Translations under genes and position numbers: made by a program | From: an uncultured Gemmatimonadota bacterium | GTDB taxonomy: Bacteria; JAAXHH01 | DNA length: 64,000 nucleotides | Assembly: GCA_951812955.1 (NCBI GenBank) | Contig: OX638340.1 | Span: 2,496,001 to 2,560,000 of the forward strand | Direction: 5' to 3' | The notes under the pieces: generated by a model | The model's database searches: none | Seen by the model: only the letters and a program-made list of their open reading frames with translations | Told to the model about the DNA's origin: nothing | Shown here: positions 1 through 64,000 of the stretch, piece by piece | Layout: each line of letters opens with the position of its first letter | How positions within the stretch are numbered: position 1 is the stretch's first letter

Positions 1-540
1 GTGCTGTCCTTCATCGTGAAGCTCCTGCTCTTCCCGCTGACCCACAAGAGCATGAAGGCCACCCAGGGCATGGCCGCGCTTCAACCGAAAATGGAATCCC
101 TCAAGGAGAAGTTCAAGAACGATTCGACCAAGCTGAACCAGGAGATGATGAAGCTGTACCGGGAAGCGGGGGTGAACCCCCTGGGCGGCTGCCTGCCCCT
201 GCTGCTGCAGATGCCGATCCTCATTGCGCTCTATACCATCTTCAACAGCACGATAGAACTGAGGGACGCGCCTTTCGTGGGGTGGATCCAGGATCTGTCC
301 CTGATGGATCCGTACTACGTGCTGCCTGTCCTCATGGCGGCCACGATGCTGCTGCAGTCCAAGATGACGATGAAGGACCCCCGGCAGGCCATGTTCGTCT
401 ACATCATGCCCGCGGTGCTGTTTTTCATCATGATGAACCTGCCTTCCGGCCTGATCCTGTACTGGACCATGATCAACGTGCTGACCATCGCGCAGCAGGC
501 GATACAGAACCGGTTCTTCCCGGTTCAACCCGCGAAATGA
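1..540 (+). CDS. yidC: Membrane protein insertase YidC, C-terminal part (the gene continues upstream of the window).
   Basis: The translation contains the conserved YidC/Oxa1 C-terminal core (NPLGGCLPLLLQMPILIALY, then the LPSGLILYW helix). The ORF is open to position 1 and is followed directly by mnmE, as in oriC-proximal gene order. Confidence 0.85.
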   Translation: MLSFIVKLLLFPLTHKSMKATQGMAALQPKMESLKEKFKNDSTKLNQEMMKLYREAGVNPLGGCLPLLLQMPILIALYTIFNSTIELRDAPFVGWIQDLSLMDPYYVLPVLMAATMLLQSKMTMKDPRQAMFVYIMPAVLFFIMMNLPSGLILYWTMINVLTIAQQAIQNRFFPVQPAK

Positions 541-590
541 CGCGCCCGCAATGCACTGGGCGCCTGGGTGCGGCACGCCCCGATAATCCC

Positions 591-1973
591 ATGGACTCGC
601 AGGCCCCGAACGATACGATTGCCGCGATAGGCACGCCGCCCGGCGAGGGCGGTCTGTGCGTGGTGCGCATGAGCGGCCCCGACGCTTTCTCCATTGCCGA
701 CAGGGTGTTCGGCGGTGCCACCCGGCCTTCCGCGTGCGTGACGCACACCATACATCACGGACACGTCGTCGACCCCGGTACCCGCGAATGGGTCGATGAA
801 GTGCTTATGTCCGTGTTCAGGGCGCCTCGCACCTACACGCGGGAGGACCTGGTAGAATTCAGCGGTCACGGCGGCATGGTGCCAGGAAGTATGATCCTGG
901 ATGTGCTGATCCGCTCGGGCGCCAGGCTGGCGGAACCTGGCGAGTTTACAAAACGCGCCTTTCTCAACGGGAGGATCGACCTGCTGCAGGCGGAAGCGGT
1001 GGGCGAGTTAATCAGGGCGCGGACCGATGCCTGTGCGCGGGCGGCACTCAGGCAGTTGAACGGGACCTGCTCGCAACAGATCGACGGATTCAGGATAGAA
1101 CTGATTCAAATAATTGCAAATATTGAAGTAACACTTGATTTCACCGAAGAGGGACTCCCCGAAATGTCGCCGCGGACCTTCGTGGAACAGCTGCGACCCG
1201 TCAAGGTAGCGCTGGACCGCCTCATCAGGTCATCCCGCGAGACGCGCGTACTGCGCGACGGGATCCGGATCGCGTTACTCGGCAGACCCAACGTGGGCAA
1301 GTCCAGCCTGCTCAACATGCTGACGTCGCGGGACCGGGCGATCGTACATCCCGAATCCGGGACGACGCGGGATACCATCGAGGAAAACGTCGATATCCAA
1401 GGTGTGCCCGTCGTTTTCGTGGATACGGCAGGCATCCGGATTACGTCTGATATGGTAGAACAGCAGGGCGTTACACGGTCGCAAAGGGAACTGGAGCAGG
1501 CCGACATTCCCGTTTTGGTCTTCGACGCTTCGTTTCCACCGGATGACGATGACCGGCGACTGGCAGCGCAGTTGTCCGGGCGGACGGGTGTGTTTATATT
1601 GAATAAGTGCGATCTGGATTCTTACGATCCGGACGCCTATGCAGGATTACTGTCGGGTGGCCGATCGGTCCGGACCTCAGCGTTAAACGGAGCAGGCCTG
1701 GAAGACCTGTTGGAGGCGATATTCGAGATTGCGCAATTCGATCCCTCCAGCTTCGAGTCGGGACTCGTAGTCAATGCCCGTCAGGGTGAGTTGCTTGACC
1801 GGGCAAAAGCCAGCCTCGAACGAGGTATCGAAGTCCTGGAAGAAGGATCAGGTGCTGAAATGGCCGCCGTCGATTTGCGAGAATGCGTGCATCAGCTTGG
1901 TGTGCTCGTGGGCAAAGAAATCGGCGATGCGGTTTTGGACCATGTATTCTCCAGGTTCTGCATCGGTAAATAA
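591..1973 (+). CDS. mnmE: tRNA modification GTPase MnmE (TrmE).
   Basis: There is an N-terminal DTIAAIGTPPGEGG motif, a G domain (GRPNVGKSSLLN, DTAGIR, NKCDL) and the characteristic C-terminal CIGK. The chosen start is the ATG at 591, internal to the longer ORF track entry 282-1973. Confidence 0.9.
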   Translation: MDSQAPNDTIAAIGTPPGEGGLCVVRMSGPDAFSIADRVFGGATRPSACVTHTIHHGHVVDPGTREWVDEVLMSVFRAPRTYTREDLVEFSGHGGMVPGSMILDVLIRSGARLAEPGEFTKRAFLNGRIDLLQAEAVGELIRARTDACARAALRQLNGTCSQQIDGFRIELIQIIANIEVTLDFTEEGLPEMSPRTFVEQLRPVKVALDRLIRSSRETRVLRDGIRIALLGRPNVGKSSLLNMLTSRDRAIVHPESGTTRDTIEENVDIQGVPVVFVDTAGIRITSDMVEQQGVTRSQRELEQADIPVLVFDASFPPDDDDRRLAAQLSGRTGVFILNKCDLDSYDPDAYAGLLSGGRSVRTSALNGAGLEDLLEAIFEIAQFDPSSFESGLVVNARQGELLDRAKASLERGIEVLEEGSGAEMAAVDLRECVHQLGVLVGKEIGDAVLDHVFSRFCIGK

Positions 1974-2000
1974 TGTTCCACGTGAAACAGGGGCCATGCA

Positions 2001-3923
2001 GTGGGTGGAATTGATCAGCTGACAAAGGTCGAAGTCCTCGTCATCGGCGGCGGTCACGCGGGATGTGAAGCCGCGCTGGCGTCGGCCAGAATGGGCGTGG
2101 AAACTGCGCTCGTTACGCTCGACGCCTCGAAGATCGGACAGATGTCCTGCAATCCCTCCATCGGCGGCCTGGGCAAGGGCCAACTGGTGCGGGAGGTGGA
2201 CGCGCTCGGAGGGGAGATGGGCAAGGCCGCGGACGCGACGGCCGTTCAGGTCAAGATGCTGAACACGCGCAAGGGACCGGCCGTCCAATCCCTGAGATCA
2301 CAGAATGACCGGGTCGCTTACAGGGATTACATGCAGCGGGTCATTGGGGAGACGCAAAACCTGACGGTAGTGGAAGGTGAGGTATCGCAGCTGGAAGTCA
2401 ACCGAAGCCGCATTGCGGGAGTCTGGACTAGCGACGGCCGTAGCATCTCATGCCGGGCCGTAATCGTCGCTTCCGGCACATTTCTGAACGGGGTCATGCA
2501 TCGGGGTGCGAGCAACGCGCCCGGAGGACGCCTGGGTGAAAAAGCGGCAACCGAACTGTCGGATTCCCTGCGCGACCTCGGGTTCAATATCGGCAGGCTG
2601 AAGACCGGAACACCACCTAGAATTGATGGTAACACCATAGATTACAGCAAGTTGGATATAATACCAGGCGACGAGTTCCCCGAACATTTCTCCCAGGAAA
2701 GACTTTCACCTGCCGATGAACAACTGCCGTGTTACCAGACGTTTACGAACGTCCGAACCCACGAAATAATCCGGTCCGCCCTGGATCAGTCTCCCATGTT
2801 CTCTGGACGGATAACTGGCCGCGGTCCCAGGTACTGTCCGTCGGTAGAGGACAAGATCGTGCGCTTCCCGGACAGGGATAGTCACCAGATCATACTGGAA
2901 CCTGAGGGATGGAACACCGACGAGGTATATGTAAACGGATTCTCCACCAGCCTGCCGGAACCGATCCAGGATCTCGCGCTGCACACGGTAAAAGGCCTGG
3001 AAAAGGCGGAGATCGTCCAGTTCGGATACGCCGTAGAATACGATTTCATTCCACCGGAAAACCTGACCCGGACTCTTGAAACGCGCCAGGTCGCCGGCCT
3101 GTTCCTTGCGGGACAGATCAATGGAACAACGGGATATGAAGAAGCCGCGGCACAAGGGATTTTCGCTGGCATTAACGCCGCATTGGCGGTACGGAAACGT
3201 CCCGGGTTTACCCTTGACAGGGGTGAGGCTTATATCGGTGTGATGATAGACGATCTCATCACAAAAGGTGCGGACGAACCCTACCGGATGTTCACTTCAC
3301 GTGCCGAATACCGGTTGCTGCTGAGGCATGACAACGCGGACATGCGATTATCGGATCGTGCTTTCGAAGTCGGAGTGATCTCAAAAGAACGTCACGAAAC
3401 CACGGTCCGCCGGAGACGGTTGGTGGAAGGGGAAACAGAACGGCTGAAACGGATATTTGTAGCCCCGGACGCCATAAACGGCATACTGAAGGCCAGGTCC
3501 TCGATGCCGGTCACGGAACCGATGTCGTTGCACAAGCTATTGTCCCGCCCCGAGATACAATACACGGATCTGTATCCCGTGGACCCTGCACCAATGGACC
3601 ACGAGCCATCGGTCATCGGGCAGATACAGACTGCGGTCAAATACGCGGGGTACCTGGACCGCCAGAAAAAAGAGATTGAACGCATGCGGACCTGGGAATC
3701 CCGTGGGATCCCTTCTGACTTTGATTACGCATCGATCCGGGCCATGTCACACGAGGCGCGAGAAAAACTGACTGAAATCAGACCAGCAAACGTGGGACAG
3801 GCGTCTAGAATACCTGGCGTGACGCCGGCTGATCTGTCCATTCTTGTTGTGCATCTGGAACGCCGAAATTCAGTTCGCCGCAATGAAAAACAGGTGTTCC
3901 ACGTGGAACAATCGAAAACATGA
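2001..3923 (+). CDS. mnmG: tRNA uridine 5-carboxymethylaminomethyl modification enzyme MnmG (GidA).
   Basis: It has the FAD-binding N-terminus [21 protein letters not shown] and GidA-typical length and motifs (640 aa). The start is a GTG. Confidence 0.92.
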
Positions 3924-3924
3924 A

Positions 3925-4581
3925 ATGGAAACACTCGAGCCATTTGCGCTGCGCATCGAAGAGTTGGGACATCGCCTGGACGCCCGTCAAATAGAGGCAT
4001 TCGAACGGTACCTGGCAGAGATTCGGCGCGTAAACAGTCAGCTCAATCTCGTATCCCATAACGATCTGCAACGGATTCCGACAAGACACTTCCTCGATTC
4101 GGTCATACCCTCCCTGAAGGGCATCTTGCCCCTGGATGATACGATCATCGACATAGGTAGCGGAGGTGGTTTTCCAGGGATTCCTCTTGGCATCCTACTT
4201 CCGGACACATCCTTCTTGCTGGTCGAATCGAATCAGAAAAAGAGTACTTTTCTTCGACAGGTGAGGCGCGTTCTCTCGCTGAATAATGTCAACGTGTGCA
4301 ACGCCCGCATAGAAAATCTGCCGGAATTCGTTAAAGATAGATTGTATGACGGCGCGGTAGCGAGGGCCGTTGGTTCAATAGGTCAACTGGCAGGATGGTG
4401 CGGAGGCGTGCTGAAACCGGGTGGAAAGCTGATTTGTTACAAGGGTCCAGATCCGGAAGTAGAGATCGAGTCAGCCGGGAACGTCTTGGAAGCGGAGGGT
4501 ATGGTCTGGGAAGGAACACATTCATACGACGAAAGTCGCCGTGATTCGCCTACCCTCGTCGTGTTGAGAAAAACAGAATAA
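3925..4581 (+). CDS. rsmG: 16S rRNA (guanine527-N7)-methyltransferase RsmG (GidB).
   Basis: It contains the SAM-binding motif IDIGSGGGFPGIPLGIL. The ATG lies 2 nt after the mnmG stop, so the genes are colinear as mnmG-rsmG. Confidence 0.88.
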   Translation: METLEPFALRIEELGHRLDARQIEAFERYLAEIRRVNSQLNLVSHNDLQRIPTRHFLDSVIPSLKGILPLDDTIIDIGSGGGFPGIPLGILLPDTSFLLVESNQKKSTFLRQVRRVLSLNNVNVCNARIENLPEFVKDRLYDGAVARAVGSIGQLAGWCGGVLKPGGKLICYKGPDPEVEIESAGNVLEAEGMVWEGTHSYDESRRDSPTLVVLRKTE

Positions 4582-4762
4582 AGGTTGATCGTTAGTCAGG
4601 GCAACATCTGGTGAAGTCAAAAACCAGCCGTAAGGTGATAATTACCACCGATTAAACAGCCTACCTCACTGCCGATTGGGCAGCGGTGACAAAAAACGCG
4701 TATACATAATAATATACGGGCTTTCGGCAGTGTTTCATACAACAATATAACTAAGTGTAATA

Positions 4763-6004
4763 TCAGTAGTTACGATCAGTAAACAACCCGCTGTAACCAC
4801 CGAGCAACATGACCTCTATTTCCTGGCCTGTCTTCATGTATTCCTGGTCTTCATGGCTGACGGCCAATCCATCCGCAATGGACATGGACCTTAGAATGCC
4901 TGAGCCCTGCGCACCGGTACGCGAAGCGAAATAAATGTCGCCTCGCTTACGGAGGGTAACGCGTATGAACTGCTTTCGTCCAAGCGATTTAGTGATGTCT
5001 TCCAACAATCGGGCCTTGATTGTGGGACGATAGATGTGGGTGTAGCCTTGCATCTTGAGCAGGGCGGGTCGCATGAACAGTTCGAAAGTGACCATGGAAG
5101 CTACGGGGTTGCCCGGCAGGCCGAATACTATGGTATCTTCGATCGCGCCGAAGGCGAGTGGTCGCCCCGGCGTCATGGATACCTTCCAGAATGCCATGGA
5201 GGTGCCGACGGCCTCGAGGGCGGCCTTGACGTAGTCGTATTCTCCCACGGAAACCCCGCCCGAAGTAATGATCGCGTCCGCCACGAGTCCGTCGCGCAGT
5301 ACCCGTTCAAGCTCTTCCTGTGTATCCGGACAGATACCCAAACGCAAGGGGATGCCGCCGGCATCCGCCACCAGTGCGGAAAGGGCGTATCCGTTGCTGT
5401 CCACGATCTTGCCGTCTTCGAGCGGTTCATCCACGTCGACGATCTCATCGCCGGTGGATAGCACGGCGACCCTGGGGCGGCGGTAGACCGACACGTGGGA
5501 GCGATTGGTAGAGGCGAACAGACCGACCTCGGCCGGCCGGATCAGCATCCCGGAAGGGATGATGAGGTCTCCTTCGCGGATGTCTTCGCCTATCCTGCGG
5601 AGATCCGTTCCGGATTCCACGGGCTGGAGAATGCGCACGCGCCGCTCATCGATCCGTAATGTGCGCTCGGCGCGAACGATGGTATCCGCGCCATCGGGCA
5701 CCGGCGCGCCGGTCATGATATGTATGGCCTGTCCCGGTCCGACGGTGTGTTTCGCCACGTATCCGGCGGGCAGATCCTCAACGATCTCCAGTTCCGCCGG
5801 GGAATCCGGCGACGCGGGCACCGTATCCGCGGCCCGGACCGCGTAGCCGTCCATGGCCGAATTGTCCCAGGGTGGCTGGTTCCTCGTGGCGTGGACGTCT
5901 TCGGCAAGCACCCGGCCGAGGCCCGACGCGATATCGACTCTCTCCGCGCCGAGGGGCCGGATCCGGTTCAGTATGGCATCGCGGGCTTCGATCACTGAGA
6001 TCAT
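4763..6004 (-). CDS. moeA: Molybdopterin molybdenumtransferase MoeA.
   Basis: The translation shows the MoeA domain order, including VLSTGDE and the C-terminal SGGVSVGEYDYV and PGNPVAS signatures. It has an ATG start and is 413 aa. Confidence 0.85.
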   Translation of the reverse strand: MISVIEARDAILNRIRPLGAERVDIASGLGRVLAEDVHATRNQPPWDNSAMDGYAVRAADTVPASPDSPAELEIVEDLPAGYVAKHTVGPGQAIHIMTGAPVPDGADTIVRAERTLRIDERRVRILQPVESGTDLRRIGEDIREGDLIIPSGMLIRPAEVGLFASTNRSHVSVYRRPRVAVLSTGDEIVDVDEPLEDGKIVDSNGYALSALVADAGGIPLRLGICPDTQEELERVLRDGLVADAIITSGGVSVGEYDYVKAALEAVGTSMAFWKVSMTPGRPLAFGAIEDTIVFGLPGNPVASMVTFELFMRPALLKMQGYTHIYRPTIKARLLEDITKSLGRKQFIRVTLRKRGDIYFASRTGAQGSGILRSMSIADGLAVSHEDQEYMKTGQEIEVMLLGGYSGLFTDRNY

Positions 6005-6014
6005 CGCGGATTCC

Positions 6015-7262
6015 TCACGATACGGCCTGGTCAGCCGCGCCCATCAGCAGCACGGAAACCTCGGCTCCTCGTGAAATGGACGTCACGCCCGTTTCCACGA
6101 TGACGAGCCCGTTGGTCCCGGTCATGGAACTGAGCATGCCCGAGCCCTGGCCCGCGACTGTCGAGGCGTGAAACCGGCCGCCGGTACAGGAGATCCTGGC
6201 GCGGAGATAGTGCCGCCGGTCCCCGCCTGCCGTCAGGTCGTTCTCGAGTTCCGCCTGAACCGTAGGCAAGCGCCAGTCATGGGGGCCATAGCCCATCATC
6301 TTGCGCATGGCAGGCCGTGCGAAAAGGAGGAAAGAGACCATGCACGAAACGGGATTTCCCGGCAGGCCGAAAAACGGTTTCCCTTGAAGCAGCCCATAGG
6401 CCAGGGGCTTCCCTGGCTTCATCTTCACCCGCCAGAACCTCATATCCGCGCCGAGGTCTTCCAGTACTTTCTTCACGTAATCGTAGTCACCTACGGATAC
6501 GCCGCCGGTCGAAAGGACCACATCCGCGCTCAGGGCAGACCGTATGGCCGCTGCGATCTCTGACTCGCTGTCCCCGGCGATGCCCAGGTTGACGGGCATG
6601 CCGTTGCATTCCCGCACGAGCGCGGACAGGGAATAGCTGTTGCTGTTGACGATCTTTCCCGGTTCGAGCCGTTCGTCGATTTCGACCACCTCGTCGCCCG
6701 TGGAAAGCACGGCCACGACCGGGCGCCTGCGAACCGAGACCTGGGACCTTTGGAAGGCCGCCAGGAGACCGATCTCGCCGGGGCCGATTTCAGCGCCGTC
6801 GAACAGGACTCGCTGCCCCTGCCTTACGTCTTCACCCCGGTAGCGTACGTTCTGGCCCGGCCTGACCGCCTTGAGCACCTCGACACCTTCCTCGTTCTGC
6901 CTGGTGTTCTCCACCATGACGACGGCGTCTGCGCCTTCGGGGAGGAAGGCGCCGGTCATGATGCGCGAAGCTTTGCCGGGACCTATCCGTACGGCGGGTA
7001 CGGTTCCGGCCGGAATCTCTTCGAGGACCTCGAGATGGCAGGGGGTATCCGCTGATGACCCGGTCGTGTCCGCGGCCCATACGGCATAGCCGTCGACGGA
7101 AGAATTGTCGTGGGGCGGCACGTCGAACCTCGGCGCAACGTCCTCGGCGAGCACACGGCCCTGACTCTCGGACAGTGGTACGCGTTCGATTCCCGAGACG
7201 GAGACCGAGTCCAGCACGATCTCCTGGGCTTCCTCCACCGTAAGCATCCGATCCGCAGTCAT
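6015..7262 (-). CDS. Second MoeA-family molybdopterin molybdenumtransferase paralog, tandem to the first.
   Basis: It shares the same signatures (VLSTGDE, TGGVSVGDYDYV, PGNPVS). It is separated by 10 nt from the downstream moeA and the two proteins are roughly 45 percent identical by eye. I chose the internal ATG at 7262 over the TTG at 7277. Confidence 0.82.
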   Translation of the reverse strand: MTADRMLTVEEAQEIVLDSVSVSGIERVPLSESQGRVLAEDVAPRFDVPPHDNSSVDGYAVWAADTTGSSADTPCHLEVLEEIPAGTVPAVRIGPGKASRIMTGAFLPEGADAVVMVENTRQNEEGVEVLKAVRPGQNVRYRGEDVRQGQRVLFDGAEIGPGEIGLLAAFQRSQVSVRRRPVVAVLSTGDEVVEIDERLEPGKIVNSNSYSLSALVRECNGMPVNLGIAGDSESEIAAAIRSALSADVVLSTGGVSVGDYDYVKKVLEDLGADMRFWRVKMKPGKPLAYGLLQGKPFFGLPGNPVSCMVSFLLFARPAMRKMMGYGPHDWRLPTVQAELENDLTAGGDRRHYLRARISCTGGRFHASTVAGQGSGMLSSMTGTNGLVIVETGVTSISRGAEVSVLLMGAADQAVS

Positions 7263-7292
7263 GAATCCATCCTTCAAGGTCTGCAGTACGAC

Positions 7293-8951
7293 TTACCTGC
7301 CGCTGGTTCTCGCCATGAACGCTTCGATGTCTTCGATCGACCTGGGTACGCCGTCCGACAGTACCCGGTGTCCGTCTTCGGTCACCAGCACGTCGTCTTC
7401 GATGCGCACGCCGATATTCCTGTATCGCTCGAAAGCGGGGCGGATCGCCTCGATCAGCGCGTTATTCCGGGGGGTGTCTTCAAGGTTTTCGAGCGTGTCC
7501 TCCCGGATGTAGATGCCGGGTTCCACCGTGATAACCATGCCTGGCCTGAAGGGCATGTCCCTTCCGCCGACGTCATGGACGTCCAGGCCCAGCCAGTGGC
7601 TGGTGCCGTGCATGAACCACATGCGATACTGGTTTCCCGACGCATCTTTAATCAGGCCCAGCTTCAGGAGCCCGTCCGCGACCGCCTTCCGCGCCGTTTC
7701 ATGCACCCTTCGTATGGTCATGCCGGGCCGGACCGCGGCCATGGCGCGGGCATGGGCATCGAGAACGACATCGTACACTTCACGCTGCGCTTCCGTGAAG
7801 ACCCCGCCGACCGGAAACGTCCGGGTGACGTCGGCCGTGTAGTTTCCAACGGCCGCGCCGATATCGGCCAGGACGAGCTCGCCCTTCGTGATTTCACGGT
7901 TGTTCTCTTCGTAGTGTAACGTCGTCGCGTTGGGACCCGAGGCCACGATGGATGGAAATCCCCAGCGCGCGCCGTGACCGCGATAGGTTGCAAGAATGAT
8001 GCCGTCGAGTACGGATTCGTTCAGCGGTTCCGCGGTGCTGGCCGCCTTGCGCATGATGGCCCGTTGCGCCAGGCAGGTAATGTCGATGGCCCGTTGCAGC
8101 CGCCGGAGTTCCCAGGGCGACTTGACGACGCGCTGGTCCCGGAAGAGGCCGGACGCCAACCGCACCTGTACGGCGGGAAATCGAGCGGCTTCCGAGGCGA
8201 ATTGCACGGCCTGGGGATACCGGGTCCCGAACCTGGACTGCGCGTCGGCCAGCAACCAGACTTGCACGGGTTTACCGCGCTCGATGGATTCGGACGTGAC
8301 CTGGTAATCACGCGCGTCGCCGGAGGGACGTTTTTCATACGTGGATCCGCCGAGGATGGCCTCGACAAAGGCTTCGAATTCTTCAATCGGCCATACATGC
8401 TCGATCCCGGTCATGCGCCGGGCTTCATCTACGCCGATCATGTGGCCGGTCCAGATTTCCCGCGCGGGGTCGCGCCTGGGGAGAAAGAGGATTTCCTTCT
8501 GGCTTCTATTATCGGGCAGCAGTACGAGCGCGGCGCCGGGCTGGCTGATGCCGGTCAGGTAGAACAGGTTGCTTTCCTGGCGGTAGGGATAGTTGACGTC
8601 GTTGCTGAATACCTTGGGTTCCGTCCCGAACAGGATCATGATCCCGCTGCCCATACCCTTGAGTATCCGGGCCCGCCGTTCCGCCAGTTCCTCCGCCGGC
8701 GCCGGTCCGGCGTCCTCCGTGATCGACACGGTCTCCAGCTGGGCTGCGGCCGGGGAAGCCGGCGCTGCTCCATAGAGGACCGCGATCCAGAGTGCGGCGG
8801 AAAAGGCCGCGCGAAAAGCGGTGGAAAAGGCCATCCGCATGGAAAAGACCGCGCGAAAAGCGGCAGAAGAGGCCATCCAGGTCGTAGCGGAAAAGTCCGC
8901 GCACCACGCGGTGGCGGCCGTGAAATAACCCGTCGCACTTCGTCGCTTCAT
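7293..8951 (-). CDS. Xaa-Pro aminopeptidase (M24B, PepP-like) with a long N-terminal signal-like extension.
   Basis: The pita-bread metallopeptidase core is present (HGTSHWLGLDVHDVGG, GMVITVEPGIYI, and the metal ligands D/D/H/E/E context). The N-terminus contains a hydrophobic stretch ending in ASPAAAQ that looks like a Sec signal. I chose the ATG at 8951, which has an AGGA 8 nt upstream; the maximal ORF begins with a TTG at 9002. Confidence 0.78.
   Translation of the reverse strand: MKRRSATGYFTAATAWCADFSATTWMASSAAFRAVFSMRMAFSTAFRAAFSAALWIAVLYGAAPASPAAAQLETVSITEDAGPAPAEELAERRARILKGMGSGIMILFGTEPKVFSNDVNYPYRQESNLFYLTGISQPGAALVLLPDNRSQKEILFLPRRDPAREIWTGHMIGVDEARRMTGIEHVWPIEEFEAFVEAILGGSTYEKRPSGDARDYQVTSESIERGKPVQVWLLADAQSRFGTRYPQAVQFASEAARFPAVQVRLASGLFRDQRVVKSPWELRRLQRAIDITCLAQRAIMRKAASTAEPLNESVLDGIILATYRGHGARWGFPSIVASGPNATTLHYEENNREITKGELVLADIGAAVGNYTADVTRTFPVGGVFTEAQREVYDVVLDAHARAMAAVRPGMTIRRVHETARKAVADGLLKLGLIKDASGNQYRMWFMHGTSHWLGLDVHDVGGRDMPFRPGMVITVEPGIYIREDTLENLEDTPRNNALIEAIRPAFERYRNIGVRIEDDVLVTEDGHRVLSDGVPRSIEDIEAFMARTSGR
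8797..8903. repeat. Degenerate tandem repeat (roughly 21-bp subunit, 42-bp unit, 2.5 copies) inside the 5' end of the pepP-like gene.
   Basis: Units ggaaaaggccgcgcgaaaagcg and gtggaaaaggccatccgcat are read directly at 8799-8840, 8841-8882, then a partial copy at 8883-8903. They translate to the repeated peptide AFRAVFSMRMAFSTAFRAAFSAA. Confidence 0.7.
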
Positions 8952-8998
8952 GGGTCGTCGTCCTGTGGAATCGTTTGTGTCGTACGCGTCGTATGTGT

Positions 8999-10210
8999 TC
9001 AAGTGGTGTATTCCGCGTTCACGGTCACGTATTCATGGGACATGTCGCAGGTCCATACCGTGGCCGCGCCGTCTCCCAGTTTGAGATCGATTTCGACCGG
9101 AATTTCCCCGGCGGAGAGCGCTTCCCGCATGGCCGGTTCGTCGAGGGTGAGCCCCCGGCCATCCTGCGTCAGCTGGTGACCGCACAGGAACAGGTCGATG
9201 GCGTCGGGGTCCGTTTCGGCGTCCGCGTAGCCGACGGCGCAGAGGATCCTGCCCCAGTTCGGATCGTGGCCGTAAATGGCTGTCTTCACGAGCGCGGAGT
9301 TCGCCACGCTCATGCCGATCGTCCGGGCGTCCTCGTCCGTCCGGGCTCCCTGCACGCGTATCTCCACGAGTTTCGTCGCCCCTTCGCCGTCCCGCGCGAT
9401 CTTCTTGGCCAGGTCGGTGCAGACGTGCTCCAGCGCTTCGGCGAACCGCTCGTAGGCGTCCCCGTCGGGCCGCGTGATTACCGGGTTTTCCGCGGCGCCG
9501 TTGGCCAGGATGAACACGGTGTCGTTCGTGCTCATGTCGCCGTCGACGGTGATGCAGTTGAAGGACTTCCCGGCGGCCCGGCGCAGGGCCGACTGGAGGG
9601 CCCCCGGCGCGATGGCGGCGTCCGTCGTGATCAACCCGATCATCGTGGCCATGTTCGGGCAGATCATGCCCGCGCCCTTGGCGATTCCGCCGACCACCAC
9701 GGCCGACCCTTCGAGATCGCACCACACCGCGCAGGATTTGGGGACCGTGTCAGTCGTCATGATTGAATCGGCGGCGTCCCGGTCCGAACCCAGCCGTTGC
9801 CGGTCCAGCGCTTCCCGGATGCCGTCGCGGATTATGTCCATGGGCAGGGGACGTCCGATCACCCCGGTGGAGGCGACGAGGATCTCGCTTGCGGGCACGG
9901 ACAGACCGCCGGCGACCAGGCCGGCCATCTCCCGGGCGTCCGCCATGCCGGCCTCCCCGTTGCACGCGTTCGCGTTGCCGCTGTTTGCCACTACGGCCCG
10001 CGCCATGCCGGTCTGCAGATGGTCCCTGGACAGGATCACCGGCGCGGCCTGCACCCGGTTCGTGGTAAATACGCCCGCCGCGGAGGCGGTACCGCCCGCG
10101 TCGATCAAAACCAGGTCCTTGCGGCTGCCCTTCGGACTGTTGATGCCGCAACTCGCTGTGTTGGCCAGGAATCCCTTCGGCGCCAGCACGCCCCCGTCTA
10201 CCGTTTGCAT
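8999..10210 (-). CDS. argJ: Bifunctional ornithine acetyltransferase / N-acetylglutamate synthase ArgJ.
   Basis: It has the ArgJ autoprocessing-site region ATMIGLITTDAAI, the downstream TVDGDMSTNDT, and the C-terminal AEYTT. The ATG at 10210 lies 2 nt after the carB stop. Confidence 0.9.
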   Translation of the reverse strand: MQTVDGGVLAPKGFLANTASCGINSPKGSRKDLVLIDAGGTASAAGVFTTNRVQAAPVILSRDHLQTGMARAVVANSGNANACNGEAGMADAREMAGLVAGGLSVPASEILVASTGVIGRPLPMDIIRDGIREALDRQRLGSDRDAADSIMTTDTVPKSCAVWCDLEGSAVVVGGIAKGAGMICPNMATMIGLITTDAAIAPGALQSALRRAAGKSFNCITVDGDMSTNDTVFILANGAAENPVITRPDGDAYERFAEALEHVCTDLAKKIARDGEGATKLVEIRVQGARTDEDARTIGMSVANSALVKTAIYGHDPNWGRILCAVGYADAETDPDAIDLFLCGHQLTQDGRGLTLDEPAMREALSAGEIPVEIDLKLGDGAATVWTCDMSHEYVTVNAEYTT

Positions 10211-10212
10211 AG

Positions 10213-13200
10213 TCAAGCCCTCGCTTCTCTCAATATCTCATGCCATTCCTGCAGGCTCTTCACGGAAATCTCGCTGCCCTCGTTCTTGAGCGCCTGGATG
10301 GCCTTGACCGCGGACCAGGCCCCCGATAGTGTGGTGATGCACGGGATGTTCTGCTCGATGGCGGCGCGTCGGATCATGTAGTCGTCGTCCCGCGCGCTTT
10401 TGCCCAGGGGCGTGTTGATGATGAGCTGGATGTCATTGCGGCGGATGTGGTCCACGATGTGCGGTTCGCCCTCCCAGACCTTGTTGACCTGGATGACTGT
10501 CAGGCCGGCGTCTTCCAGTGTCTGTCCGGTCCCGCTCGTCGCCATGATCGTGAAACCCAGGCCGGCGAGTTCGCGGGCGATATCGATAACGTTCTCATGA
10601 TCGAAGGCGTTGACGCTGACCAGGACGGTGCCGGACAGGGGCAGGGAGCCGCCCGCCGCGCTCTGTCCCTTTGCGAAGGCGATGCCCGGTTCCTCGTAGA
10701 TGCCCATTACCTCGCCGGTGGACTTCATCTCGGGCCCGAGCAGGCTGTCCGATCCCGCGAATTTGACGAAGGGCAGCACGACCTCCTTCACCGAGGCGTA
10801 GGGCGGGATGATCTCGTCGGTGAAGCCGAGTTCGCGCAATGTCTTCCCGGCCATGACCCGCGCCGCGAGCTGGGCCAGCGGGACGCCGATGGCCTTGGAC
10901 ACGAAAGGAATCGTCCGCGATGCGCGCGGATTGACTTCCAGCACGTAGACTACGTCGTTCTTGATGGCGTATTGCACGTTTATCAGGCCGACGACCTTGA
11001 GGCTTCGGGCCAGTGCGTGGGTGTAGGATCTCATCGTGTCGATGTGCATCGGCTTGACCATGTAGGGCGGAAGCACGCAGGCGCTGTCCCCGGAATGGAT
11101 GCCCGCTTCTTCGATGTGTTCCATGATCCCGCCCAGGACGACGTCCGTACCGTCGGAGATGGCGTCCACGTCGTATTCGAAGGCGTCCTCGAGGAACTTG
11201 TCGATGAGGATGGGATGTTCGGGGGACACGTGAACGGCGGTCCGCATGTAGTTCTTCAGGGAGTCGTCGTCGTAGACCAGGGCCATGTTGCGGCCACCGA
11301 GGACGTAGGAAGGCCGCACCAGCACCGGGTATCCGATCTCGCTCGCCACCCCGAGGGCCTCTTCGAATGAAAAGACCGTGCCGTGGGGCGGATGGGGGAT
11401 GCCCAGCTCCGTCGTCAGGGCGCCGAACCGCTTGCGGTCCTCGGCCAGGTCGATGCTGTCCGGCGAGGTGCCGATGACCGGGACGCCCGCGCGCTCCAGC
11501 GGCAGGGCCAGCTTGAGGGGCGTTTGTCCGCCGAACTGGACGATCACGCCGTCCGGTTTTTCGGTTTCGATTACGTTCATCACGTCTTCGAAGGTCAGGG
11601 GCTCGAAGAACAGCCGGTCCGAGATGTCGTAATCGGTGCTCACAGTCTCCGGATTGCTGTTGACCATGATCGTTTCGTACCCGTCCTCCTTCAGCGCCAT
11701 GACCGCCTGCACGCAACAGTAGTCGAACTCGATCCCCTGGCCGATGCGGTTTGGCCCGCCGCCCAGGATCATGATCGTCTTCCGCGTCTTAGGCCGGGTC
11801 TCGTTCTCGGTCTCGTAGGTCGAATAGTAGTAGGGCGTCATGGCCTCGAACTCGGCCGCGCAGGTGTCCACGGTCTTGAACACCGCGTCCACGCGCGCCT
11901 CCATGCGAAGGTTCCGTACCGCCCGTTCGTCGCTGCCGGTCAGGTAAGCGATCTGCACGTCGGAGAACCCGGCCTGCTTGGCCTTGTACAGCAGGTTCCG
12001 CGGCATGGATCCGTTCCGGTGCGCGCCGATTTCGCCCTCGAGTTCGACGATGTCCAGCAGGTTGTGGAGAAACCAGGGATCGACCCCCGTCAACCCATAG
12101 ATCTCTTCGATGGGCATGCCGAGCTGGAGGGCGGTCCTGATCTGGAAGATGCGCTCCGCCGTGGGCCGGGACATCTGTTCCCTGAGGTCGTTCAGCATGC
12201 CGTCCGCACGCCCCGCGGCCAGGCCGCCGGCGTCAACCTCGTCCTTCCCGTCCGCGCCGAGGCCGTGGCGGTCTATCTCCAGGCCACGGAGACCTTTCTG
12301 GACCGCTTCCTTGAACGTCCTGCCGATGGCCATGGTCTCGCCCACCGACTTCATCTGCGTACCGAGCTGTGTATCGGCGTTGGGGAATTTCTCGAAGGCC
12401 CAGCGCGGGATCTTCACCACCACGTAGTCGATCGTGGGTTCGAACGAAGCCGGCGTCTCCCGGGTGATGTCGTTGGGTATTTCGTCCAACGTGTACCCGA
12501 CGGCAAGCTTAGCGGCGATCTTGGCGATTGGGAAGCCCGTGGCCTTGGAAGCCAGGGCCGAACTGCGGGACACGCGGGGGTTCATTTCGATGGCCAGGAT
12601 GCGGCCGTTTTCGGGGCTGACGGCGAACTGGATGTTCGATCCGCCCGTCTCCACGCCGATTTCCCGGATCACCTTGATCGAGGCGTCCCGGAGCTCCTGG
12701 TATTCCTTGTCCGTGAGCGTCTGCGCGGGCGCGACCGTGATGCTGTCGCCGGTGTGTACGCCCATGGGGTCGAAGTTCTCGATGGAGCAGATGATCACCA
12801 CGTTGTCGGCTAGGTCCCGCATGACCTCGAGTTCGTATTCCTTCCAGCCGATGACCGATTCCTCGATCAGCACCTCGGTGATGGGGCTGGTGGACAGTCC
12901 CCATTCGACGGCCTCGGCGTATTCCGACTCGCTGCGGGCGATGCTTCCGCCCGCGCCGCCCAGGGTGAAGGCCGGACGGATGATGGCGGGGAACCCCGTG
13001 TCCTTCACCAGTTCCCACGCCTCGTCGACGGTCCGCGCGAAGCCTCCCCGGGGAACCTCCAGGCCGATGCGCCCCATGGCCTCCTGGAACAGCTCCCGGT
13101 CCTCCGCCATCTTGATGGCCTCGAGCTTGGCGCCGATTAGTTCGACTCCGTGGCGTTCCAGGACGCCCGATTCGGCGAGTTCGACGGCGACGTTAAGCGC

Positions 13201-13482
13201 CGTCTGCCCACCCAGCGTAGGCAACAGTACGTCGGGCCGCTCGCGCCGGATGATCTTTTCTACGTATTCCGCGGTGATGGGCTCGACGTAGGTCCGGTCC
13301 GCCATGTCCGGGTCCGTCATGATCGTGGCCGGATTGCTGTTGATCAGCACGACCCGGTAGCCCTCTTCCCGGAGCGCCCGGCAGGCCTGGGTGCCGGAAT
13401 AGTCGAATTCGCAGGCCTGTCCGATTACGATCGGACCGGAGCCGATGATCAGGATGGATTCGATGTCGGTGCGTTTAGGCAA
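10213..13482 (-). CDS. carB: Carbamoyl-phosphate synthase large subunit CarB.
   Basis: The protein is 1089 aa with two ATP-grasp halves (N-terminal [22 protein letters not shown] and the repeated [20 protein letters not shown]) and a C-terminal MGS-like domain. carA is not in the window. Confidence 0.95.
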
Positions 13483-13628
13483 GATGGCCCTCGCGGGCGG
13501 CCGCGTCGCGGCTCGGGGATTTCATGTTTAAACAGTCAATGCAAATCGTTAGAATATATACGCGGGGAGCCGGCCCTGCAACGTTAAAACGGGAATGGGG
13601 CGCGCGTTTCAAGACGCCCCGCGGCATC

Positions 13629-16325
13629 TCATTCCAGCGACCGGAGCAGGACGTCCTGGGCGGCTTCGAAACCGGGCGCGATCTCCAGGGCTTTCAGCGC
13701 GGCCTTCCTGGCGTCGTCCTTCCTTCCCGCCGCCAGGTACGCACGAGCCAGGTCGTATTGCGCCTGAACCCTGTCGGTGGTTTCAACCGCCAGTACCGCT
13801 TCGTAATCCGGAACGGCGAGATGAGGCCTCCCGTCCCCTTCGAACAAGCTGCCGCGCAGTTTCCGGACCTCCCCGTCAAAGGGATCGATCATGACGGCGC
13901 GTTCCAGAATTCGGAGTGCGTCCCCGCGCCTGCCTTGACGGGCATACAGCCGGGCCAGCGTCTTGCAGGACGCGATATCGTCCTCATCCACGGCCGTAAT
14001 CGCCTCGAGTACCTCCATCGCCGCTTCGGTGTTGTCCAGCTCGAGGTAGATTTCCGCCAGCAGTTCGTGAGGATTGCCGGGGTGCGTGTAATGCCCGTAG
14101 AGGGCCCGGGCGCGTTCGAGCGGCGACACGGCTTCTTCGAAACGCGCCTGTGCGTGCAATGCCTGGCCCAGCATAAGGTGGGCGTAGAAACTCTCCGGGT
14201 GGCCGTCGGCCATCTCCTCCAGTGCAGCCAGGGACAGCTTCTCGTTCCCCGGCGGCTTGAATCGAAGTACGCGCCGGAGTCCGGCGCTCCGCTTCCCGGC
14301 ATAGTCCGCGAAAGCCCGGTCGAGGTCGCCCATGGACACTCCCAGCACCTCGCGAACGATTTCAGCGGTGGTTCGATTCTCGTTGTACAGGTTCAGCATG
14401 CCCCGGACCGCGTCGAATCCAAAGGCGTCCACGATGTATTCCACGACGATCGAGGCCTGGTAGTAGGAAAGGACGACCTGGCCACGGGATTTAGGCCGGG
14501 TGAAACCCCGGTTCAGCTCGCTGACGGCGAGCAATTCGCCCTGGACCGCCGCCTCCGCAAATTCCGCCTCCAGGTCCATGTCCCACTCAGGTCGGGCGAG
14601 ACGGGTCTCGTAGACGGCGATGCCCTCCGCCAGCCAGCGGGGGATGCGGTTGCGCGTCTGCTGCAGATGGATGACGTGGACGTACTCGTGCCAGAGCGTC
14701 TGGCCCCAGTTGAACGTCCCCTTTTCCCGGGCGCGGGGTGAATTCGCTACCACTACCTCCCCGAAACAGACCCCGAGCAGGCCGCCGGTCCCCGGCACGC
14801 CGGCGATACGCACCATGAAGTCGTCGTTGTCCGGCAGGATCTCGACGAGCACGGGTTCATCCGGCACGAAGCCGTATCGCGGCGCGATCGTCCGGTGGGC
14901 TTCTTCGAGCAGGCCAAGGGCCATTTTACCGTAAACGGCATCTTCGTCGCGATGAAGCTTCAGCGTGAAACGGTCGCTGGTCCGGGTCTCGAAATCTTCG
15001 AAGGAATCGAGTAGCTCCAGCGTATTGTACGTGCGGGTATTGAAGGAGTCTTTGTCGAACGCCTGTTCAAGCATTCGCCGGCCTTCCGCCATCTCGCCGA
15101 CACGGGTCAGGTTGATCCCCAGCCCGGCATAGGCCGACCAGAGAGCGGGGTCGGTTTCGATCGCCCTGCGGCCCATTTCCACGGCCTCCCGGAACCGGTA
15201 GCGCCGCGTAAGTAGGTCGGCGATGACCTCATAGAGCCGGCCATAGGAAGGATTGATCCCGAGAACGCGCCTGCGCGCCGCTTCGTATTCGGCCTCGCGG
15301 CCCTGGCCATGATAGGCGGCGGCCAGCAGGGCATGGGTCTCCGGTGATTCCGGGTTGACAACCAGGGTTTGATTCAACTGGCCGATCGCATCGTCATAGG
15401 CTTCGTCCGTCAGGTGGAGTTCCGCGAGGAAATGGCGTCCCTCCATTAACGCTGGGTTGATCGCGAGCGCCTTCCGCACCGCGGCCTCCGCCTGTACCGC
15501 CTGTTTCTCCGCAAGCGCTTCGGCGAGTCCGATCAGGGCCGGTGGATAGTCGGGGTCGATTTTCAGTGCGTCTTCGAAGACGGAAACCGCCTCCGCCCGG
15601 TTGTGCTTGTCGAGGAAGAGGCGGCCCCACGCTACGTAGGCATCGATTAATTCGCTGTCGACACGGGTCGCCGCCGTCAGAAAGGTGTTGGCCTCGTGAA
15701 CCAGCTCAAGGTACTTCGCGGCGAGTCCCGCGGCCATCAGGTCCGGTGCGTTCGGCAGCCCATCCGTTCTGCTGCCTTTCAGTATGTCGCGGCACAGCTC
15801 GAGGGCTTCCGCCGTCCTGCCCGTCGTGAAATACACCTCCGCGAACCGGAGGGTGGCCAGGGAAGGCCTCCCCCGGGTAAACCGCCTGGCGTCCAGCGCA
15901 GACTCCGCTTCGTCGTACCTCCCCAGGCGCAGGTACAGGCTACCCAGCAACTCGCGCATCTCGTTCGTTGCGCCCGCGACCCCCGCCTCGCTCGAGGCAT
16001 CCGCCTTCCCCACCTCGCCCGTCAGAAGTTCGACGGCCTGCCCATACTGGCCGACAGACGCGTGAAGCCGGGCCAGCGCCAGGGTCATTTCAATACGGCG
16101 CGTCTCCTCCCCGCGGTCACGGGCTTCGGCGGTGAACAAGCGGGCATTCCGCCTCGAAATCTCCGATCGGAGTCCATCGATCCGGTCCACGTAGCGCTGG
16201 CGCGCCGCGCGTCCTTCTTCAAACGCTTCTTCGAAGGCGGCGCCGTCCTGGGCGGATGCTCGGGGACCGATTCCCGCCACGGTGAGCAGGAGTAAAACCG
16301 GGAGCAAATGGACGGATCGTATCAT
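13629..16325 (-). CDS. Secreted TPR-repeat protein with an embedded HExxH zincin-like (peptidase MA-like) module.
   Basis: There is a signal peptide (MIRSVHLLPVLLLLTVAGIGPRASAQ) and multiple TPR-like A/L/Y-rich 34-aa repeats across the protein. A single WHEYVHVIHL motif with a downstream E-rich segment sits in the C-terminal third. Confidence 0.68.
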   Translation of the reverse strand: MIRSVHLLPVLLLLTVAGIGPRASAQDGAAFEEAFEEGRAARQRYVDRIDGLRSEISRRNARLFTAEARDRGEETRRIEMTLALARLHASVGQYGQAVELLTGEVGKADASSEAGVAGATNEMRELLGSLYLRLGRYDEAESALDARRFTRGRPSLATLRFAEVYFTTGRTAEALELCRDILKGSRTDGLPNAPDLMAAGLAAKYLELVHEANTFLTAATRVDSELIDAYVAWGRLFLDKHNRAEAVSVFEDALKIDPDYPPALIGLAEALAEKQAVQAEAAVRKALAINPALMEGRHFLAELHLTDEAYDDAIGQLNQTLVVNPESPETHALLAAAYHGQGREAEYEAARRRVLGINPSYGRLYEVIADLLTRRYRFREAVEMGRRAIETDPALWSAYAGLGINLTRVGEMAEGRRMLEQAFDKDSFNTRTYNTLELLDSFEDFETRTSDRFTLKLHRDEDAVYGKMALGLLEEAHRTIAPRYGFVPDEPVLVEILPDNDDFMVRIAGVPGTGGLLGVCFGEVVVANSPRAREKGTFNWGQTLWHEYVHVIHLQQTRNRIPRWLAEGIAVYETRLARPEWDMDLEAEFAEAAVQGELLAVSELNRGFTRPKSRGQVVLSYYQASIVVEYIVDAFGFDAVRGMLNLYNENRTTAEIVREVLGVSMGDLDRAFADYAGKRSAGLRRVLRFKPPGNEKLSLAALEEMADGHPESFYAHLMLGQALHAQARFEEAVSPLERARALYGHYTHPGNPHELLAEIYLELDNTEAAMEVLEAITAVDEDDIASCKTLARLYARQGRRGDALRILERAVMIDPFDGEVRKLRGSLFEGDGRPHLAVPDYEAVLAVETTDRVQAQYDLARAYLAAGRKDDARKAALKALEIAPGFEAAQDVLLRSLE

Positions 16326-16383
16326 GACGGAACGCACAGTTAGTATGGAGTTAAATATATTATTGATAACGACTTATGGCGTA

Positions 16384-18951
16384 TTATCGAAATATAGACA
16401 GACGGGAATTTCCTGTCAAGAGAAAGCCATCCAGCACTTGCCTGGGTGAAGGACCGAGGGGTTCCGGCGGAGCGAAGTTATAAAGATCCCAGGACCGGCC
16501 GTTGGTGCGAATGACGACCGCGCCGCCCAGGTCCGTTCTGTACACTTCCGCTCCCCGCCGCCTGTATCGCTCGATGATCTGGGGCGAGGGGTGTCGGAAG
16601 CGGTTGTACATGCCGGCGGAAACGGCCACGGCCTCCGGGTCGACGGCGTTCAGGAAGGCGAAGCTGCTCGACGTGTTGCTCCCGTGATGGGGCGATTTGA
16701 GCACCGTACTTTTCAGTGTGGACGGCCAACGGCCGGTCGCGGCCTCCGCCCTTTCCTCGATGTCACCGGTCAGCAGCATGCTGAATTTACCGTAGAACAG
16801 GCGCAGGACCACAGACACCTCGTTGGCATGGTTTTTCGCGGCACCGGTCAGGAATAGGGGGTCGGGATGGAGAAATAGGCCGCGCACGTCGCCCAGAGCC
16901 GCCAGGGTGTCTCCCTTTACAACTGTACGGTACGGAATGCCGTGCAGGTCGACGGTCTCCCGCCATGCCCGGTAGGATCCGGACTCCGACGGCACGCCGC
17001 TCGAGACGACCTCGCCCACTTCCACGGACTCCACCACGGCCGAAAGTCCACCGTAGTGGTCCAGGTGTGGGTGGGTTACGATCATCGTATCCACGCGCCG
17101 GTAGCCCCCGGCGCGCAGGAAAGGCACGATGACGCGGGCGCCTGCGTCCCAGGTGGGCGACCTGGGACCGCCGTCGACCAGCAGGGTGCGCCCGTTGGGA
17201 CAGGCAATGAAGATGGCGTCGCCCTGTCCGACGTCGAGGACGGTGATCTCAAGCGACCGTTCGGGCAGCAGGCTGTAGCAGAAGAGCAGGATGGAAAGGG
17301 CCACCAGTCCCAGCCGTGCCCGGCGCTCCCGGGGAGCGCCGGGGTTCCAGAGCAGCAGCAGGCCGGCGGCATAAAACGACGCGAAAAAAAGGCCGGAAGG
17401 CGCCGGTACTTTTACCAGTGCGGTTGGCACGCTGGACAAGAACTTCGAGAGATGGATCATGACAAACAGGACCAGGGCGTTTGCGGCGCTGAACAGACGG
17501 GCTATTTCGAAGAAAAGGGGACCGGTCAGGGCGGTGAGAACGCCGAAGGTCGTATTCAGAAAGACCAGCGGCCCGATAAAGAGATTTGCGACCGCCGACA
17601 TCCAGGAAACCTGGTAGAACGTGCCCGCCACCACGGGCAGCGTGCCCAGCTGCGCCGCGATCGAGACCAGCAACCCGTCCCGCAGCCATCGGGACCACCA
17701 CTTCTCCGACCGGGAAAGCCGTTCGGGCAGCAGCTCTTTCATCCTGGGATAACCCGAGATGATGGCGTAGGTCGCGAGAAAAGAAAGCTGGAAGCTCAGG
17801 TCGAAAAGCGCCGAGGGCCAGATCAGGAGTATGACGACGGCCGCCACGGCCAGGATGTTGACGGTGTCGGTCTGCCGATCCAGCTGACGGCCTGCCAGAA
17901 AGAGCGCCGCCATGATCGTGGCCCGGATGACCGAAGGCGTCAGGTTGGTGATGAAGGCGTACAGCACCAGGACGCCCAGCGTGCCGGCTACGACGATGTG
18001 CCGCGGGAGTCTGAGGACGAAAAGCAGCGTATGGATCACCAGGGTGATCAGGCCGACGTGCAGTCCGGAAACGGCCAGGATATGGGCCAGGCCGATCGTC
18101 TTGAAGGTGTCGAGCAGCTCTTCGGGCAGCTGGCGCCGCGCGCCGAGGAGAATGCCTTTCAGCAGGGCGGCGGAATCACCCCGCATGGTCCGGTCGATTG
18201 ATCGCTCGATGCTGTTTCGGAGCGGGTCTATGACGCCGGTCTGCCAGGTGAACGACCGGTTGCGCCGCGTCACGCGATAGCTTGCGGGATCGCGCACGCT
18301 CACGAGCGCGTGGATTCCCCGGCTCTCGTAGTAGGTGCGCGCGTCGAAGCCGCCGGGATTCCGGGCAGGTTGCGGACGGCGCAGGCGGCCCGAAACGAGG
18401 ACCCGGTCGCCGTACCGGCCGGGGTCGATACCGTTGGTCAGGCGAACCTGAAGGCGTCCCGCTACCGGCGAATTACGGCCAGCCGCGGATTCCGACCCGG
18501 CCCGATCAGCCGGAAACCGTCCGGCGGCCGAAAATCGCCCGGTGGCCGGCGACATGCCACGGGATACCTCTGGAGTCCGCCCGGCAACACCAAGGGAGAT
18601 GGAATCAGCGTCCAGGGTGACGACCGTGAATCGGGATCTGACCTCGGGCGTGCGGACGATCGTGCCCGTCAGGGTGTGGCGCTCCCGCTGGTCGCTGAGT
18701 CGCCGGATGTCGTTAGACGGCACGACCCGCATCTGCGCCGCGTACCAGAAAGCGCCCGCGAACACGAGGCACAGGGCCATGCAGATCCGTGGGGATATAG
18801 CGGCGGGACCACGGGTGCGGTAGAGCACGTAACCGGACGCGATAGCCGCCATAGAACACAGCGCGAAAAGCATCGGAGATACGGCGACGCGATGACCCAG
18901 CAGGATACCGAGTACGTAGCAGACCGCGATGAACAGGGCCGGGCGCCGCAT
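16384..18951 (-). CDS. comEC: DNA internalization-related competence protein ComEC/Rec2.
   Basis: The N-terminal region is polytopic, the central segment is the competence domain, and the C-terminus is a metallo-beta-lactamase (VLDVGQGDAIFIACPNG, MIVTHPHLDHYGGL). It is 855 aa. Confidence 0.85.
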   Translation of the reverse strand: MRRPALFIAVCYVLGILLGHRVAVSPMLFALCSMAAIASGYVLYRTRGPAAISPRICMALCLVFAGAFWYAAQMRVVPSNDIRRLSDQRERHTLTGTIVRTPEVRSRFTVVTLDADSISLGVAGRTPEVSRGMSPATGRFSAAGRFPADRAGSESAAGRNSPVAGRLQVRLTNGIDPGRYGDRVLVSGRLRRPQPARNPGGFDARTYYESRGIHALVSVRDPASYRVTRRNRSFTWQTGVIDPLRNSIERSIDRTMRGDSAALLKGILLGARRQLPEELLDTFKTIGLAHILAVSGLHVGLITLVIHTLLFVLRLPRHIVVAGTLGVLVLYAFITNLTPSVIRATIMAALFLAGRQLDRQTDTVNILAVAAVVILLIWPSALFDLSFQLSFLATYAIISGYPRMKELLPERLSRSEKWWSRWLRDGLLVSIAAQLGTLPVVAGTFYQVSWMSAVANLFIGPLVFLNTTFGVLTALTGPLFFEIARLFSAANALVLFVMIHLSKFLSSVPTALVKVPAPSGLFFASFYAAGLLLLWNPGAPRERRARLGLVALSILLFCYSLLPERSLEITVLDVGQGDAIFIACPNGRTLLVDGGPRSPTWDAGARVIVPFLRAGGYRRVDTMIVTHPHLDHYGGLSAVVESVEVGEVVSSGVPSESGSYRAWRETVDLHGIPYRTVVKGDTLAALGDVRGLFLHPDPLFLTGAAKNHANEVSVVLRLFYGKFSMLLTGDIEERAEAATGRWPSTLKSTVLKSPHHGSNTSSSFAFLNAVDPEAVAVSAGMYNRFRHPSPQIIERYRRRGAEVYRTDLGGAVVIRTNGRSWDLYNFAPPEPLGPSPRQVLDGFLLTGNSRLSIFR

Positions 18952-19076
18952 GAGCTGCTGTTTCTCTCCATAAAGTGAAGGCGGTCGACAGGATGAGAGG
19001 CTGAATCCGGTGATATGGGTTTTCCACCAGGATTACCTGCTTACTAAGCCATTTCGCTCACCGGTTGCGATATCCT

Positions 19077-19769
19077 TTAGTCCCCCACGATCTTCCCGTC
19101 ACGCAGTCGCAGGATCCGGTCGCAGTGCCTGGCGACGTGCTCTTCATGGGTCACCAGCACGATCGTATGTCCGTCCCCGTTCAGGCGATCGAATATCGCC
19201 ATGACCTCCTCCCCGGTCCCGCTGTCCAGGTTTCCGGTGGGTTCGTCCGCCAGAATGATGGACGGTTCGTTGACCAGCGCACGGGCGATGGCCACACGCT
19301 GGCGTTGTCCGCCGGACATCTCGTTGGGCCGGTGGCGGGCCCGGTCGGCGACACCCACCGCGTCCAGGGCCTCCATGGATCGTCGACTCCTTTCCATTCT
19401 GTTCATCCCACGGTAGAGGAGCGGCAATTCCACATTGCGCAGGGCGTCCATTCTCGGAAGCAAGTTGAAAGCCTGGAACACGAACCCGATCTTGCGGTTC
19501 CGGATGAAAGCCTGTTCATCGTCCGAAAGGTCTCCAACCGGTCTGCCGTCAAGTTCGTAGCTGCCCGCCGTCGGCGTATCCAGGCAACCCAGGATGTTCA
19601 TCAGGGTGGATTTCCCGGAACCCGACTGCCCCATCACAGCTACGTACTCACCCCGGTCTATGGTGGCGGAGACGCCCCGGAGCGCGGTAATGCGGTCGCC
19701 TCCCATGGGGAAGGACTTATGCAGGTTTACGATGGAGATAAGGGACGAGGAACGGATGGATCGATGCAC
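19077..19769 (-). CDS. MacB/LolD-type ABC transporter ATP-binding protein (cassette C).
   Basis: It has Walker [10 protein letters not shown], the Q-loop, the signature [15 protein letters not shown], Walker [12 protein letters not shown] and an H-loop. It has a GTG start with AGGAAG 6 nt upstream. Confidence 0.85.
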
Positions 19770-19812
19770 GACGGCTTCCTGTGACCGGGTGTGTGATTCG
19801 GTTCTATACAGG

Positions 19813-19842
19813 TATAGTCGTGGTTAAATGGGAAATCTCGTA
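19813..19842. repeat. Leader motif copy S1 (TATAGTCGTGGTTaaaTGGGAAATCTCGTA), 45-75 nt upstream of the cassette-C ATPase start on the coding strand.
   Basis: The 30-mer is read directly and recurs at 21613-21642 and, with 4 mismatches, at 26475-26504. About 95 bp of extended homology between S1 and S3 (19762-19845 versus 26406-26504) includes the GTGCATC start-codon region. Confidence 0.75.
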
Positions 19843-19991
19843 CGGGTTGCTGAATTGACAGGGTGTTCTCAATACCTGGAGTATGTTGTCAATACAAATG
19901 GTAACCAGTTGGGTTGACGGGACGTTTGCATCTCTATACCATAGTCGTTGCCCCTAATCATGAAATTGCCCCTGACCAAGGAACCAGTGAC

Positions 19992-20597
19992 ATGTCCGCT
20001 CCCGCCTCACGCATGAATGCCCGGCTATTTCTTTACGCAGCTGTCGCAGCCCTCGTCGCATTTAGCATCACCCTCTTCTGGCGCAATTATCAACAAAATC
20101 AAGACCTTCAGATTCTGCAGCATGGGCTATACAACGCCCAGGTAGAAATCCGCGTGCTGCAGGCGACCAATATGTTCGGGGCGCCCTTTATCACCCCCTT
20201 CCCCATGGTCGACCAGCACGGCCAACCTGCTGCATTACCGAATTTCGGTAATGGTCACCTGCTCCTCCTGTTTTTTAATGCGACGCATAGTCCATTTCGC
20301 CTCGACCTGATGTCTACATTTGGGTCGGTGATCGGAGACAATGTCCCGGTTATCGGCATTCTCCAGGCAGAATCGGCCGAGGAGATCTCGCCGATCGTGG
20401 ATCAATTCAGGTACAGCTTTCCGGTGTATCTGGCCGTCGATTCGCCCTTTGATCTGCCGTTTACACCCTACTGCGTGCTGATCGATGGATCCGGCAACGT
20501 GGTACACCTGTCACCCATCGCACCCGTCGGGTCCGCCGATACCCGATCGGTGGAGGCACTTATTTCGGAATTTGCGCAGTTGCTAGAGGGCGGGTAA
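19992..20597 (+). CDS. Hypothetical membrane-anchored protein with a thioredoxin/redoxin-like fold signature that lacks the CxxC motif.
   Basis: It has an N-terminal TM helix (LFLYAAVAALVAFSITLFW). A redoxin-like segment HLLLLFFNATHSPF sits where TlpA/ResA proteins carry WCxxC. This is a low-GC gene. Confidence 0.5.
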   Translation: MSAPASRMNARLFLYAAVAALVAFSITLFWRNYQQNQDLQILQHGLYNAQVEIRVLQATNMFGAPFITPFPMVDQHGQPAALPNFGNGHLLLLFFNATHSPFRLDLMSTFGSVIGDNVPVIGILQAESAEEISPIVDQFRYSFPVYLAVDSPFDLPFTPYCVLIDGSGNVVHLSPIAPVGSADTRSVEALISEFAQLLEGG

Positions 20598-20681
20598 GCC
20601 TTTTGCGCAACCTGGTGTGAAGTATCACCGGGCACCCGAAATGACGAATATGTACAATGTAAAACAAGGAGTAGCCTGATC

Positions 20682-21176
20682 ATGATCACTATTCACAAGG
20701 TGTTAATGGTATTATTGGTCCTGTCTGTAACCGCTTGTGGCGATGATGGTCAACCGAAGCAGGCAGGTCAATCGCAAATGGCTGGCCAACCGGACCAGGT
20801 TGGTCAAACGCCAACGGCAAGCCGACCGGACCCTGTGGCCGACCAGAAAGCTGGTATTTATCGGCCCACTACGGTGGACACGAAAGCTGAGATTGTTTAT
20901 TTTCCCCCTGTTCCCACCGACGTCGTCGATCTCGAATTCGATGGCCTCACAGTGATACAACTCGTTGTTGGTACTAATGGCAATGTAGACACGGCATTCG
21001 TCGAAAGATCGTCAGATCGCGTTTCTGTGGACTCTCTGATGCTGGACGTGGCTAAAAAAATGGTCTGGACGCCGGCAGTACATGACGGTGCCCGGGTAAA
21101 GATGCGAACCTCGATCCCGTTTATGTTCAAGATACCCACTCCAACCCCTGGCGAGGAGACCGTCACCGAGGAATAA
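20682..21176 (+). CDS. Lipoprotein with a C-terminal TonB-C-like domain (cassette C partner).
   Basis: It has a lipoprotein signal (LVLSVTAC). The C-terminal roughly 90 aa fit the TonB C-terminal pattern (P-x-P...VVDLEF...G-V..A-V..SS....LD.AA...V..W.P....G.V....IPF.F). This is a low-GC gene. Confidence 0.68.
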   Translation: MITIHKVLMVLLVLSVTACGDDGQPKQAGQSQMAGQPDQVGQTPTASRPDPVADQKAGIYRPTTVDTKAEIVYFPPVPTDVVDLEFDGLTVIQLVVGTNGNVDTAFVERSSDRVSVDSLMLDVAKKMVWTPAVHDGARVKMRTSIPFMFKIPTPTPGEETVTEE

Positions 21177-21528
21177 GGATCAACGTGAGATACCCCGCAG
21201 ATCGACCGTGAATGCCCTCGTCTTATCAAACCTGCTGTTTCGTTTCGAAGGAGTTACATATCCGGGCGAAGGCCCAAGCAGGCCTTCTATCCGGGAATTA
21301 CGCACGCCCAGGTGCGCAATCCGTTTTTCAATCTACGAAACCCGCTCATCAAGGTGGGCGATACGGTCGCCCAGGCGTATATCGAGTTGAGATATGCGGG
21401 TATCGAGGCTGCGCCAGACAAAGAGCAGGATCCCGATTGCGACGACATTGCTTATGACGTTTGTGGCGTCCACGATCATCTCTTGACTATGTTATTTAAA
21501 AAGTTCCAGCTTCGACATCCTTCGATCT

Positions 21529-21642
21529 ACCTGGTTCTGCCAGAACCGGATTGGCCCGAAACGGCCACGTATTCGCCCCGGTTAATGGTGGCGTATACAC
21601 CCCGCAACGCGGTATAGTCGTGGTTTGGTGGGAAATCTCGTA
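21529..21642 (-). pseudogene. Fragment of an ABC ATPase 5' region (Walker A segment only), directly abutting leader motif copy S2.
   Basis: The reverse-complement frame reads (DFPPNHDYT)ALRGVYATINRGEYVAVSGQSGSG and then terminates. It parallels residues 18-52 of the ATPase at 19077-19769. The motif at 21613-21642 is the same sequence seen upstream of that intact gene. Confidence 0.5.
21613..21642. repeat. Leader motif copy S2.
   Basis: It is identical to S1 except for 3 positions in the central spacer. The upstream 'tataca' homology is also retained, with an 11-bp insertion. Confidence 0.75.
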
Positions 21643-21793
21643 ACAAAAGGCTTTGACAAGGAAAGTGTAAGTGTCGTTCGAATGAAAGAGCATTGTACTG
21701 TGGTCAGGAGGTAATTACTTACCATAGACCCGAACGGCTGAAGCAAATGGTGCTAAGAAACAACCACAATCAGAAGTGTTACTTGCTACTGCC

Positions 21794-24193
21794 TTATTCT
21801 GCTTTGAGTGCATCAGCAGGATTCGCCGTCGCGGCTTTCAGCGCATGGTATCCGACCGTAAACCAAGTGATCGTAAGCGCGGCGAGCCCCGTGAGAATGA
21901 ACATCCACAAACCTATTTCGATACGGTACGGAAAACCTTCCAGCCACCCCTGCATGATGTAGTAACTGATAGGTACGCCAAGAACGAGAGCGATCAGGAT
22001 CAGCCAGGTAAAGTCCTTCGACAACAGCAGGATGACGTTCGAAACCGTCGCACCGACTGCCTTGCGAACGCCGATCTCCCTGGTCCGCTGTTCGGCCATG
22101 TAGGACGCCAGTCCCAACAAGCCCAGACAGGCGATCAGAATGGAAAGCGTCGCTCCGGCGATGAAGACGGACCCCAGCCGTTGTTCGGCGGCGTACTTTT
22201 GCTCGAGATCCTGGTCGAGGAAGTAGAATTCCATGGCGGGATGGTTCGGATAGGTTTCGCGCCACTGGTCCTGCAGTATTTCAAGTCCCTGGGTAAGGCT
22301 CTGGCTGCGCAGCCTGGCTACCATCGTATTGCCACCTTCCCAAAACAGAATCAAAAGCGGTTCAATGCGTTGGTGTAGCGTATGGTAGTGGAAATCCGCC
22401 ATGACGCCGACAACGTGCATTGGAGGATAGTCGGGTGTATGGGTATAGGTAAACGTCTTACCAATCGGGTCTTCCCATCCAAAAGACCTGGCAGCCGTTT
22501 CGTTGATAAGAACTGAGTAGTTGTCCGAAGCGACTGCGCGAGAAAACGTACGTCCCGATATTATCTCGATGCCCATTGTTTCTACGAAGTCGAAACCGGT
22601 CCAGATTGTGGGGATGAGCGGGGTATCCTCCACGATATATCCTTCCGGCTGAATGAAACTGGTAGCAGTTAGTCTGCCGGGCACGCTGGTTGTTGTGCTC
22701 AGGTTTACGATTTCAGGATACTGCATCACCTTGTTCCGGAAGGCCGGGAAACCCTGGACGGTCTCATAATCAGGCAGTCGTATAACTACCACGTGCTCTT
22801 TATCGAATCCCAGTTTCTTGTTTCCGATGTACTCCAGTTGCTCCAGTATAACCAACATTCCGACGATCATGATGATCGAGACGACGAACTGGAAGGTGAT
22901 CAGCGCTTTTCTGATAAGCGACGGTGAAACTCCCGTCTTCAACGCTCCGCTAAGTACGACAGCCGGCCTGAAAGAGGAAAGTACGAGGGCTGGGTATCCT
23001 CCGGCGATAATCCCGGTACAAAGTGCGATGGCCGCCAGGGCCGGCATCAGCCACGTGGATTGATAATCCATCTCCAGTGCCTTTCCCGAAAACCGGCTGA
23101 ACTCGGGCAGGAGCAGGTGTACCAGTGCCAGCGCCACGGCCAGGGCGATGAAGGCGAAGAAAACCGACTCGCCGATGAATTGCCCGATCAACTGGACCCG
23201 CTGGGCGCCCAGCACTTTCCGAATACCGACCTCCTGCGCCCGTCGTGCCGAACGGGCCGTGGATAGGTTCATGAAGTTCACGCAGGCGATCAGCAACATG
23301 AATATAGCCACCGAGGTGAAGATGTAGACATATCGAATGTCGCTGTTCGCTTTTATCTCAAGTTTGAAATTGGAGTGCAGATGGATATCGGTGAGCGGCT
23401 GCAGATAGGGTCTGAATTCCATGCCCAGCGTCTCCAGTCGTTCACCGAGGTGCCTTACCGGAAACTGGGGAAGTTTGTCTTCCAGGTCTTCCGGCGCGTA
23501 TCCCTCTTGAATCAGGAGATAGGTATACAGGGTTCTGTCCATGTTCTGGATCGTGGTCGGCTCGTTGTATATCCCGCTCGCCGAGAGAGTGGAAAACGAA
23601 GCAAGAAAGTCGGCGCGAAAATGCGAGTTCTTTGGCATATCGCGCATGATGCCCGTGACGGTAAACATGTAGATTTCGTCTGCGGAAATCACTTTCCCAA
23701 TCGGGTTCTCATTCCCGAAAATCATCTCCGCCATGGTTTCGGAAACGACAACGGTATGGGGTTTAGTCAGGGCCGTCTGGGGATTGCCCTGAACCAGAGG
23801 GAAGGTGAAAATGTCAAATACGGTTGAATCCGCAAAAATGAAGTATTTCTCCTCATAACTTTTTTCTTCGTAACCAATGAGCCAACTGGAATCCGGCGGC
23901 TTCCACCGGGTGAACTGCTCAATTTCTGGATACTCCTCCTTCAGGACCGGACCCCACGCTGATGGCGTCCTCGCCCATTCGTCCGTTCTGCCTTCCGCGG
24001 TACCAGATACCACTATTCGGTAAATCCGGTCTTTGCGCTCGTGGTGCTGATCGTAACTGAGCTCGTCCTCCACGTAGAGCAGGATCAGAATGCAGGAAGT
24101 CAGACCGATGGCCAGACCCAGGACATTAATCGTGGAATAGCCCCTGTGCCTGAACAGGTGCCTCAAAATGACGGTAACGTAGTTTCTGAACAT
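21794..24193 (-). CDS. MacB-like ABC transporter permease with duplicated FtsX domains and two large extracytoplasmic domains (cassette C).
   Basis: It is 799 aa with an N-terminal TM helix, a large loop, 3 TM, a second large loop and 3 TM. Each half ends with the FtsX-type motif (…ARSARRAQEVGIRKVLGA…, …EQRTREIGVRKAVGAT…). Confidence 0.85.
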   Translation of the reverse strand: MFRNYVTVILRHLFRHRGYSTINVLGLAIGLTSCILILLYVEDELSYDQHHERKDRIYRIVVSGTAEGRTDEWARTPSAWGPVLKEEYPEIEQFTRWKPPDSSWLIGYEEKSYEEKYFIFADSTVFDIFTFPLVQGNPQTALTKPHTVVVSETMAEMIFGNENPIGKVISADEIYMFTVTGIMRDMPKNSHFRADFLASFSTLSASGIYNEPTTIQNMDRTLYTYLLIQEGYAPEDLEDKLPQFPVRHLGERLETLGMEFRPYLQPLTDIHLHSNFKLEIKANSDIRYVYIFTSVAIFMLLIACVNFMNLSTARSARRAQEVGIRKVLGAQRVQLIGQFIGESVFFAFIALAVALALVHLLLPEFSRFSGKALEMDYQSTWLMPALAAIALCTGIIAGGYPALVLSSFRPAVVLSGALKTGVSPSLIRKALITFQFVVSIIMIVGMLVILEQLEYIGNKKLGFDKEHVVVIRLPDYETVQGFPAFRNKVMQYPEIVNLSTTTSVPGRLTATSFIQPEGYIVEDTPLIPTIWTGFDFVETMGIEIISGRTFSRAVASDNYSVLINETAARSFGWEDPIGKTFTYTHTPDYPPMHVVGVMADFHYHTLHQRIEPLLILFWEGGNTMVARLRSQSLTQGLEILQDQWRETYPNHPAMEFYFLDQDLEQKYAAEQRLGSVFIAGATLSILIACLGLLGLASYMAEQRTREIGVRKAVGATVSNVILLLSKDFTWLILIALVLGVPISYYIMQGWLEGFPYRIEIGLWMFILTGLAALTITWFTVGYHALKAATANPADALKAE

Positions 24194-24323
24194 GACGTAT
24201 TATCAGTGCCGATTTATGGACGATCGTAGAGATCGCTTAATAGCGTGCTCGACTATGTTCAGAGTGCTTTCCACGTGCAAAGTGCTTCGGTTTTCGTAAT
24301 CTGGATGCCCCGTCCATCGTCGG

Positions 24324-26198
24324 TCAACCATGTTCAGAGTCCTTCAGCACTTCAATTTTGGTCTGTCCGCTTTCCGTAGCGATTACGACATCGGTATTCC
24401 CATATTCATAGGTTGTCCCTAACGACATTCTAATGTTATTACTCGACCATGCATTGAGAGGCATCAATTCCTTTACCTCTTCATACTTCAGTACACCGCA
24501 ACGGGTATGCATAACCAAGCTGGTAGTTTTCGCTGCTTTTTCGCTTAACGCCAGTATCAGGTTGCCGGAAACGGTACGGAGGTTGCACCTGCCCCTTCGA
24601 ATACCGTCAGTGTAGCACAGCCGAGTGGTGCCATAGCGGTTGAAAATGGAAACATCTCCATTTAGATCACGTGCATCCAACACAGTACGACCGACTTCCA
24701 TATCCACACCGCCACTGATTGACTCGATCTTTCCTTCCCACTGATCTGGGCGTGCTAACATGTCGTGATCCAAGCTGCTTCCCCCACAGCCGTACATACG
24801 CTGATATACCAATCCGCTTACCTGTCGTATTTTGGAGAACTCGCTGTTGAAAAGATAGACATCTCCTGTGATTCCCTGTATATGGCAGGAATAGCAGGAA
24901 TACATTAAAAGTGAACCTTTCAAACCATCCACATTGACCTTATTGGATCTGAAAACCGACATTCTCATCCCGGCGGGAACCGAAATCGACATATGGCAAT
25001 ACGTGGCATGGCCGAATAGATTCGTTTCGTCGGTACAAACAGCTTCGAAAATATCCTCGACATTGCCTGACACGGTCGCTCTCGGCAATTCTATGGGTCG
25101 TACATTCGAAGTGTGAACAGTGATACGTAGTGATTTCCCCAGACTGTTTCCCACAGGTTTCGGCAGGGGCAGAAATCCGTCGACTTCATGCTTCAAATCT
25201 GGAAACATGTCGACCGTTCTTACACCGCCGACATTATCCTCCAGCACGCGGTCATTAATCAGATCACTTCTCCAGAATTTACTGATTGGCGACGTAGCGG
25301 CTACGTAATCAGATCCATAAGGGTTGCTGGTACCAAGAAACAACGCCCCTTCGTGGGGGCCTGTTTCCAGGTAGTTGGCGACCTGGTCATGAGATATATG
25401 AAAGCCGCTGAGGTTGCTTCGCGATTCTTCTTCCGTCAGACCCAACGCGATCTTCGAACCTTCAACAATAACCTGTTTTCCCTGTGCCTGCTTAATATCG
25501 ACCTCCGTATTCACGCCGCAGTAGAGGACAATGTTTTTCGTGTCTCCCATGTCTATGGTTTCACTGAAATCTTCTCTGGCGATCTTGCAGACCACATCCT
25601 GTACTTCATCGGTCACATCGATCTGGCTCATGGCGATGGTCTCCTTTTCCTGAGGCGACAGTGCTGCTCTCAGCCGGATCCGGGACTGGAATAGCCGTCC
25701 TTTCACCGTCGATTCGGGAATGTCCAGAAACGAGGCGATTTCCTTCAGTGAAAAACCGGTGTAGTAGTACAAATTGACGATCTGGCGATAGTGTTCGGGC
25801 AGTCTCTCGACTTCATCCCAAAGCTCGAGACACTCGAGGTATTCCCGATGGATCTGGTCCGCCAGGGGGAATTCGTCGCGCATATGTTCAGCATCCGGAT
25901 CGACTCGGACCAGACGATCAACCTTCTTCCGACGGCGCGATTCCTTGCATCGGTTGACGACGATTCTGTGAAACCAACTACCGAAAACGGCCGGGTCCTT
26001 CAATTGCGACAACTTGCAGTAAGCGGCAACGAATGCATCCTGTACCACGTCCTCCGCGTCTGTTCGATCCCGAAGGAATCCCAGCGCTACGGCGAAAGCG
26101 GCGTTCTGGTACCGCCGGACCAGCGGCTCGAAGGCGTCGGCGTTTCCCTGCAGGCACTGCAGGATGCTGTAAGTGTCGTCGTGTGTTGTTTTCGCCAT
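24324..26198 (-). CDS. ECF sigma-70 family factor fused to a roughly 430-aa cysteine-rich C-terminal domain with DUF4097/beta-solenoid-like periodicity.
   Basis: The N-terminal 180 aa contain sigma region 2 (DAEDVVQDAFVAAYCKLSQL…FHRIVVNRCKE) and region 4 (YYYTGFSLKEIASFLDIPESTVKGRLFQSRIRLR). No TM helix is evident in the remainder. Strands such as TVSGNLILAL, DVSIFNRYGTTRL and DVVIATESGQTKIEV resemble 'toastrack' repeats. Confidence 0.72.
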   Translation of the reverse strand: MAKTTHDDTYSILQCLQGNADAFEPLVRRYQNAAFAVALGFLRDRTDAEDVVQDAFVAAYCKLSQLKDPAVFGSWFHRIVVNRCKESRRRKKVDRLVRVDPDAEHMRDEFPLADQIHREYLECLELWDEVERLPEHYRQIVNLYYYTGFSLKEIASFLDIPESTVKGRLFQSRIRLRAALSPQEKETIAMSQIDVTDEVQDVVCKIAREDFSETIDMGDTKNIVLYCGVNTEVDIKQAQGKQVIVEGSKIALGLTEEESRSNLSGFHISHDQVANYLETGPHEGALFLGTSNPYGSDYVAATSPISKFWRSDLINDRVLEDNVGGVRTVDMFPDLKHEVDGFLPLPKPVGNSLGKSLRITVHTSNVRPIELPRATVSGNVEDIFEAVCTDETNLFGHATYCHMSISVPAGMRMSVFRSNKVNVDGLKGSLLMYSCYSCHIQGITGDVYLFNSEFSKIRQVSGLVYQRMYGCGGSSLDHDMLARPDQWEGKIESISGGVDMEVGRTVLDARDLNGDVSIFNRYGTTRLCYTDGIRRGRCNLRTVSGNLILALSEKAAKTTSLVMHTRCGVLKYEEVKELMPLNAWSSNNIRMSLGTTYEYGNTDVVIATESGQTKIEVLKDSEHG

Positions 26199-26474
26199 AG
26201 GGTAGTTGTCGTCTTAAGGGTTTCGTACAAAATCAGATAATAAGGAAGCGTTACATAGAATAAGATGACCTTGCGGCCTCAACGGTTAAAAACAAAATCG
26301 TGTATATGGTGGCGGTCAGGTCTCGAAGAGTTGAAATACGGCCTATCCCCTCATGGAATGACCTTTCGAGACCGACAACGCAGATTTTGGGGTCGATTCG
26401 TATCGGTAGGTTCAGATTCAAAAGGATGCACGACTCATGACCGGTATCGGAAGCGTATTCAACTTCCTATCACG

Positions 26475-26504
26475 CATAGTCGTGGTTTGGTGGGCAATTT
26501 CGAA
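26475..26504. repeat. Leader motif copy S3, lying between the two ECF-fusion genes.
   Basis: It reads cATAGTCGTGGTTTGGTGGGcAATtTCGaA. The flanking roughly 65 bp, including the GTGCATC pseudo-start, are homologous to the leader of the ATPase at 19077-19769. Confidence 0.7.
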
Positions 26505-26537
26505 CGTACAGTTACCTGCGGGGTTCGAGACTTAAAC

Positions 26538-28412
26538 TCACTTCATCGCGTCGGGGCCATCTGACAACTCGACTTCGGCGGTGCCACTTTCTGTAAGGAG
26601 CAGATAGTCCGCGTGCGTTGTATCATACGTAGTTCCGGCCGTGATGCGATGCCCGTCGTTATATGTCGAATAGAGCCGCATCACGTCCTTTGCCTGACCC
26701 AATTTCAAGACGCCACAACGCGTATACATCACAACGCTGACCGTCTTTGCGAGTCTTTCATCCAGAACCAGCTTTGCCTCGCCAGAGACGGTCCTGAGGT
26801 TACAACGAGTTCCGGATTCCCGGGATGACTGGTACAAGCGGGTTGTACCGAATCGGTTGTAAATGGATACGTCACCCTCCAGGTCCTGCGCGTCCAGCAC
26901 GAAACGGCCGACATCGATATCCACACTGCCCTTTATATTGGATAGTTTTCCTTCCCACACATCCGTGTTGCGTATCATTCCGTCAAGGTAGCTCGCGGCG
27001 CCGTATTCATACATTCGCTGACAGAACACACCGCCTACTTCATGTATATCCGAAAACATGCTGTTGAACAGGTACACATCCTTCGAGATACCGGTTATCT
27101 GGCAGGAATGGCAGGCATACACCATCAAGGAACCGTTCAATCCCTCCGCGTTGATCCGCTTCGCCTTGAACACCGAAATGTTCTTTCCGGCCGGGACCTC
27201 AATAGAAACATGACAGTACGAGGCCGGTCCGAAAACCTTGGAATCATCGGACCAGTAAACCTGGAAAACATCCTTGATGCTTTCCGTCATGGCGGAGTTC
27301 GGTACATGAATCGGCCGTACTTCCATCGTGTGAACCGAAATCCGTATTGATTTGCTCAAGCTCGCACGCGCCGGTTTTGGCAGCGGAGGAAACGTATCGA
27401 TATCGTCTTTAAGATCCGGGTACAGATCGACCAATCTCACCCCGTTACAAACTTCGTCCAGCATCCAGTCGTTCATCAGATCCCGTCTCCAGTGGTCGCT
27501 GATCCGTTTGGTCATAGCTGCGTTTTCGCCACTGGTTGAATCTACACCGACAAAAAGCTCACCTTCATGGGGACCGGCTTTATAGAAATCATCGACCGTA
27601 TCGTGGGAAACGGCAAATCCGCCAAGGTTGAGGGTTGCCTCTTCTTCGCTAAAACCAAGCGCGATCTTCGAACCTCTCACAACAACCTGTTCTCCTTGCG
27701 CCTGCTTAATCTCAACCTCCGTACTCACGCCGCAATAGAGGACGATGTTCTCTACGTCGCCCATGTCGATCGTTTCTACAAAATCCTCCTTGGCGATCCG
27801 GCAGACAACATCCTGGACCTCTTCGGTTACGTCGATCTGGCTCATGGCAATGGTCTCCTTTTCCTGTGGGGACAACGCCTCTCTCAGCCGGATTCTGGAC
27901 TGATAGAGGCGTCCCCGCGCCGTGGATTGCGGAATGTCCAGAAAGGCAGCGATTTCTTTCAGTGAGAAGCCGGTGTAGTAGTACAACGTGACGACCTGGC
28001 GATAAAGTTCCGGGAGCTGCTCGACTTCATCCCAGATTTCGAGACGCTCGATGTATTTTTGATGGATACGATCCGACATAGCGAATTCATCGCGAGATTC
28101 TCCAGAAACCGTATCGACGCGGACTTGACGACCGATTCTGCTTCGTCGGACCAGCTCCTTGCAACGGTTGACAACGATTCGGTGAAACCAACTGCCGAAA
28201 ACGGCCGGGTCCTTCAACTGCGACAGCTTGCAGTAGGCGGCCACAAAAGCATCCTGTACCACGTCCTCCGCGTCTGTTCGATCCCGAAGGTAACCCAGAG
28301 CCACGGCGAAAGCGGCATTCTGGTACCGCCGGACCAGCGGCTCGAAGGCGTTGGCGTTTCCCTGCAGGCACTGGCGGATGTTATAGGTATCGTCGTGTAT
28401 GAGAGTGGTCAT
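26538..28412 (-). CDS. ECF sigma factor / C-terminal beta-solenoid-like domain fusion protein, tandem paralog of 24324-26198.
   Basis: It is the same length (624 aa) and roughly 65-70 percent identical to its neighbour across both the sigma and C-terminal parts. Confidence 0.72.
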   Translation of the reverse strand: MTTLIHDDTYNIRQCLQGNANAFEPLVRRYQNAAFAVALGYLRDRTDAEDVVQDAFVAAYCKLSQLKDPAVFGSWFHRIVVNRCKELVRRSRIGRQVRVDTVSGESRDEFAMSDRIHQKYIERLEIWDEVEQLPELYRQVVTLYYYTGFSLKEIAAFLDIPQSTARGRLYQSRIRLREALSPQEKETIAMSQIDVTEEVQDVVCRIAKEDFVETIDMGDVENIVLYCGVSTEVEIKQAQGEQVVVRGSKIALGFSEEEATLNLGGFAVSHDTVDDFYKAGPHEGELFVGVDSTSGENAAMTKRISDHWRRDLMNDWMLDEVCNGVRLVDLYPDLKDDIDTFPPLPKPARASLSKSIRISVHTMEVRPIHVPNSAMTESIKDVFQVYWSDDSKVFGPASYCHVSIEVPAGKNISVFKAKRINAEGLNGSLMVYACHSCQITGISKDVYLFNSMFSDIHEVGGVFCQRMYEYGAASYLDGMIRNTDVWEGKLSNIKGSVDIDVGRFVLDAQDLEGDVSIYNRFGTTRLYQSSRESGTRCNLRTVSGEAKLVLDERLAKTVSVVMYTRCGVLKLGQAKDVMRLYSTYNDGHRITAGTTYDTTHADYLLLTESGTAEVELSDGPDAMK

Positions 28413-28442
28413 GTTGAATCAAATCGAAGTCTGAATGCAGTT

Positions 28443-29441
28443 TTAGTCGAGATATGCATCAAAAGCCGCCAGCAGTGAAGGATAGTAATCTTCGAAGGTC
28501 ATATCTTGAATATGATGCTGCTCGAAATCCTCAAGTGCTCGAATAAGGGCGGGGAGGTAGTGAAACCCCTTTTCTATATCTCGCACGAGTAAACGATCAC
28601 CGTGTTTTGGACCCGTTTCTCTATGAAACAATCGAGACGTAATGGCGCGTATCAAATGTTCGTTCAAGCATATCTCCCAAGCCCCATAGCCACCCGCCTT
28701 AGCCATTTTATCTAGTATCGGGTCCAACAATGAGGCGTACTTCCCGATGTCAGGGCGATGTCGTTCAGTAACGGGATTAACGAACGAATGGCCGAACTCA
28801 TGCCAGATGAGTTCCAGCAATTCGTCTCTTGTTCCATACACCGGAATACCTTCAACCGATCCGACAGGCCCTATCACGCTGAATATGGACAGCCTGTTAT
28901 CAGGATGTCGGACTCGAGGTCCGATCCCACCGTGTTGAAACAAGGGGCTCAAAACCAGGTTGTAGTCACGATGTCGCATTCCATAGTATTGTTCCAAGAC
29001 GTCGATCAAATTCTCACTGCCCAGTGTTTGAAAAACTGTGTCAATTAAGGATTTGTAGTACGTGGTTTGGCTTTCAAAAAAAGTACCAAAGTCCGATTGG
29101 ATCGCAAAATCACTCAGTAGTTTGTAGAATGTTCGAAACCGGGTTTCGCCTTGAAATGCTCGAATGTAGTATTCGTAGTTTTCGTACGGGAATATAGGTG
29201 TGAGTCCCGGCAGTTCCGACAGCGACAACACCGGACCCAGGTAGGCGTCCGAGTAAGTACCATTCTCTGTGATTTTCCTAAACAGCTTGACTGCCTCATG
29301 CGTTTTGAATGGCGAAAAGTAATCCCGCATGTACTGGGAATACGCCACATCGTACCTGGTTAGTCCTTCATAGTCGCACAGCAACTTTATAGTGATGACA
29401 AGTTCAATTCTGGGATCTACGTCGATGCTCAGCCTGGTCAT
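28443..29441 (-). CDS. Hypothetical HExxH-motif protein (putative zinc-dependent peptidase-like).
   Basis: It has a single HEFGH motif (IWHEFGHSFVNPV) in the C-terminal half. It has no signal peptide and is low-GC. Confidence 0.5.
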   Translation of the reverse strand: MTRLSIDVDPRIELVITIKLLCDYEGLTRYDVAYSQYMRDYFSPFKTHEAVKLFRKITENGTYSDAYLGPVLSLSELPGLTPIFPYENYEYYIRAFQGETRFRTFYKLLSDFAIQSDFGTFFESQTTYYKSLIDTVFQTLGSENLIDVLEQYYGMRHRDYNLVLSPLFQHGGIGPRVRHPDNRLSIFSVIGPVGSVEGIPVYGTRDELLELIWHEFGHSFVNPVTERHRPDIGKYASLLDPILDKMAKAGGYGAWEICLNEHLIRAITSRLFHRETGPKHGDRLLVRDIEKGFHYLPALIRALEDFEQHHIQDMTFEDYYPSLLAAFDAYLD

Positions 29442-29503
29442 CTCTATTTCTCCGTGCTCGGCGAAAGGAGTCGGTATATCTCGACCGAGGATACCGAATG
29501 CAC

Positions 29504-30394
29504 TTACCGTCCGTACCCGCTTTCTTTAAAAAAACGTAGCGCATCGGGGCCGTCCTTTATGGCCAGAATGTCCTCAATAGCCGCCTTTTTATCAGCCCTC
29601 TTCTCGTAGTATGCTTCACATATCTTGTACCCTACGTAGTATCCAAGGTCAGCAGGCCTTGCTCCCGTGCCGCTGCCGCCGTTGTAGAGCCATTTGCTCA
29701 TATCGGTTTGTAACATTTCATTCGAGAACGATTCCCACAATTCAGTTTCGTGCGCCTCTCCATACACGTGCAAATGAGGGTTGATGTGTTTTCCAGTTGC
29801 TAACTCTCCAAGGAAATCGGCAGCACCTTCGAGTATGGAGTGACCCAGTAGTGTGTTTTCTCCAAAATCATAGGCCTGTTGAGTGTGTATAAGTTCGTGG
29901 ATAACGATAAATGGAATCTCTTCTACCGGTTTGAGGACTTCAAGATACCATTCGTTCAGTTCGTCCGAAGGAAGATCGTCCGTCCGGCACCAAATTTCGG
30001 TCCCGATCAGCAGCCCATTGCTCGACGTTGTTCCGCCGGAGGTCATTTTGCCAATCATAAAGTACACATCTGGAAAATCTGCCTTACTGTATAGTTGCTT
30101 CCAGTTGTGCATATACCCACGGATCTGATCGGTCAAATCCAACACACGGTTTGAACTCTCTCTTATAGAAGCGTAATACCTCGGTCGGGCTTCGATTACC
30201 TTGACCAACTCATCCGCACTCTCGATTCTGGATTCGATGAAATCTTTTAAACCGATACTGCCCTTTGCGAAGTACTCCGATTCGAAGATGTTTATCATTT
30301 CTTCTGTAGTCTTGCCTTCTGACAGGTCGTACGCCAGCCAGAAACGATCGATATCGGAAGTAACCAACCGGACGTCGTCGGGATCGTTACTCAT
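29504..30394 (-). CDS. Hypothetical HExxH-motif protein (DUF2268-like putative Zn-dependent protease).
   Basis: It has a HELIHTQ motif followed by GHSILEGAADF, and its length is near 300 aa. The assignment is from memory of the family and was not searched. Confidence 0.5.
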   Translation of the reverse strand: MSNDPDDVRLVTSDIDRFWLAYDLSEGKTTEEMINIFESEYFAKGSIGLKDFIESRIESADELVKVIEARPRYYASIRESSNRVLDLTDQIRGYMHNWKQLYSKADFPDVYFMIGKMTSGGTTSSNGLLIGTEIWCRTDDLPSDELNEWYLEVLKPVEEIPFIVIHELIHTQQAYDFGENTLLGHSILEGAADFLGELATGKHINPHLHVYGEAHETELWESFSNEMLQTDMSKWLYNGGSGTGARPADLGYYVGYKICEAYYEKRADKKAAIEDILAIKDGPDALRFFKESGYGR

Positions 30395-30908
30395 TGAGGA
30401 AAACCTCCCTGTTTGCTGAGCATAGGCTATTGCGAAACTCGTACCAGCAGAAATACCAACAAAGGACCATGCACGTCTCGAATCTCGTTGAGTTCATAAC
30501 AGACATGATCATGGGTCTAGTTTTCCTTTGCCAGTCTGCACCCTGTGAAGAAGTCTGAATCGGTCGACCGTATGTTGACCGTACATGGTTTACAGGTGTT
30601 GATTGCCCGATGAGGGACATAACCCTCTGATAGTTTAGACGCTTCAGTACTCCAATTGATCAAAATCGAATTTGTTGGTTCTGTGAATTTGCAAATGAGA
30701 AGTCCACACACGATCATAAGAGGGACATTTACACATCGTACGTTTTGTCCTCAATTTCGTGGTCTGGTTGTTCACTGTATACACCCCACCGCATCATTGA
30801 CACCGGCACCGATTCCCTTATATTCTATATATAGGTATTACTACATATAAAAAGGATCACGAGAGCAGGCTGAATACCATTAGCATTTCAAACTGAACAG
30901 GAGTAGTC

Positions 30909-31403
30909 ATGGCGTTCCTGGAAGCCGGGGTCGCGGCCCCGGAAGTCACCCTGGAAGACGCGGACGGACAATCGACGTCGCTGGCCGACCTGACTAACGG
31001 CGGCTGGTTGCTGGCCGTCTTTTACAAGGTGGGCTGCGGGACCTGCAAGTTCAGCGCCCCCTATTTCGAGAAGATCCACCAGGCTTACGGCGGCAAGCAG
31101 GGATTCCGGGTGCTCGGTGTCTCGCAGGACACGCCGGAGGACACCCGCGCTTTCATGGACGAACACGGCGCTTCCTTCGAGAACGTGTACGACGCCACCC
31201 ACTGGGCCTCCGCGGATTTCGGCCTGACGAACGTGCCGACGTGGTTTCTCATGGACGAAAACGGCGGCATACTGGACAGCAACACGGGCTTCTGCCGGAC
31301 CGACCTCAACGAGTTGTCGGTGACCGTCGCGGCCCATCTCGGCGAAGAGGCCGTTGTCATTTCGCCGGGGGACGACGGCGCGCCCGAACTGAAGCCTGGA
31401 TGA
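30909..31403 (+). CDS. Thioredoxin-fold thiol-disulfide oxidoreductase (redoxin/TlpA-like).
   Basis: It has the CGTC active-site motif in the context LAVFYKVGCGTCKF, is about 160 aa and is a high-GC gene. Confidence 0.75.
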   Translation: MAFLEAGVAAPEVTLEDADGQSTSLADLTNGGWLLAVFYKVGCGTCKFSAPYFEKIHQAYGGKQGFRVLGVSQDTPEDTRAFMDEHGASFENVYDATHWASADFGLTNVPTWFLMDENGGILDSNTGFCRTDLNELSVTVAAHLGEEAVVISPGDDGAPELKPG

Positions 31404-31644
31404 GGCTCCAAACAACCGGTCGGGCCTCGACCGTAACCCGGACATAAGAAAACGAAACCTGGAAGGCGGCCGCTTCGGCCCGGATCGAATGTTCCCGGCG
31501 CCGGAGGGTCGCTTTTTGTTCCTGTAGAGCGCAAATGATGCCGGTAAATCTGACGTCATGCCGGCCACGGTAGCGCTGAACCATACGAATCTTCACGCGT
31601 CGACCTCAGGATCACGTGCATCACAGCGGGAACATCAAGGAACC

Positions 31645-32688
31645 ATGAGCGAATCGACTACATCCCACGTCCCCAAGCCCCCGTGGCTCAAGGTACGCCT
31701 GAAGCAGGGGCCGAACTTTCGGGAACTGAAGCGCCTGGTCGGAGACAACCGGCTTCACACCATCTGCGAGAGTGCCCAGTGCCCGAATATCTGGGAATGC
31801 TGGGAGCAGCGGACCGCCACCTTCATGATTCTGGGAGATATTTGCACGCGAAGCTGCGGGTTCTGTGCGGTGAAGACGGGCCGGCCGGACAAGGGGCTGG
31901 ACTGGGACGAGCCCGAGCGCGTGGCCGGGGCCGTGGAGAAGCTGGGCCTGCGGTTCGCCGTGATCACCTCGGTCAACCGGGACGAGCGGACCGACGGCGG
32001 CGCGCCGATCTTCGCCGAGACGATCAGGGCCATACGCCGCAGGTGCCCGGGCGTGGGCGTGGAAGTGCTCATCCCGGATTTCAAGGGATCGGAAGAAGCG
32101 CTTCAGACCGTGCTCGACGCCCGTCCCGACCTGCTCAACCACAACCTGGAGACGGTGCCGGAGCTCTACCGGACGGTGCGGCCCCAGGCGCGGTACGACC
32201 AGTCGCTCGAGTTGCTCGAGCGCGCGAAGGCCCGCGGCGCGAAGACCAAGACGGGCATCATGGTGGGCCTCGGCGAAACCGACGACGCCGTCCATGCCCT
32301 CATGCGCGACGTGGCCGCGGTGCGCTGCGACATCCTGACGGTGGGGCAGTACCTGCAGCCGACGAAGAAGCATCTGCCGGTGCACAGGCACTACCACCCG
32401 GACGAGTTCGCGCGTTTCAAGGAAGCTGGCGAGGCGTACGGCATTCCCCACGTGGAGTCCGGCCCCCTGGTCCGCAGTTCCTACCACGCGGCCGACCAGG
32501 CGGACAGCGTCGGCGGCGCGGCCCCGGGCGGTGGAAACGGCGCGCATCCTACAAGCGGAAACGGCGGGCATAAAACGAACGAAATCGATGCGGCCCCGGG
32601 CGGCGCGCACCCTGAAAACGGCAACGGATTGTTGTCTATCGAGCCGTTCGGAACCTCGCCCGGTGAGGACCTTACGACGCGGCCCTGA
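31645..32688 (+). CDS. lipA: Lipoyl synthase LipA with a roughly 55-aa Gly/Ala/Asn/Pro-rich C-terminal tail.
   Basis: It has the N-terminal auxiliary cluster cysteines [12 protein letters not shown] and the radical-SAM [10 protein letters not shown] motif. The tail …[39 protein letters not shown]… follows the normal C-terminus. Confidence 0.88.
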
Positions 32689-32728
32689 GCCGTATTTGGT
32701 CAACAGGAATAAAAATAATAGAAACCTG

Positions 32729-32757
32729 TTGACTTCGAGTACCCCGCTGTGTATCTT
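32729..32757 (+). promoter_or_regulatory. Candidate sigma-70 promoter of the rRNA operon (TTGACT-17nt-TATCTT), preceded by an A/T-rich UP-like tract.
   Basis: The hexamers are read directly at 32729-32734 and 32752-32757. The aataaaaataatagaaacc tract is immediately upstream, about 130 nt before the 16S 5' end. Confidence 0.5.
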
Positions 32758-32888
32758 GCGCGGGTTGCAGTAAGATTTAGCTCTTTGAAAACATGGCAGC
32801 GTGCATGTCCTTAAGTCGTCTGACAAGGACTCTCCGGATTCATTCGGGGAGTTCACACAGATGTAAAATGTTAAGATCGAACTTTTCT

Positions 32889-34452
<1,564 letters not shown>

Positions 34453-34536
34453 AGTTATTGAAACTCGAGGTCGACTTGTCCGGCGCACGATGTGCACGCT
34501 GTCATGTTTTTAAAGTTGGGGGGCCTGTAGTACTGG

Positions 34537-34613
<77 letters not shown>

Positions 34614-34623
34614 TTGAAAGCCG

Positions 34624-34696
34624 GGGGATATAGCTCAGCTGGGAGAGCGCCGGCTTTGCAAGCCGGAGGTCACCGGTTCGATCCCGGTTATCTCCA
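34624..34696 (+). tRNA. tRNA-Ala (anticodon TGC) in the 16S-23S spacer; CCA is not encoded.
   Basis: It has the GGGGATA…TATCTCC acceptor stem with the G3:U70 identity pair, the anticodon loop tTTGCAa and TTCGATCCC in the T-arm. It is followed by ctgg. Confidence 0.92.
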
Positions 34697-34800
34697 CTGG
34701 GCACAGCAGACGAGTACAGGTGCCCGCTCTTTGACAATTACATAGGAATGACGGGAACGGCGTTGTAACATCGGAGCACTCAAGCACAGTAGCATTTTTT

Positions 34801-37869
<3,069 letters not shown>

Positions 37870-37921
37870 GCTCCAATTTATGTCGTCGTTCTCTCATTCC
37901 ATGTAATTGCCAACCCATTTC

Positions 37922-38040
37922 TTCCGGTGGCGATAGCGGAGGGGAAACACCTCTTCCCATTCCGAACAGAGTAGTTAAGCCCTCTTGCGCCGATGGTACT
38001 GCTTGGGTGACCTTGTGGGAGAGTAGGACGCTGCCGGGGG
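37922..38040 (+). rRNA. rrf: 5S ribosomal RNA.
   Basis: It contains CCGAACAGAGTAGTTAAGCC…GCGCCGATGGTA…GGGAGAGTAGGACGCTGCC, which aligns with the bacterial 5S consensus. Confidence 0.9.
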
Positions 38041-38048
38041 ATGCATTG

Positions 38049-38084
38049 AAGGCGCTCGATTCATTTCGAGCGCCTTTTTTGTTT
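38049..38084 (+). terminator. Rho-independent terminator of the rRNA operon.
   Basis: An 11-bp GC-rich stem (aaggcgctcga / tcgagcgcctt) with a 6-nt loop is followed by TTTTTTGTTT. Confidence 0.6.
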
Positions 38085-38147
38085 GGGGCTAATGAAAGCT
38101 TTAGATCGCTAGCGTAGTCTGGTTGTCTGGCCAGGTCCGGTCGTCGT

Positions 38148-38822
38148 TTACGCGGCGGTGTTTACAATGCGTCCGTCGAAGAGGCGGATGATCCGGTGGG
38201 CGTGATCGGCCAGAACCTGGTCGTGGGTCACCATGATGATGGTCGTGCCCGCCTCGTTGAGGCCGTTTAGCAGTTCCATGACCTCCGAGCCGTTGGCAGA
38301 ATCCAGGTTACCCGTCGGCTCATCCGCCAGGATCAGCTTGGGATTGCCGATGACCGCCCGCGCCACGGCTACGCGCTGTTGCTGGCCGCCGGAAAGCTGC
38401 TGCGGGAAGTGATTACGCCGGTGGGGGATCTGCATGTGGTCCATCGCCGCATCCACCCGTTCCTTGCGCTCCTGCTTGGACGTGCCCAGGTAGATCAGCG
38501 GAAGCTCGATGTTCTCGTAGACGGTCAGTTCGTCGATCAGGTTGAAGCTCTGGAACACGAAGCCGATGTTGTTCTTGCGCAGATTGGCTCTTTGCCGCTC
38601 GGAGTGGCCGGACACTTCCTGGTCCAGGAAATGGTATTCCCCGCCCGTAGGGTTGTCGAGAAGGCCGAGGATGTTGAGCAAGGTGGACTTGCCGCAACCC
38701 GACGGCCCCATGACCGCCACGAACTCGCCCTGGTCCACGGCCATGCTCACGTCGTTCAACGCCGTCGTCTCCACCTCTTCGGTCGCATAGAGTTTCTGCA
38801 AGTTGCTGGTCGCTATCATCAC
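38148..38822 (-). CDS. MacB/LolD-type ABC ATP-binding protein (cassette A).
   Basis: It has Walker A GPSGCGKST, the signature LSGGQQQRVAVARAV and Walker [12 protein letters not shown]. It is roughly 93 percent identical at the protein level to the ATPase at 45626-46297. Confidence 0.85.
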   Translation of the reverse strand: MMIATSNLQKLYATEEVETTALNDVSMAVDQGEFVAVMGPSGCGKSTLLNILGLLDNPTGGEYHFLDQEVSGHSERQRANLRKNNIGFVFQSFNLIDELTVYENIELPLIYLGTSKQERKERVDAAMDHMQIPHRRNHFPQQLSGGQQQRVAVARAVIGNPKLILADEPTGNLDSANGSEVMELLNGLNEAGTTIIMVTHDQVLADHAHRIIRLFDGRIVNTAA

Positions 38823-39014
38823 ACACCCCTTTTGCAGTTTATCGGTATGCGTCGCACCTTAATCATTCGACTTGTGTGCGATGCGCATTGTTTCGTCGCG
38901 ATGTTGTGCATGCTTGTAAATGCTCTGCTTCACTAAGTGTTCGAGTGAGGGCGAAGGCGATTCGTGGAAGGCGGTGCTCCAGGATCAACGCTCTCAATAC
39001 TGAAGTGAAGAAGT

Positions 39015-39509
39015 TCAATCCGTACTATCCGGCAAATTCACTCCAAATTCCTTGATAAACCGCTCAAAGAAACCGGCCGACCTGTATTCCAACAGCACGT
39101 TTACAGGTTCTCCATCCATGCCCGATATGCCGAGCGGCTTTTCTCCCAAGAAAAATTCCAACCCAAGACTATCCACTTCCGGGTAACCGGATGACCGAAT
39201 AATCCACGCCGTGTCGACGACACCAGTTGCGTTCGAATGGACTCGAAGCAATACTTCTCCTTCGTTGATGAACTCGGGCGGAAGCGCTACGGTTAATGGC
39301 ATTAATGGTATTTCCCCATTTGAGCTCTCATCCTTGGAACGGAGAGTGTCTGATTGTCCTGTGCTATCCTGTTCCAGGTCGGTCATCGTCGTATCTATTA
39401 CAGTTTCGCCTTCCCGGTTCACATCGTCCTTTCCTTCACATGCCGTGTGACTCAGGATGAGGAAAAGCGACACCAGCGCGCATAGACTGATCACAGTCTT
39501 TTTTACCAT
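39015..39509 (-). CDS. Small secreted/lipoprotein with a TonB-C-like domain (cassette A).
   Basis: It has a signal peptide (VISLCALVSLFLILSHTAC). The C-terminal domain ALPPEFINEGEVLLRVHSNATGVVDTAWIIRSSGYPEVDSLGLEFF…GEPVNVLLEY fits the TonB C-terminal pattern. Confidence 0.65.
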   Translation of the reverse strand: MVKKTVISLCALVSLFLILSHTACEGKDDVNREGETVIDTTMTDLEQDSTGQSDTLRSKDESSNGEIPLMPLTVALPPEFINEGEVLLRVHSNATGVVDTAWIIRSSGYPEVDSLGLEFFLGEKPLGISGMDGEPVNVLLEYRSAGFFERFIKEFGVNLPDSTD

Positions 39510-39651
39510 TTGTTGAGTCATCGACCTTGATCCTCCAGATTGCGACGTTTCCAGTCTATCGGTGGAATACCGGTTGTCCCGCTCAGAATCCATGGTCTTC
39601 GACGTATTTGGCATCAGACCGTAGCCCGGCACCGGCCGGCGTCTATATCGT

Positions 39652-40540
39652 CTACCGGCCCGTCACTTCGATTCGATTCCGGATGCCACGCGTGTAAGTC
39701 AGATGCCCGCGTCGGTCAATCCAGATCCCTTCGACGTGAGGCAAATCATCCAGTAACCGCTTTGAATTCTCGACTCCCATGACGTACGTCGCAGTCGCCA
39801 GGGCGTCCGCCGTCATGGCGTCCGGGGCGATGACCGTGGCGCTGAGCACGTGGTTCGATGAAACCCCCAGCCGTGGATTGAGAATGTGAGCGATACGAGG
39901 GCCCTGGTGCAGTCTATAGTTCTCATAGTCTCCTGCCTTCGCAATGGCCTCGTCTTCGAGTTCGACCATGGCGCATAGTGCATCCATCCGAGCGGTATGG
40001 TGAACGTATCCCGATGCGCCACAGGCGAGTAAGCTCGAGCCATCACAGGGCAAAGATGTCTCCTCCGGCCGAAACCAGGCCACATCGGACCCGGTGGTCC
40101 CGCAACGCCCCGACCGCCCGATCCACCATCTTGCCGATCTCCCTGATCCCGCCATCGGCTTCGAGGGCGACGAGCAATCGAACGTTGTTGCACACGGGAC
40201 AACGAAGATCCTCCTGTACCTCGTAAACGTACCCTACAGGATCGCCCTGTTCACCGAAAATCACGTAGCGGTCATATTCCCGAAAGTCCTCGTGCTTCCG
40301 GGATTCGGCCATGTGGAACGTAACCGAAACAAACTCCGAAACTGTCGGTTCATCGAGCGGTGGAAACAGGTTGGACATGCCGGCTAGCTCGTTTGACATC
40401 CTGTAAAGCGACGGGTCGGATCCGACTACATCGGTTCCGCCGGATCCCATGAGATAGATGAGATTCACGGCCACGACTACGGTGCCTGCTCCGGCGATCA
40501 ACACCACCGCCATTCGACTACGTTTCAAAAACTGCGCCAT
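39652..40540 (-). pseudogene. Decayed FMN-binding-domain::ApbE fusion, formed by an internal deletion plus a frameshift (two overlapping ORFs, 40043-40540 and 39652-40155).
   Basis: The first ORF begins like the FMN-binding protein at 50779-51396 (TM helix, …EDLRCPVCNNVRLLVALE). It then jumps at 'DGGI' into sequence that aligns with the middle of ApbE at 49708-50709 (GGIAKGYGLDRMAHVLRNRHIRCGLISAGGD versus GGIREIGKMVDRAVGALRDHRVRCGLVSAGGD). That ORF stops after DIFAL. The ApbE C-terminal half (…YENYRLHQGPRIAHILNPRLG…ADALATATYVMG…) continues in another frame. Confidence 0.65.
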
Positions 40541-40582
40541 AGGTAAGTCACCCGAATGGACGTCTGAAGAACGTCGGAAACG

Positions 40583-43027
40583 CTACTCGTACCTCAACGC
40601 TTCAACAGGATTCGACCGCGCCGCTTTGAGGACGTGTAGGCCGACCGTGGAGGCCGCTACGGCAAGAATGGCCAGGCCCACCAGGACAAAGAGCGCCGGG
40701 TTGGGCGCAATGCGATAGGCGAAGTCACGCAGCCAACTTTCCATGACGAGGTAGGCGATCGGCCAGGCGATGACGCTCCCCGCAATGGCCATGATCACGA
40801 ACTCTTTCGACAGAAGCTGTACAAGTTGCGCCCTGGTCGCCCCCAAAATCTTGCGAACGCCGATTTCCTTCGTTCGCTGGTGCACGGTGAGGGAGACCAG
40901 GTTGAATAGCCCCAGGAAGGTCAGCACAATGGCAAGCAACGCGCATATTCCGAGGAGCGTGCCAAGGCGTTCTTCAGCCAAATACAGCTGGTCTATATCG
41001 TCTTCGAGAAAGGAATAGACGAGCGGGATTTCCGGGTAATGGGATCTCCAGACGCTATTGAGGTCCTCGAGCGCGGAGGCCGTACTCCCAGGTTGCAGTC
41101 GAACGCTCATGTGTTCGCCAAAGGAACTGCTTAAGAATACCATGGGCTCGACGGGCTGGTAAAGAGAACGAAAGTGGGTGTCTTGAATCACGCCGACGGC
41201 TCTGCCGCGCTGGACGTACTGCGGTAAGACGATTTCGATCGTCTTGTCCAGGGCCACTTCAGCGGAACTCCATCCCAGATGCCGGACGGCCGTTTCATTC
41301 AGGACTACCTCGAATACGGCGAACGGATTGAACATCCTCATATCTCTTGGCTTCAGATTCGAGCCCAGCACCAGGCTTATGTCCAGGGTCTCGAAAAAGT
41401 CGTGCTCCACGTTCACTATGCGGATAGACGAGGATACCGGCATATCGCTGTCGTCCCCGCGTCGAACCATGGTTTCCCCGATCATGCCCCTCCCCGGCGC
41501 GAGCCCGGGAACGTAATCCGACAGGGAGACGCCCTCGATGTACGGTGACCGCAGCAACTCGTTCTGGAATCCATCGGAGGATCTAGGATTAAACTGTTGG
41601 GAGCCTTCAGAAGAGCTTGATTCAATGGCCTCCACGAAGAATCCCGATATGAGGGGAACGACTATCACATTGGATTTTTCGAAGCCCGGAGGTTCGTTCA
41701 TCATGAACCGCAACTGGCTGTAGACCACACCCGTGCCGATGATCAGGATGGCGGAAAGGGCGAACTGGACCGTGATAAGAATACGCTTCACAAAGGGATA
41801 GTCGATCGCCTGGCTCAACCGGCGGCTAAGTGCGTCCATCGGCCGGTATCCAGACAGAACCATGGCCGGAAAACTCCCCGAGAATGCCCCCACGAGGACT
41901 GAAATGGCGATCAGACCAAGCCATATGTCGAGGTGTTGTATAAAACCCATGGACAGTGCCTTCCCAGTCACGGCGTTGAAGGCTGGAAGCGAAAGCCGGG
42001 CAAGCAGAACCGCCAGGACGAGTACCAGGCCTGAGATCATTACGGACCCGCTCAGATACTGCACGACAATACGTGAACGGTTCGCGCCGTACACTTTCAT
42101 TAGGCCCACTTCCTTCGCGCGGGCTGTCGACTGAACCATAGACAGATTGATGAAGTTGATGCAGGCGATCAGCAGCAGGAAAACGGCCCCCGTCATGAGG
42201 GTGTAGAGATAGGCCACACTGCTGTTCGCCTCGAGTTCGTTGAGTAGATTGGAACGCAGGTGAATCGCGGTCAGCGGTTGAAGGGAAAACCGGTAGTCCC
42301 GGATGCTCTCCCGGTTCACGGGCTTGATCTCGGTGTCGAAGTAAGCCTGGAACTTGGACGTCAGTTCCGGCACCAGGCTCTGATCGTGCAAACGCAGGTA
42401 CGTATAGTAGGTTGCGCTCCACCAGTTGTCCATGAACTGCAATTCCGTTCCGAAAGACAGGAACATGTCCGCGGTGAAATGCGTATGGCCCGGGAAGTCC
42501 TCCATGACGCCCGTGATGGTAAAGCTGTACGTGTTGTCCAGGCGCATCACCTCGCCCATGGGGTCCACTTCGCCGAAGTACTTCCTTGCCATCGATTCCG
42601 AGATGACCGCTTTGTTCTGCCCCTCCAATGCGGTGGCGGGATTCCCCTTGAGCAGGGGGATGGTGAAAACGTCGAATAGCGAAGGCTCGGTCCAGTAGAC
42701 CCGGTCTTCGTAGAACTCCCGGTCACCGAACCGTATAAGCCAAATGGCCCGAGTCGCCCGCATGCGGACAGCGCTTGCTACTTCCGGAAAGTTCTGTTTC
42801 AGCGTGGAAGCCGCTGCGCCCGGCGTGCGCGCGTTGTTGCCATTGATCAGCCGATAGACCTGCGGAGCGTACCTGTGGTGTGTATCGTAGGTCCATTCGT
42901 CCTTTATGTACAATAGCGTGAGTACGCACGCGGCCATGGCGATGGCCAGCCCCGTGACGTTGATGGTCGTATGGGATCTTTGCTTGAGCAGGGCTCTGAC
43001 GGCTATTCTGAGGTGGTGGGTGAACAT
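40583..43027 (-). CDS. MacB-like ABC permease with duplicated FtsX domains (cassette A).
   Basis: It is roughly 815 aa with the same topology and conserved blocks (TARAKEVGLMKVYGA, QRTKEIGVRKILGAT, C-terminal NPVEALRYE) as the permeases at 21794-24193 and 46447-48864. The chosen start MFTHHLRIAVRALLKQRS aligns with its paralogs. Confidence 0.85.
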   Translation of the reverse strand: MFTHHLRIAVRALLKQRSHTTINVTGLAIAMAACVLTLLYIKDEWTYDTHHRYAPQVYRLINGNNARTPGAAASTLKQNFPEVASAVRMRATRAIWLIRFGDREFYEDRVYWTEPSLFDVFTIPLLKGNPATALEGQNKAVISESMARKYFGEVDPMGEVMRLDNTYSFTITGVMEDFPGHTHFTADMFLSFGTELQFMDNWWSATYYTYLRLHDQSLVPELTSKFQAYFDTEIKPVNRESIRDYRFSLQPLTAIHLRSNLLNELEANSSVAYLYTLMTGAVFLLLIACINFINLSMVQSTARAKEVGLMKVYGANRSRIVVQYLSGSVMISGLVLVLAVLLARLSLPAFNAVTGKALSMGFIQHLDIWLGLIAISVLVGAFSGSFPAMVLSGYRPMDALSRRLSQAIDYPFVKRILITVQFALSAILIIGTGVVYSQLRFMMNEPPGFEKSNVIVVPLISGFFVEAIESSSSEGSQQFNPRSSDGFQNELLRSPYIEGVSLSDYVPGLAPGRGMIGETMVRRGDDSDMPVSSSIRIVNVEHDFFETLDISLVLGSNLKPRDMRMFNPFAVFEVVLNETAVRHLGWSSAEVALDKTIEIVLPQYVQRGRAVGVIQDTHFRSLYQPVEPMVFLSSSFGEHMSVRLQPGSTASALEDLNSVWRSHYPEIPLVYSFLEDDIDQLYLAEERLGTLLGICALLAIVLTFLGLFNLVSLTVHQRTKEIGVRKILGATRAQLVQLLSKEFVIMAIAGSVIAWPIAYLVMESWLRDFAYRIAPNPALFVLVGLAILAVAASTVGLHVLKAARSNPVEALRYE

Positions 43028-43040
43028 GATCGGGTGCTCC

Positions 43041-45503
43041 CTACGGTTCCAGGACAAGAAAGTTGACCGACTTGAAGACGCGCTGATCAGCGTGCCGGTC
43101 CGTCAGCGTCACGGTCAGCACATACTCCCCGGCTTCGAGATCCGTGGTGTCCATCGCGGTGTATTCAGCCTCTTCCGCTGAACTCCCCTCGCCTTCGAAG
43201 AAGGACATCACAGTCTGCATGTCGTCCGGCCTTCTGGCCCTGCGGTTCCTCAGTGCGGGCATGCCCAGGGGCGTGATTTCGTAAAGTGTCTCGTAGGAAG
43301 TGCGTCCGGCGTTGCCTAAATCCAGGTTGTACAATTCGTAGTAAACGTAAACGGGGTTTCCCCGAATGTAGAGCCGTCCCGGATTGGGCGTGATATTCAA
43401 CCCCTTGCGCACAAAGGGGCCCTGTACGCCTGACGGCGTGATGAGGGTGGCCAGCTTGAGATCGCTGATGAGCAGGTCGCGGCCGCGGTAGTCGGACAGC
43501 GTGACTGGCTTGCGATACACTCCGACCCGGCTCGTTGTCTCGTCCCGCACCTGGACTGCCAGCGTGAAACTACCCGACGGCGCGACAACGCTTTCAGGCA
43601 GGGTATACACCGGAACTTTCACGTTGCTTTCAGCCATCATACGCTTCGGCCTGTCGAAGGGACCGAAACCGAACTCGTGGGTGAACTGGGGGCTCATGGT
43701 CGAATCACGCAGGGTGACCAGGTGCGCGAGCCGGGTGCTGTTACCCCTGCCGTCCGAGACATCGCCGAACTGCCACACGGGGATGCTGTAGGACAGGTCC
43801 AGTTCCGTCGCGCCGTTGTCAGCCCTGTAGCTTACGGCGTCGAAGGCATATTCGAGTGGTTCTCCCCCGAAGTCGTGCAGGAATTCCTCGGGACTGCGCT
43901 TGATCAGGTTCTCGGCAACTCGTTGAGGATGATGGGTATCGTTTCGACGCATCAACTCGAAACCCGTGATGTCACCAAACGAATCCCCACCTTCATAGAT
44001 TGTCTGAAGTGGATAATCGAATTTCCCACCGCCCATCTGGTCCACGAAAAACAGTTCAAGATTATGCTGTACGTAAACCCAGCTTTCGACCTTGTACGAT
44101 TCTCCGACCAGACGTTTGAGTAACTCGAATGGATTGCTCTCCGACGAGCTCCCCCAGAGATCCACCGATCCCAAATCGAATCCCTGGAGCTGCATGATCT
44201 CCTCATCCAACAACGCCACCGGATCTCCCCTGCCCACCCGCAACACGTAGCCGGACTGCATATTCCGCACGCGTATTGCGTCCACGGCAGGAATCGCCGA
44301 CGGCTTGAAAACGGAAAAGGTGTTCCCATGCCTGCGCAGCAAGAAGTTGCTACGGTCATCCGGCGTACCGTATCGAACGTGAATCTCCCCGCGGCGGTCA
44401 AAGGGATACTGGCCCTCTGAGAAATGATTGCGGGCGTACAGTACGCGCCGGTAGTGTTCCACCAGGCGCTCGTTTTCGACGGTGGCCGGATTGGAATCCC
44501 GTGCGTTCCAGAAGGTCTGCCACAGCGCGTCGCGTTCCGGTCCTTCCACAGCCTCCCAGGTCTTCAATTCATCGGGAGGCGCGACATGTCGCAGGTCCCG
44601 GTACACCGCCTGCTCATCGGGATCGAGACCCGATATATAGGTCTCCAGGGCTTCCTGCAATCGATCGAACCCCCGTTCAGTCGAACCCGAAAGCATGCTG
44701 AACTGAAGCTGCAGGGTCCTGACCTCGTCCGCGACGGCATCTCCTGATTCTTCGACCAACTGTCCCAGGAGTTCAGCACCTATTTCGAACGCTTCGGCAC
44801 GAAGACACACATTGGTAAACCGCTCGAAGGCCCGACGGTGTTTGGGGTTTACCCGGTACTGGTTGAAATAGGCGGCTATCGCTTTTTCGTAGTCCGGCAA
44901 CGGGGGACTTTCATAACATCGTCCCAGTTGATAGTAGGCGTCCTCATGGGATGGATTCAGCTCTACGACCTTGAGGAAATACGTCCTGCCATCCCGGTCG
45001 CTGCCCACGATGGTATCTACTTTTTTATCATTCATGAAGGACATGCCCAGGTAGTACTGGGCGTCCGCGTTGTCCGGATCCAGGCGGATCGCGGTACGCA
45101 ACGCGTTGCGGGCATCCAGCTTTCTGTTTTGCAACTTCAGGTAGGTCTTCCCCAATCCGATGTGACCAGGCGCCCATTTTTTGTCCTGCCGCACTGCGCT
45201 CCTGAACGAACTCAACGCCTCACGGTAGTCGCCCAATTCATACCGCGCCATTCCGAGCCAGTAGTGGGCGGGCGCCGAATCCCCGTCAGCCTTGACGGCC
45301 ATTAGGAAGTACGGCAGCGCTTCCGCGTATCGTCCCTGTTGGTAAAGTGATTTGCCTTTTTCGTGGGCTGGCAGATCAATATCGGATACGGCCGATTGCG
45401 GCGGGGAAGTCCAGGTCTGGGAATGGCCGGGTAAACTCAGTGCAAGCGCGGCGATTGTAAGAAGCAGGCGGACGTACACGTAGTGCCTCTTTGGACGAAT
45501 CAA
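43041..45503 (-). CDS. Secreted TPR-repeat protein with a possible GWxTD-family C-terminal region.
   Basis: It has a signal peptide and several TPR units (AHYWLGMARYELGDYREAL, GHIGLGKTYL, AQYYLGMSF). It has a segment FDRRGEIHVRYGTPDD that resembles the (GWxTD)RG-x-IY-x-YG-x-PD block. The family call is from memory. Confidence 0.6.
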   Translation of the reverse strand: MIRPKRHYVYVRLLLTIAALALSLPGHSQTWTSPPQSAVSDIDLPAHEKGKSLYQQGRYAEALPYFLMAVKADGDSAPAHYWLGMARYELGDYREALSSFRSAVRQDKKWAPGHIGLGKTYLKLQNRKLDARNALRTAIRLDPDNADAQYYLGMSFMNDKKVDTIVGSDRDGRTYFLKVVELNPSHEDAYYQLGRCYESPPLPDYEKAIAAYFNQYRVNPKHRRAFERFTNVCLRAEAFEIGAELLGQLVEESGDAVADEVRTLQLQFSMLSGSTERGFDRLQEALETYISGLDPDEQAVYRDLRHVAPPDELKTWEAVEGPERDALWQTFWNARDSNPATVENERLVEHYRRVLYARNHFSEGQYPFDRRGEIHVRYGTPDDRSNFLLRRHGNTFSVFKPSAIPAVDAIRVRNMQSGYVLRVGRGDPVALLDEEIMQLQGFDLGSVDLWGSSSESNPFELLKRLVGESYKVESWVYVQHNLELFFVDQMGGGKFDYPLQTIYEGGDSFGDITGFELMRRNDTHHPQRVAENLIKRSPEEFLHDFGGEPLEYAFDAVSYRADNGATELDLSYSIPVWQFGDVSDGRGNSTRLAHLVTLRDSTMSPQFTHEFGFGPFDRPKRMMAESNVKVPVYTLPESVVAPSGSFTLAVQVRDETTSRVGVYRKPVTLSDYRGRDLLISDLKLATLITPSGVQGPFVRKGLNITPNPGRLYIRGNPVYVYYELYNLDLGNAGRTSYETLYEITPLGMPALRNRRARRPDDMQTVMSFFEGEGSSAEEAEYTAMDTTDLEAGEYVLTVTLTDRHADQRVFKSVNFLVLEP

Positions 45504-45625
45504 GAAGTGGCATTGACGATTCGCGTTACCGAATCAAGGGGAGTTGCTTTCAAGGTATCCAATAGACCAGGAATCAACAACCGTCTATGCGACGCAGTTC
45601 CACAAGGTATCCCCATAGGTCGCGC

Positions 45626-46297
45626 TTACGCGGCCTCCGTCACGATCCGTCCGTCGAAGAGCCTGATGGTCCGGTGGGCGTGGTCGGCCAGCGCCTGGTC
45701 GTGGGTCACCATGATGATGGTCGTGCCCGCCTCGTTGAGGCCGTTGAGCAGTTCCATCACCTCGGCGCCGTTGGCCGAGTCCAGGTTACCCGTCGGCTCG
45801 TCCGCCAGGATCAGCCTGGGGTTGCCGATGACCGCCCGCGCCACGGCCACGCGCTGCTGCTGGCCGCCGGATAGCTGCTGCGGGAAGTGGTTCCGGCGGT
45901 GGGGGATCTGCATGTGCTCCATCGCCGCGTCCACCCGTTCCTTGCGCTCCTGCTTCGACGTGCCCAGGTAGATCAGCGGCAGTTCGATGTTCTCGTACAC
46001 GGTCAGCTCATCGATCAGGTTGAAGCTCTGGAAGACGAAGCCTATGTTGGCCTTGCGCAGGTTGGCGCGCTGCCGCTCGGAGTGGCCGGACACTTCCTGG
46101 TCCAGGAAATGGTACTCCCCGCCCGATGGATTGTCGAGGAGACCGAGGATGTTGAGCAGGGTGGACTTGCCGCAGCCCGAGGGTCCCATGACCGCCACGA
46201 ACTCGCCTTCGTCCACGGCCATGGTCACATCGTTCAGCGCCGTCGTCTCTACCTCTTCGGTCGCGTAGAGTTTCTTGAGATGTTCTGTCCTGATCAT
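45626..46297 (-). CDS. MacB/LolD-type ABC ATP-binding protein (cassette B), a near-identical paralog of 38148-38822.
   Basis: The motifs are the same. DNA identity to the cassette-A ATPase is high from about codon 10 to the stop and ends abruptly at both gene ends. The gene has backbone-like GC and sits at the edge of low-GC DNA. Confidence 0.85.
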   Translation of the reverse strand: MIRTEHLKKLYATEEVETTALNDVTMAVDEGEFVAVMGPSGCGKSTLLNILGLLDNPSGGEYHFLDQEVSGHSERQRANLRKANIGFVFQSFNLIDELTVYENIELPLIYLGTSKQERKERVDAAMEHMQIPHRRNHFPQQLSGGQQQRVAVARAVIGNPRLILADEPTGNLDSANGAEVMELLNGLNEAGTTIIMVTHDQALADHAHRTIRLFDGRIVTEAA

Positions 46298-46446
46298 GGT
46301 GCGCTCCCGTAGTGTGGTAATACTCCGTATCCACGCATGCCATTTCGGAATCGTTCCTAATATCAAAGTAGCAAATGAAGAGGGTTGCAATTCCAGGTCG
46401 GAGAGATTAACTCCATAGATTGTGCGACTACGTTCATGCTGGAGAA

Positions 46447-48864
46447 TCACTCATACCTGAGCGCATCTACCGGGTTCAACGGTGCTTCTTTTGTAACATG
46501 GAAGGCAATCGTAGCGATGATTACTAACAGAATCCCCATGCTTACCAAGATGTAGAGGCTAAGGGGTGGAGAAACTCGATATGCGAAATCTTGTAACCAA
46601 ACGGCAGTAACCAAGTACGCCAACGGCCACGCTACCAGATTGGCGATCGCTGCCATAACTACAAACTGTCTAGACAGCAACTGAGTCAATTTCATAACTG
46701 TAGCACCCAGGGTCTTGCGTATGCCTAATTCCTTCGTTCTCTGTTTTGTGGTCAGGGAGACCAGGTTGAAAAGTCCCAGGAATGTCAAGATAGTAGCTAA
46801 GATGGTACAGACACCTATAAGCGAACCTAGACGTTTCTCCGGTACGTAAAGTCGATCAATATCGTCCTCCAAGAGGGAATAGATAAATGGAATTTCAGGA
46901 AAATAAGACTGCCAGGTAAGATCTAGGTAACTTAACGCAGATTCCATTTTCCCATCCTGAAAGCGCACCATCATGTGTTCGCCATTACCGTTCGTGAAAA
47001 CCATCGGTTCAACAGGCTGATAAGACGACCGGAAGTGGGCATCCGCAACGACACCTACAACCCTGCCTCGTTGGGTGATCTGAGGGTATACGATATCTAT
47101 CGTCTGGTCTACTGCTGACACTGGAGAAGTCCAACCTAGGTGGCGTACTGCCGTTTCGTTGAGAACAAGCTCGATTACGGGCAAAGGCCCAAAAGTCGAA
47201 TATGTAGCAAGACTCCTGTGCCTCAAAAAGCGTCCGTGTACCAGCTGTAAACCCAGTGTGTTTATGTAATCGTGCTCAACGCCCACAAATCGTACGGATC
47301 TGGAATTCCTCAGACTGTTTCCTGCCCGAGTTCGAACCATCCCATCACCCATTGTACCACGGGCAGGTTCAAGTGCCGGCACATAAGTTGAGAATGAAAC
47401 GCTGAGTACATCTGGCGATCTCAACATATCGTTTTTGAATCCGCTAGGTGGAACTAGTATTCCGCCTGGGAAGAAGCCTGTTATCAGGGGTACATTGACT
47501 ACATTTGATTCGTCAAAACCCTGGGGTTTGGTCAACATGTATTGAATCTGGATGTAGACCACGCAGGTGCTGATAATCAGAATAGTGGAGAGAGAAAACT
47601 GGATGATGATGAGCATCCGTTTCACCAGTGGAAAGTCCACTGAATGGCTGATTCTGTTTCCAAGAGAAAAGAGAGGGTGTACTCCTGACATAACCAAAGC
47701 CGGAAATCCTCCTGAAACGACTCCAACGATTATCGCAACGACAACTATCCCAAGCCAGATTCCAAAGTCTTCAGTAACGCCAAAAGAAAGCGTTTTACCT
47801 GTCAGCCAATTAAATGATGGCAGTGCAAGATAGGTCAAAATGAGAGCTAAAAACAAAACCAACATCACCATGGTTAAGGATGCAATCATATGCTGCCTGA
47901 TAATCTGAATTCGATCAGCACCGAAAATCTTAATCAAACCCACTTCCTTCATCTGATCAGCCGAATGAACCATAGACAGATTGACAAAATTGATTGAAGC
48001 GATGAGCAACAAGAAGATCGCACCTGAAATGAGCGCAAAGATGTAACTCACACTGCTATTCACCTCGAGTTCATTCAAAAGGCGGGAACGAAGGTGAATC
48101 TCCGTTAGTGGTTGAAGTATGAAACTATACTCCCGGATCCACGCGCTGTTGCTAGGTTTTACCGTTGATTCAAAATACCGCTGAAACTTGTCTTCGAGAA
48201 TTGAAGCCTGGTTACCTTCGTTCAACCGGACGTAGGTGTAATAGTCGGGACGCGACCAGTTGTCAATGTAGGATAGTTCATTGCCGAAACTCAGGAAGAA
48301 CCCAGCCTCGAAATGGGAGTTGACCGGGAAATCCTCCATTATCGCGGTAACGGTAAAATCCCATGTGTTGTCGGCTTGCAACACCTTACCGATGGGATCT
48401 TCCTCGCCAAAGTACTTTCTGGCGACTGACTCTGATATAACGACCTTGCCTATGCCATCCAACGCGTTGGTTTTGTTCCCCTTTACAAGTGGTATGGTAA
48501 AGACATCAAACAAGGAGGCTTCGGTCCAGTATACCTTATCTTCGTAAAAAGCACGATCACCGTACTGCATTAGCCAGATGGCCCTGGCCGCCCTTAAACG
48601 AACAGTACTTACAACTTCAGGAAAGTTCAGCTCAAGGGAACCTGAGGCGGCACCTGGAGTTCGGGCATTGGTGCCGTCAATCAATCGGAAGATCTCGTTG
48701 GCGTGTTCGTGGTGAGAATCGTATTTCAGTTCTTCCTGGATATACATCAGGGTTAAAATACACATAGCCATCCCGACAGTTATTCCGCTGATGTTTAATA
48801 TGGTATTGGATTTCTGCTTTAATAGTGCACGGGTGGAGATTTTCAGGTGGTGGGGTAGTTCCAT
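46447..48864 (-). CDS. MacB-like ABC permease with duplicated FtsX domains (cassette B, low-GC).
   Basis: It is 805 aa with the same architecture and conserved blocks (SADQMKEVGLIKIFGA, QRTKELGIRKTLGAT, NPVDALRYE). Confidence 0.85.
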   Translation of the reverse strand: MELPHHLKISTRALLKQKSNTILNISGITVGMAMCILTLMYIQEELKYDSHHEHANEIFRLIDGTNARTPGAASGSLELNFPEVVSTVRLRAARAIWLMQYGDRAFYEDKVYWTEASLFDVFTIPLVKGNKTNALDGIGKVVISESVARKYFGEEDPIGKVLQADNTWDFTVTAIMEDFPVNSHFEAGFFLSFGNELSYIDNWSRPDYYTYVRLNEGNQASILEDKFQRYFESTVKPSNSAWIREYSFILQPLTEIHLRSRLLNELEVNSSVSYIFALISGAIFLLLIASINFVNLSMVHSADQMKEVGLIKIFGADRIQIIRQHMIASLTMVMLVLFLALILTYLALPSFNWLTGKTLSFGVTEDFGIWLGIVVVAIIVGVVSGGFPALVMSGVHPLFSLGNRISHSVDFPLVKRMLIIIQFSLSTILIISTCVVYIQIQYMLTKPQGFDESNVVNVPLITGFFPGGILVPPSGFKNDMLRSPDVLSVSFSTYVPALEPARGTMGDGMVRTRAGNSLRNSRSVRFVGVEHDYINTLGLQLVHGRFLRHRSLATYSTFGPLPVIELVLNETAVRHLGWTSPVSAVDQTIDIVYPQITQRGRVVGVVADAHFRSSYQPVEPMVFTNGNGEHMMVRFQDGKMESALSYLDLTWQSYFPEIPFIYSLLEDDIDRLYVPEKRLGSLIGVCTILATILTFLGLFNLVSLTTKQRTKELGIRKTLGATVMKLTQLLSRQFVVMAAIANLVAWPLAYLVTAVWLQDFAYRVSPPLSLYILVSMGILLVIIATIAFHVTKEAPLNPVDALRYE

Positions 48865-49707
48865 AACTGGCCTACAGATACTTAGTAAATGGTTCTAAGA
48901 GGGTTGTGATTAACGTCGAAGGGGCAGTTGAAAGTCTATAACTGCCTGTACGTTTAAACTCGTCCTCCGGTTTGATCAGCCCCAGACGTTCGCCGAGTGT
49001 TTTGGACTCGTCCACCACTGGCATTCAGCGAGGAGAGCATTTCCGTTGTCGGTGCGTGGAGCGTCGTTTGTTTTTTAACCTTGATGAATTCAATACCCAG
49101 ACGAAGTCGGTCAATCAACTCTTCCAACTGCTTGATTTGAATAGGCTAATAGAGGAAGTCACGGCGAAGGCTTCACTGGCAATATCGCGACTTTGATTCA
49201 GGTAGTTAATGTTGTCGTACGCATCTTAGTCTCCATGTGCGCTGTCAGGTTGGGTCTGTGACGGATTTTGTGTTACTGACTTTATCATGTTAAGGGCACT
49301 TTGTCTTCGTACATGATGATGAACTTGCTGGTGGCGGCCGTCCAGTTGGCGATGGGCCGTGTCTACCTTCGGGCCAGGTAGAGCAGTTTCCTGGCTACCC
49401 CGTCGGTGGGGAAGGCGCCGCCGCGCTATGGTCACCCCCAGTCTGCATGAGCACGTTCACCGCCCGTTACAATTCTGCTTCACATTGCATGGCGGCCAGC
49501 AATAGACTGGCAAAAGACGGTCAAAGGACAGGCGTAAACTTGTCGCTCTGAGTGCTATCCTTTACATAAACCTCTTCGACTCAGTCGTCTTCCACGGCTT
49601 CTTTATTCAGTCGACGTTTTCATCAAGCCCTTTAGATCCTCGTCGGTCTGTCTTGAAGCTACCGTGTATTTAACACCGCTCCCTTGTCATGAAGTACGAC
49701 CCACTCG

Positions 49708-50709
49708 TTAATTGACAATCTGCAATCTATTCTGGATCCCTCTTGTAAAAATAAACTGTCCATGCTGATCAATCCAGATCCCCTCGACGTATGGCATATC
49801 GTTCAGCAATCTCTGAGAACTTTCGATACCCATAACATAAGTCGCTGTGGCAAGCGCATCCGCTATCATTGCGTCGGGAGCGATAATCGTGGCGCTATGC
49901 ACGTGATCCGTCGAAGTCCCAAGTCGAGGATTGAGTATGTGTGTAATACGGCGACCTTGATTGATTTTGTAGTTTTCATAACCACCCGACGTCGCAACCG
50001 CCTCATCTTCGATTTCGACTGTGGCGCACAATGTATTGGGATGGTATGGAGACCGGATACCAATACGCCAAAGACGTTCAGGTTCTGGCCTTCCCATGGC
50101 AAGAACATCCCCACCTGCAGATATCAACCCGCATCTAATGTGGCGGTTTCGTAATACGTGAGCCATTCGATCCAATCCGTAACCTTTTGCTATTCCGCCA
50201 AAGTCTACCCCATAACCAGACGAAGCAATTCGTACTTTCTGTTCTTGCACTTGCAACTGATTAAAGTCTACCAGTTCGAGCATTTGCCGTAAGCTTCGAC
50301 TTGACGGATCACAATTATAAAATCCCCAGTGGTACATAATCGGTAGAATTGTCACATCGAAGGCACCATCTGTAATCTCGCCGATTCGTCTTGCTGTAGT
50401 CGCGACCTTGATAAAGTGGGGTGTTACGCCATGCCAAAGCCCATACATGTTGTTTACATGCGTAAGTTCACTGGTATTACGATAGAGGCTTAGCAGGCTG
50501 TCAATTTGAGCTAAAGCATCGAAGGCATCATAAATTGATTCTTTACTGTACTCGCATTCCTTGATTACAAGTTCTACTTTCGTCCCCATATGAATCTGAT
50601 GACGACGAACAAGCCTTTGCTTGTCTGACAATCCTGCGCCAAAATTGTATGGCACAAGTAACATTGCCGATGAAAGGCCGACCGATTTTATGAAATTGCG
50701 TCGCTTCAT
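49708..50709 (-). CDS. apbE: FAD:protein FMN transferase ApbE (flavin transferase), with a Tat/lipoprotein-type signal.
   Basis: It has an N-terminal MKRRNFIKSVGLSSAML signal. The ApbE family blocks are present (HMGTKVELVI…, GAFDVTI…, VDFGGIAKGYGLD, ISAGGDV, ATSGGYENY, PRLG, ADALATATYVMG). It is 333 aa. Confidence 0.85.
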   Translation of the reverse strand: MKRRNFIKSVGLSSAMLLVPYNFGAGLSDKQRLVRRHQIHMGTKVELVIKECEYSKESIYDAFDALAQIDSLLSLYRNTSELTHVNNMYGLWHGVTPHFIKVATTARRIGEITDGAFDVTILPIMYHWGFYNCDPSSRSLRQMLELVDFNQLQVQEQKVRIASSGYGVDFGGIAKGYGLDRMAHVLRNRHIRCGLISAGGDVLAMGRPEPERLWRIGIRSPYHPNTLCATVEIEDEAVATSGGYENYKINQGRRITHILNPRLGTSTDHVHSATIIAPDAMIADALATATYVMGIESSQRLLNDMPYVEGIWIDQHGQFIFTRGIQNRLQIVN

Positions 50710-50778
50710 AGGGGCTATGCTATGATGGAATCTAGGACCATCTTTGTTTTCAAAAACAAGGCTACGTACAGAAAGCCC

Positions 50779-51396
50779 CTAACCTCGATGGATATGCCTA
50801 AGTCTATTGAGAGCATCAACAATATGAATCGAGCTTTTGGTAGCACCTGTGATTCCGTCGATATTTTCGCCTAATACGTAGAAATGTAGGTTCGGTTTCG
50901 ACTTAAATTGCCTCAGAAACCTCGTTTCATCCTCAACAGATAGTGGTTCACCGGAGAGTTCAAGGGGTTCAAGCACTCTGATATCATGGAGCCGACCCAA
51001 GTCATCGAGTGCGACGAGCATTCGGACGTTATTGCAAACAGGACATTTGAGATCCTCCTGTATTTCGTAGACGTAGCCAACAGTGTCGATTCGTTCGTCA
51101 AACACCACATATCGATCGTAACCTCTGAATTTCTCGTGTTTGCTAGAATAGCTTTCAGAGAAAGCGGATATAGTGAATTCCCTTAAGATACGATCGTCAA
51201 GTGGTGGGAATATGTCGGATGAAGTAATCGAACCACTTCCCGATCCCAAGTTCGACACGTGTGAGTAAATCACATCGTCATCACATGAATGTCCGGATAA
51301 GTAGACTATATTGACCACAGCAATTACTACTCCGGTTATAAGAAACATGGTTCTTTGAATGAGTTTGAAATTTCGCATACTACAACCGAACTCCAT
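50779..51396 (-). CDS. Membrane-anchored FMN-binding domain protein (NqrC/RnfG/NosR-type FMN_bind), the predicted flavinylation substrate of ApbE.
   Basis: It has an N-terminal TM helix, a CPVCNN element and the flavinylation-type motif IDGITGATKSS near the C-terminus. Its 5' end lies 70 nt after the apbE stop. Confidence 0.75.
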   Translation of the reverse strand: MEFGCSMRNFKLIQRTMFLITGVVIAVVNIVYLSGHSCDDDVIYSHVSNLGSGSGSITSSDIFPPLDDRILREFTISAFSESYSSKHEKFRGYDRYVVFDERIDTVGYVYEIQEDLKCPVCNNVRMLVALDDLGRLHDIRVLEPLELSGEPLSVEDETRFLRQFKSKPNLHFYVLGENIDGITGATKSSIHIVDALNRLRHIHRG

Positions 51397-51515
51397 CTTC
51401 GTTTGAGCAGAAGAGGCCGAAGTTTGACTGGTTGTTCCTTGGGAGCCACGACATAGATTTGGGATTTCACTGACTGAACAGAATGTTGAGTTGAGGGGAG
51501 GCCGAGCCAATACAC

Positions 51516-51911
51516 TTATCTAAGGCGGAAGCTCATTGGAAAGTAGAATTGCGCAGATATAGGCTTTCCTTCCTTAGTCGCTGGCTTGAAAATCATCATT
51601 CGTGCTTGCGACAGTGCAAGACTATCTAGTTCTGGATGGGTCGACGATTCTATGATCGAAACAGATTCCACCGTGCCATCTGCCTTAGATCTTAAGAGAA
51701 GTACAACATCGCCTTCATTGCTGTACTTATCCTGTGGCGTGGGTCTAAACAATAGTCGTGGAGACGTATCCCAATCACCCACTTTAGCTATAACTTCAGT
51801 GTCAACTTGGGTTTCTTCCACCGGCACACTATCGTTCTCTACATTTCTGTCGTTACTGCAGGAGATGACTAACGAAAAGAGTACAATCTGGGACAGGCTG
51901 AATCGAAGCAT
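51516..51911 (-). CDS. Lipoprotein with a TonB-C-like domain (cassette B).
   Basis: It has the lipobox LVISC. Its C-terminal domain reads EGDVVLLLRSKADGTVESVSIIESSTHPELDSLALSQARMMIFKPATKEGKPISAQFYFPMSF. Confidence 0.65.
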   Translation of the reverse strand: MLRFSLSQIVLFSLVISCSNDRNVENDSVPVEETQVDTEVIAKVGDWDTSPRLLFRPTPQDKYSNEGDVVLLLRSKADGTVESVSIIESSTHPELDSLALSQARMMIFKPATKEGKPISAQFYFPMSFRLR

Positions 51912-52022
51912 TTGTGGAGCCCTTTCTGTCATATGAGGTCGATTTCTGAACGCGAGGTAAATTCTGATTCATGTTCTAACTTTCAATGTGATTCAAAATC
52001 ACCAGTATAAGTTAAAACCTGA

Positions 52023-53735
52023 TCAATCGGGGCTATTGACCCGAGAAGTAAATCGAAAATTGTATTTAAATATCGTATTTTGGGGGACGATGAGTCGTGT
52101 TCCCATAGTGGGCATTAAACGAAACCTGCCTACAGACTCTAAGGCGATACTATCCAGTGCCGGATGTGCTGATGGTGTCTTTGTCCAAATCGAATCTACG
52201 ATACCATTTGAGTCGAAAAGTACGTTCACTGCAATTTCCATTTCGTCAAGATGACCGTACTCAAGAGGGAATGCACGACTCGTAGCCGTACCGAGGTGCA
52301 AGATTAGAGGTTCTTCATACGATGGCACAACATAGTCGTCAATGATCCCGTCGGTCACTAGTCGAATGTATTGGTCATATCCTTCCAAGGATCGCCAGGA
52401 ATCATCTTTTGTGAATCTGGCGATACTCTGTGCAAAAGATGTAAAAGGGAGGTCACCGATACGGCGAGGATGGGACATCATGTTGACGGATTGATTGTTG
52501 GCGTACGATCTGATAAAAAGACTCGATTCATCTATCGGCATGGAAGACACGTTATCGAAGTATCGTGTGAAAGTTGACCGGTCCGACCCGTTGGAATCAT
52601 GGGCTTCGGTGGACGGCATGTTAGTGAAGTATTGAGAGATATCAAATCGGTCTGACCCGCTGGATGCCTGCACTTCGCGATAGGTAGTTGTAGTCAGATA
52701 GTACTCCACATTTGAAACGTAGAATACGGAAATGGTCGCATCATGAGACCGGACGTAGTCTGATATACCACGCAAGGCTGTTTCACCGGCGAAATCACCT
52801 ACGACTGGAACGATCAAGTTCCTCCCGTGCAACTTCTTGACGACGTCAAATGCACTATCATCAGCAAGGAAGTTGGCTTGCTCCCCACTTATCGTTTCTG
52901 CAAGAATCAACTCCCGCAGACTCGGGAAATTAAAGGTTGCATCCCCCGGTGTTCCCAGATCGTACTGGATGTCTAACTGGCTCCTGAAGAAAGCCTGATA
53001 GACTCGTTCGACAGCTTTCATATCTTCCATCGAGTCTATGCCATACGAATGTAAATGGGACTTGATGACCCGGAGATTTCGCTCGTAGAGTTTTACATCG
53101 GGATCTATTCCGTCGAAATATGCGATCAGCGTTGCAACAGATGATTCACTTCGAGACCAGGGCCGGACCGGTCCTCCCTTAAATATCTCGGCCAGGTAGG
53201 AGAGATTCCGGTTCAATGGTTTGCTGAGCAGCCTAGACAGGAATTCAGCACTGTCGCTGGACTGAGCGAAGAGGGACTTGTAGATCAGGTGCAACAGCAT
53301 GTTATCGCGACGAATGTCAACCACGAAAGCCATGTGCGGCCTGGTCTCGGCGATGTAGGTAAAATTCTGTTCGGGGCCGACACCCACATAAACGCCACCG
53401 GAAACGTGCCGTTCGCGTAGTACGGCAAATGGATGCAGGTAAGAAGATTCGTTTGAGGTGAAATTGGTTGAATGAAAGGAGCCACCCGTCTCCGACAGTT
53501 CTCTAATCAGGTTCGAGAAGGCTGGCGTGGACAGTGAGTCCGGGAGGGCACCTGCTCTTGGATATGGCTTTACAGTCCTCTTGTTAGACCAATCAGAAGG
53601 ATTGTAACACTGGACTGCAAACAACATCACGACAACACCTGCCGTTATCCATGTTGTTGTTTTCCATATAACCATATCCGAGGATTTCCAAGCAGCTAAA
53701 GATTGACCTAAGTATTGTGAAAGTCTCTCAGCCAC
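52023..53735 (-). CDS. Large membrane-anchored protein of unknown function with a C-terminal TonB-C-like domain (cassette B).
   Basis: It has an N-terminal TM helix and a roughly 380-aa domain I could not assign (…GVYVGVGPEQNFTYIAETRPHMAFVVDIRRDN…IVPVVGDFAGETALRGISDYV…). The C-terminus, PSYEEPLILHLG…GIVDSIWTKTPSAHPALDSIALESVGRFRLMP…FKYNFRF, matches the TonB-C pattern. Confidence 0.58.
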   Translation of the reverse strand: MAERLSQYLGQSLAAWKSSDMVIWKTTTWITAGVVVMLFAVQCYNPSDWSNKRTVKPYPRAGALPDSLSTPAFSNLIRELSETGGSFHSTNFTSNESSYLHPFAVLRERHVSGGVYVGVGPEQNFTYIAETRPHMAFVVDIRRDNMLLHLIYKSLFAQSSDSAEFLSRLLSKPLNRNLSYLAEIFKGGPVRPWSRSESSVATLIAYFDGIDPDVKLYERNLRVIKSHLHSYGIDSMEDMKAVERVYQAFFRSQLDIQYDLGTPGDATFNFPSLRELILAETISGEQANFLADDSAFDVVKKLHGRNLIVPVVGDFAGETALRGISDYVRSHDATISVFYVSNVEYYLTTTTYREVQASSGSDRFDISQYFTNMPSTEAHDSNGSDRSTFTRYFDNVSSMPIDESSLFIRSYANNQSVNMMSHPRRIGDLPFTSFAQSIARFTKDDSWRSLEGYDQYIRLVTDGIIDDYVVPSYEEPLILHLGTATSRAFPLEYGHLDEMEIAVNVLFDSNGIVDSIWTKTPSAHPALDSIALESVGRFRLMPTMGTRLIVPQNTIFKYNFRFTSRVNSPD

Positions 53736-53771
53736 TTCTTTTGACTAAGAGACTCTCACGCCGGATCAGCC

Positions 53772-55055
53772 CTAACAACTTCTACCACCATTACAGTAAC
53801 AACCTACATAGCCCCACACATATGCATCCCCACAGTCATCATAATAACTACAATATACGCGATGGGCCAGGACCGCATAGGCAAAGGAGAAGGGCAACGC
53901 GCACTGCAACCCCACGTGGACGATTCGATCGAGCATCCAGACTATCACGGGTAGGGCTGGACCGGATGCCGGAACCAGACCCCAAGAGGACAGGAGCGTG
54001 CCGGGTTTCGTGATTGTCCACATCGGCGCGAGGATGAGGGCCAGGATGAATCCGGCCTCGATAATCTGGAGGCGTATGCGCTGTTGCTGGCTCGCCACGA
54101 AACGCTGGGCAATCAGTAGGCATCCTGTTAAGATAACAACGAGGAGAGGAAACATTGGAACGGGAATGGGCTCAACTATGCGGACGACGAACTGCGCAAT
54201 CTCATTATTCCAACCATGGGTGATGCTCAGTAAGTAGATCGAATGTAAGACTATCCACACAAAGAGAGGCGTCAGGATGAACAATGCTTTTTTTCGTAAC
54301 CATTCTCCAAAGACAGACGAACTTGGAAAAACAGTTAATATCTGAAAGATAAGAACAGTTTCCAGGATTGTTGCTAATACGACGATGTATATACTGAGCG
54401 ATAGTAACCAAACCGGCCATCCTGCGATCATGGGATGAAAGGCAGGAGACGATGTGAGCGCCGTAGCGAGGAAGAGCAACGCGCATCGAAAGGCGATGAC
54501 GTTTAGATGACTGCGGAATCCCATCCAAGTACCAAAACCTAACAGCACGATCGGGAAGATCAGAAAGGGTCCTCTTTGGAACCAGGTCATCTCCGCGACA
54601 CCCATCACAATCTCCTGCTGATCAACCTGTAGGGTGTAAGGTACCTCTTCGATCTCCTCAAGTGTCATGATACCGGTATGTATCCGATCTTCGCGAAGCC
54701 AGACGATTTCGATACGTTCTCCGGGTTGACTTTGCAAACGTGCCTGGAAATAGGCTTCTGGTCGTGATCTCAGGTCGATTCCATTTACCGATATGATCCG
54801 GTCGCCCGACTGTATTCCTGCCAGGTCGGCCGGACTTCCGTTCTCGATCTGTACTGCGATGATACCTTCGTCTTGGCGAATCCGGACGAGATGAAACCAC
54901 GTACCTTCCTGTAGATTGCTAACGGCGCTCTTCGTCAACCCCGGCGTTTGTATCATCTCGCTACCAAAAAATTGAATGCCGGGCGACCAGTGTTCGATCT
55001 GCGTGAATCGAACAAGTGTCCACGCCACCAGACCCAATTGCATGCATAGCAGCAA
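53772..55055 (-). CDS. Polytopic membrane protein with a PDZ domain.
   Basis: It has an N-terminal TM helix. The PDZ domain reads GIIAVQIENGSPADLAGIQSGDRIISVNGIDL. It is followed by roughly 6 predicted TM segments with no HExxH, and it is low-GC. Confidence 0.6.
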   Translation of the reverse strand: MLLCMQLGLVAWTLVRFTQIEHWSPGIQFFGSEMIQTPGLTKSAVSNLQEGTWFHLVRIRQDEGIIAVQIENGSPADLAGIQSGDRIISVNGIDLRSRPEAYFQARLQSQPGERIEIVWLREDRIHTGIMTLEEIEEVPYTLQVDQQEIVMGVAEMTWFQRGPFLIFPIVLLGFGTWMGFRSHLNVIAFRCALLFLATALTSSPAFHPMIAGWPVWLLSLSIYIVVLATILETVLIFQILTVFPSSSVFGEWLRKKALFILTPLFVWIVLHSIYLLSITHGWNNEIAQFVVRIVEPIPVPMFPLLVVILTGCLLIAQRFVASQQQRIRLQIIEAGFILALILAPMWTITKPGTLLSSWGLVPASGPALPVIVWMLDRIVHVGLQCALPFSFAYAVLAHRVYCSYYDDCGDAYVWGYVGCYCNGGRSC

Positions 55056-55506
55056 GGCAAGTGTACAAACTATGAGATATCGATAGTTGAAAAACTTCAG
55101 TTGAGATCACCCCTGAGACTATGGACTGGATTCCGCAATACATGTTGCGTTGTGCCGACAATCGCCGTAAAGAGTTCAATTATAGACTATTCAGAGAAGA
55201 CGTGTCGGCAGCTTTGAAGAAATGTTACGAAACAGTAAGTGTCAAGAAAGTGCTGGTCACTGGTATTAGTCGTTACAAGGACCAGAACGAGGTCTTGTAG
55301 AAAATACTGGTCTAAACTAACACGGAATAGGAAAGGGAAGGTATTGCGAAACTATTGCTTGCGTTGTAGAACCGGCCATTCAACTCTGTGTGGTCGATTC
55401 AACCTGGCGGACCGCAGGTCGATTGGATTGTTCTTAAGGCTTTTTCAACTCGATTGTGTATCGTAGCCACGAGTTTTTAGCCGAAACAAAGCGACGCCCT
55501 TAAAAC

Positions 55507-55536
55507 TTGACACCAGAAGCTGGATCGCAACATATT
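55507..55536 (+). promoter_or_regulatory. Candidate sigma-70-type promoter upstream of the EF-G-family gene (TTGACA-17/18nt-ACATAT/CATATT).
   Basis: A perfect -35 hexamer sits at 55507-55512. A weak -10 lies 17-18 nt downstream. This is about 85-110 nt before the GTG at 55615/55621, which has a GAGGAGG RBS. Confidence 0.3.
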
Positions 55537-55614
55537 AGAGTTTTCCCGGTGAGTTGCCTTGTTTGAACTTTAAATGACTCGTAGAACGGAAGAGAGCGGT
55601 CCTGAAGAGGAGGA

Positions 55615-57696
55615 GTGTTCGTGAAGGAATATCGCATCGAAAACATCAGAAACATATGCCTCGCGGGCCACGGGGGGAGCGGCAAGACCTCCCTGGCGGA
55701 AGCCATGCTCTTCAACGCCGGCGCCACGAACCGCCTGGGCAGCGTGGACGATGGCAACACGGTTTCCGACTACCGCGAGGAAGAGATCGAGCACCGCATT
55801 TCGATGAACCTCACACCCCTTCACTTCGAGTGGAACGAACAGAACCTCCACGTGATCGACACCCCGGGATATTCCGATTTCACCAGCGAGGTGCACTGCG
55901 CGATGCGCGTCTCGGACAACGTGGCTATCGTGGTCAAGGCCATCGAAGGCATCGAGGTGGAGACCGAACGCGCCTGGGAATATACAGAACAGTACGGCCT
56001 GCCCCGCATGGTGGTGGTCAACCTGCTGGATAAGGAACACGCCGACTTCTACGACGTGCTGGGCCGCATCCAGGAACGGTTCGGCACGCAGGCCGTCCCC
56101 CTGCAAATCCCCATCGGCGAAGGCGAAGGCTTCGCGGGCGTTGTCGACCTGGTCGCCATGGAGGCGGTGACCTCTGAAGACGGCAAGGACAGCCGCGGCG
56201 AAATCCCCGGCGATCTCGCTGACCTGGCGGAGGAGTACCGTGAAAAGCTCATGGAGGCGGTGGCGGAATCCGACGATGGGCTGCTCGAGGTTTACTTCGA
56301 AGAAGGCGCATTGTCCGATGAGCAGCTCCTGGAAGGACTGCGAAAGGGTGTGCGGGAAGGCGCCATTTACCCCGTCATGGCGACATCGGCTACGCGGAAT
56401 ATCGGGGTCTCCGGCGTGATGGACGCGGTGGGAGCGTACCTGGCCTGCCCTGCGGACCGGCCGCCGGTTACGGTCACCCCTTCGGGAGGAGACGAAGAAA
56501 TCGCCCTGGATTCCGATCCATCCGGGCCCCTGGCGGCCCTTGTTTTCAAGACGGTTTCCGAAGCCCATATCGGAGAACTCACCTATTTCCGAGTGTATTC
56601 CGGCGAGATCAAGCACGGCGGCGACGTCTACAACTCGTCCAAGAACACGGCGGAGCGGTTCGGTCAGATCTACCAGACGAACGGCCACGAGCGGCATGAA
56701 CTGAACGTCATCCGCGCCGGCGAGATCGGGGCGACGGTCAAGCTGAAGGATACCCACACCGGCGACTCGCTCAGTACGAGACAGAAAACCTTCGACCTGG
56801 AGTGGGTGAACTTCTCCGAGCCCGTGGCGAACGTGGCCGTCCTGCCAAAGAGCAAGGAAGACGAGGAGAAGATCAGCACCGGCCTCTCCCGGCTGCACGA
56901 GGAAGATCCCTCCTTTACCTTCCAGTTCAACAGCGAGATCAAGCAGCTGATCCTGGCCGGGGCCGGCGAAATGCACCTGGACCTCATCGTCGAGCGGCTC
57001 AGCCGCCGTTTCGGCGTGGAAGTCGAGATGGTGCAGCCGCGCATTCCCTACCGCGAAGCAATCAAGGGCAAGTCCGAGGCCCAGGGCCGGTTCAAACGGC
57101 AGAGCGGAGGTCGCGGACAGTTCGGCGACGTCTGGCTGCGCGTGGAACCCAGGCATCGCGGCGACGGTTACGAATTCGACAACGGCATCGTCGGCGGAGC
57201 CGTCCCCAGCCGCTTCATTCCGGCGGTGGACAAGGGCATCCAGGAGGCCATGGTGGAGGGCGTGATGGCCAAGTATCCCGTGGTCGATCTGAAGGCCACG
57301 TTGTACGATGGCTCCTTCCACACGGTCGATTCATCCGAAATGGCCTTCAAGGTCGCCGCGTCCATGGGATTCAAGAAGGCCTTCATGGAAGCCCGGCCCG
57401 TCCTGCTCGAACCGATCTACGAAGTGGACGTGGTCGTCCCGGAAGACTATATGGGCGACGTCATGGGAGATCTTTCCAGCCGGCGCGGACGCATCCTGGG
57501 CATGTCGCCGCGGGGGAGCAACCAGGTGGTGCGGGCCGAAGTGCCCCTGGCCGAACTGTACAGGTACTCGACCGTGTTGCGATCGATAACGCACGGGCGC
57601 GGCAGCCACGCACGGAAATTCGTCCGCTACGAGGAAATACCGAAGGAAATCGAGAACAAGGTCATCGAAGAGGCCAAGACCCAGGAAGAGGACTGA
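55615..57696 (+). CDS. EF-G family translational GTPase paralog (EF-G2-like; not in the str operon context).
   Basis: It has the G1 variant GHGGSGKTSL, DTPGYSDF and NLLDK, then the EFG_II/III/IV/C domains (…PVLLEPIYEVDVVVPEDYMGDVMGDLSSRRGRILG…). It is 693 aa. Confidence 0.88.
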   Translation: MFVKEYRIENIRNICLAGHGGSGKTSLAEAMLFNAGATNRLGSVDDGNTVSDYREEEIEHRISMNLTPLHFEWNEQNLHVIDTPGYSDFTSEVHCAMRVSDNVAIVVKAIEGIEVETERAWEYTEQYGLPRMVVVNLLDKEHADFYDVLGRIQERFGTQAVPLQIPIGEGEGFAGVVDLVAMEAVTSEDGKDSRGEIPGDLADLAEEYREKLMEAVAESDDGLLEVYFEEGALSDEQLLEGLRKGVREGAIYPVMATSATRNIGVSGVMDAVGAYLACPADRPPVTVTPSGGDEEIALDSDPSGPLAALVFKTVSEAHIGELTYFRVYSGEIKHGGDVYNSSKNTAERFGQIYQTNGHERHELNVIRAGEIGATVKLKDTHTGDSLSTRQKTFDLEWVNFSEPVANVAVLPKSKEDEEKISTGLSRLHEEDPSFTFQFNSEIKQLILAGAGEMHLDLIVERLSRRFGVEVEMVQPRIPYREAIKGKSEAQGRFKRQSGGRGQFGDVWLRVEPRHRGDGYEFDNGIVGGAVPSRFIPAVDKGIQEAMVEGVMAKYPVVDLKATLYDGSFHTVDSSEMAFKVAASMGFKKAFMEARPVLLEPIYEVDVVVPEDYMGDVMGDLSSRRGRILGMSPRGSNQVVRAEVPLAELYRYSTVLRSITHGRGSHARKFVRYEEIPKEIENKVIEEAKTQEED

Positions 57697-57802
57697 CCGC
57701 CGGGCGTCGGTACGGAGTAATATAATAGGTAAGGCGGGCCGTTCGGGCCGGCCGGAGTGACCGAGGCGGGCTGTTCGGGTCGCCACAGGGAAGCATGGAT
57801 AC

Positions 57803-58783
57803 ATGGAACCCTTACTGAAAGTTGAGAACCTTTCGACCCACTTCTTGACCCGCAACGGCGCGGTGCGGGCCGTGGACGACGTCAGTTTCGACGTGGCGGA
57901 AGGGGAAACGGTGGGCATCGTGGGGGAGAGCGGATGCGGCAAGAGCGCCACCGTGCTGTCCATCATGCGGCTCATCCCGAGTCCTCCGGGCCGCATCGTC
58001 AACGGCAACATCCTGTTCAGGCCGGGGGCCGACGAACCAGCGGTCGACCTGCGCAACATTTCGGAACGCGAAATGCAGAAAATCCGGGGCAATATCGTCT
58101 CCATGGTGTTCCAGGATCCGATGACGTCCCTCAACCCGGTGCTGACCATAGGATGGCAGCTGCGGGAACCCCTCCAGCTGCATCTCGGCCTCGACAAGAA
58201 AGAGGCCACGGACCGCAGCATCGAACTGCTGCAGATGGTCAACATCCCGAGCCCGGAACAGCGCCTCAACGACTACCCCCACCAGTTCAGCGGGGGCATG
58301 AGGCAGCGCGTGATGATCGCCATGGCCATCGCGTGCAACCCGAAACTGCTTATCGCGGACGAGCCGACCACGGCGCTGGACGTCACCATCCAGGCGCAGA
58401 TCCTGGAGCTGATGATGAAGCTGCAGGAAGAACTGAACATGTCCGTCGTCATCATCACCCACGACCTCGGGGTCGTGGGCGAGGTGTGCGACCGGGTGAT
58501 CGTCATGTACGCCGGCCGGATCATCGAATCGGGCCCGGTGGATACGCTGCTCGACGATCCCAAGCATCCCTACACGCACGGACTGCTCCAGTCCGTTCCC
58601 AAGCTCGGCGCCACGGTGAAGGAGCGCATGGAACCCATCGACGGGCTGCCGCCGAACCTGATCAACCTGCCTGCCGGCTGCCGGTTTGCGCCGCGGTGCC
58701 CCAGCCGATTCGATCTGTGCGGCGACGATCCGGATTTGAAGGACGTGGCGCAGGGACACGACTGCGCCTGCTGGCTGTACTGA
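57803..58783 (+). CDS. Oligopeptide/dipeptide ABC transporter ATP-binding protein (OppD/DppD family).
   Basis: It has Walker A GESGCGKS, the signature [14 protein letters not shown], and the C-terminal oligopeptide-family extension with Cys-rich CRFAPRCP. Confidence 0.88.
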
Positions 58784-58843
58784 CTCAGGCCGCACTAATG
58801 CCGGCTATACTGACTCAGACCGCATGCAATCCTGGAGGACGCG

Positions 58844-59812
58844 TTGAACGAGCCCCTGCTGCAACTGGATAACCTGGTCAAGCACTTCGAGCTGGAAGAA
58901 GGCCTGGGCCGCACGCAAGAAGGCGGCACCGTGCGGGCGCTGGACGGCGTTTCCTTCTCCATCGACCGGGGCGAAACTTTCGGACTGGTGGGAGAAAGCG
59001 GCTGCGGAAAATCCACCCTGGGCCTGACCTTGCTGCAGCTCTACCGGCCCACGGCGGGAAAAGTCCTCTTCGAAAGCAACGACCTGGCGGCCATGTCCGA
59101 AAACGAACTGAAGCCCGTCCGCAAGCGTCTGCAGATGATCTTCCAGGACCCCTACGCCTCCCTGGACCCGCGCATGACGGTGGGGAATATCGTGCAGGAA
59201 CCCCTCGACATCCATCGCGTGGGCAACCGGGAAGAACGGAAGGCGAGACTCGTCAGCCTGCTCGATATGGTCGGACTGAGCGAAGCCTACGTGGACCGCT
59301 ATCCCCATGAGTTCAGCGGTGGCCAGCGGCAACGCATCGGAATCGCCCGGGCGATCGCGCTGAACCCGAGCCTCATTATCTGCGACGAGCCCGTATCCGC
59401 ACTGGACGTGTCTATACAGGTCCAGATCCTGAACCTGCTCCAGGACTTGCAGACCGAGCTGAACCTGACCTACTTGTTCATCGCCCACAACCTGGCCGTC
59501 GTCGCCCACATCAGCGATCGCATCGGGGTCATGTACCTCGGCAAGCTCATCGAGTCGGGACGGACCTCCGATGTGACGGACAACGCCCAGCACCCCTATA
59601 CGCAGAGCCTGCTGTCCGCCGTGCCGGAAATCAGCAAACGTCGCCAGAAGCAGCGCATCCAACTGACAGGAGACGTTCCCAGTCCGGTCAACCCGCCTTC
59701 GGGCTGCCGTTTTCATCCCCGCTGCCCCATCGCGAAGGCCGATTGCGCCGAGCACGAACCGGAACTCAAACAGAATGACAGCGGCCACTGGGTGGCCTGT
59801 CATTACGCCTGA
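58844..59812 (+). CDS. Oligopeptide/dipeptide ABC transporter ATP-binding protein (OppF/DppF family).
   Basis: It has Walker [10 protein letters not shown], the signature FSGGQRQRIGIARA, and the C-terminal CRFHPRCP motif. Confidence 0.88.
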   Translation: MNEPLLQLDNLVKHFELEEGLGRTQEGGTVRALDGVSFSIDRGETFGLVGESGCGKSTLGLTLLQLYRPTAGKVLFESNDLAAMSENELKPVRKRLQMIFQDPYASLDPRMTVGNIVQEPLDIHRVGNREERKARLVSLLDMVGLSEAYVDRYPHEFSGGQRQRIGIARAIALNPSLIICDEPVSALDVSIQVQILNLLQDLQTELNLTYLFIAHNLAVVAHISDRIGVMYLGKLIESGRTSDVTDNAQHPYTQSLLSAVPEISKRRQKQRIQLTGDVPSPVNPPSGCRFHPRCPIAKADCAEHEPELKQNDSGHWVACHYA

Positions 59813-59874
59813 AGCGCCACGCCTGACCCATTAATCCGAACATGTCTTCTTCCCTTTCCGGCGAGTCGAACCGA

Positions 59875-60936
59875 ATGCGTTACGATGTCATTACATTCGG
59901 CGAGACCATGATCCGGTATTCGCCGGTGGACGGCCAGATGCTGGAACAGGCCGATTACCTGCGGGCCGATCCGGCGGGCACGGAATCCAACATGGCCGTG
60001 GCCCTGGCCAGGATGGGCGCCGACGTGGCCTGGGTCTCCGCCCTCCCGGATCATCCCGCGGGGCGGTGGATCGCCTCCCGCCTGGCCCTTCACGGCGTGG
60101 ACACGTCCCACGTGGCGTGGTCGGATGGGCGGGCCGATCGGAACGGGCAGACTAGCGGGGCAGGGCAGACTGGCGGGGCCGGGCAGGCCTTAGGACCCAT
60201 GGATTCCACGCGGCCCGAGCGGGCCATGCGGACCGGCGTATTCTTTCTCGAACCCGGCACACCGCCGAGAGGCAGCCGGGTCGTCTACGACCGAGCCGGT
60301 TCCGCCGCAACCAGAATGACGAGCGAGATGGTGGAACGGGCGCTGCGGTCCGGCGCCCGAATCGTGCATACGTCCGGCATCACGGCTTCCCTGGGCCCGG
60401 CGTGCCTCGAAACCGTCACCCGGATCCTGGAAAAACGGTCGGAGGGCGGATACCGGACGTCCTTCGACATCAACTACCGGGCCAAGCTGTGGTCGCCCGA
60501 GCAGGCACGCGAGGTCCTGGACACCTTGCTGGCCCAGGTCGACATCCTGGTGTCGACGTCCGACGACGCAGCGTTGATCTTCGGGCTGGACGGCGCGCCG
60601 GAGGCAACCATCGACGCCTTCCACGCGCGGTTCGGGAACGAAATTATCGTGCTGACGCTGGCCGAGGGCGGGGCCGTAGGCTGGTCCGCGGAGACCGGCT
60701 TTCTCTACACGAAGCCCTACGTGGTGGAACCGGTCGACCGGCTTGGCGCCGGGGATGCCTTCGATGCCGGTCTGCTGTACGGCCTGCTGCGGAAAGATCT
60801 CCCGACCGGGCTTTCCTACGGCACCGCGCTGTCCGCGCTGTCCTTTTCGGAACGGGGCGACGTGACGTGGGCTACGCTGGAGGAAGTGAAGGGGATGGCC
60901 CGTCCGGTCGGTCGCACGCGGTCCGCTGGATCATGA
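59875..60936 (+). CDS. PfkB-family carbohydrate kinase (2-keto-3-deoxygluconate kinase-like) with a low-complexity insertion.
   Basis: It has the N-terminal DVITFGETMIRY, the C-terminal anion hole GAGDAF and the PfkB fold length. The start could also be the ATG at 59842. Confidence 0.72.
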   Translation: MRYDVITFGETMIRYSPVDGQMLEQADYLRADPAGTESNMAVALARMGADVAWVSALPDHPAGRWIASRLALHGVDTSHVAWSDGRADRNGQTSGAGQTGGAGQALGPMDSTRPERAMRTGVFFLEPGTPPRGSRVVYDRAGSAATRMTSEMVERALRSGARIVHTSGITASLGPACLETVTRILEKRSEGGYRTSFDINYRAKLWSPEQAREVLDTLLAQVDILVSTSDDAALIFGLDGAPEATIDAFHARFGNEIIVLTLAEGGAVGWSAETGFLYTKPYVVEPVDRLGAGDAFDAGLLYGLLRKDLPTGLSYGTALSALSFSERGDVTWATLEEVKGMARPVGRTRSAGS

Positions 60937-62120
60937 AGACGAAAGCAACTCCCAACACGCCCATCCGGAAGCCGGTCATGACGACCGTGGGTATACTGAG
61001 CCGCCGCGCACCCAATGAAGCAGGCCGCCCCTTCGGTCCACCCACGGGGTTTTTCGTGGAGTGCTGCCAGGCCGCTGCGAAGCTCGACCTGCGCGCGGTG
61101 GTATTCGACGCGTTGGACGTGGATCCCGGGAAAGGCACGATAAAGCCGGCCACGGTCGTGGACGGCAGGTGGGTCGAATGCGGCCTTGAACCTTTTCCGA
61201 CGGTCATATACGACCGCGCGCCCGTGGTCGATCCGGCCGGTTCAGCCGCGGCGGAGCCGGTGCGGAGTCTGTTCGACCGGGCCGGTATCTCTTTCGTGAA
61301 TCCCCTCCCGTTCATCCGCCTGGCCGCCGACAAGCTGGAAACGTACCGGCGCATGTCGGACGGCGGTCTCCCCGTGGCGCATACCGCCCCGCTCGATGAG
61401 CAGTCTCTGCGGACTTTTCTGTCCCGCTACGATCATGTGTACGTCAAGCCGAGGGCGGGGTCCCAGGGAACGGGCGTCATCGAAGTCGTACGGACCGGGG
61501 ATGGGTGCCATGTCATACGGACGCTGGCCGCTACCTACGAGTTACGAGGCGCGCAACCGGCGAGGGACCGGATCATGGACCTGGCCGGCCACGGCCCAAC
61601 AGGAGCTCTCGACTGCCTGGTGCAGCAGGGGATATCGGCCGAACCCCCGGGCGAAAGGCGCTTCCCTCGGTTCGACCTGCGGTTGCTGATGCAGAAGAAC
61701 GGCCATGCACGGTGTATACTGACCGGCCTGGTTGCCCGTATCAGCCAGACAAGCGGTCCTACGACCAACCTGAGCAACGGCGCCCGCTCAGAAGAGGCGG
61801 AACCCCTGCTCGACGCGCTTTATGGCCGGTCTATGCGTAAGGAGGTCCTGCGCCGCGCCGCGAAGGCGTCTCACGCGACGTGCGGGTTGATGGAGTCGGA
61901 GCTGGGACCCATCGGGGAAGTGGGACTCGATATCGTGCCGGACGCCGCCGGCATGCCCTGGATTATCGAAGTCAACGCCCGCCCCGGCAGGAACGTGTTC
62001 AAGCGCATTGCCGACAGCGCGGACGTTTCTGCACCGGCGCGCCGGCGTTTCGGCGCGATACGGCGCAGCGCCGTGTCCCGCCCCTTCGAGTATGCGAAGA
62101 CCCTGGCCAGCACGGGATGA
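60933..62120 (+). CDS. YheC/YheD-family ATP-grasp protein (putative amino-acid/peptide ligase).
   Basis: It is roughly 395 aa. The ATP-grasp central and C-terminal blocks are present (…YVKPRAGSQGTGV…, …DLRLLMQKNG…, …WIIEVNARPG…). Its ATG overlaps the upstream stop (ATGA). Confidence 0.6.
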   Translation: MKTKATPNTPIRKPVMTTVGILSRRAPNEAGRPFGPPTGFFVECCQAAAKLDLRAVVFDALDVDPGKGTIKPATVVDGRWVECGLEPFPTVIYDRAPVVDPAGSAAAEPVRSLFDRAGISFVNPLPFIRLAADKLETYRRMSDGGLPVAHTAPLDEQSLRTFLSRYDHVYVKPRAGSQGTGVIEVVRTGDGCHVIRTLAATYELRGAQPARDRIMDLAGHGPTGALDCLVQQGISAEPPGERRFPRFDLRLLMQKNGHARCILTGLVARISQTSGPTTNLSNGARSEEAEPLLDALYGRSMRKEVLRRAAKASHATCGLMESELGPIGEVGLDIVPDAAGMPWIIEVNARPGRNVFKRIADSADVSAPARRRFGAIRRSAVSRPFEYAKTLASTG

Positions 62121-62124
62121 GCGT

Positions 62125-63468
62125 ATGACCTTCAAAGAGGCGCTGGACTATCTCTACGACTTCGTGGATTTCGAAAAGATGCCGGGCGCCGCGCCTGAAC
62201 GCATGGACCTGGCGGGCATCACTTCGCTGACGGAAGCCCTGGGCCATCCCGAAATGCATTGGAAATCGGTACACGTGGCGGGGACCAAGGGGAAGGGATC
62301 CACCGCCGTCATGATCGCGTCCATCGTCCGCGAGAGCGGTCACCGCGTCGGTCTGTACACGTCTCCGCACCTGGTGTCGCTGCGCGAACGCATCCAGGTC
62401 GACGGCGAGCCGATCTCCGAGCGCGAATTCGCCGATCTCACGGAACGAACGCGTCCTGTGATCGAAGGGATCAGGCTGCGGCCGGAAGGGATGGGCTCGT
62501 TTTTTGATATACTCACGGCCATGGCCTTTGTGTATTTTAAGGAACGAAGCGTAGACTTGGCGGTGGTCGAATGCGGTCTCGGCGGACGACTTGACTCGAC
62601 CAACGTGATCCAGCCGATGGTCTGTGCGATTACGCCCGTCGGGCTGGACCACACGGACCGCCTCGGAGAGACGATCGCGGAGATCGCCCGCGAAAAAGCA
62701 GGAATCGTAAAAGAAAGCGCCTGTACCGTTACCGCCGTCCAGTCGCGGCAGGCGTCGAAGGTGATCCGGGAGGCCTGCCGGCTTCGGTCGAGTCCCATGG
62801 TGGAAGCGGGCGTCGACGTGCGGTACGCGCTCCGGGAAGAATCGGTGGGGCGGCAGGTGGTCGATATCGAGACCGCCGGCGGGGTGTATGAAGGGGTAAC
62901 GCTCCCGTTGTCCGGGGCGTTCCAGGCCGGTAACGCGGCCGTGGCGGTGGGCGTGGCGGAGGCGCTGGCGAAGCAGGGCATGGAAGTAACGCGACAAGCC
63001 GTGCGCCGCGGCCTCTCGAAGGTGCGGTTGCCGGGACGCATGGAGGTATTCCAGCGCCGGCCGTGGCTGGTACTGGACGTGGCCCACAACGTGCTGGCGG
63101 CGGAGAACCTGACGGCCAGCCTGCGCCGGCTGTTCCCGGCCCGACGCGTAATCGTCGTGTTGTCCGCGCACCGCGACAAGGCGGTCGGGGCGCTTTGCGA
63201 GGTCATTGCGCGTTACGCCGACGAAATCCTCGTTCCCGAGCGGCGGGTACTTAGAAACAGGCAGGCCGATCCCGGGGAAGTGGCCGATGCCTGCACAGGT
63301 CTTGGAACGCCGTCACGGACGGCGACGTCGGTGGCGGACGCCATCGCGGAGGCGAGGACCCTGGCGCAACCGGACGACCTGATCCTAGTGACAGGGTGTT
63401 TCGCGCTGGTGGGAGAAGCCATCGAGATACTGCGCGGGATGGAGCCGGAAGAAACGCGCAGCCGTTGA
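62125..63468 (+). CDS. folC: Bifunctional folylpolyglutamate synthase / dihydrofolate synthase FolC.
   Basis: It has the P-loop VAGTKGKGST, the Mur-ligase-family central and C-terminal domains, and the N-terminal MTFKEALDYLY typical of FolC. Confidence 0.88.
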   Translation: MTFKEALDYLYDFVDFEKMPGAAPERMDLAGITSLTEALGHPEMHWKSVHVAGTKGKGSTAVMIASIVRESGHRVGLYTSPHLVSLRERIQVDGEPISEREFADLTERTRPVIEGIRLRPEGMGSFFDILTAMAFVYFKERSVDLAVVECGLGGRLDSTNVIQPMVCAITPVGLDHTDRLGETIAEIAREKAGIVKESACTVTAVQSRQASKVIREACRLRSSPMVEAGVDVRYALREESVGRQVVDIETAGGVYEGVTLPLSGAFQAGNAAVAVGVAEALAKQGMEVTRQAVRRGLSKVRLPGRMEVFQRRPWLVLDVAHNVLAAENLTASLRRLFPARRVIVVLSAHRDKAVGALCEVIARYADEILVPERRVLRNRQADPGEVADACTGLGTPSRTATSVADAIAEARTLAQPDDLILVTGCFALVGEAIEILRGMEPEETRSR

Positions 63469-63523
63469 AGAGATTCATACTTGAAGGCGGTTGAAGAGAA
63501 CCATACCGGAAGGCGGTAGTGAA

Positions 63524-64000
63524 TGAGCGAAAGAAACCAGACATCGGGAATCGATCCGTTGCGTACGGTCCTGGCGACCGCCCTGTGCGTCCTTTACCTT
63601 TACGCTCTCGGGACCACCGCGGCCGCGCCGCAGTCGTCCACCGCGGCGTCACAGCAGTCGTCCACCGCGGGATCACAGCAGCCGGCTGAATCGGCCGCCG
63701 GGACGGTCCAGCCGCCCGCGCCCGCCCAGGAAGACGCGGCCCCGGACACCTCCCTGACGCTCGAACAACGGCAGCAGGCGGCGGTACAGCAGTTTCTTAC
63801 CAACGTCGCCCTCGCGAAGAACAACCTGGGCGCCGTTTATTACGCGCAGGGACAGTTCGACAGCGCACAGGTACATCTCGAACACGCCCTGGAGGTCGCT
63901 CCGGGCTTCGCCGCCGCTTACCTCACACTGGGGTTGATCCACCACGCCAGGGGGGACATGGCCGCGGCGCTGGAGGCGTTCAAGAAGACCGTAGAGGGCG
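63524..64000 (+). CDS. TPR-repeat protein with a signal peptide and Ser/Gln-rich linker, 5' part only (continues past the window end).
   Basis: It starts MSERNQTSGIDPLRTVLATALCVLYLYALG, then has the repeat SSTAASQQSSTAGSQQ, then the TPR units NNLGAVYYAQGQFDSAQ and AYLTLGLIHHARGDMAAALEAF. Confidence 0.55.

Follow-up and report, generated by a model that had tools for sequence, protein, structure and literature searches.

A low-GC island with two decaying cassettes related to a putative flavin–thiol gene cluster for secreted Cys-rich peptides

The window, the whole 64,000-nucleotide stretch of DNA analysed here, appears to contain one decayed copy and one more decayed, paralogous copy of a Latescibacterota-type gene cluster, known from uncultured marine bacteria and centred on a small secreted Cys-rich peptide, a reading that we hold with moderate confidence. 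The comparison loci, denoted by L numbers, all come from metagenomes or MAGs. A coupling of ApbE and FMN_bind proteins to a MacB-type transporter, of which the initial annotation of this DNA knew no description, was likewise not found described in the literature searched.

Gene content and losses of the two cassettes

The features of cassette 2, of cassette 1 and of the ORF that borders cassette 1 are as follows.

38148–38822, minus strand: ABC ATPase, cassette 2 (Pfam ABC_tran, 5e-36)
39015–39632, minus strand: divergent TonB_C-like protein, cassette 2, 88% identical to the gene at the same position in L004
39652–40540, minus strand: FMN_bind/ApbE pseudogene region, cassette 2, with a deletion relative to L004
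40583–43057, minus strand: duplicated MacB_PCD/FtsX permease of 824 aa, cassette 2 (Pfam)
43041–45503, minus strand: protein with TPR and GWxTD domains, heading cassette 2 as in L004 (Pfam TPR; NCBIfam GWxTD_dom, 2.6e-13)
45626–46297 (or, in a longer form, 45626–46450), minus strand: ABC ATPase, cassette 1 (Pfam ABC_tran, 3.6e-35)
46447–48864, minus strand: duplicated MacB_PCD/FtsX permease of 805 aa, cassette 1 (MacB_PCD, 5e-29; FtsX, 6e-18)
48865–49707, minus strand: non-coding gap with fragments of a HlyD/MacA-type membrane-fusion-protein gene (tblastn)
49708–50709, minus strand: ApbE flavin transferase with a twin-arginine-like N-terminus (Pfam ApbE, 7e-72)
50779–51396, minus strand: membrane-anchored FMN_bind protein with CPVC (C118/C121) and DGITGAT (T186) (Pfam, profile and model)
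51516–51932, likely start 51911 (giving MLRFSLSQIVLFSLVISC), minus strand: small TonB_C lipoprotein (Pfam TonB_C, 1.4e-10)
52023–53735, minus strand: DUF7790 protein with an N-terminal TM helix, a Rossmann core and a C-terminal TonB-CTD-like domain (Pfam DUF7790, 2e-30)
53772–55055, minus strand: chimeric ORF of 427 aa (PDZ matches, tblastn and strain-contig comparison)

The six minus-strand ORFs originally proposed for cassette 1 are all present in the ORF listing, that of the TonB_C lipoprotein with either of two starts (51911 or 51932), and Pfam searches uphold the ABC_tran, MacB_PCD/FtsX, ApbE, FMN_bind and TonB_C assignments. The low-GC setting is also borne out, with GC fractions of 0.44–0.50 at 46–56 kb vs 0.62–0.67 in the flanks. 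The ATPase is 93–97% identical to those of L001 and L003, and Pfam finds MacB_PCD and FtsX in the permease as two stretches each. ApbE contains a full-length domain (PF02424, 242.5 bits, profile positions 1–263 of 266), is 90% identical to L001 ApbE over its full length, and begins with MKRRNFIK, which by eye is compatible with a twin-arginine motif. The small TonB_C protein (42 bits in Pfam; NCBIfam tonB_Cterm, 6e-13) carries a lipobox assigned by eye, and relatives keep its gene adjoining that of DUF7790. In the AF2 model of the 570-aa DUF7790 protein (pLDDT 80.5), the DUF7790 core adopts a Rossmann, methyltransferase-like fold (Foldseek match 6ulo_A, 8.5e-13). The TonB-C-like C-terminus attributed to this protein holds at the level of the predicted fold but not at the Pfam threshold: TonB_C scores 18.6 bits, below that threshold, while residues 484–563 resemble TonB CTDs (9dc4_T, probability 1.0, TM 0.64), and Foldseek returns TonB CTD matches at probabilities of 0.98–1.0.

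Cassette 1 had been called intact and tightly spaced, and neither description fits. A stretch of 843 bp separates ApbE from the permease. No ORF of at least 80 aa occurs within this gap, and its segments 48953–49172 and 49440–49601 match residues 105–158 and 224–297 of the intact L003 adaptor (tblastn, E = 3.5e-8 and 1.5e-10), the remains of an adaptor gene reduced to fragments. At the other end, DNA homology to four strain contigs (L017–L020, 99.4–99.8% identical) breaks at window position 53858, inside the gene for the Cys-rich peptide. The chimeric ORF there joins the first ~401–416 of the 888 residues of a PDZ-HisKA_3 kinase to the final 26 codons of the peptide gene (53772–53852), with the junction at about 53853–53858. 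In tblastn, it aligns with residues 1–416 of 888 of the L001 kinase at 82% and with residues 57–77 of the peptide at 90%, and its C-terminus (...CSYYDDCGDAYVWGYVGCYCNGGRSC) agrees with the L017 and L001 peptides. Compared with the strain variants and the related locus, the DNA upstream of DUF7790 lacks regulators, a gene for a thioredoxin-like protein and the greater part of the ~80-aa Cys-rich peptide gene. Since the peptide, thioredoxin-like, regulator and adaptor genes are gone, this copy has probably lost peptide production. The peptide, thioredoxin-like and regulator genes, which explain the system best, escaped the initial annotation because they are deleted here.

The second gene set noted at 38.1–43.1 kb is indeed present and partly decayed, but, rather than a decayed duplicate of cassette 1, it is a paralogous cassette with another gene order; permease, FMN_bind and ApbE are 55%, 57% and 64% identical to their counterparts in cassette 1. 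Its permease shares 84–86% identity with the L003–L012 permeases, and the 43041–45503 protein and its L004 homologue, which sits at the same position, share 59% identity. An 844-bp deletion, corresponding to L004 10339–11182, destroyed both FMN_bind and ApbE. The resulting pseudogene fuses FMN_bind codons 1–116 (40127–40474) to ApbE codons ~163–325 (39658–40153, frameshifted); the ApbE remnant changes frame, and Pfam ApbE covers only profile positions 180–265 in it. The 39015–39632 gene occupies the slot of the L003 adaptor gene. Its product has no match in the Pfam search and resembles the TonB_C lipoprotein weakly (48% over 19–28% of the length). Cassette 2 is the more decayed of the two; both are remnants undergoing decay, and the low-GC island in which they lie varies between strains.

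Recurrence of the cluster and its Cys-rich pre-peptide

The initial expectation that the association is not accidental agrees with a neighbourhood survey, in which these genes co-occur at no fewer than seven other Latescibacterota-type loci. ApbE, FMN_bind, the MacB/FtsX permease with its ATPase and TonB_C form one conserved, recurrent unit, found in L001, L003, L004, L007, L008, L009, L012 and L017–L020. Thioredoxin-like, Cys-peptide, DUF7790, TonB_C, permease, FMN_bind and ApbE genes lie together in L001, L003, L004, L007, L008, L009 and L017/L018, and the L012 locus ends at its contig edge. It is highly improbable that the genes have no functional link and adjoin one another merely through a rearrangement-prone island of one lineage. 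Strain variation is strong (copy 2 is absent from L017, and L018 and L020 contain insertion-sequence genes), and several deletions and pseudogenes mark the island, but set and order are kept at 43–86% protein identity over at least seven species-level loci, and the thioredoxin–FMN_bind pairing is kept at 22–38% identity in unrelated contexts.

In the commoner (type-B) arrangement, FMN_bind–ApbE lies immediately 3' of the permease, followed by the ATPase gene in L003 and L004. The examined stretches of L007, L008, L009 and L012 contain no ATPase gene and that of L004 is broken, so that pump function is uncertain in many loci. The window itself encodes the MacB_PCD and FtsX permease with cognate ATPase that defines a MacB-type pump. 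A periplasmic adaptor of the HlyD/MacA type is represented in the window only by pseudogene fragments, and among the loci its gene is intact in L003 only (HlyD_3, 1.4e-11). No TolC-like duct was found among the scanned window ORFs or the called locus genes, and one may be encoded elsewhere in the genome. The permease resembles the ADOP family (TIGR03434) without belonging to it (206.8 bits vs a cut-off of 622.3), and its similarity to DarB, the darobactin export permease, is weak (91 bits, below the NCBIfam cut-off). The 131–138-aa TonB_C protein contains the TonB_C domain itself but differs from a TonB energy transducer, which has an N-terminal transmembrane anchor and a proline-rich spacer, in its lipoprotein-type N-terminus and the absence of a spacer; ExbB/ExbD gave no match among the scanned window ORFs.

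The peptide gene is present directly upstream in every complete locus, and two loci contain tandem copies. Intact relatives encode a pre-peptide of ~80 aa, comprising a basic and hydrophobic N-region and a hypervariable core of 36–42 aa, to which its 6 or 8 Cys residues are confined. The junction between the two, W(D/N/K)VPxIG(I/V)Q(E/D)AxA, is conserved, and in close loci the leader is 86–91% identical vs only 42–53% for the core. The conserved leader and variable core expected of a precursor are thus found in the relatives, while the window keeps the last 26 codons only. The pre-peptide has no Pfam or NCBIfam family match. Sec cleavage at AxA is assigned by eye; at ~15 residues, the distance of this site from the hydrophobic stretch exceeds what is usual in signal peptides. 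Taken together, the pre-peptide looks like a putative precursor in the style of ribosomal peptides (bacteriocin or RiPP-like). Candidate peptide modifiers are the thioredoxin-like/FMN_bind pair and DUF7790; the distant loci add radical SAM/SPASM enzymes as further candidates.

The position of this gene also bears on a role in resistance or immunity only, in which disulfide-rich antimicrobial peptides of competitors or a host would be detoxified by the redox pair acting with an FtsX transporter of the BceAB kind and a two-component system, the window representing the immunity half. FtsX/MacB-family transporters give peptide-antibiotic resistance and pair with sensor kinases (PMC5985334), L001 has PDZ-HisKA_3 kinases and LuxR-type regulators at its flanks, and the window retains pump, FMN_bind and ApbE with the peptide gene gone. 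Such a role is nevertheless quite unlikely, as every complete locus has a peptide gene of its own just upstream, and distant loci have biosynthetic-type neighbours (radical SAM/SPASM) and no transporter.

The CxxC-bearing FMN_bind subfamily and its thioredoxin-fold partner

The Pfam assignment of the FMN_bind protein of cassette 1 is marginal (PF04205, 23.7 bits, 7.6e-5, cut-off 22) and is backed by an RnfG profile match (7zc6_G, 1.5e-5) and by a fold resembling RnfG/NqrC (Foldseek 7zc6_G, 9eri_G and 4xhf, probability 0.98–1.0). The ApbE target motif reported for this protein is confirmed as DGITGATKSS, in which D-G-I-T-G-A-T is invariant in 24 homologues; the ApbE substrate motif has been defined as Dxx(S/T)GA(S/T) (PMC10339131). 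An ApbE with an export signal (KRRNFIK, by eye) is thus encoded beside a potential substrate with DGITGAT. Like RnfG/NqrC, the protein combines this fold (Foldseek 0.99–1.0) with a single N-terminal membrane anchor and the S/TGAT threonine, the site of ApbE flavinylation, predicted here. Unlike them, it stands alone, and an invariant CPVC replaces the GYGG-type flavin-stacking loop. Membership as an Rnf/Nqr subunit was rejected: NCBIfam rnfG scores ~20 bits vs cut-offs of 102–230, and the window and loci contain no Rnf/Nqr genes. The CPVC aligns with "SGYAGEV" of RnfG and is located in the loop between strands 105–114 and 124–131 in a model with a pLDDT of only 71. In FMN_bind crystal structures, the isoalloxazine stacks against a Tyr from the loop that connects strands one and two (PMC10339131).

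The CxxC and the (I/V)(T/S)GA(T/S)K motif remain invariant or nearly so in distant subfamily members at 22–38% identity. A gene for a thioredoxin-fold CxxC protein adjoins FMN_bind in all six distant loci, and the CxxC is kept in 8/8 cluster-linked thioredoxin-like proteins; in intact relatives, this partner is membrane-anchored. None of the six distant loci examined encodes a MacB transporter. These findings suggest that the conserved core is a flavin–thiol module and not a MacB-energised flavoprotein machine. The latter had been the initial proposal: a periplasmic flavoprotein would be energised or handled directly by a mechanotransmission pump of the MacB type, with TonB_C proteins reaching toward the outer membrane, the whole forming a flavin-based redox machine independent of any peptide. 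It draws on the type-B gene order and on the TonB_C lipoproteins encoded with each of the window's three MacB-type permeases. The distant loci, together with the several Latescibacterota loci that have no intact ATPase and the peptide gene in every complete locus, make it rather unlikely.

ApbE and a radical-SAM enzyme are encoded in four of the six distant loci (L014, L015, L016 and L023), three of which (L014, L016 and L023) also contain a gene for a Cys-rich protein of 76–80 aa with a signal peptide. Because distant loci also carry radical-SAM/SPASM and FGE-sulfatase-like enzymes, their chemistry may exceed disulfides. Two distant peptides have an odd number of core Cys residues (9 in L023 and 7 in L016).

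A proposed flavin–thiol relay and its relation to known systems

We give an even chance to a periplasmic flavin–thiol relay that would serve a secreted peptide handled by the MacB-type pump. Sec would export the pre-peptide, and the FMN_bind protein, which would face the periplasm, would receive FMN at Thr186 from Tat-exported ApbE. The CPVC in the predicted flavin-stacking loop could then pass electrons to and from both the flavin and the thioredoxin-like partner, and the partner would form or reshuffle the peptide disulfides. Since the relay would act like an Erv/QSOX-type sulfhydryl oxidase, no membrane electron-transfer partner would be needed; the clusters encode no electron donor or acceptor. 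Counting against the oxidative direction, periplasmic thioredoxins of the AhpC/TSA–Redoxin type are usually reductants. The pump would finally expel the folded peptide from the periplasm, as MacAB–TolC does with the enterotoxin STII, or would alternatively shield the producer. STII reaches the periplasm through Sec, is oxidised by Dsb and is then collected by MacB (PMC5985334). The DUF7790 and TonB_C proteins have no part in this mechanism. More tentatively, ApbE-flavinylated FMN_bind proteins with CxxC and their membrane-anchored thioredoxin-fold partner may constitute an unrecognised periplasmic system that generates or edits disulfides and is dedicated to hypervariable secreted Cys-rich peptides, a functional analogue of Erv/QSOX wired in Latescibacterota to a MacB-type pump for release.

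In Erv/ALR, Ero1 and QSOX, the relay runs from substrate thiols through a thioredoxin-fold CxxC and a flavin-proximal CxxC to the flavin and a terminal acceptor. The relay proposed here follows the same logic as a functional analogy only: the folds are unrelated, and FMN would be held by a phosphoester bond (predicted), in contrast to their non-covalent FAD. [quoted passage not shown] (2021), who proposed thiol and flavin electron transfer (PMC8238504). In them, as here, ApbE is encoded together with an extracytosolic target of flavinylation, a thioredoxin-like protein and a small Cys-containing protein that is secreted. In the present clusters, however, the predicted target is an RnfG/NqrC-type FMN_bind protein with its own CxxC instead of DUF3570, DsbD and DUF4266 are absent, the small protein is hypervariable with 6–8 Cys, and a MacB pump, DUF7790 and TonB_C are added. 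With MacAB–TolC (STII) and DarBCD (darobactin), the clusters share the MacB_PCD/FtsX permease with ATPase and a HlyD-type adaptor, here ancestral, and with STII export also, as proposed, a small Sec-delivered, disulfide-bonded periplasmic peptide substrate. They differ from MacAB–TolC in a single-chain duplicated permease that is ADOP-like below the cut-off, in an adaptor lost in most loci, in an outer-membrane duct found in no locus gene list, and in folding factors that would be dedicated and flavin-linked, unlike the general Dsb system used for STII.

The permeases of P19/FTR1 clusters are FtsX-type. In these iron-uptake clusters (C. jejuni 1649–1656 and homologues), an ABC transporter with two permeases and an ATPase is joined by a periplasmic thioredoxin or, in other phyla, by an FMN-binding protein (PMC6083913; PMC8238504). 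This likeness favours metal acquisition, in which the Cys-rich peptide would be a metallophore exported by MacB, TonB_C would act in re-uptake, and the flavoprotein and thioredoxin would reduce the bound metal, a role already put forward for P19/FTR1 and PepSY-like flavinylated systems. A TonB_C protein occurs in 231 PepSY-like flavinylation clusters (PMC8238504), and PvdT of PvdRT–OpmQ, a MacB homologue, exports the siderophore pyoverdine from the periplasm (PMC5985334). Metal acquisition is still unlikely. P19 (PF10634) and FTR1 (PF03239) are absent from the scanned window ORFs and from all locus gene lists, and no locus has PepSY, TonB-dependent receptor or ExbBD genes. Across loci, the TonB_C proteins are lipoproteins of 131–171 aa without the transmembrane and proline-rich regions of TonB, and a hypervariable core is atypical of a conserved metal site. 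Furthermore, the present clusters have no Cj1660-like gene and contain both the thioredoxin-like and the FMN_bind protein, along with ApbE and a peptide gene.

The roles so far linked to extracytosolic flavinylation lie in respiration, electron transfer and the reduction of iron. For the window genome, with its two decaying cassettes, the meaning of the flavin–thiol reading is more modest. If true, this reading would give extracytosolic flavinylation a thiol–disulfide role on secreted peptides, through an FMN_bind protein with its own CxxC. Within the large family of duplicated MacB/FtsX permeases, most of which are orphans, one branch would gain a substrate that can be tested. The reading would also point to a class of hypervariable disulfide-rich peptides, as yet unmined, in uncultured marine bacteria, where a dedicated apparatus would fold and export them.

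Gene content of the cassette and its chromosomal setting

On the minus strand, the 45.6–55.1 kb part of the window carries the open reading frames listed in the initial annotation, and Pfam profile searches confirmed most of the domain assignments made there.

Genes of cassette 1 (Pfam E-values in brackets)
45626–46297, minus: ABC ATPase (ABC_tran, 3.6e-35)
46447–48864, minus: duplicated permease (MacB_PCD, 5e-29, and FtsX, 6e-18, each in two stretches)
49708–50709, minus: ApbE (ApbE, 7e-72)
50779–51396, minus: FMN_bind protein (FMN_bind, 7.6e-5; marginal, 23.7 bits against a cut-off of 22)
51516–51932, minus: TonB_C lipoprotein (TonB_C, 1.4e-10)
52023–53735, minus: DUF7790 protein, 570 aa (DUF7790, 2e-30)

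A profile match to RnfG (7zc6_G, 1.5e-5) supports the marginal FMN_bind assignment, and the AF2 model of the protein (pLDDT 71) matches RnfG/NqrC with probabilities of 0.98–1.0. The permease weakly matches DarB, the darobactin exporter. The TonB-like C-terminus proposed for the 570 aa protein remained below the Pfam threshold (18.6 bits) but was recovered as a fold: residues 484–563 of the AF2 model (pLDDT 80.5) resemble the TonB C-terminal domains 9dc4_T (probability 1.0, TM 0.64) and 9ddz (TM 0.68). The remainder is predicted to form an N-terminal helix and a Rossmann, methyltransferase-like core, whose resemblance to methyltransferases is weak and whose only clear relative is the uncharacterised Leptospira protein 6ulo. 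The DUF7790 family has more than 3,400 matches in Latescibacteria, Acidobacteria, and others, and it has this core together with an invariant GVGPEQN...DIRR signature. The transmembrane anchor, the TonB_C fusion found here, and a weak match to the NCBIfam LIC_10091 family lipoprotein make DUF7790 appear extracytoplasmic. No transporter, flavin, or peptide genes were seen in two Blastocatellia-type DUF7790 contexts (L021 and L022), and no mention of DUF7790 was found in the literature searched.

The low-GC setting claimed for the cassette is borne out, with a GC content of 0.44–0.50 over 46–56 kb against 0.62–0.67 in the housekeeping flanks. The flanks (1–19000 and 55615–64000; GC 0.57–0.67) hold ordinary chromosomal genes, encoding MnmE, MnmG, two MoeA paralogues, aminopeptidase P, ArgJ, CarB, a TPR-peptidase, ComEC, EF-G, and an Opp-type ABC ATPase; therefore, the island is chromosomal and not a plasmid or phage. 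A complete rRNA operon (32890–38039; 16S, tRNA-Ile, tRNA-Ala, 23S, 5S) lies within this low-GC, strain-variable island, convergent with the ATPase gene of cassette 2, the second paralogous set at ~38.1–43.1 kb. Two tandem paralogous 624 aa proteins (24324–28412) carry an ECF sigma factor (regions 2 and 4) at their N-terminus and a further C-terminal stretch of ~440 aa, and are followed by DUF4932 (28443–29441) and a DUF2268/GldB-like putative Zn protease (29504–30394).

Conservation of the gene set in relatives and its decay in the window

Close homologues of the FMN_bind protein number only ~40 among 5.8 billion clustered proteins, and relatives were found in 'Candidatus Latescibacterota' MAGs and further MAGs of the genome collection. 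All readable Latescibacterota-type loci hold the same gene set, with 43–86% protein identity to the window genes; therefore, the objection that these genes might never co-occur elsewhere fails. Adjacency by chance is contradicted by this conservation and is very improbable. Two gene orders were observed among the comparison loci (L numbers).

Gene orders
Type A (window 45.6–53.7 kb, L001/L002, L017–L020): DUF7790(+TonB_C) – TonB_C – FMN_bind – ApbE – permease – ATPase
Type B (window 38.1–45.5 kb, L003–L012): DUF7790 – TonB_C – [TPR/GWxTD] – permease – FMN_bind – ApbE – [adaptor or TonB_C-like] – [ATPase]

In type B, the permease gene is directly followed by the flavin genes, with an ATPase gene next in L003 and L004, a layout that would be difficult to account for without a shared function. 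This order agrees with the machine of MacB-type transporter and flavin proteins proposed in the initial annotation, a reading that involves no peptide; the distant loci described below disagree with it, and we consider it unlikely. The ATPase genes (window 45626–46297 and 38148–38822; L001 and L003) share 89–97% protein identity across cassette types and species, whereas the permease, FMN_bind, and ApbE proteins share just 54–64% between the two types; this difference could reflect gene conversion or an exceptionally strong constraint.

A third, partial locus (19077–24193) again couples a MacB-type permease and ATPase to a TonB_C lipoprotein and a thioredoxin-like paralogue; it contains no FMN_bind, ApbE, DUF7790, or peptide genes.

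Genes of the third locus
19077–19769, minus: ABC ATPase, 47% identical to that of cassette 1
19914–20597: thioredoxin-like paralogue, CxxC lost, with HSPF in its place
20682–21176: TonB_C lipoprotein
21794–24193, minus: third duplicated MacB/FtsX permease

The description of cassette 1 as intact does not hold, as its adaptor gene is fragmented, upstream genes are missing, and a chimeric ORF is present at 53772–55055. The 843 bp between the ApbE and permease genes contain fragments of an HlyD-type adaptor gene (tblastn E-values of 1.5e-10 and 3.5e-8), which is intact in L003 (HlyD_3 match); these explain the gap better than an IS256-type transposase remnant, which received no Pfam support. Four strain contigs (L017–L020; L017 is MKWU01005730.1 of GCA_001753035.1) are 99.4–99.8% identical to the window, aligning from 45.3 kb until homology ends at 53858. 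Beyond this breakpoint, L017, L018, and L019 have a thioredoxin-like gene and an 82 aa gene, while L020 has only the latter, with a transposase-like ORF ahead of it. In L001, which is more distant, the genes run from EF-G through a PDZ-HisKA_3 kinase, a pair of LuxR-type regulators, a 173 aa protein, the thioredoxin-like protein, and the 82 aa peptide to DUF7790. After EF-G, the window instead has the chimeric ORF, composed of kinase residues 1 to ~401–416 (of 888) and the last 26 codons of the 82 aa gene; relative to L001, ~4.8 kb is absent upstream of DUF7790. Compared with L004, cassette 2 lacks 844 bp encoding FMN_bind residues 117–183, the flavinylation site among them, and ApbE residues 1–162, and its ApbE remnant is additionally frameshifted. 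L017 lacks the whole of cassette 2 (38092–43060); therefore, the island varies among strains. L017 is 99.4% identical over cassette 1, and its TPR/GWxTD gene is a divergent allele (59–85% identity). In L018 and L020, the thioredoxin-like or peptide gene is preceded by transposase genes. The island is a rearrangement hotspot, and, judged from these alignments, the window's own copies of the cluster are decaying remnants.

Cys-rich peptides and a CxxC FMN_bind subfamily

The genes missing from the window may explain the system. Every complete Latescibacterota locus encodes, upstream of DUF7790, one or two peptides of ~80 aa, each comprising an N-region that is basic and hydrophobic, the conserved junction W(D/N/K)VPxIG(I/V)Q(E/D)AxA, and a 36–42 aa core with 6 or 8 Cys, usually including the C-terminal residue. 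These genes matched no Pfam or NCBIfam family. Between the close loci compared, the leader retains 86–91% identity against 42–53% for the core; a conserved leader with a variable core is the pattern of a putative peptide precursor. An immunity-only module is a possible description of what is left in the window, against which stands the presence of an own peptide in all complete loci. The thioredoxin-like gene adjoins the peptide gene and encodes a membrane-anchored protein of ~200 aa with a conserved CxxC (AhpC-TSA/Redoxin match of 3.5e-6 in L007).

The FMN_bind protein carries its own CxxC, C118-P-V-C121, which is invariant among 24 close homologues. A subfamily profile search of 1.84 billion representatives (229 matches at E ≤ 1e-3, 44 at E ≤ 1e-10) added ~12 membrane-anchored proteins of 175–206 aa with 22–38% identity, all containing a CxxC (mostly CPVC) and (I/V)(T/S)GA(T/S)K or a close variant. 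A metagenome scan with a narrower alignment recovered only L026.

Contexts of distant FMN_bind genes
L014, L016, L023: radical SAM/SPASM – FMN_bind – Redoxin – 76–80 aa signal-peptide and Cys-rich gene – beta-propeller – ApbE; plus, in L014, an FGE-sulfatase-like gene
L015: same set as L014, including the FGE-sulfatase-like gene; no Cys-rich gene seen
L024: Redoxin – FMN_bind
L026: FMN_bind – 766 aa protein with CPGC

A thioredoxin-fold CxxC protein adjoins the FMN_bind gene in all six distant loci (the L026 match is weak, E 0.028), and a MacB transporter occurs in none of these six readable contexts; the conserved core is thus the pair of CxxC FMN_bind and thioredoxin-fold CxxC proteins. In three distant loci, this pair is accompanied by ApbE and a secreted Cys-rich peptide. 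The Latescibacterota-specific additions are the MacB pump, DUF7790, and TonB_C proteins. The CxxC aligns in place of the RnfG 'SGYAGEV' and, in the predicted model, lies within the loop between strands 105–114 and 124–131. In crystal structures of FMN_bind domains, the Tyr stacking on the isoalloxazine is carried by the loop that joins the first two strands (PMC10339131). By inference, the two Cys would lie beside the flavin ring, an arrangement shared with flavin-dependent thiol oxidoreductases.

The cluster in L014 (8399–14878), L015, L016, and L023 belongs to another lineage (5.45-Mb genome) and is associated with a giant Ser/Thr-kinase-GAF-sigma54 activator as regulator. It combines SPASM radical-SAM, CxxC FMN_bind, Redoxin, beta-propeller, and ApbE proteins with a TPR protein of very large size (>1,200 aa), the last observed in L014 and L016, and resembles an undescribed kind of peptide natural-product cluster.

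A candidate flavin-thiol relay and its relation to known systems

With moderate confidence, we consider most likely a flavin-thiol relay and a MacB-type pump acting on a secreted Cys-rich peptide, as suggested by gene content, motifs, predicted folds, and synteny, from which the individual steps are inferred. The pre-peptide would enter the periplasm via Sec, and Tat-exported ApbE would flavinylate Thr186 of the FMN_bind protein. Thiol-disulfide exchange could then pass electrons from the peptide through the thioredoxin-like CxxC and the FMN_bind CxxC to FMN, and finally to O2 or another terminal acceptor. Across ~15 loci, no membrane electron-transfer partner is encoded, in keeping with such an acceptor. 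The folded periplasmic peptide would be handled by the MacB-type pump, which may alternatively serve self-immunity. The pump step has a precedent in MacAB-TolC, which exports the Sec-delivered and Dsb-oxidised enterotoxin STII (PMC5985334); the weak DarB match of the permease points to a second one.

A metallophore or metal-reduction system draws on P19/FTR1 clusters, which combine an ABC transporter with a thioredoxin or FMN-binding protein (PMC6083913), and on PepSY-like clusters that include TonB_C (PMC8238504). With P19, FTR1, PepSY, receptor, and ExbBD genes all absent from the loci read, it is rather improbable.

The closest described systems are hybrid thioredoxin/flavinylation clusters (ApbE–DUF3570–thioredoxin–DUF4266, with or without DsbD), MacB-type peptide exporters, and P19 clusters. 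Membership of the locus in Rnf/Nqr or P19/FTR1 systems was considered and rejected; it likewise belongs neither to bona fide TonB nor, by score, to the ADOP family. The literature searched held no account of ApbE or FMN_bind combined as here with FtsX, MacB, RiPP, thioredoxin/CxxC, or sulfhydryl oxidase, nor of an FMN_bind protein with a CxxC, of one paired with a thioredoxin-fold partner and Cys-rich peptides, or of one inserted in a MacB operon. Built throughout on comparative inference from uncultured organisms, this lead is, at the level of the family, attractive and testable.

What the first reader, a model, noticed from the sequence alone, without database searches (positions are those of the whole stretch)
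45626..46320. Near-identical ATPase paralogs with a sharp GC and homology breakpoint at the edge of the low-GC cassette
The ATPase at 45626-46297 is roughly 93 percent identical in protein to the cassette-A ATPase at 38148-38822, and its DNA matches closely. Homology starts around codon 10 and ends exactly at the stop codon. The adjacent permease and all other cassette-B genes are clearly AT-richer. This pattern fits gene conversion or replacement of the incoming ATPase of cassette B by the resident one, or an island junction lying inside the first codons of the gene. It is a mosaic operon.
Basis: seen in the sequence. Interest (0 to 1): 0.55.

Follow-up and report, generated by a model that had tools for sequence, protein, structure and literature searches.

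The report
Conserved transporter ATPase, swapped permease cassettes
Two copies of a strongly conserved, GC-rich ABC-transporter ATPase gene sit beside very different, AT-richer permease gene sets; the patchwork is real, but a sister genome has the same one, so it is old and is an ordinary product of genome rearrangement rather than a recent gene conversion or a fresh island.

Summary
ATPase A (38148-38819) and ATPase B (45626-46297) are 93.3% identical in protein and 89% in DNA. The similarity is confined to the ORF. GC falls from about 65% to 47% at about 46300.

- In six related MAGs and two metagenome scaffolds this ATPase is the second gene of a GC-rich adaptor (MFP)-ATPase pair. The pair comes in two paralogue types with distinct leaders. 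B is type 1; A is type 2 and lies next to the rRNA operon.
- In this window both copies have lost the adaptor gene. A decayed remnant of it lies at 48953-49601, upstream of the AT-rich permease.
- The low-GC junction lies 14-30 nt upstream of B's ATG, not inside the first codons.
- The whole cassette-B/ATPase-B mosaic, GC step included, recurs in a TARA Oceans scaffold (16S 98.97% identical). There the ATPase (dS 0.34) and the cassette genes (dS 0.31-0.49) have diverged equally, so the mosaic is ancestral.
- A and B differ at dS 0.41 and share no exclusive derived sites, so there was no recent conversion.
- Gene-body trees group copies by genome lineage rather than by type, which leaves room for older, occasional conversion.

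Verdict: an ordinary member of MacB/DarBCD-like exporters with ADOP-type permeases. Modest interest.

The parts
45626..46297 (-). ATPase B: 223-aa ABC ATP-binding protein, type-1 copy, GC 64%, GC3 90%
   Evidence: PF00005 E=3.6e-35. Best NCBIfam match is DarD at 273.7 bits, below the 375 cut-off. 93-94% nt identical to L001 and L002; 91% to the positional orthologue in L081.
46298..46327 (-). Type-1 leader and RBS of ATPase B (…CACACTACGGGAGCGCACC-ATG). This is the last stretch shared with MFP-ATPase pairs of other genomes, so it marks the junction with the low-GC DNA.
   Evidence: blastn matches to L001, L002, L004-L007, L081 and L084 end at 46310-46327. Alignment A3.
46328..46446 (-). Spacer between the permease and ATPase B. 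It is not conserved even with the syntenic TARA locus.
   Evidence: No blastn match to L081, although the flanking genes are 87.5% and 91% identical.
46447..48864 (-). perm805: duplicated MacB_PCD+FtsX permease (ADOP-like), GC 46%, GC3 51%
   Evidence: Pfam: two MacB_PCD and two FtsX stretches. ADOP 206.8 bits, below the 622 cut-off. Orthologues at 86% (L081) and 70% (L084, L086).
48953..49601 (-). Pseudogene remnant of the periplasmic adaptor (MFP/HlyD-DarC-like) gene. It is truncated at both ends, frameshifted and carries in-frame stops.
   Evidence: tblastn with MFPs of relatives matches residues about 105-158, 224-278 and 277-297 at 48-67% aa identity in different frames. Stops are seen within the matching frames. 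70-74% nt identity to L001, L002, L005 and L006 MFP genes over 48954-49142. Alignment A2.
49708..55055 (-). Rest of low-GC cassette B: ApbE 49708-50709, FMN_bind protein 50779-51510, TonB_C protein 51516-51932, DUF7790 protein 52023-53735, truncated PDZ protein 53772-55055
   Evidence: Pfam. Syntenic with L081 at 84-91% nt identity from ApbE to DUF7790; only part of the PDZ ORF (53857-54452) matches, at 82%.
43041..45503 (-). TPR820: TPR-repeat protein directly downstream of ATPase B, not a permease
   Evidence: Pfam TPR families. 80% identical in both nt and aa to the L007 gene that there abuts the rRNA operon.
40583..43057 (-). perm824: duplicated MacB_PCD+FtsX permease of cassette A, GC 57%
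   Evidence: Pfam. ADOP 284 bits, below cut-off. 84% aa and 83% nt identical to the L002 permease, but only 57% aa to perm805.
39652..40540 (-). Decayed FMN_bind-ApbE genes of cassette A. An ~0.8-kb deletion fuses the FMN_bind N-terminal part to the middle of ApbE, followed by a frameshift.
   Evidence: orf165 (40043-40540) matches the L002 FMN_bind protein, residues 1-131, at 72.5%, then continues into ApbE sequence. 39652-40155 matches the ApbE C-terminal half (Pfam positions 180-265). The window lacks L002 7360-8202.
39015..39632 (-). orf205: weak TonB_C-like protein immediately upstream of the ATPase A leader
   Evidence: NCBIfam tonB_Cterm E=1.4e-4, below cut-off. Similarity to the cassette-B TonB_C protein was seen by eye in the sequences.
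38820..38914 (-). Type-2 leader of ATPase A. It is shared with L003 and L089, where an intact MFP gene precedes it.
   Evidence: The blastn match to L003 runs to 38914. 38859-38914 is 76.8% identical to L089. Alignment A3.
38148..38819 (-). ATPase A: 223-aa ABC ATP-binding protein, type-2 copy, convergent with the rRNA operon, GC 61%, GC3 84%
   Evidence: PF00005 E=5e-36. The positional orthologue in L089 is 88.3% nt identical and lies within a block collinear from 30313 to 38088. It has the most unique substitutions of any copy, biased GC>AT.
32890..38077 (+). rRNA operon (16S, tRNA-Ile, tRNA-Ala, 23S, 5S) and its hairpin terminator at 38048-38077, which also faces ATPase A
   Evidence: Rfam and ARAGORN; terminator scan.
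19077..24193 (-). Third, distant set used as comparison: ATPase C 19077-19769 and permease perm799 21794-24193
   Evidence: Pfam. ATPase C is 47-49% identical to A and B; perm799 is 36-40% identical to the other two permeases.

Best explanation
A and B are two paralogous copies of a lineage-specific, strongly constrained MacB/DarD-like ABC ATPase gene.

Shown:
- In related genomes each copy is the second gene of a GC-rich pair made of a periplasmic adaptor (MFP) gene and the ATPase gene.
- The pair exists in two types that differ in leader and in the first codons. Type 1 (MIRTEH…) includes B. Type 2 (MIAT/MITT…) lies next to the rRNA operon and includes A.
- In this genome both copies have lost the adaptor gene to rearrangements with AT-richer accessory cassettes built around ADOP-like duplicated FtsX permeases plus TonB_C, FMN_bind, ApbE and DUF7790 genes.
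- Upstream of B, perm805 sits where the 3' third of the adaptor gene was, and a decayed remnant of that gene survives at 48953-49601. The join lies 14-30 nt upstream of the ATG.
- Upstream of A, a second and partly decayed cassette abuts the type-2 leader about 95 nt upstream of the ATG.
- The ATPase is under strong purifying selection (dN/dS about 0.1). The two copies coalesce about as recently as the species of this genus. The permeases belong to anciently diverged paralogue families.
- The B mosaic, with its GC step, was already present in the common ancestor shared with a TARA Oceans genome and has been inherited vertically since.

Inferred:
- The ATPase energises type VII (MacB-like, mechanotransmission) exporters formed with the duplicated permeases.
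- Because many permease modules in these genomes lack their own ATPase, and the core 'locus 1' pair lacks a permease, the ATPase probably serves several permeases. That would explain its extreme protein conservation.
- The adaptor is supplied in trans by the intact type-1-like MFP gene (P0206), which lies outside the window on the 3.81-Mb contig that also carries perm805 and is taken to be this genome.
For: Pair structure and contexts:
- All seven loci L001-L007 have a 444-478-aa MFP ORF (GC3 78-88%) directly upstream of the ATPase (GC3 81-90%). The MFP passes the TIGR01730 cut-off.
- Locus 1 is collinear in L001, L004, L005, L006 and L084 and has no permease within 10 kb, except for an AT-rich DUF7790-permease insertion in L084.

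Adaptor remnant. About 50% aa identity with stops but 70-74% nt identity fits neutral decay of the GC-rich gene. Functional paralogues at 57-63% aa identity are only 64-67% identical in nt.

Leader types and junctions.

Age of the mosaic:
- L081 has the same gene order and the same GC step (permease 45.7% GC; ATPase 64.3%, GC3 90%).
- 16S is 98.97% identical (measured against L089, which lies on the same scaffold as L081); two GC-rich genes just upstream of the rRNA operon are 85% identical.
- dS: ATPase B 0.34, perm805 0.40, ApbE 0.31, TonB 0.40, DUF7790 0.49.
- L089 shows that A's positional orthologue next to the rRNA operon has an intact MFP.

No recent A-B exchange: dS 0.41, no exclusive shared sites, and B is nearer to L001 and L002 than to A.

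Catalytic motifs are intact in both copies in the sequences: GPSGCGKST, LSGGQQQR, LILADEPT, VTHD.
Against: - Gene-body trees do not recover the two leader types. Type-2 monophyly appears in 0/300 bootstraps; L089(t2)+L084(t1) has 92% support; adding L081(t1) gives 81%. Within-genome t1-t2 dS (0.33-0.41) is no larger than orthologue dS. So some conversion or leader swapping after the duplication is likely, and pure vertical divergence is too simple.
- The presumed third copy in this genome, next to MFP P0206, could not be retrieved. Homogenisation of B with that copy is therefore untested.
- The origin of the low GC is unresolved. It could be foreign DNA or an internally maintained composition. 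It is at compositional equilibrium, not ameliorating.
- The shared-ATPase ('hub') role and the substrate are inferred only.
Confidence: 0.68

Rival explanations
1. Occasional, older gene conversion (concerted evolution) among the ATPase paralogues of a genome keeps the ORF bodies similar while leaders and flanks stay distinct. On this view the A/B similarity is partly the trace of such an event near the time of the last speciation. This is compatible with the best explanation and refines it.
For: - The gene-body tree groups copies by genome lineage, not by leader type: 0/300 bootstraps for type-2 monophyly, 92% for L089_t2+L084_t1, 81% with L081_t1 added.
- A carries the type-1 'LDQ' state at codons 65-67 but the type-2 state at codon 3.
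- Within-genome t1-t2 dS (0.33-0.41) is no greater than orthologue dS (0.29-0.49), although the duplication predates these species.
Against: - Only five type-diagnostic sites exist, so the signal is thin.
- No exclusive shared sites are found for winA+winB or L001+L007, and only one for L081+L089.
- A near-star radiation with saturation of the few free sites at GC3 of about 0.9 could mimic the pattern.
- No formal recombination test was run.
Confidence: 0.35
2. One reading: cassette B arrived recently as a low-GC island with its own ATPase, and that ATPase was then overwritten by, or converted to, the resident ATPase A-like gene.
For: - Sharp GC step at about 46300 and ORF-limited homology.
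- Permeases are 57% identical against 93% for the ATPases.
Against: - A and B differ at 74 of 672 nt (dS 0.41) and share no exclusive sites. B is closer to copies in other species than to A.
- The same mosaic is present in L081, with equal dS for the ATPase and the cassette.
- The adaptor remnant shows that a GC-rich MFP-ATPase pair was there first.
- Related AT-rich permease modules lack an ATPase.
Confidence: 0.07
3. A recent horizontally acquired island whose right-hand junction falls inside the first codons of ATPase B.
For: - Low GC over 46300-55500.
- Cassette B is absent from the six GTDB species representatives searched.
Against: - The leader and first codons of B (MIRTEHLKKLY) match type-1 copies in other genomes, and homology continues to 46310-46327.
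- No integrase, tRNA target or terminal repeats were seen in 37900-56500.
- The island is shared with L081 at orthologue-level divergence and shows no amelioration trend.
Confidence: 0.05
4. Assembly artefact: a chimeric join at a repeated ATPase gene in a metagenome-assembled genome.
For: - The ATPase is multi-copy.
- Two short-read contigs (L082, L083) break about 30 nt into it.
Against: - An independent TARA assembly (L081, 265-kb scaffold) has the same permease-ATPase join and continues 9 kb beyond it.
- The exact perm805 protein lies on a 3.81-Mb contig.
Confidence: 0.02

Closest known systems
MacAB-TolC / DarBCD-type tripartite ABC exporters (type VII ABC, MacB fold; reviews PMC5985334, PMC8277102)
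   Same: - ATPase with LolD/MacB/FtsE/DarD-like sequence.
- Permeases with MacB periplasmic core and FtsX domains.
- In relatives, a periplasmic adaptor gene directly upstream of the ATPase.
   Different: - ATPase and permease are separate polypeptides, and the permease is an internally duplicated ~800-aa protein.
- All scores fall below the DarB/C/D equivalog cut-offs.
- No darobactin precursor or rSAM context is linked.
- In this window the adaptor gene next to each ATPase is destroyed or deleted.
- An outer-membrane partner was not looked for.
ADOP family duplicated (orphan) permeases, NCBIfam TIGR03434
   Same: - About 800 aa with two MacB_PCD+FtsX halves.
- Many paralogues per genome.
- Several modules lack an adjacent ATPase (L086, L087), and the core MFP-ATPase pair lacks a permease.
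   Different: - Scores of 207-287 bits are far below the 622 cut-off, so these are relatives and not members.
- Here two permeases do sit close to an ATPase gene: perm805 directly upstream of B, and perm824 about 1.8 kb upstream of A.
- The host lineage is labelled Gemmatimonadota or Latescibacterota, not Acidobacteriota.
Replacement-type flexible genomic islands flanked by conserved genes (e.g. PMC10872708; concept known from marine bacteria and O-antigen loci)
   Same: - AT-richer, highly variable gene content between conserved, GC-rich anchors.
- The 6.8-kb stretch between the two ATPase copies is replaced by an unrelated 20 kb in a congeneric genome.
   Different: - The anchors are two direct-repeat paralogues of one gene.
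- Cassette B itself is stably inherited between the two genomes.
- No population data were examined.
Shared ('multitask') ABC ATPases such as MsiK of Streptomyces (from my own knowledge, not checked here)
   Same: One conserved ATPase inferred to serve several membrane components that are encoded elsewhere.
   Different: MsiK serves importers of a different ABC type. Sharing is only inferred here, from gene neighbourhoods and sequence conservation.

Membership tests
ABC transporter ATP-binding protein (PF00005) | Pfam ABC_tran domain above the gathering score; Walker A, ABC signature, Walker B and H-loop present | tested here: met
   A scores 124.7 bits and B 122 bits against a cut-off of 25. 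GPSGCGKST, LSGGQQQR, LILADEPT and VTHD are present in both sequences.
DarD equivalog (NF038007), darobactin exporter ATPase | Whole-protein score at or above the curated cut-off of 375 bits | tested here: not met
   273.7 bits (B) and 277.3 bits (A). It is the best-scoring family but below cut-off.
MacB-type (type VII) ABC permease | MacB periplasmic core domain (PF12704) plus FtsX C-terminal domain (PF02687) | tested here: met
   Both domains are present twice in perm805, perm824 and perm799, all above the gathering scores.
ADOP family (TIGR03434) | Score at or above 622.3 bits | tested here: not met
   206.8, 284 and 286.6 bits.
ADOP family (TIGR03434) | 'Orphan' status: no ATPase gene adjacent to the permease | tested here: inconclusive
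   perm805 is adjacent to ATPase B, and perm824 lies 1.8 kb upstream of ATPase A. Orthologous modules in L086 and L087 have no ATPase.
Tripartite MacAB-like pump | Periplasmic adaptor (RND_mfp, TIGR01730) encoded together with the ATPase | tested here: not met
   In the window there is only a pseudogene remnant at 48953-49601 and no intact MFP. In relatives the feature is met: the L002 MFP scores 123.1 bits against a cut-off of 94.9. An intact MFP, P0206, lies outside the window on the 3.81-Mb contig taken to be this genome.
Tripartite MacAB-like pump | Outer-membrane factor (TolC-like) partner | not tested
   No search for OMF genes was made.
Recent gene conversion between paralogues | Paralogues within a genome are more similar to each other than to orthologues, with shared derived sites or tracts | tested here: not met
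   A-B 89% nt against B-L001 93-94%. dS 0.41. Zero exclusive shared sites.
Concerted evolution of a gene family (older conversion) | The gene tree follows genome lineage rather than paralogue type | tested here: inconclusive
   Type-2 monophyly in 0/300 bootstraps; the L089_t2+L084_t1+L081_t1 clade has 81% support. Few informative sites exist, and no species tree is available.
Recently acquired genomic island | Deviant composition | tested here: met
   Island genes are 44-51% GC against about 63% for the core.
Recently acquired genomic island | Mobility genes, tRNA target or flanking repeats; absence from close relatives | tested here: not met
   No integrase or transposase domains were found in the ORFs scanned, no flanking repeats, and the only tRNAs lie inside the rRNA operon. 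The island is present in the closest available relative, L081, at orthologue-level dS.

The most novel reading that the evidence does not exclude
In this marine lineage the ATPase gene acts as a fixed hub in two senses.
- Functionally, a single, almost invariant ATPase sequence energises many divergent, AT-rich 'orphan' duplicated permease modules.
- Genomically, its 670-bp near-identical direct-repeat copies act as recombination anchors that bracket a hypervariable segment and let permease cassettes be swapped or homogenised.
Meanwhile the genome stably keeps two compositional compartments (GC3 about 0.9 and about 0.5) over speciation timescales without amelioration.
Probability: 0.2. Interest if true: 0.5.

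Novelty: new member of a known kind. Interest (0 to 1): 0.27.

Why it matters
Practically, this case shows that a sharp GC step with ORF-limited near-identity between paralogues need not mean recent transfer or conversion. Here the step is ancestral, is inherited vertically, and is not drifting toward the host composition.

If the hub-ATPase idea holds, it would give a concrete and testable example of how large families of orphan ADOP-like permeases are powered. That question is still poorly documented. It would also show conserved ATPase repeats structuring a variable region next to an rRNA operon.

Otherwise this is routine operon reshuffling in an uncultured marine lineage.

Tried and rejected
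- Exact-sequence look-ups of ATPase A, ATPase B and the genome's intact MFP (P0206) found no record. The genome's presumed third copy could therefore not be compared.
- Promoter and terminator scans over 37900-49800 were at shuffle level (7 against 7.3; 12 against 12.1). Only the rRNA terminator hairpin at 38048-38077 stood out.
- A repeat search over 37900-56500 found only the ATPase and ApbE paralogue pairs and nothing resembling element ends.
- Rfam found only rRNA and tRNA.
- Whole-cassette duplication is rejected. Permease synonymous sites are saturated, ATPase dS is 0.41, and gene orders differ.
- The remnant as a divergent, cassette-borne low-GC adaptor gene is rejected as less likely. 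Its nt identity to the GC-rich MFPs (70-74%) is too high for its ~50% aa identity, and it carries stops.
- Hyper-conservation of the ATPase DNA relative to its neighbours is rejected. Against the TARA genome it is 88-91% identical, compared with 84-91% for adjacent genes.
- Two literature searches gave only general reviews of MacB/FtsX and papers on flexible genomic islands.
Full report
**Observation**

The window carries two 223-aa ABC ATPase genes on the minus strand: A at 38148-38819 and B at 45626-46297.
- They share 208/223 residues and 598/672 nt. There are 45 synonymous and 15 non-synonymous codon differences.
- Identity is 25-30 per 30 nt through the ORF, 18/30 over the first ten codons, and at chance level on both sides. 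It stops 3 nt past the stop codon.
- B has 64% GC (GC3 90%). The permease just upstream (46447-48864) has 46% GC (GC3 51%). The 400-nt profile falls from 0.65-0.67 to 0.47-0.48 across about 46200.
- One correction: 43041-45503 is a TPR protein, not a permease.

**Anatomy of the region**

An rRNA operon occupies 32890-38039 on the plus strand. ATPase A is convergent with it. Reading along the minus strand, the order is:
1. Truncated PDZ protein, DUF7790, TonB_C, FMN_bind and ApbE (55055-49708).
2. An 840-nt stretch without ORFs.
3. perm805, then ATPase B.
4. TPR820.
5. perm824.
6. An FMN_bind/ApbE fusion broken by an ~0.8-kb deletion and a frameshift (40540-39652).
7. A weak TonB_C-like ORF.
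8. ATPase A.

So there are two anciently diverged accessory cassettes: 57% identity for the permeases and 58% for ApbE. Their gene orders differ, and each ends in an ATPase. A third, distant ATPase/permease set lies at 19-24 kb. Core genes in the window are about 63% GC, and the accessory blocks are 44-57%.

**Relatives**

A scan of species-representative genomes returned seven loci from six MAGs of 3.5-3.8 Mb. Most are unnamed; one is labelled Ca. Latescibacterota, and NCBI names for homologous proteins say Gemmatimonadetes.
- Their ATPases are 90-99% aa and 86-94% nt identical to A and B. The next best hits, from other phyla, are only 69-77%.
- In every one of the seven, the ATPase directly follows a 444-478-aa adaptor (MFP) ORF. 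Both genes are GC-rich, and the adaptor passes the RND_mfp cut-off.
- In L001, L004, L005, L006 and L084 the pair lies in a collinear GC-rich neighbourhood: KdtA/LpxK, LpxB, lactonase | MFP-ATPase | two convergent SBP_bac_5 genes. No permease lies within 10 kb.
- The exception is L084, where an AT-rich DUF7790-permease module (41-46% GC, 70% aa to perm805) is inserted right after the ATPase.
- L002 shows the intact form of cassette A, upstream of MFP-ATPase. L003 and L007 have permeases on both sides of the pair and lie near the rRNA operon.

**Two paralogue types and the true junctions**

Leaders fall into two types.
- Type 1 (…CACATCACGGGAGCAAACC-ATG ATC AGG, MIRTEH…) is found in B, L001, L002, L005, L081 and L084.
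- Type 2 (…CAAAGGGGGCGTGTG-ATG ATA (A/G)CG, MI(A/T)T…) is found in A, L003, L007 and L089.

B's homology with other genomes continues to 46310-46327, 14-30 nt upstream of its ATG. The junction with the AT-rich DNA is therefore in the leader and not in the first codons.

A's leader is shared with L003 and L089 to about 38914. The weak match between A and B over codons 1-9 comes from the type difference plus seven A-specific changes in codons 4-8.

**The lost adaptor gene**

The ORF-free stretch upstream of perm805 contains fragments matching adaptor residues about 105-297.
- They are 48-67% identical in aa, lie in shifting frames and carry in-frame stops.
- They are nevertheless 70-74% identical in nt to the GC-rich adaptor genes.
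- Functional paralogues at 57-63% aa identity are only 64-67% identical in nt here. The remnant therefore looks like a neutrally decayed copy of the GC-rich gene rather than a divergent cassette-borne homologue.

So B was originally the second gene of an MFP-ATPase pair, and perm805 now occupies the place of the adaptor's 3' third. An intact type-1-like adaptor (P0206, 87-88% identical to L001, L002 and L005) lies outside the window on the 3.81-Mb contig that also carries perm805, taken to be this genome. Its locus could not be fetched.

**Age of the mosaic**

The perm805 orthologue P0002 (86% identical) led to a TARA Oceans scaffold (L081).
- L081 has the same order: DUF7790, TonB_C, FMN_bind, ApbE, gap, permease, ATPase.
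- It has the same GC step: permease 45.7% GC; ATPase 64.3%, GC3 90%.
- About 20 kb further along the same scaffold, L089 carries MFP, a type-2 ATPase and the rRNA operon. That block is collinear with window 30313-38088.
- The two genomes are 98.97% identical in 16S, 97.7% in 23S and 85% in two GC-rich genes just upstream of the rRNA operon.
- Nei-Gojobori dS values: ATPase B 0.34, perm805 0.40, ApbE 0.31, TonB 0.40, DUF7790 0.49, ATPase A against L089 0.49.

The ATPase and the AT-rich cassette have therefore diverged together since the common ancestor, so the mosaic is ancestral. Third-position changes in perm805, polarised with outgroups, are balanced on the window branch (18-31 AT>GC against 22-30 GC>AT). 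The low GC is at equilibrium and is not ameliorating. The independent assembly also rules out a chimeric join.

**Was there gene conversion?**

Recent conversion between A and B is not supported.
- dS(A,B) is 0.41 and dN/dS is 0.12.
- B is closer to L001 and L002 (93-94% nt) than to A (89%).
- A and B share no exclusive derived site.
- A is the most derived copy: 21 unique states, 12 GC>AT against 4 AT>GC. This fits relaxed constraint in a decaying cassette.

Some older exchange is plausible.
- Both types occur at conserved positions in several genomes, so the duplication predates them. Yet within-genome t1-t2 dS (0.33-0.41) does not exceed orthologue dS.
- NJ trees of codons 10-219 never recover type-2 monophyly (0/300 bootstraps).
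- The same trees group L089 (t2) with L084 (t1) at 92%, and with L081 (t1, same genome as L089) at 81%.
- A has the type-1 'LDQ' state at codons 65-67.

With only five type-diagnostic sites and no species tree, this points to occasional older conversion or leader swapping but does not prove it.

**How it most likely works**

Shown:
- Both ATPases have intact catalytic motifs and evolve under strong purifying selection.
- The permeases have the MacB periplasmic core and FtsX architecture, duplicated.
- Relatives encode an adaptor with the ATPase.

Inferred:
- These are MacB-type (type VII) mechanotransmission exporters, as reviewed in PMC5985334 and PMC8277102.
- The ATPase is shared among several permease modules. 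The core pair has no permease next to it, and several permease modules have no ATPase.
- The adaptor is supplied in trans in this genome.
- The substrate is unknown. The linked TonB_C, FMN_bind and ApbE genes hint at an envelope flavoprotein function, but I did not test this.

**Comparison and novelty**

The components are relatives of DarBCD and ADOP, but all score below the curated cut-offs. I do not file them as members. The genomic pattern resembles replacement-type flexible islands, with the twist that the anchors are paralogous copies of one gene. The segment between them differs completely between congeneric genomes. None of this lies outside known kinds of systems.

**Verdict**

It is an ordinary, ancient operon mosaic. 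Interest is about 0.27.

Noticed in passing
window 46447-55055; L081, L084, L086 permease genes: The AT-rich cassette keeps GC3 of about 0.48-0.53 in four genomes, next to core genes at GC3 0.8-0.9. Polarised third-position changes in perm805 are balanced on the window branch (18-31 AT>GC against 22-30 GC>AT), so the composition is at equilibrium rather than ameliorating. What maintains two compositional compartments is unexplained.
   Followed up: partly
window 38148-38819: ATPase A has the most lineage-specific substitutions of all copies: 21 in total, 14 synonymous and 7 non-synonymous, 12 GC>AT against 4 AT>GC. Seven of them cluster in codons 4-8. This suggests relaxed constraint on the copy that sits in the decaying cassette.
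   Followed up: partly
window 39652-40540: The FMN_bind and ApbE genes of cassette A are fused by an ~0.8-kb deletion relative to L002 (7360-8202 missing) and then frameshifted. They are probably pseudogenes.
   Followed up: partly
window 53772-55055 versus L081 1-5362: The 427-aa PDZ ORF is the N-terminal part of an 888-aa PDZ-HisKA-HATPase sensor kinase in the TARA genome. The window lacks about 4.8 kb: the kinase C-terminal half, two response regulators and three small ORFs.
   Followed up: partly
window 46317-46434: The spacer between perm805 and ATPase B has no detectable similarity to the syntenic TARA locus, although the flanking genes are 87.5% and 91% identical.
   Followed up: no
L082 and L083 (ends at 12642 and 12634): Two short-read contigs carrying the perm805 orthologue terminate about 30 nt into the ATPase gene. 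This is as expected if the multi-copy ATPase breaks short-read assemblies.
   Followed up: no
window 38820-45625 versus L081 13281-22418 plus L089 1-11450: The segment between the two ATPase copies is 6.8 kb here (TPR820 plus cassette A). In the congeneric TARA genome it is an unrelated ~20 kb holding a PDZ kinase, response regulators, S41 and S8 peptidases, rSAM, another permease, a glycosyltransferase, an ABC protein, BtrH_N and the MFP.
   Followed up: partly
window 24324-26198 and 26538-28412: Two tandem 624-aa proteins with identical ECF-sigma domain layouts (Sigma70_r2 and r4 at the N-terminus plus a long C-terminal extension). They are probably a tandem duplication inside another lower-GC block.
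   Followed up: no
window 4763-6004 and 6015-7277: Two adjacent full-length MoeA (molybdopterin molybdenumtransferase) paralogues.
   Followed up: no
window 29504-30394 and L003 13137-14153: The GldB-like/DUF2268 gene on the far side of the rRNA operon in the window (70% aa identical) lies between a permease and the ATPase fragment in L003. This is a further sign of rearrangement around the rRNA operon and the ATPase copies.
   Followed up: no

What the first reader, a model, noticed from the sequence alone, without database searches (positions are those of the whole stretch)
46300..55600. Low-GC block 2 (roughly 9.3 kb) carrying cassette B and a PDZ membrane protein, without recognisable integrase or transposase
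Composition drops visibly from the backbone level to a much AT-richer level between about 46.3 and 55.6 kb. The right edge is a 560-bp non-coding stretch before the high-GC EF-G-family gene. No tRNA, integrase or IS transposase was found at the edges. The block is therefore either an old, ameliorating acquisition or was inserted by homologous recombination, perhaps through the duplicated ATPase.
Basis: seen in the sequence. Interest (0 to 1): 0.5.

Follow-up and report, generated by a model that had tools for sequence, protein, structure and literature searches.

The report
Old low-GC accessory gene cluster, eroded
The AT-rich 9-kb block is real, but it is not a fresh foreign insertion: it is an old, lineage-specific cell-envelope gene cluster in a rearrangement-prone gap between an rRNA operon and an EF-G gene, it has kept its low GC since before related species split, and this genome's copy has lost its regulators.

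Summary
Observation confirmed. Between 46.3 and 55.5 kb, GC is 0.47 against a backbone of 0.64 (z = -9.6). GC3 is 0.48 against 0.80. Codon and tetranucleotide usage deviate strongly.

Interpretation partly supported.
- The segment is variably present. Five of ten related genomes, and an outgroup, join the rRNA operon directly to EF-G.
- The variable unit is larger than reported: 17.4 kb, about 38093-55500.
- It is old. A relative about 13% diverged (L090) carries the same genes in the same order next to EF-G. Synonymous divergence matches the core, and GC4 is equally low (0.40-0.52). The same jump to a high-GC ATPase (GC4 0.9) is present there too.
- A polarised test on one gene shows no drift towards GC, so "ameliorating" is not supported.
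- The ATPase paralogues do gene-convert, but that did not bring the block in.
- The "PDZ membrane protein" is the 5' stump of a sensor histidine kinase, left by a 4.77-kb deletion at 53853/53854.
- A remnant of an IS256-type transposase lies at about 49.1-49.4 kb. Sister strains carry IS elements at the block's right edge.

Cargo: an ADOP-like MacB-type ABC permease and ATPase, ApbE, an FMN-binding protein with a TGAT flavinylation site, and two TonB-C-terminal-domain proteins. This gene set recurs in relatives. Its function is inferred, not shown.

Ordinary overall, modest interest.

The parts
38049..38080 (+). Terminator hairpin of the rRNA operon (5S ends at 38039). It marks the conserved left anchor of the variable segment.
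   Evidence: The sequence AAGGCGCTCGATTCATTTCGAGCGCCTTTTTT is present after the 5S gene in L001, L003, L004, L005 and L007. The rRNA genes were located.
38093..43059 (-). Second, partly decayed paralogous cassette. ATPase1 is at 38148-38822. A TonB_C-like ORF is at 39015-39632. An ApbE C-terminal fragment is at 39652-40155. A fusion fragment at 40043-40540 joins an FMN_bind N-terminal part to mid-ApbE and lacks the flavinylation site. Permease 1 is at 40583-43057.
   Evidence: Pfam hits. Paralogy to block genes by blastp and blastn. The alignment shows the loss of the TGAT site. The whole stretch is absent from sister contig L084, where the TPR gene abuts the rRNA end.
43041..45503 (-). TPR + GWxTD-domain protein lying between the two cassettes.
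   Evidence: Pfam TPR families and NCBIfam TIGR04514 GWxTD. L084 carries an allele whose C-terminal half is only 72% identical.
45626..46297 (-). ATPase2, a LolD/MacB-type ABC ATPase. It is high-GC (GC3 0.82, GC4 0.93) and is about 89-90% nt / 93% aa identical to ATPase1.
   Evidence: A gene-conversion tract is seen in L084 and L086. The orthologue in L090 is also high-GC (GC4 0.91).
46447..48864 (-). Permease 2, a duplicated MacB-type (ADOP-like) ABC permease with 2x MacB_PCD + FtsX. The low-GC block starts here (GC3 0.51).
   Evidence: Pfam and NCBIfam. It is 86% aa identical to the L090 orthologue with dN/dS 0.18. It is only 56% aa identical to permease 1.
49093..49435 (-). Remnant of an IS256-family transposase gene (3' end) plus adjoining sequence, inserted in the ApbE-permease spacer.
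   Evidence: It is absent from L090 and present in L084-L087. One frame reads FPTDGVARKLLYLARR*TRPIANWTAATSKFIIMYEDKVP. tblastn hit 966 plasmid records; the listed annotated hits are IS256-family transposases, with E about 2e-5. Pfam gave no hit for the 46-aa peptide.
49708..50709 (-). ApbE FAD:protein FMN transferase with an RRNFIK Tat-like N-terminus.
   Evidence: Pfam PF02424, 242 bits. It is 90% aa identical to the L090 orthologue with dN/dS 0.15. The N-terminus was read.
50779..51348 (-). Membrane-anchored FMN-binding-domain protein (189 aa) with a TGAT flavinylation motif at residues 167-170.
   Evidence: Pfam FMN_bind, 23.3 bits against a cutoff of 22. TGAT is conserved in the L090, L130 and L132 orthologues. 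The motif definition comes from PMC8238504.
51516..51932 (-). Small TonB-C-terminal-domain protein with a probable lipoprotein signal (LVISC).
   Evidence: Pfam TonB_C and TIGR01352. The N-terminus was read.
52023..53675 (-). DUF7790 protein with a C-terminal TonB-CTD-like domain.
   Evidence: Pfam PF25046. AlphaFold model with pLDDT 78.5. Foldseek matched 6ulo at E 3.5e-12 and matched TonB C-terminal domains for the C-terminal part. Identical copies lie on L084-L087.
53853..53854 (.). Deletion junction. Relative to L090, 4766 bp are missing. They held the kinase half of the histidine kinase, two NarL-type response regulators and three small ORFs.
   Evidence: Homology to the L002, L006 and L090 kinases stops at 53853-53857. 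Homology to L084-L087 starts at 53854. There is no extended homology at the junction.
53772..55055 (-). The 'PDZ membrane protein'. It is the 5' stump (sensor PDZ + transmembrane part, about 400 codons) of an 888-aa NarL-type sensor histidine kinase. Its last 27 codons are read from former intergenic DNA.
   Evidence: Pfam finds PDZ only. Full-length homologues with HisKA_3 + HATPase_c occur in L090, L091, L002 and L006. The stump is 83% aa identical to the first L090 kinase.
55507..55536 (+). Promoter-like site of the EF-G-family gene (TTGACA-18-CATATT). It marks the conserved right anchor of the variable segment.
   Evidence: Promoter scan. It is conserved in all ten relatives. Homology with island-free genomes resumes at about 55500.

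Best explanation
What it is. The low-GC block is the right-hand part of a 17.4-kb variable segment (about 38093-55500). The segment is wedged between the terminator of an rRNA operon and the promoter of an EF-G-family gene. It is not a self-mobile island. It is a lineage-specific accessory gene cluster of these Latescibacterota-like bacteria.

What it encodes. The cargo looks like a cell-envelope system:
- a duplicated MacB/ADOP-type ABC permease with a LolD-type ATPase;
- an exported ApbE flavin transferase and its likely substrate, a membrane-anchored FMN-binding protein with a TGAT site;
- two extracytoplasmic proteins with TonB C-terminal domains, one of them fused to DUF7790.
In the intact form seen in L090, the cluster is preceded by a PDZ-sensor histidine kinase and two NarL-type response regulators.

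Shown:
- The cluster was already at this locus, already low-GC, and already next to a high-GC ATPase in the common ancestor of the window organism and L090. It has co-diverged with the core under purifying selection.
- The window copy has lost 4.77 kb, comprising the kinase domain, both regulators and three small ORFs. A truncated PDZ ORF remains.
- The window copy carries an IS256 remnant and sits beside a second, decayed paralogous cassette.
- The ATPase paralogues exchange sequence by gene conversion.

Inferred:
- Presence and absence among species arise by deletion or allele replacement through the highly conserved flanks (rRNA operon, EF-G), together with IS activity and illegitimate recombination.
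- The low GC is a stable property of this gene family, reflecting a weaker force holding synonymous sites at G/C than in core genes. It is not a fading signature of a foreign donor.
- The ABC machine does periplasmic work on the lipoprotein and flavoprotein partners, and the window's copy is no longer under two-component control.
For: Variable presence.
- In L001, L003, L004, L005, L007 and the outgroup L008, the rRNA operon is followed by EF-G after about 140-1300 bp.
- L002, L006, L088, L090 and the window carry inserts there.
- The two states are interleaved on a core neighbour-joining tree.
- All 4 sites fixed between the two groups lie at 55528-55574, right next to the boundary.

Age and vertical descent.
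- L090 is colinear with window 53854-45630 at 84-90% nt, against 85% for the core.
- Identity at 4-fold sites is 0.64-0.86 in the block and 0.72-0.73 in the core.
- GC4 is 0.40-0.58 in the window and 0.35-0.71 in L090 for block genes. It is 0.93 and 0.91 for the ATPase.
- dS is 0.20-0.61 in the block and 0.43-0.48 in the core. Block dN/dS is 0.15-0.39.

No amelioration.
- DUF7790 singleton changes are 27 S>W against 13 W>S.
- The DUF7790-permease pair at the PhyH/PfkB locus in L082, L127, L129 and L131 is also low-GC.

Erosion.
- Deletion junction.
- IS256 remnant.
- IS5-like and ISL3 transposases at the edge in L085 and L087.
- L088 carries an independent 6.2-kb deletion that ends 53 bp from the window's junction.
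- The decayed cassette lacks the TGAT site.

Gene conversion.

Recurring gene set: L090, L130 and L132.
Against: - The window-specific junction at 53853/53854 has no independent assembly behind it. The two exact-protein look-ups that bear on it found nothing.
- Vertical descent rests mainly on one colinear relative (L090/L091). FMN_bind and ApbE are somewhat more similar than the core (dS 0.20-0.31), so a recombination tract between lineages is not excluded.
- The polarised test uses one gene and 40 informative changes, and recent singletons are biased towards AT in any case.
- The core tree uses only about 4 kb and is nearly star-like, so the number of losses against gains cannot be counted.
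- The function of the cargo is inferred from domains and neighbourhood only.
Confidence: 0.72

Rival explanations
1. A classical, fairly recent horizontally acquired genomic island from a lower-GC donor, which has not yet had time to ameliorate.
For: The block deviates strongly in GC, codon usage and tetranucleotide usage. It is patchily present among relatives. IS elements and an IS remnant lie in and around it.
Against: An orthologous colinear block sits at the same locus in L090, with core-like synonymous divergence and the same GC4. DUF7790 homologues at 45-81% identity occur on large contigs of related genomes, including the L003 chromosome. Two contigs carry two family members each. The family is low-GC at a second syntenic locus in four genomes. 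No integrase, tRNA edge or flanking repeats of more than 8 bp were found. The signature correlates only 0.58 with the one lower-GC relative available, L008.
Confidence: 0.1
2. The block was inserted, or swapped in, by homologous recombination through the duplicated ATPase gene.
For: The composition switches exactly at the ATPase/permease boundary. The two ATPase copies are about 89-90% nt identical while their permeases are about 61-64%. A conversion tract is seen in L084 and L086.
Against: The same low-GC permease / high-GC ATPase junction exists in L090, so it predates the species split. L084 has the block and ATPase2 but lacks ATPase1 and permease 1, so the duplicate is the later or more variable part. 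Simple recombination between the two copies would delete the TPR gene, and that product is not seen.
Confidence: 0.08
3. Assembly chimera: low-GC DNA from another organism was joined to this chromosome during metagenome assembly.
For: The relatives are metagenome-assembled genomes, and the window most likely is one too. The right-hand junction at 53853/53854 is unique to the window.
Against: The left junction (permease-ATPase-TPR, and in L084 the link to the rRNA operon) is reproduced in independent assemblies L084 and L086. L090 reproduces the permease-ATPase part and places the kinase, the cassette and EF-G together in the same order and orientation. The window junction is therefore a simple internal deletion.
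Confidence: 0.03
4. The low GC is actively maintained. One route is selection for AT-rich sequence, for example for silencing or regulated expression. Another is that the block escapes GC-biased gene conversion while the ATPase paralogues and core genes experience it.
For: GC4 is stable at 0.40-0.52 in two lineages, next to an ATPase at 0.91-0.93 that demonstrably gene-converts. S>W changes per G/C site are about 0.38 in DUF7790 against 0.16 in EF-G, computed from the counts. The low GC recurs at two loci in five or more genomes.
Against: There is no direct test. EF-G is a highly expressed gene and a poor control. Core genes without paralogues are also GC-rich. The sample is small. This rival refines the best explanation rather than excluding it.
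Confidence: 0.25

Closest known systems
Flexible (replacement-type) genomic islands located between conserved core genes and exchanged or lost by homologous recombination in the flanks. This concept is recalled from my own knowledge of the literature on marine bacterial pangenomes; I did not read it here.
   Same: The segment sits at a fixed position between conserved genes (rRNA operon and EF-G). Its content differs between related genomes. It has deviating composition. No integrase, tRNA or att repeats are needed.
   Different: Here at least part of the content is orthologous and co-diverged between species. The cargo is not the usual surface-glycan type. The changes actually seen are deletions, IS insertions and paralogue conversion. 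No flank-mediated swap has been demonstrated.
Classical integrase- and tRNA-linked genomic or pathogenicity islands
   Same: Compositional deviation, variable presence, and IS elements nearby.
   Different: There is no integrase, no tRNA at an edge and no direct repeats. The block is not recent.
MacB / LolCDE / FtsEX type VII ABC systems, and the ADOP duplicated-permease family (TIGR03434)
   Same: The permease has 2x (MacB_PCD + FtsX) in one 805-aa chain. The ATPase is LolD/MacB-like. The partners are extracytoplasmic, as expected for machines that transmit force across the membrane.
   Different: The permease scores far below the ADOP family cutoff (206.8 against 622.3). It is paired with an ATPase, whereas most ADOP members are orphans (only 4 of 34 distant loci had an ATPase nearby). 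The substrate is unknown.
ApbE / FMN-binding-domain extracytosolic flavinylation systems (Meheust et al. 2021, PMC8238504)
   Same: ApbE lies next to an FMN_bind protein with an [S/T]GA[S/T] motif. A TonB_C (PF03544) protein is in the cluster, as in some PepSY-like clusters described there.
   Different: There is no recognisable membrane electron-transfer partner (PepSY-like, NapH, DsbD, Nqr or Rnf). The association with a MacB-type ABC transporter, DUF7790 and a PDZ-sensor two-component system is not mentioned in that survey or its 2024 follow-up.

Membership tests
Classical genomic island | Base composition and codon usage deviate from the host genome | tested here: met
   GC 0.47 against 0.64, GC3 0.48 against 0.80, codon chi2 1320, deviating tetranucleotide usage.
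Classical genomic island | Variable presence among related genomes | tested here: met
   Five of ten relatives and the outgroup join the rRNA operon directly to EF-G.
Classical genomic island | Insertion next to a tRNA/tmRNA gene, with flanking direct repeats | tested here: not met
   The only tRNAs are inside the rRNA spacer at 34.5 kb. The longest shared word between the two edges is 8 bp.
Classical genomic island | Integrase, recombinase or other intact mobility gene | tested here: not met
   All ORFs of 130 aa or more were assigned to other families. Only a roughly 340-nt IS256 remnant is present.
Classical genomic island | Recent acquisition, i.e. less diverged than or absent from the common ancestor with close relatives | tested here: not met
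   The block is colinear in L090 with dS and 4-fold identity like the core.
ADOP duplicated permease (TIGR03434) | About 800 aa with two MacB_PCD + FtsX modules | tested here: met
   Pfam finds 2 stretches of each domain in 805 aa.
ADOP duplicated permease (TIGR03434) | Score at or above the NCBIfam cutoff | tested here: not met
   206.8 bits against a cutoff of 622.3.
ApbE-dependent flavinylation system | ApbE family enzyme | tested here: met
   PF02424, 242.5 bits, full-length match.
ApbE-dependent flavinylation system | Substrate with an FMN-binding domain and an [S/T]GA[S/T] motif | tested here: met
   FMN_bind scores 23.3 bits, just above the cutoff of 22. TGAT at 167-170 is conserved in 4 orthologues. 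The motif is defined in PMC8238504.
ApbE-dependent flavinylation system | Covalent FMN actually attached, and a linked membrane electron-transfer partner | not testable with these tools
   No partner domain was recognised in the cluster. Flavinylation needs an experiment.
NarL-type sensor histidine kinase (applied to the 'PDZ membrane protein') | HisKA_3 dimerisation/phosphoacceptor domain and HATPase_c domain | tested here: not met
   The window ORF has PDZ domains only. Full-length homologues have HisKA_3 + HATPase_c. Homology ends at nt 53853.
IS256 family insertion sequence | Intact Transposase_mut gene with terminal inverted repeats | tested here: not met
   Only about 45 codons of the 3' end remain, with an internal stop. 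Pfam gave no hit. Terminal repeats were not examined.

The most novel reading that the evidence does not exclude
Two readings are not excluded.

(a) The recurring gene set defines an undescribed envelope system. The set is a PDZ-sensor kinase, two NarL regulators, small ORFs, DUF7790-TonB-CTD, a TonB-CTD lipoprotein, FMN_bind, ApbE, an ADOP-like permease and an ATPase. In such a system a MacB-type ABC machine would be coupled to a covalently flavinylated periplasmic protein.

(b) This gene family holds a synonymous-site GC of about 0.45 for a long time inside genomes whose core sits at about 0.9, directly beside a gene at 0.93. That would point to a local, gene-specific force on base composition, such as escape from GC-biased conversion or selection for AT-rich DNA, rather than to foreign origin.
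Probability: 0.3. Interest if true: 0.55.

Novelty: new member of a known kind. Interest (0 to 1): 0.3.

Why it matters
This is a caution for island callers. A 17-point GC drop with no mobility genes would normally be scored as recent horizontal transfer. Here the comparison with relatives shows an old, co-diverging, lineage-native cluster whose odd composition is stable.

It also corrects the annotation of the 'PDZ membrane protein', which is a deletion stump of a sensor kinase. It shows how such loci erode through IS hits, microhomology deletions, paralogue conversion and loss of regulators.

If the cargo proves to be a functional unit, it would add a new context for ApbE-dependent flavinylation, linked to a MacB-type ABC transporter, in a poorly studied phylum.

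Tried and rejected
- Exact-protein look-ups of the window's EF-G, of the 534-aa DUF7790 variant and of the kinase stump found nothing. The source genome and the unique junction could therefore not be cross-checked. A 100%-identical DUF7790 sits on a 3.81-Mb contig that is probably the source.
- The metagenome scan with permease 2 returned only the contig already known, plus ADOP permeases at about 30% identity. None of these had ApbE, FMN_bind, DUF7790 or TonB_C neighbours.
- Rfam found nothing in the block at the gathering threshold or at E <= 1. The spacers hold no known RNA family.
- Pfam did not recognise the 46-aa IS remnant. tblastn against plasmids did.
- Terminal direct repeats were looked for and not found.
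- A donor resembling L008, the only lower-GC relative available, was rejected on tetranucleotide signature (0.58).
- The DUF7790 fold search gave only an uncharacterised Leptospira protein and weak Rossmann/methyltransferase-like matches, so no function is claimed.
- The first dN/dS run had an indexing bug for gapped alignments.

Full report
**1. The observation**

The window is compositionally mixed. The backbone is 0.61-0.68 GC. The rRNA operon (32890-38039) is about 0.54. There are several lower-GC stretches.

Between 46.3 and 55.5 kb, 1-kb windows average 0.472 GC. Twenty-two backbone windows average 0.640 (sd 0.018), so z = -9.6. GC3 of the six genes inside is 0.43-0.56, against 0.72-0.86 in 12 backbone genes. 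The codon tables differ with chi2 = 1320 on 60 df. The tetranucleotide distance to the backbone is three to four times the spread within the backbone. The composition-normalised signature correlates only 0.43-0.60 with the backbone.

The left edge is sharp. It falls in the 150 bp between a high-GC ABC ATPase (45626-46297, GC3 0.82) and a low-GC permease (46447-48864, GC3 0.51).

**2. What is in the block**

All genes lie on the minus strand. In order of transcription they are:
- A 'PDZ membrane protein' at 53772-55055.
- A DUF7790 protein at 52023-53675. Its C-terminal roughly 100 residues fold like a TonB C-terminal domain (model pLDDT 78.5).
- A small TonB_C protein with a lipoprotein-like signal at 51516-51932.
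- A membrane-anchored FMN_bind protein at 50779-51348, with a TGAT flavinylation motif.
- ApbE at 49708-50709, with a Tat-like RRNFIK N-terminus.
- An 843-bp spacer.
- An 805-aa duplicated MacB-type (ADOP-like) permease.
- The LolD/MacB-type ATPase, which lies after the composition shift.

No known RNA family is present.

**3. Relatives show that the variable unit is larger**

A scan of species-representative genomes with the EF-G-family protein found seven relatives at 88-91% identity (L001-L007). Two of them are labelled Candidatus Latescibacterota; the others are unclassified. It also found a 68% outgroup, L008.

In L001, L003, L004, L005, L007 and L008, the rRNA operon (97% identical to the window's in the five close relatives) is followed directly by EF-G. 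The gap is about 140-270 bp in L003, L004 and L007, about 220 bp in L008, and about 1.3 kb in L001 and L005, which hold an unrelated 1.2-kb gene there.

The conserved anchors are the rRNA terminator hairpin (38049-38080) and the EF-G promoter (55507-55536). Everything between about 38093 and about 55500, which is 17.4 kb, is therefore variable. That is roughly twice the reported block.

L002 and L006 carry other content there, led by a homologue of the PDZ gene.

**4. The PDZ gene is a stump**

In L002, L006 and L090/L091 the homologue is an 888-907-aa NarL-type sensor histidine kinase with PDZ, transmembrane, HisKA_3 and HATPase_c parts. It is followed by two Response_reg + GerE regulators.

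The window ORF matches only the first roughly 400-416 residues, and homology stops at nt 53853-53857. Four independent contigs (L084-L087) carry a 100%-identical DUF7790 protein and match the window at 96-99.8%. All four diverge from the window exactly at 53854.

L090 shows what lay between. It holds 4766 bp with the kinase half, two regulators and three small ORFs (173, 198 and 82 aa). The junction has no extended homology, only 1-3 nt. This is an illegitimate deletion. The last 27 codons of the 'PDZ protein' are read from former intergenic DNA.

L088, a sister of L090, has an independent 6.2-kb deletion. It removes the whole kinase and ends 53 bp from the window's breakpoint. An IS3-like end also interrupts its TonB_C gene; that identification is from my own reading of the sequence.

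**5. Age and descent**

L090 is a 265-kb TARA scaffold whose core distance to the window is 0.13. It has the order EF-G | kinase, two regulators, three small ORFs, DUF7790, TonB_C, FMN_bind, ApbE, permease, ATPase. It is colinear with window 55293-45630 apart from the deletion and a 340-nt insert.

| Measure | Core genes | Block genes | ATPase |
|---|---|---|---|
| 4-fold-site identity | 0.72-0.73 | 0.64-0.86 | 0.74 |
| NG86 dS | 0.43-0.48 | 0.20-0.61 | 0.34 |
| dN/dS | 0.08-0.12 | 0.15-0.39 | 0.09 |
| GC4, window / L090 | 0.87-0.93 / 0.87-0.89 | 0.40-0.58 / 0.35-0.71 | 0.93 / 0.91 |

The cassette genes from DUF7790 to the permease have GC4 of 0.40-0.50 in the window and 0.35-0.52 in L090. The kinase stump is higher, at 0.58 and 0.71.

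The cluster, its low GC and the abrupt switch at the ATPase all predate the split of these two species.

DUF7790 orthologues at 64-79% identity also sit beside an ADOP-like permease at a second, syntenic locus (PhyH ... PfkB) in L082, L127, L129 and L131. L082 is the chromosome of L003, which has no insert at EF-G. Each time the pair is 0.47-0.55 GC inside 0.60-0.70 flanks. Further family members (45-50% identity) lie on similarly large contigs, and two contigs carry two members each. No foreign donor is indicated. The only lower-GC relative, L008, has a dissimilar signature.

**6. Is it ameliorating?**

I used six DUF7790 sequences and counted changes seen in a single sequence at conserved 4-fold sites. 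There were 27 G/C->A/T and 13 A/T->G/C changes. That shows no flux towards the host's GC. Per G/C site the loss rate is about 0.38, against 0.16 in EF-G; those rates are my arithmetic on the counts.

The sample is small and singletons are AT-biased by nature. Still, together with section 5 the data fit a stable low-GC state better than amelioration.

**7. The ATPase duplicate**

ATPase1 (38148-38822) and ATPase2 are about 89-90% nt and 93% aa identical. Their permeases are about 61-64% nt and 56% aa identical.

In L084 and L086, the gene at the ATPase2 position carries a roughly 330-bp stretch nearly identical to the window's ATPase1. The remainder equals ATPase2: 30 differences are clustered in that stretch and there are none elsewhere. 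That is a gene-conversion tract. So the paralogues do recombine.

However, L084 lacks 38093-43059 altogether, and its TPR gene abuts the rRNA end. L090 already has the low-GC permease next to the high-GC ATPase. Recombination through the ATPase therefore did not bring in the block.

The 38.1-43.06 kb cassette is a decayed paralogue. Its FMN_bind gene is fused by an internal deletion to mid-ApbE, and the TGAT site is gone. Its gene order (permease, FMN_bind, ApbE) matches that of L130 and L132.

**8. Mobility traces**

The ApbE-permease spacer has about 340 nt that L090 lacks. One frame reads FPTDGVARKLLYLARR*TRPIANWTAATSKFIIMYEDKVP. That peptide hit 966 plasmid records; the listed annotated hits are IS256-family transposases, with E about 2e-5.

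Sister strains have an IS5-like transposase (L085) and an ISL3 transposase (L087) just beyond the right edge of the cassette. No integrase, tRNA edge or terminal repeat exists.

On a 4-kb core tree, insert-bearing and insert-free genomes interleave. The only four sites fixed between the two groups lie at 55528-55574, in the EF-G promoter and 5'UTR next to the boundary. This fits a single origin of the insert-bearing allele, followed by loss or exchange through the conserved flanks. That step is inference.

**9. How the cargo may work**

This section is inferred. MacB-type (type VII) ABC systems use cytoplasmic ATP hydrolysis to do work in the periplasm; that is established knowledge for MacB, LolCDE and FtsEX. 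Here every partner is extracytoplasmic. ApbE would attach FMN to Thr170 of the FMN_bind protein (motif per PMC8238504). The DUF7790 and small TonB_C proteins carry domains that normally contact outer-membrane receptors. The PDZ-sensor kinase and the NarL regulators would control expression in intact loci.

The gene set recurs at 52-100% identity in four arrangements: the window type, L090, L130 and L132. It does not recur around distant ADOP permeases. Two flavinylation surveys do not mention ABC, FtsX or MacB partners.

The window's copy keeps intact structural genes. The comparison with L090 shows purifying selection on them. It has lost its regulators.

**10. Verdict**

It is wrong in its details: the block is not ameliorating, was not inserted through the ATPase, is not a single unit, and is not free of transposase traces.

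This is a new example of a known kind of thing, a flexible accessory locus. It has two mildly unusual aspects: long-term stability of a very large GC contrast, and an undescribed flavinylation-ABC gene association.

Noticed in passing
window 19814-19840, 21614-21640, 26476-26502 (+): A 27-nt motif, ATAGTCGTGGTTnnnTGGGnAATnTCG, occurs three times, only in low-GC block 1. None is expected by chance. It may be a regulatory site linked to the neighbouring ECF-sigma-type genes.
   Followed up: partly
window 24324-26198 and 26538-28412 (-): Two tandem paralogous 624-aa proteins with an N-terminal ECF sigma-70 domain, about 80% nt identical over a 300-nt stretch. They are conserved and also low-GC in L003, L004, L005 and L007.
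   Followed up: partly
window 19.9-24.3 kb: This stretch holds an unknown ORF, a TonB_C ORF and an ADOP-like permease (21794-24193). It has no counterpart in L007, where the ATPase (19077-19769) is followed directly by the 24324 gene. It is a second variable spot next to an ABC ATPase.
   Followed up: no
L001 and L005, about 8650-9900: The insert-free genomes L001 and L005 share an unrelated 1.2-kb minus-strand gene in the rRNA-EF-G spacer, although they are not sisters on the core tree.
   Followed up: no
window 48974-49142: The leader region upstream of permease 2 is 71% identical to L006 9-179 and 79% identical to the L090 spacer. It may be a shared regulatory leader. It has no Rfam match.
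   Followed up: no
window about 55104: The codon aligned with the TTG start of the L090 kinase is CTG in the window. The stump may also have lost its original start codon.
   Followed up: partly
L090 3763-7924 and 17905-21629: L090 carries two copies of the PDZ-kinase + regulator module (67% nt identical) flanking the cassette. The kinases of L002 and L006 resemble the second copy more than the first, judging by their identities to the window stump.
   Followed up: no
window 2001-4581: Another lower-GC stretch (0.50-0.57; GC3 0.56-0.64) at the left end of the window. It was not examined.
   Followed up: no
FMN_bind proteins of window, L090, L130, L132: Besides the TGAT site, a conserved C-[PS]-V-C-N-N-V-R motif (CPVCNNVR in three of four, CSVCNNVR in L132) is present in all four orthologues and in the decayed copy. 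It may be a metal or redox site.
   Followed up: no
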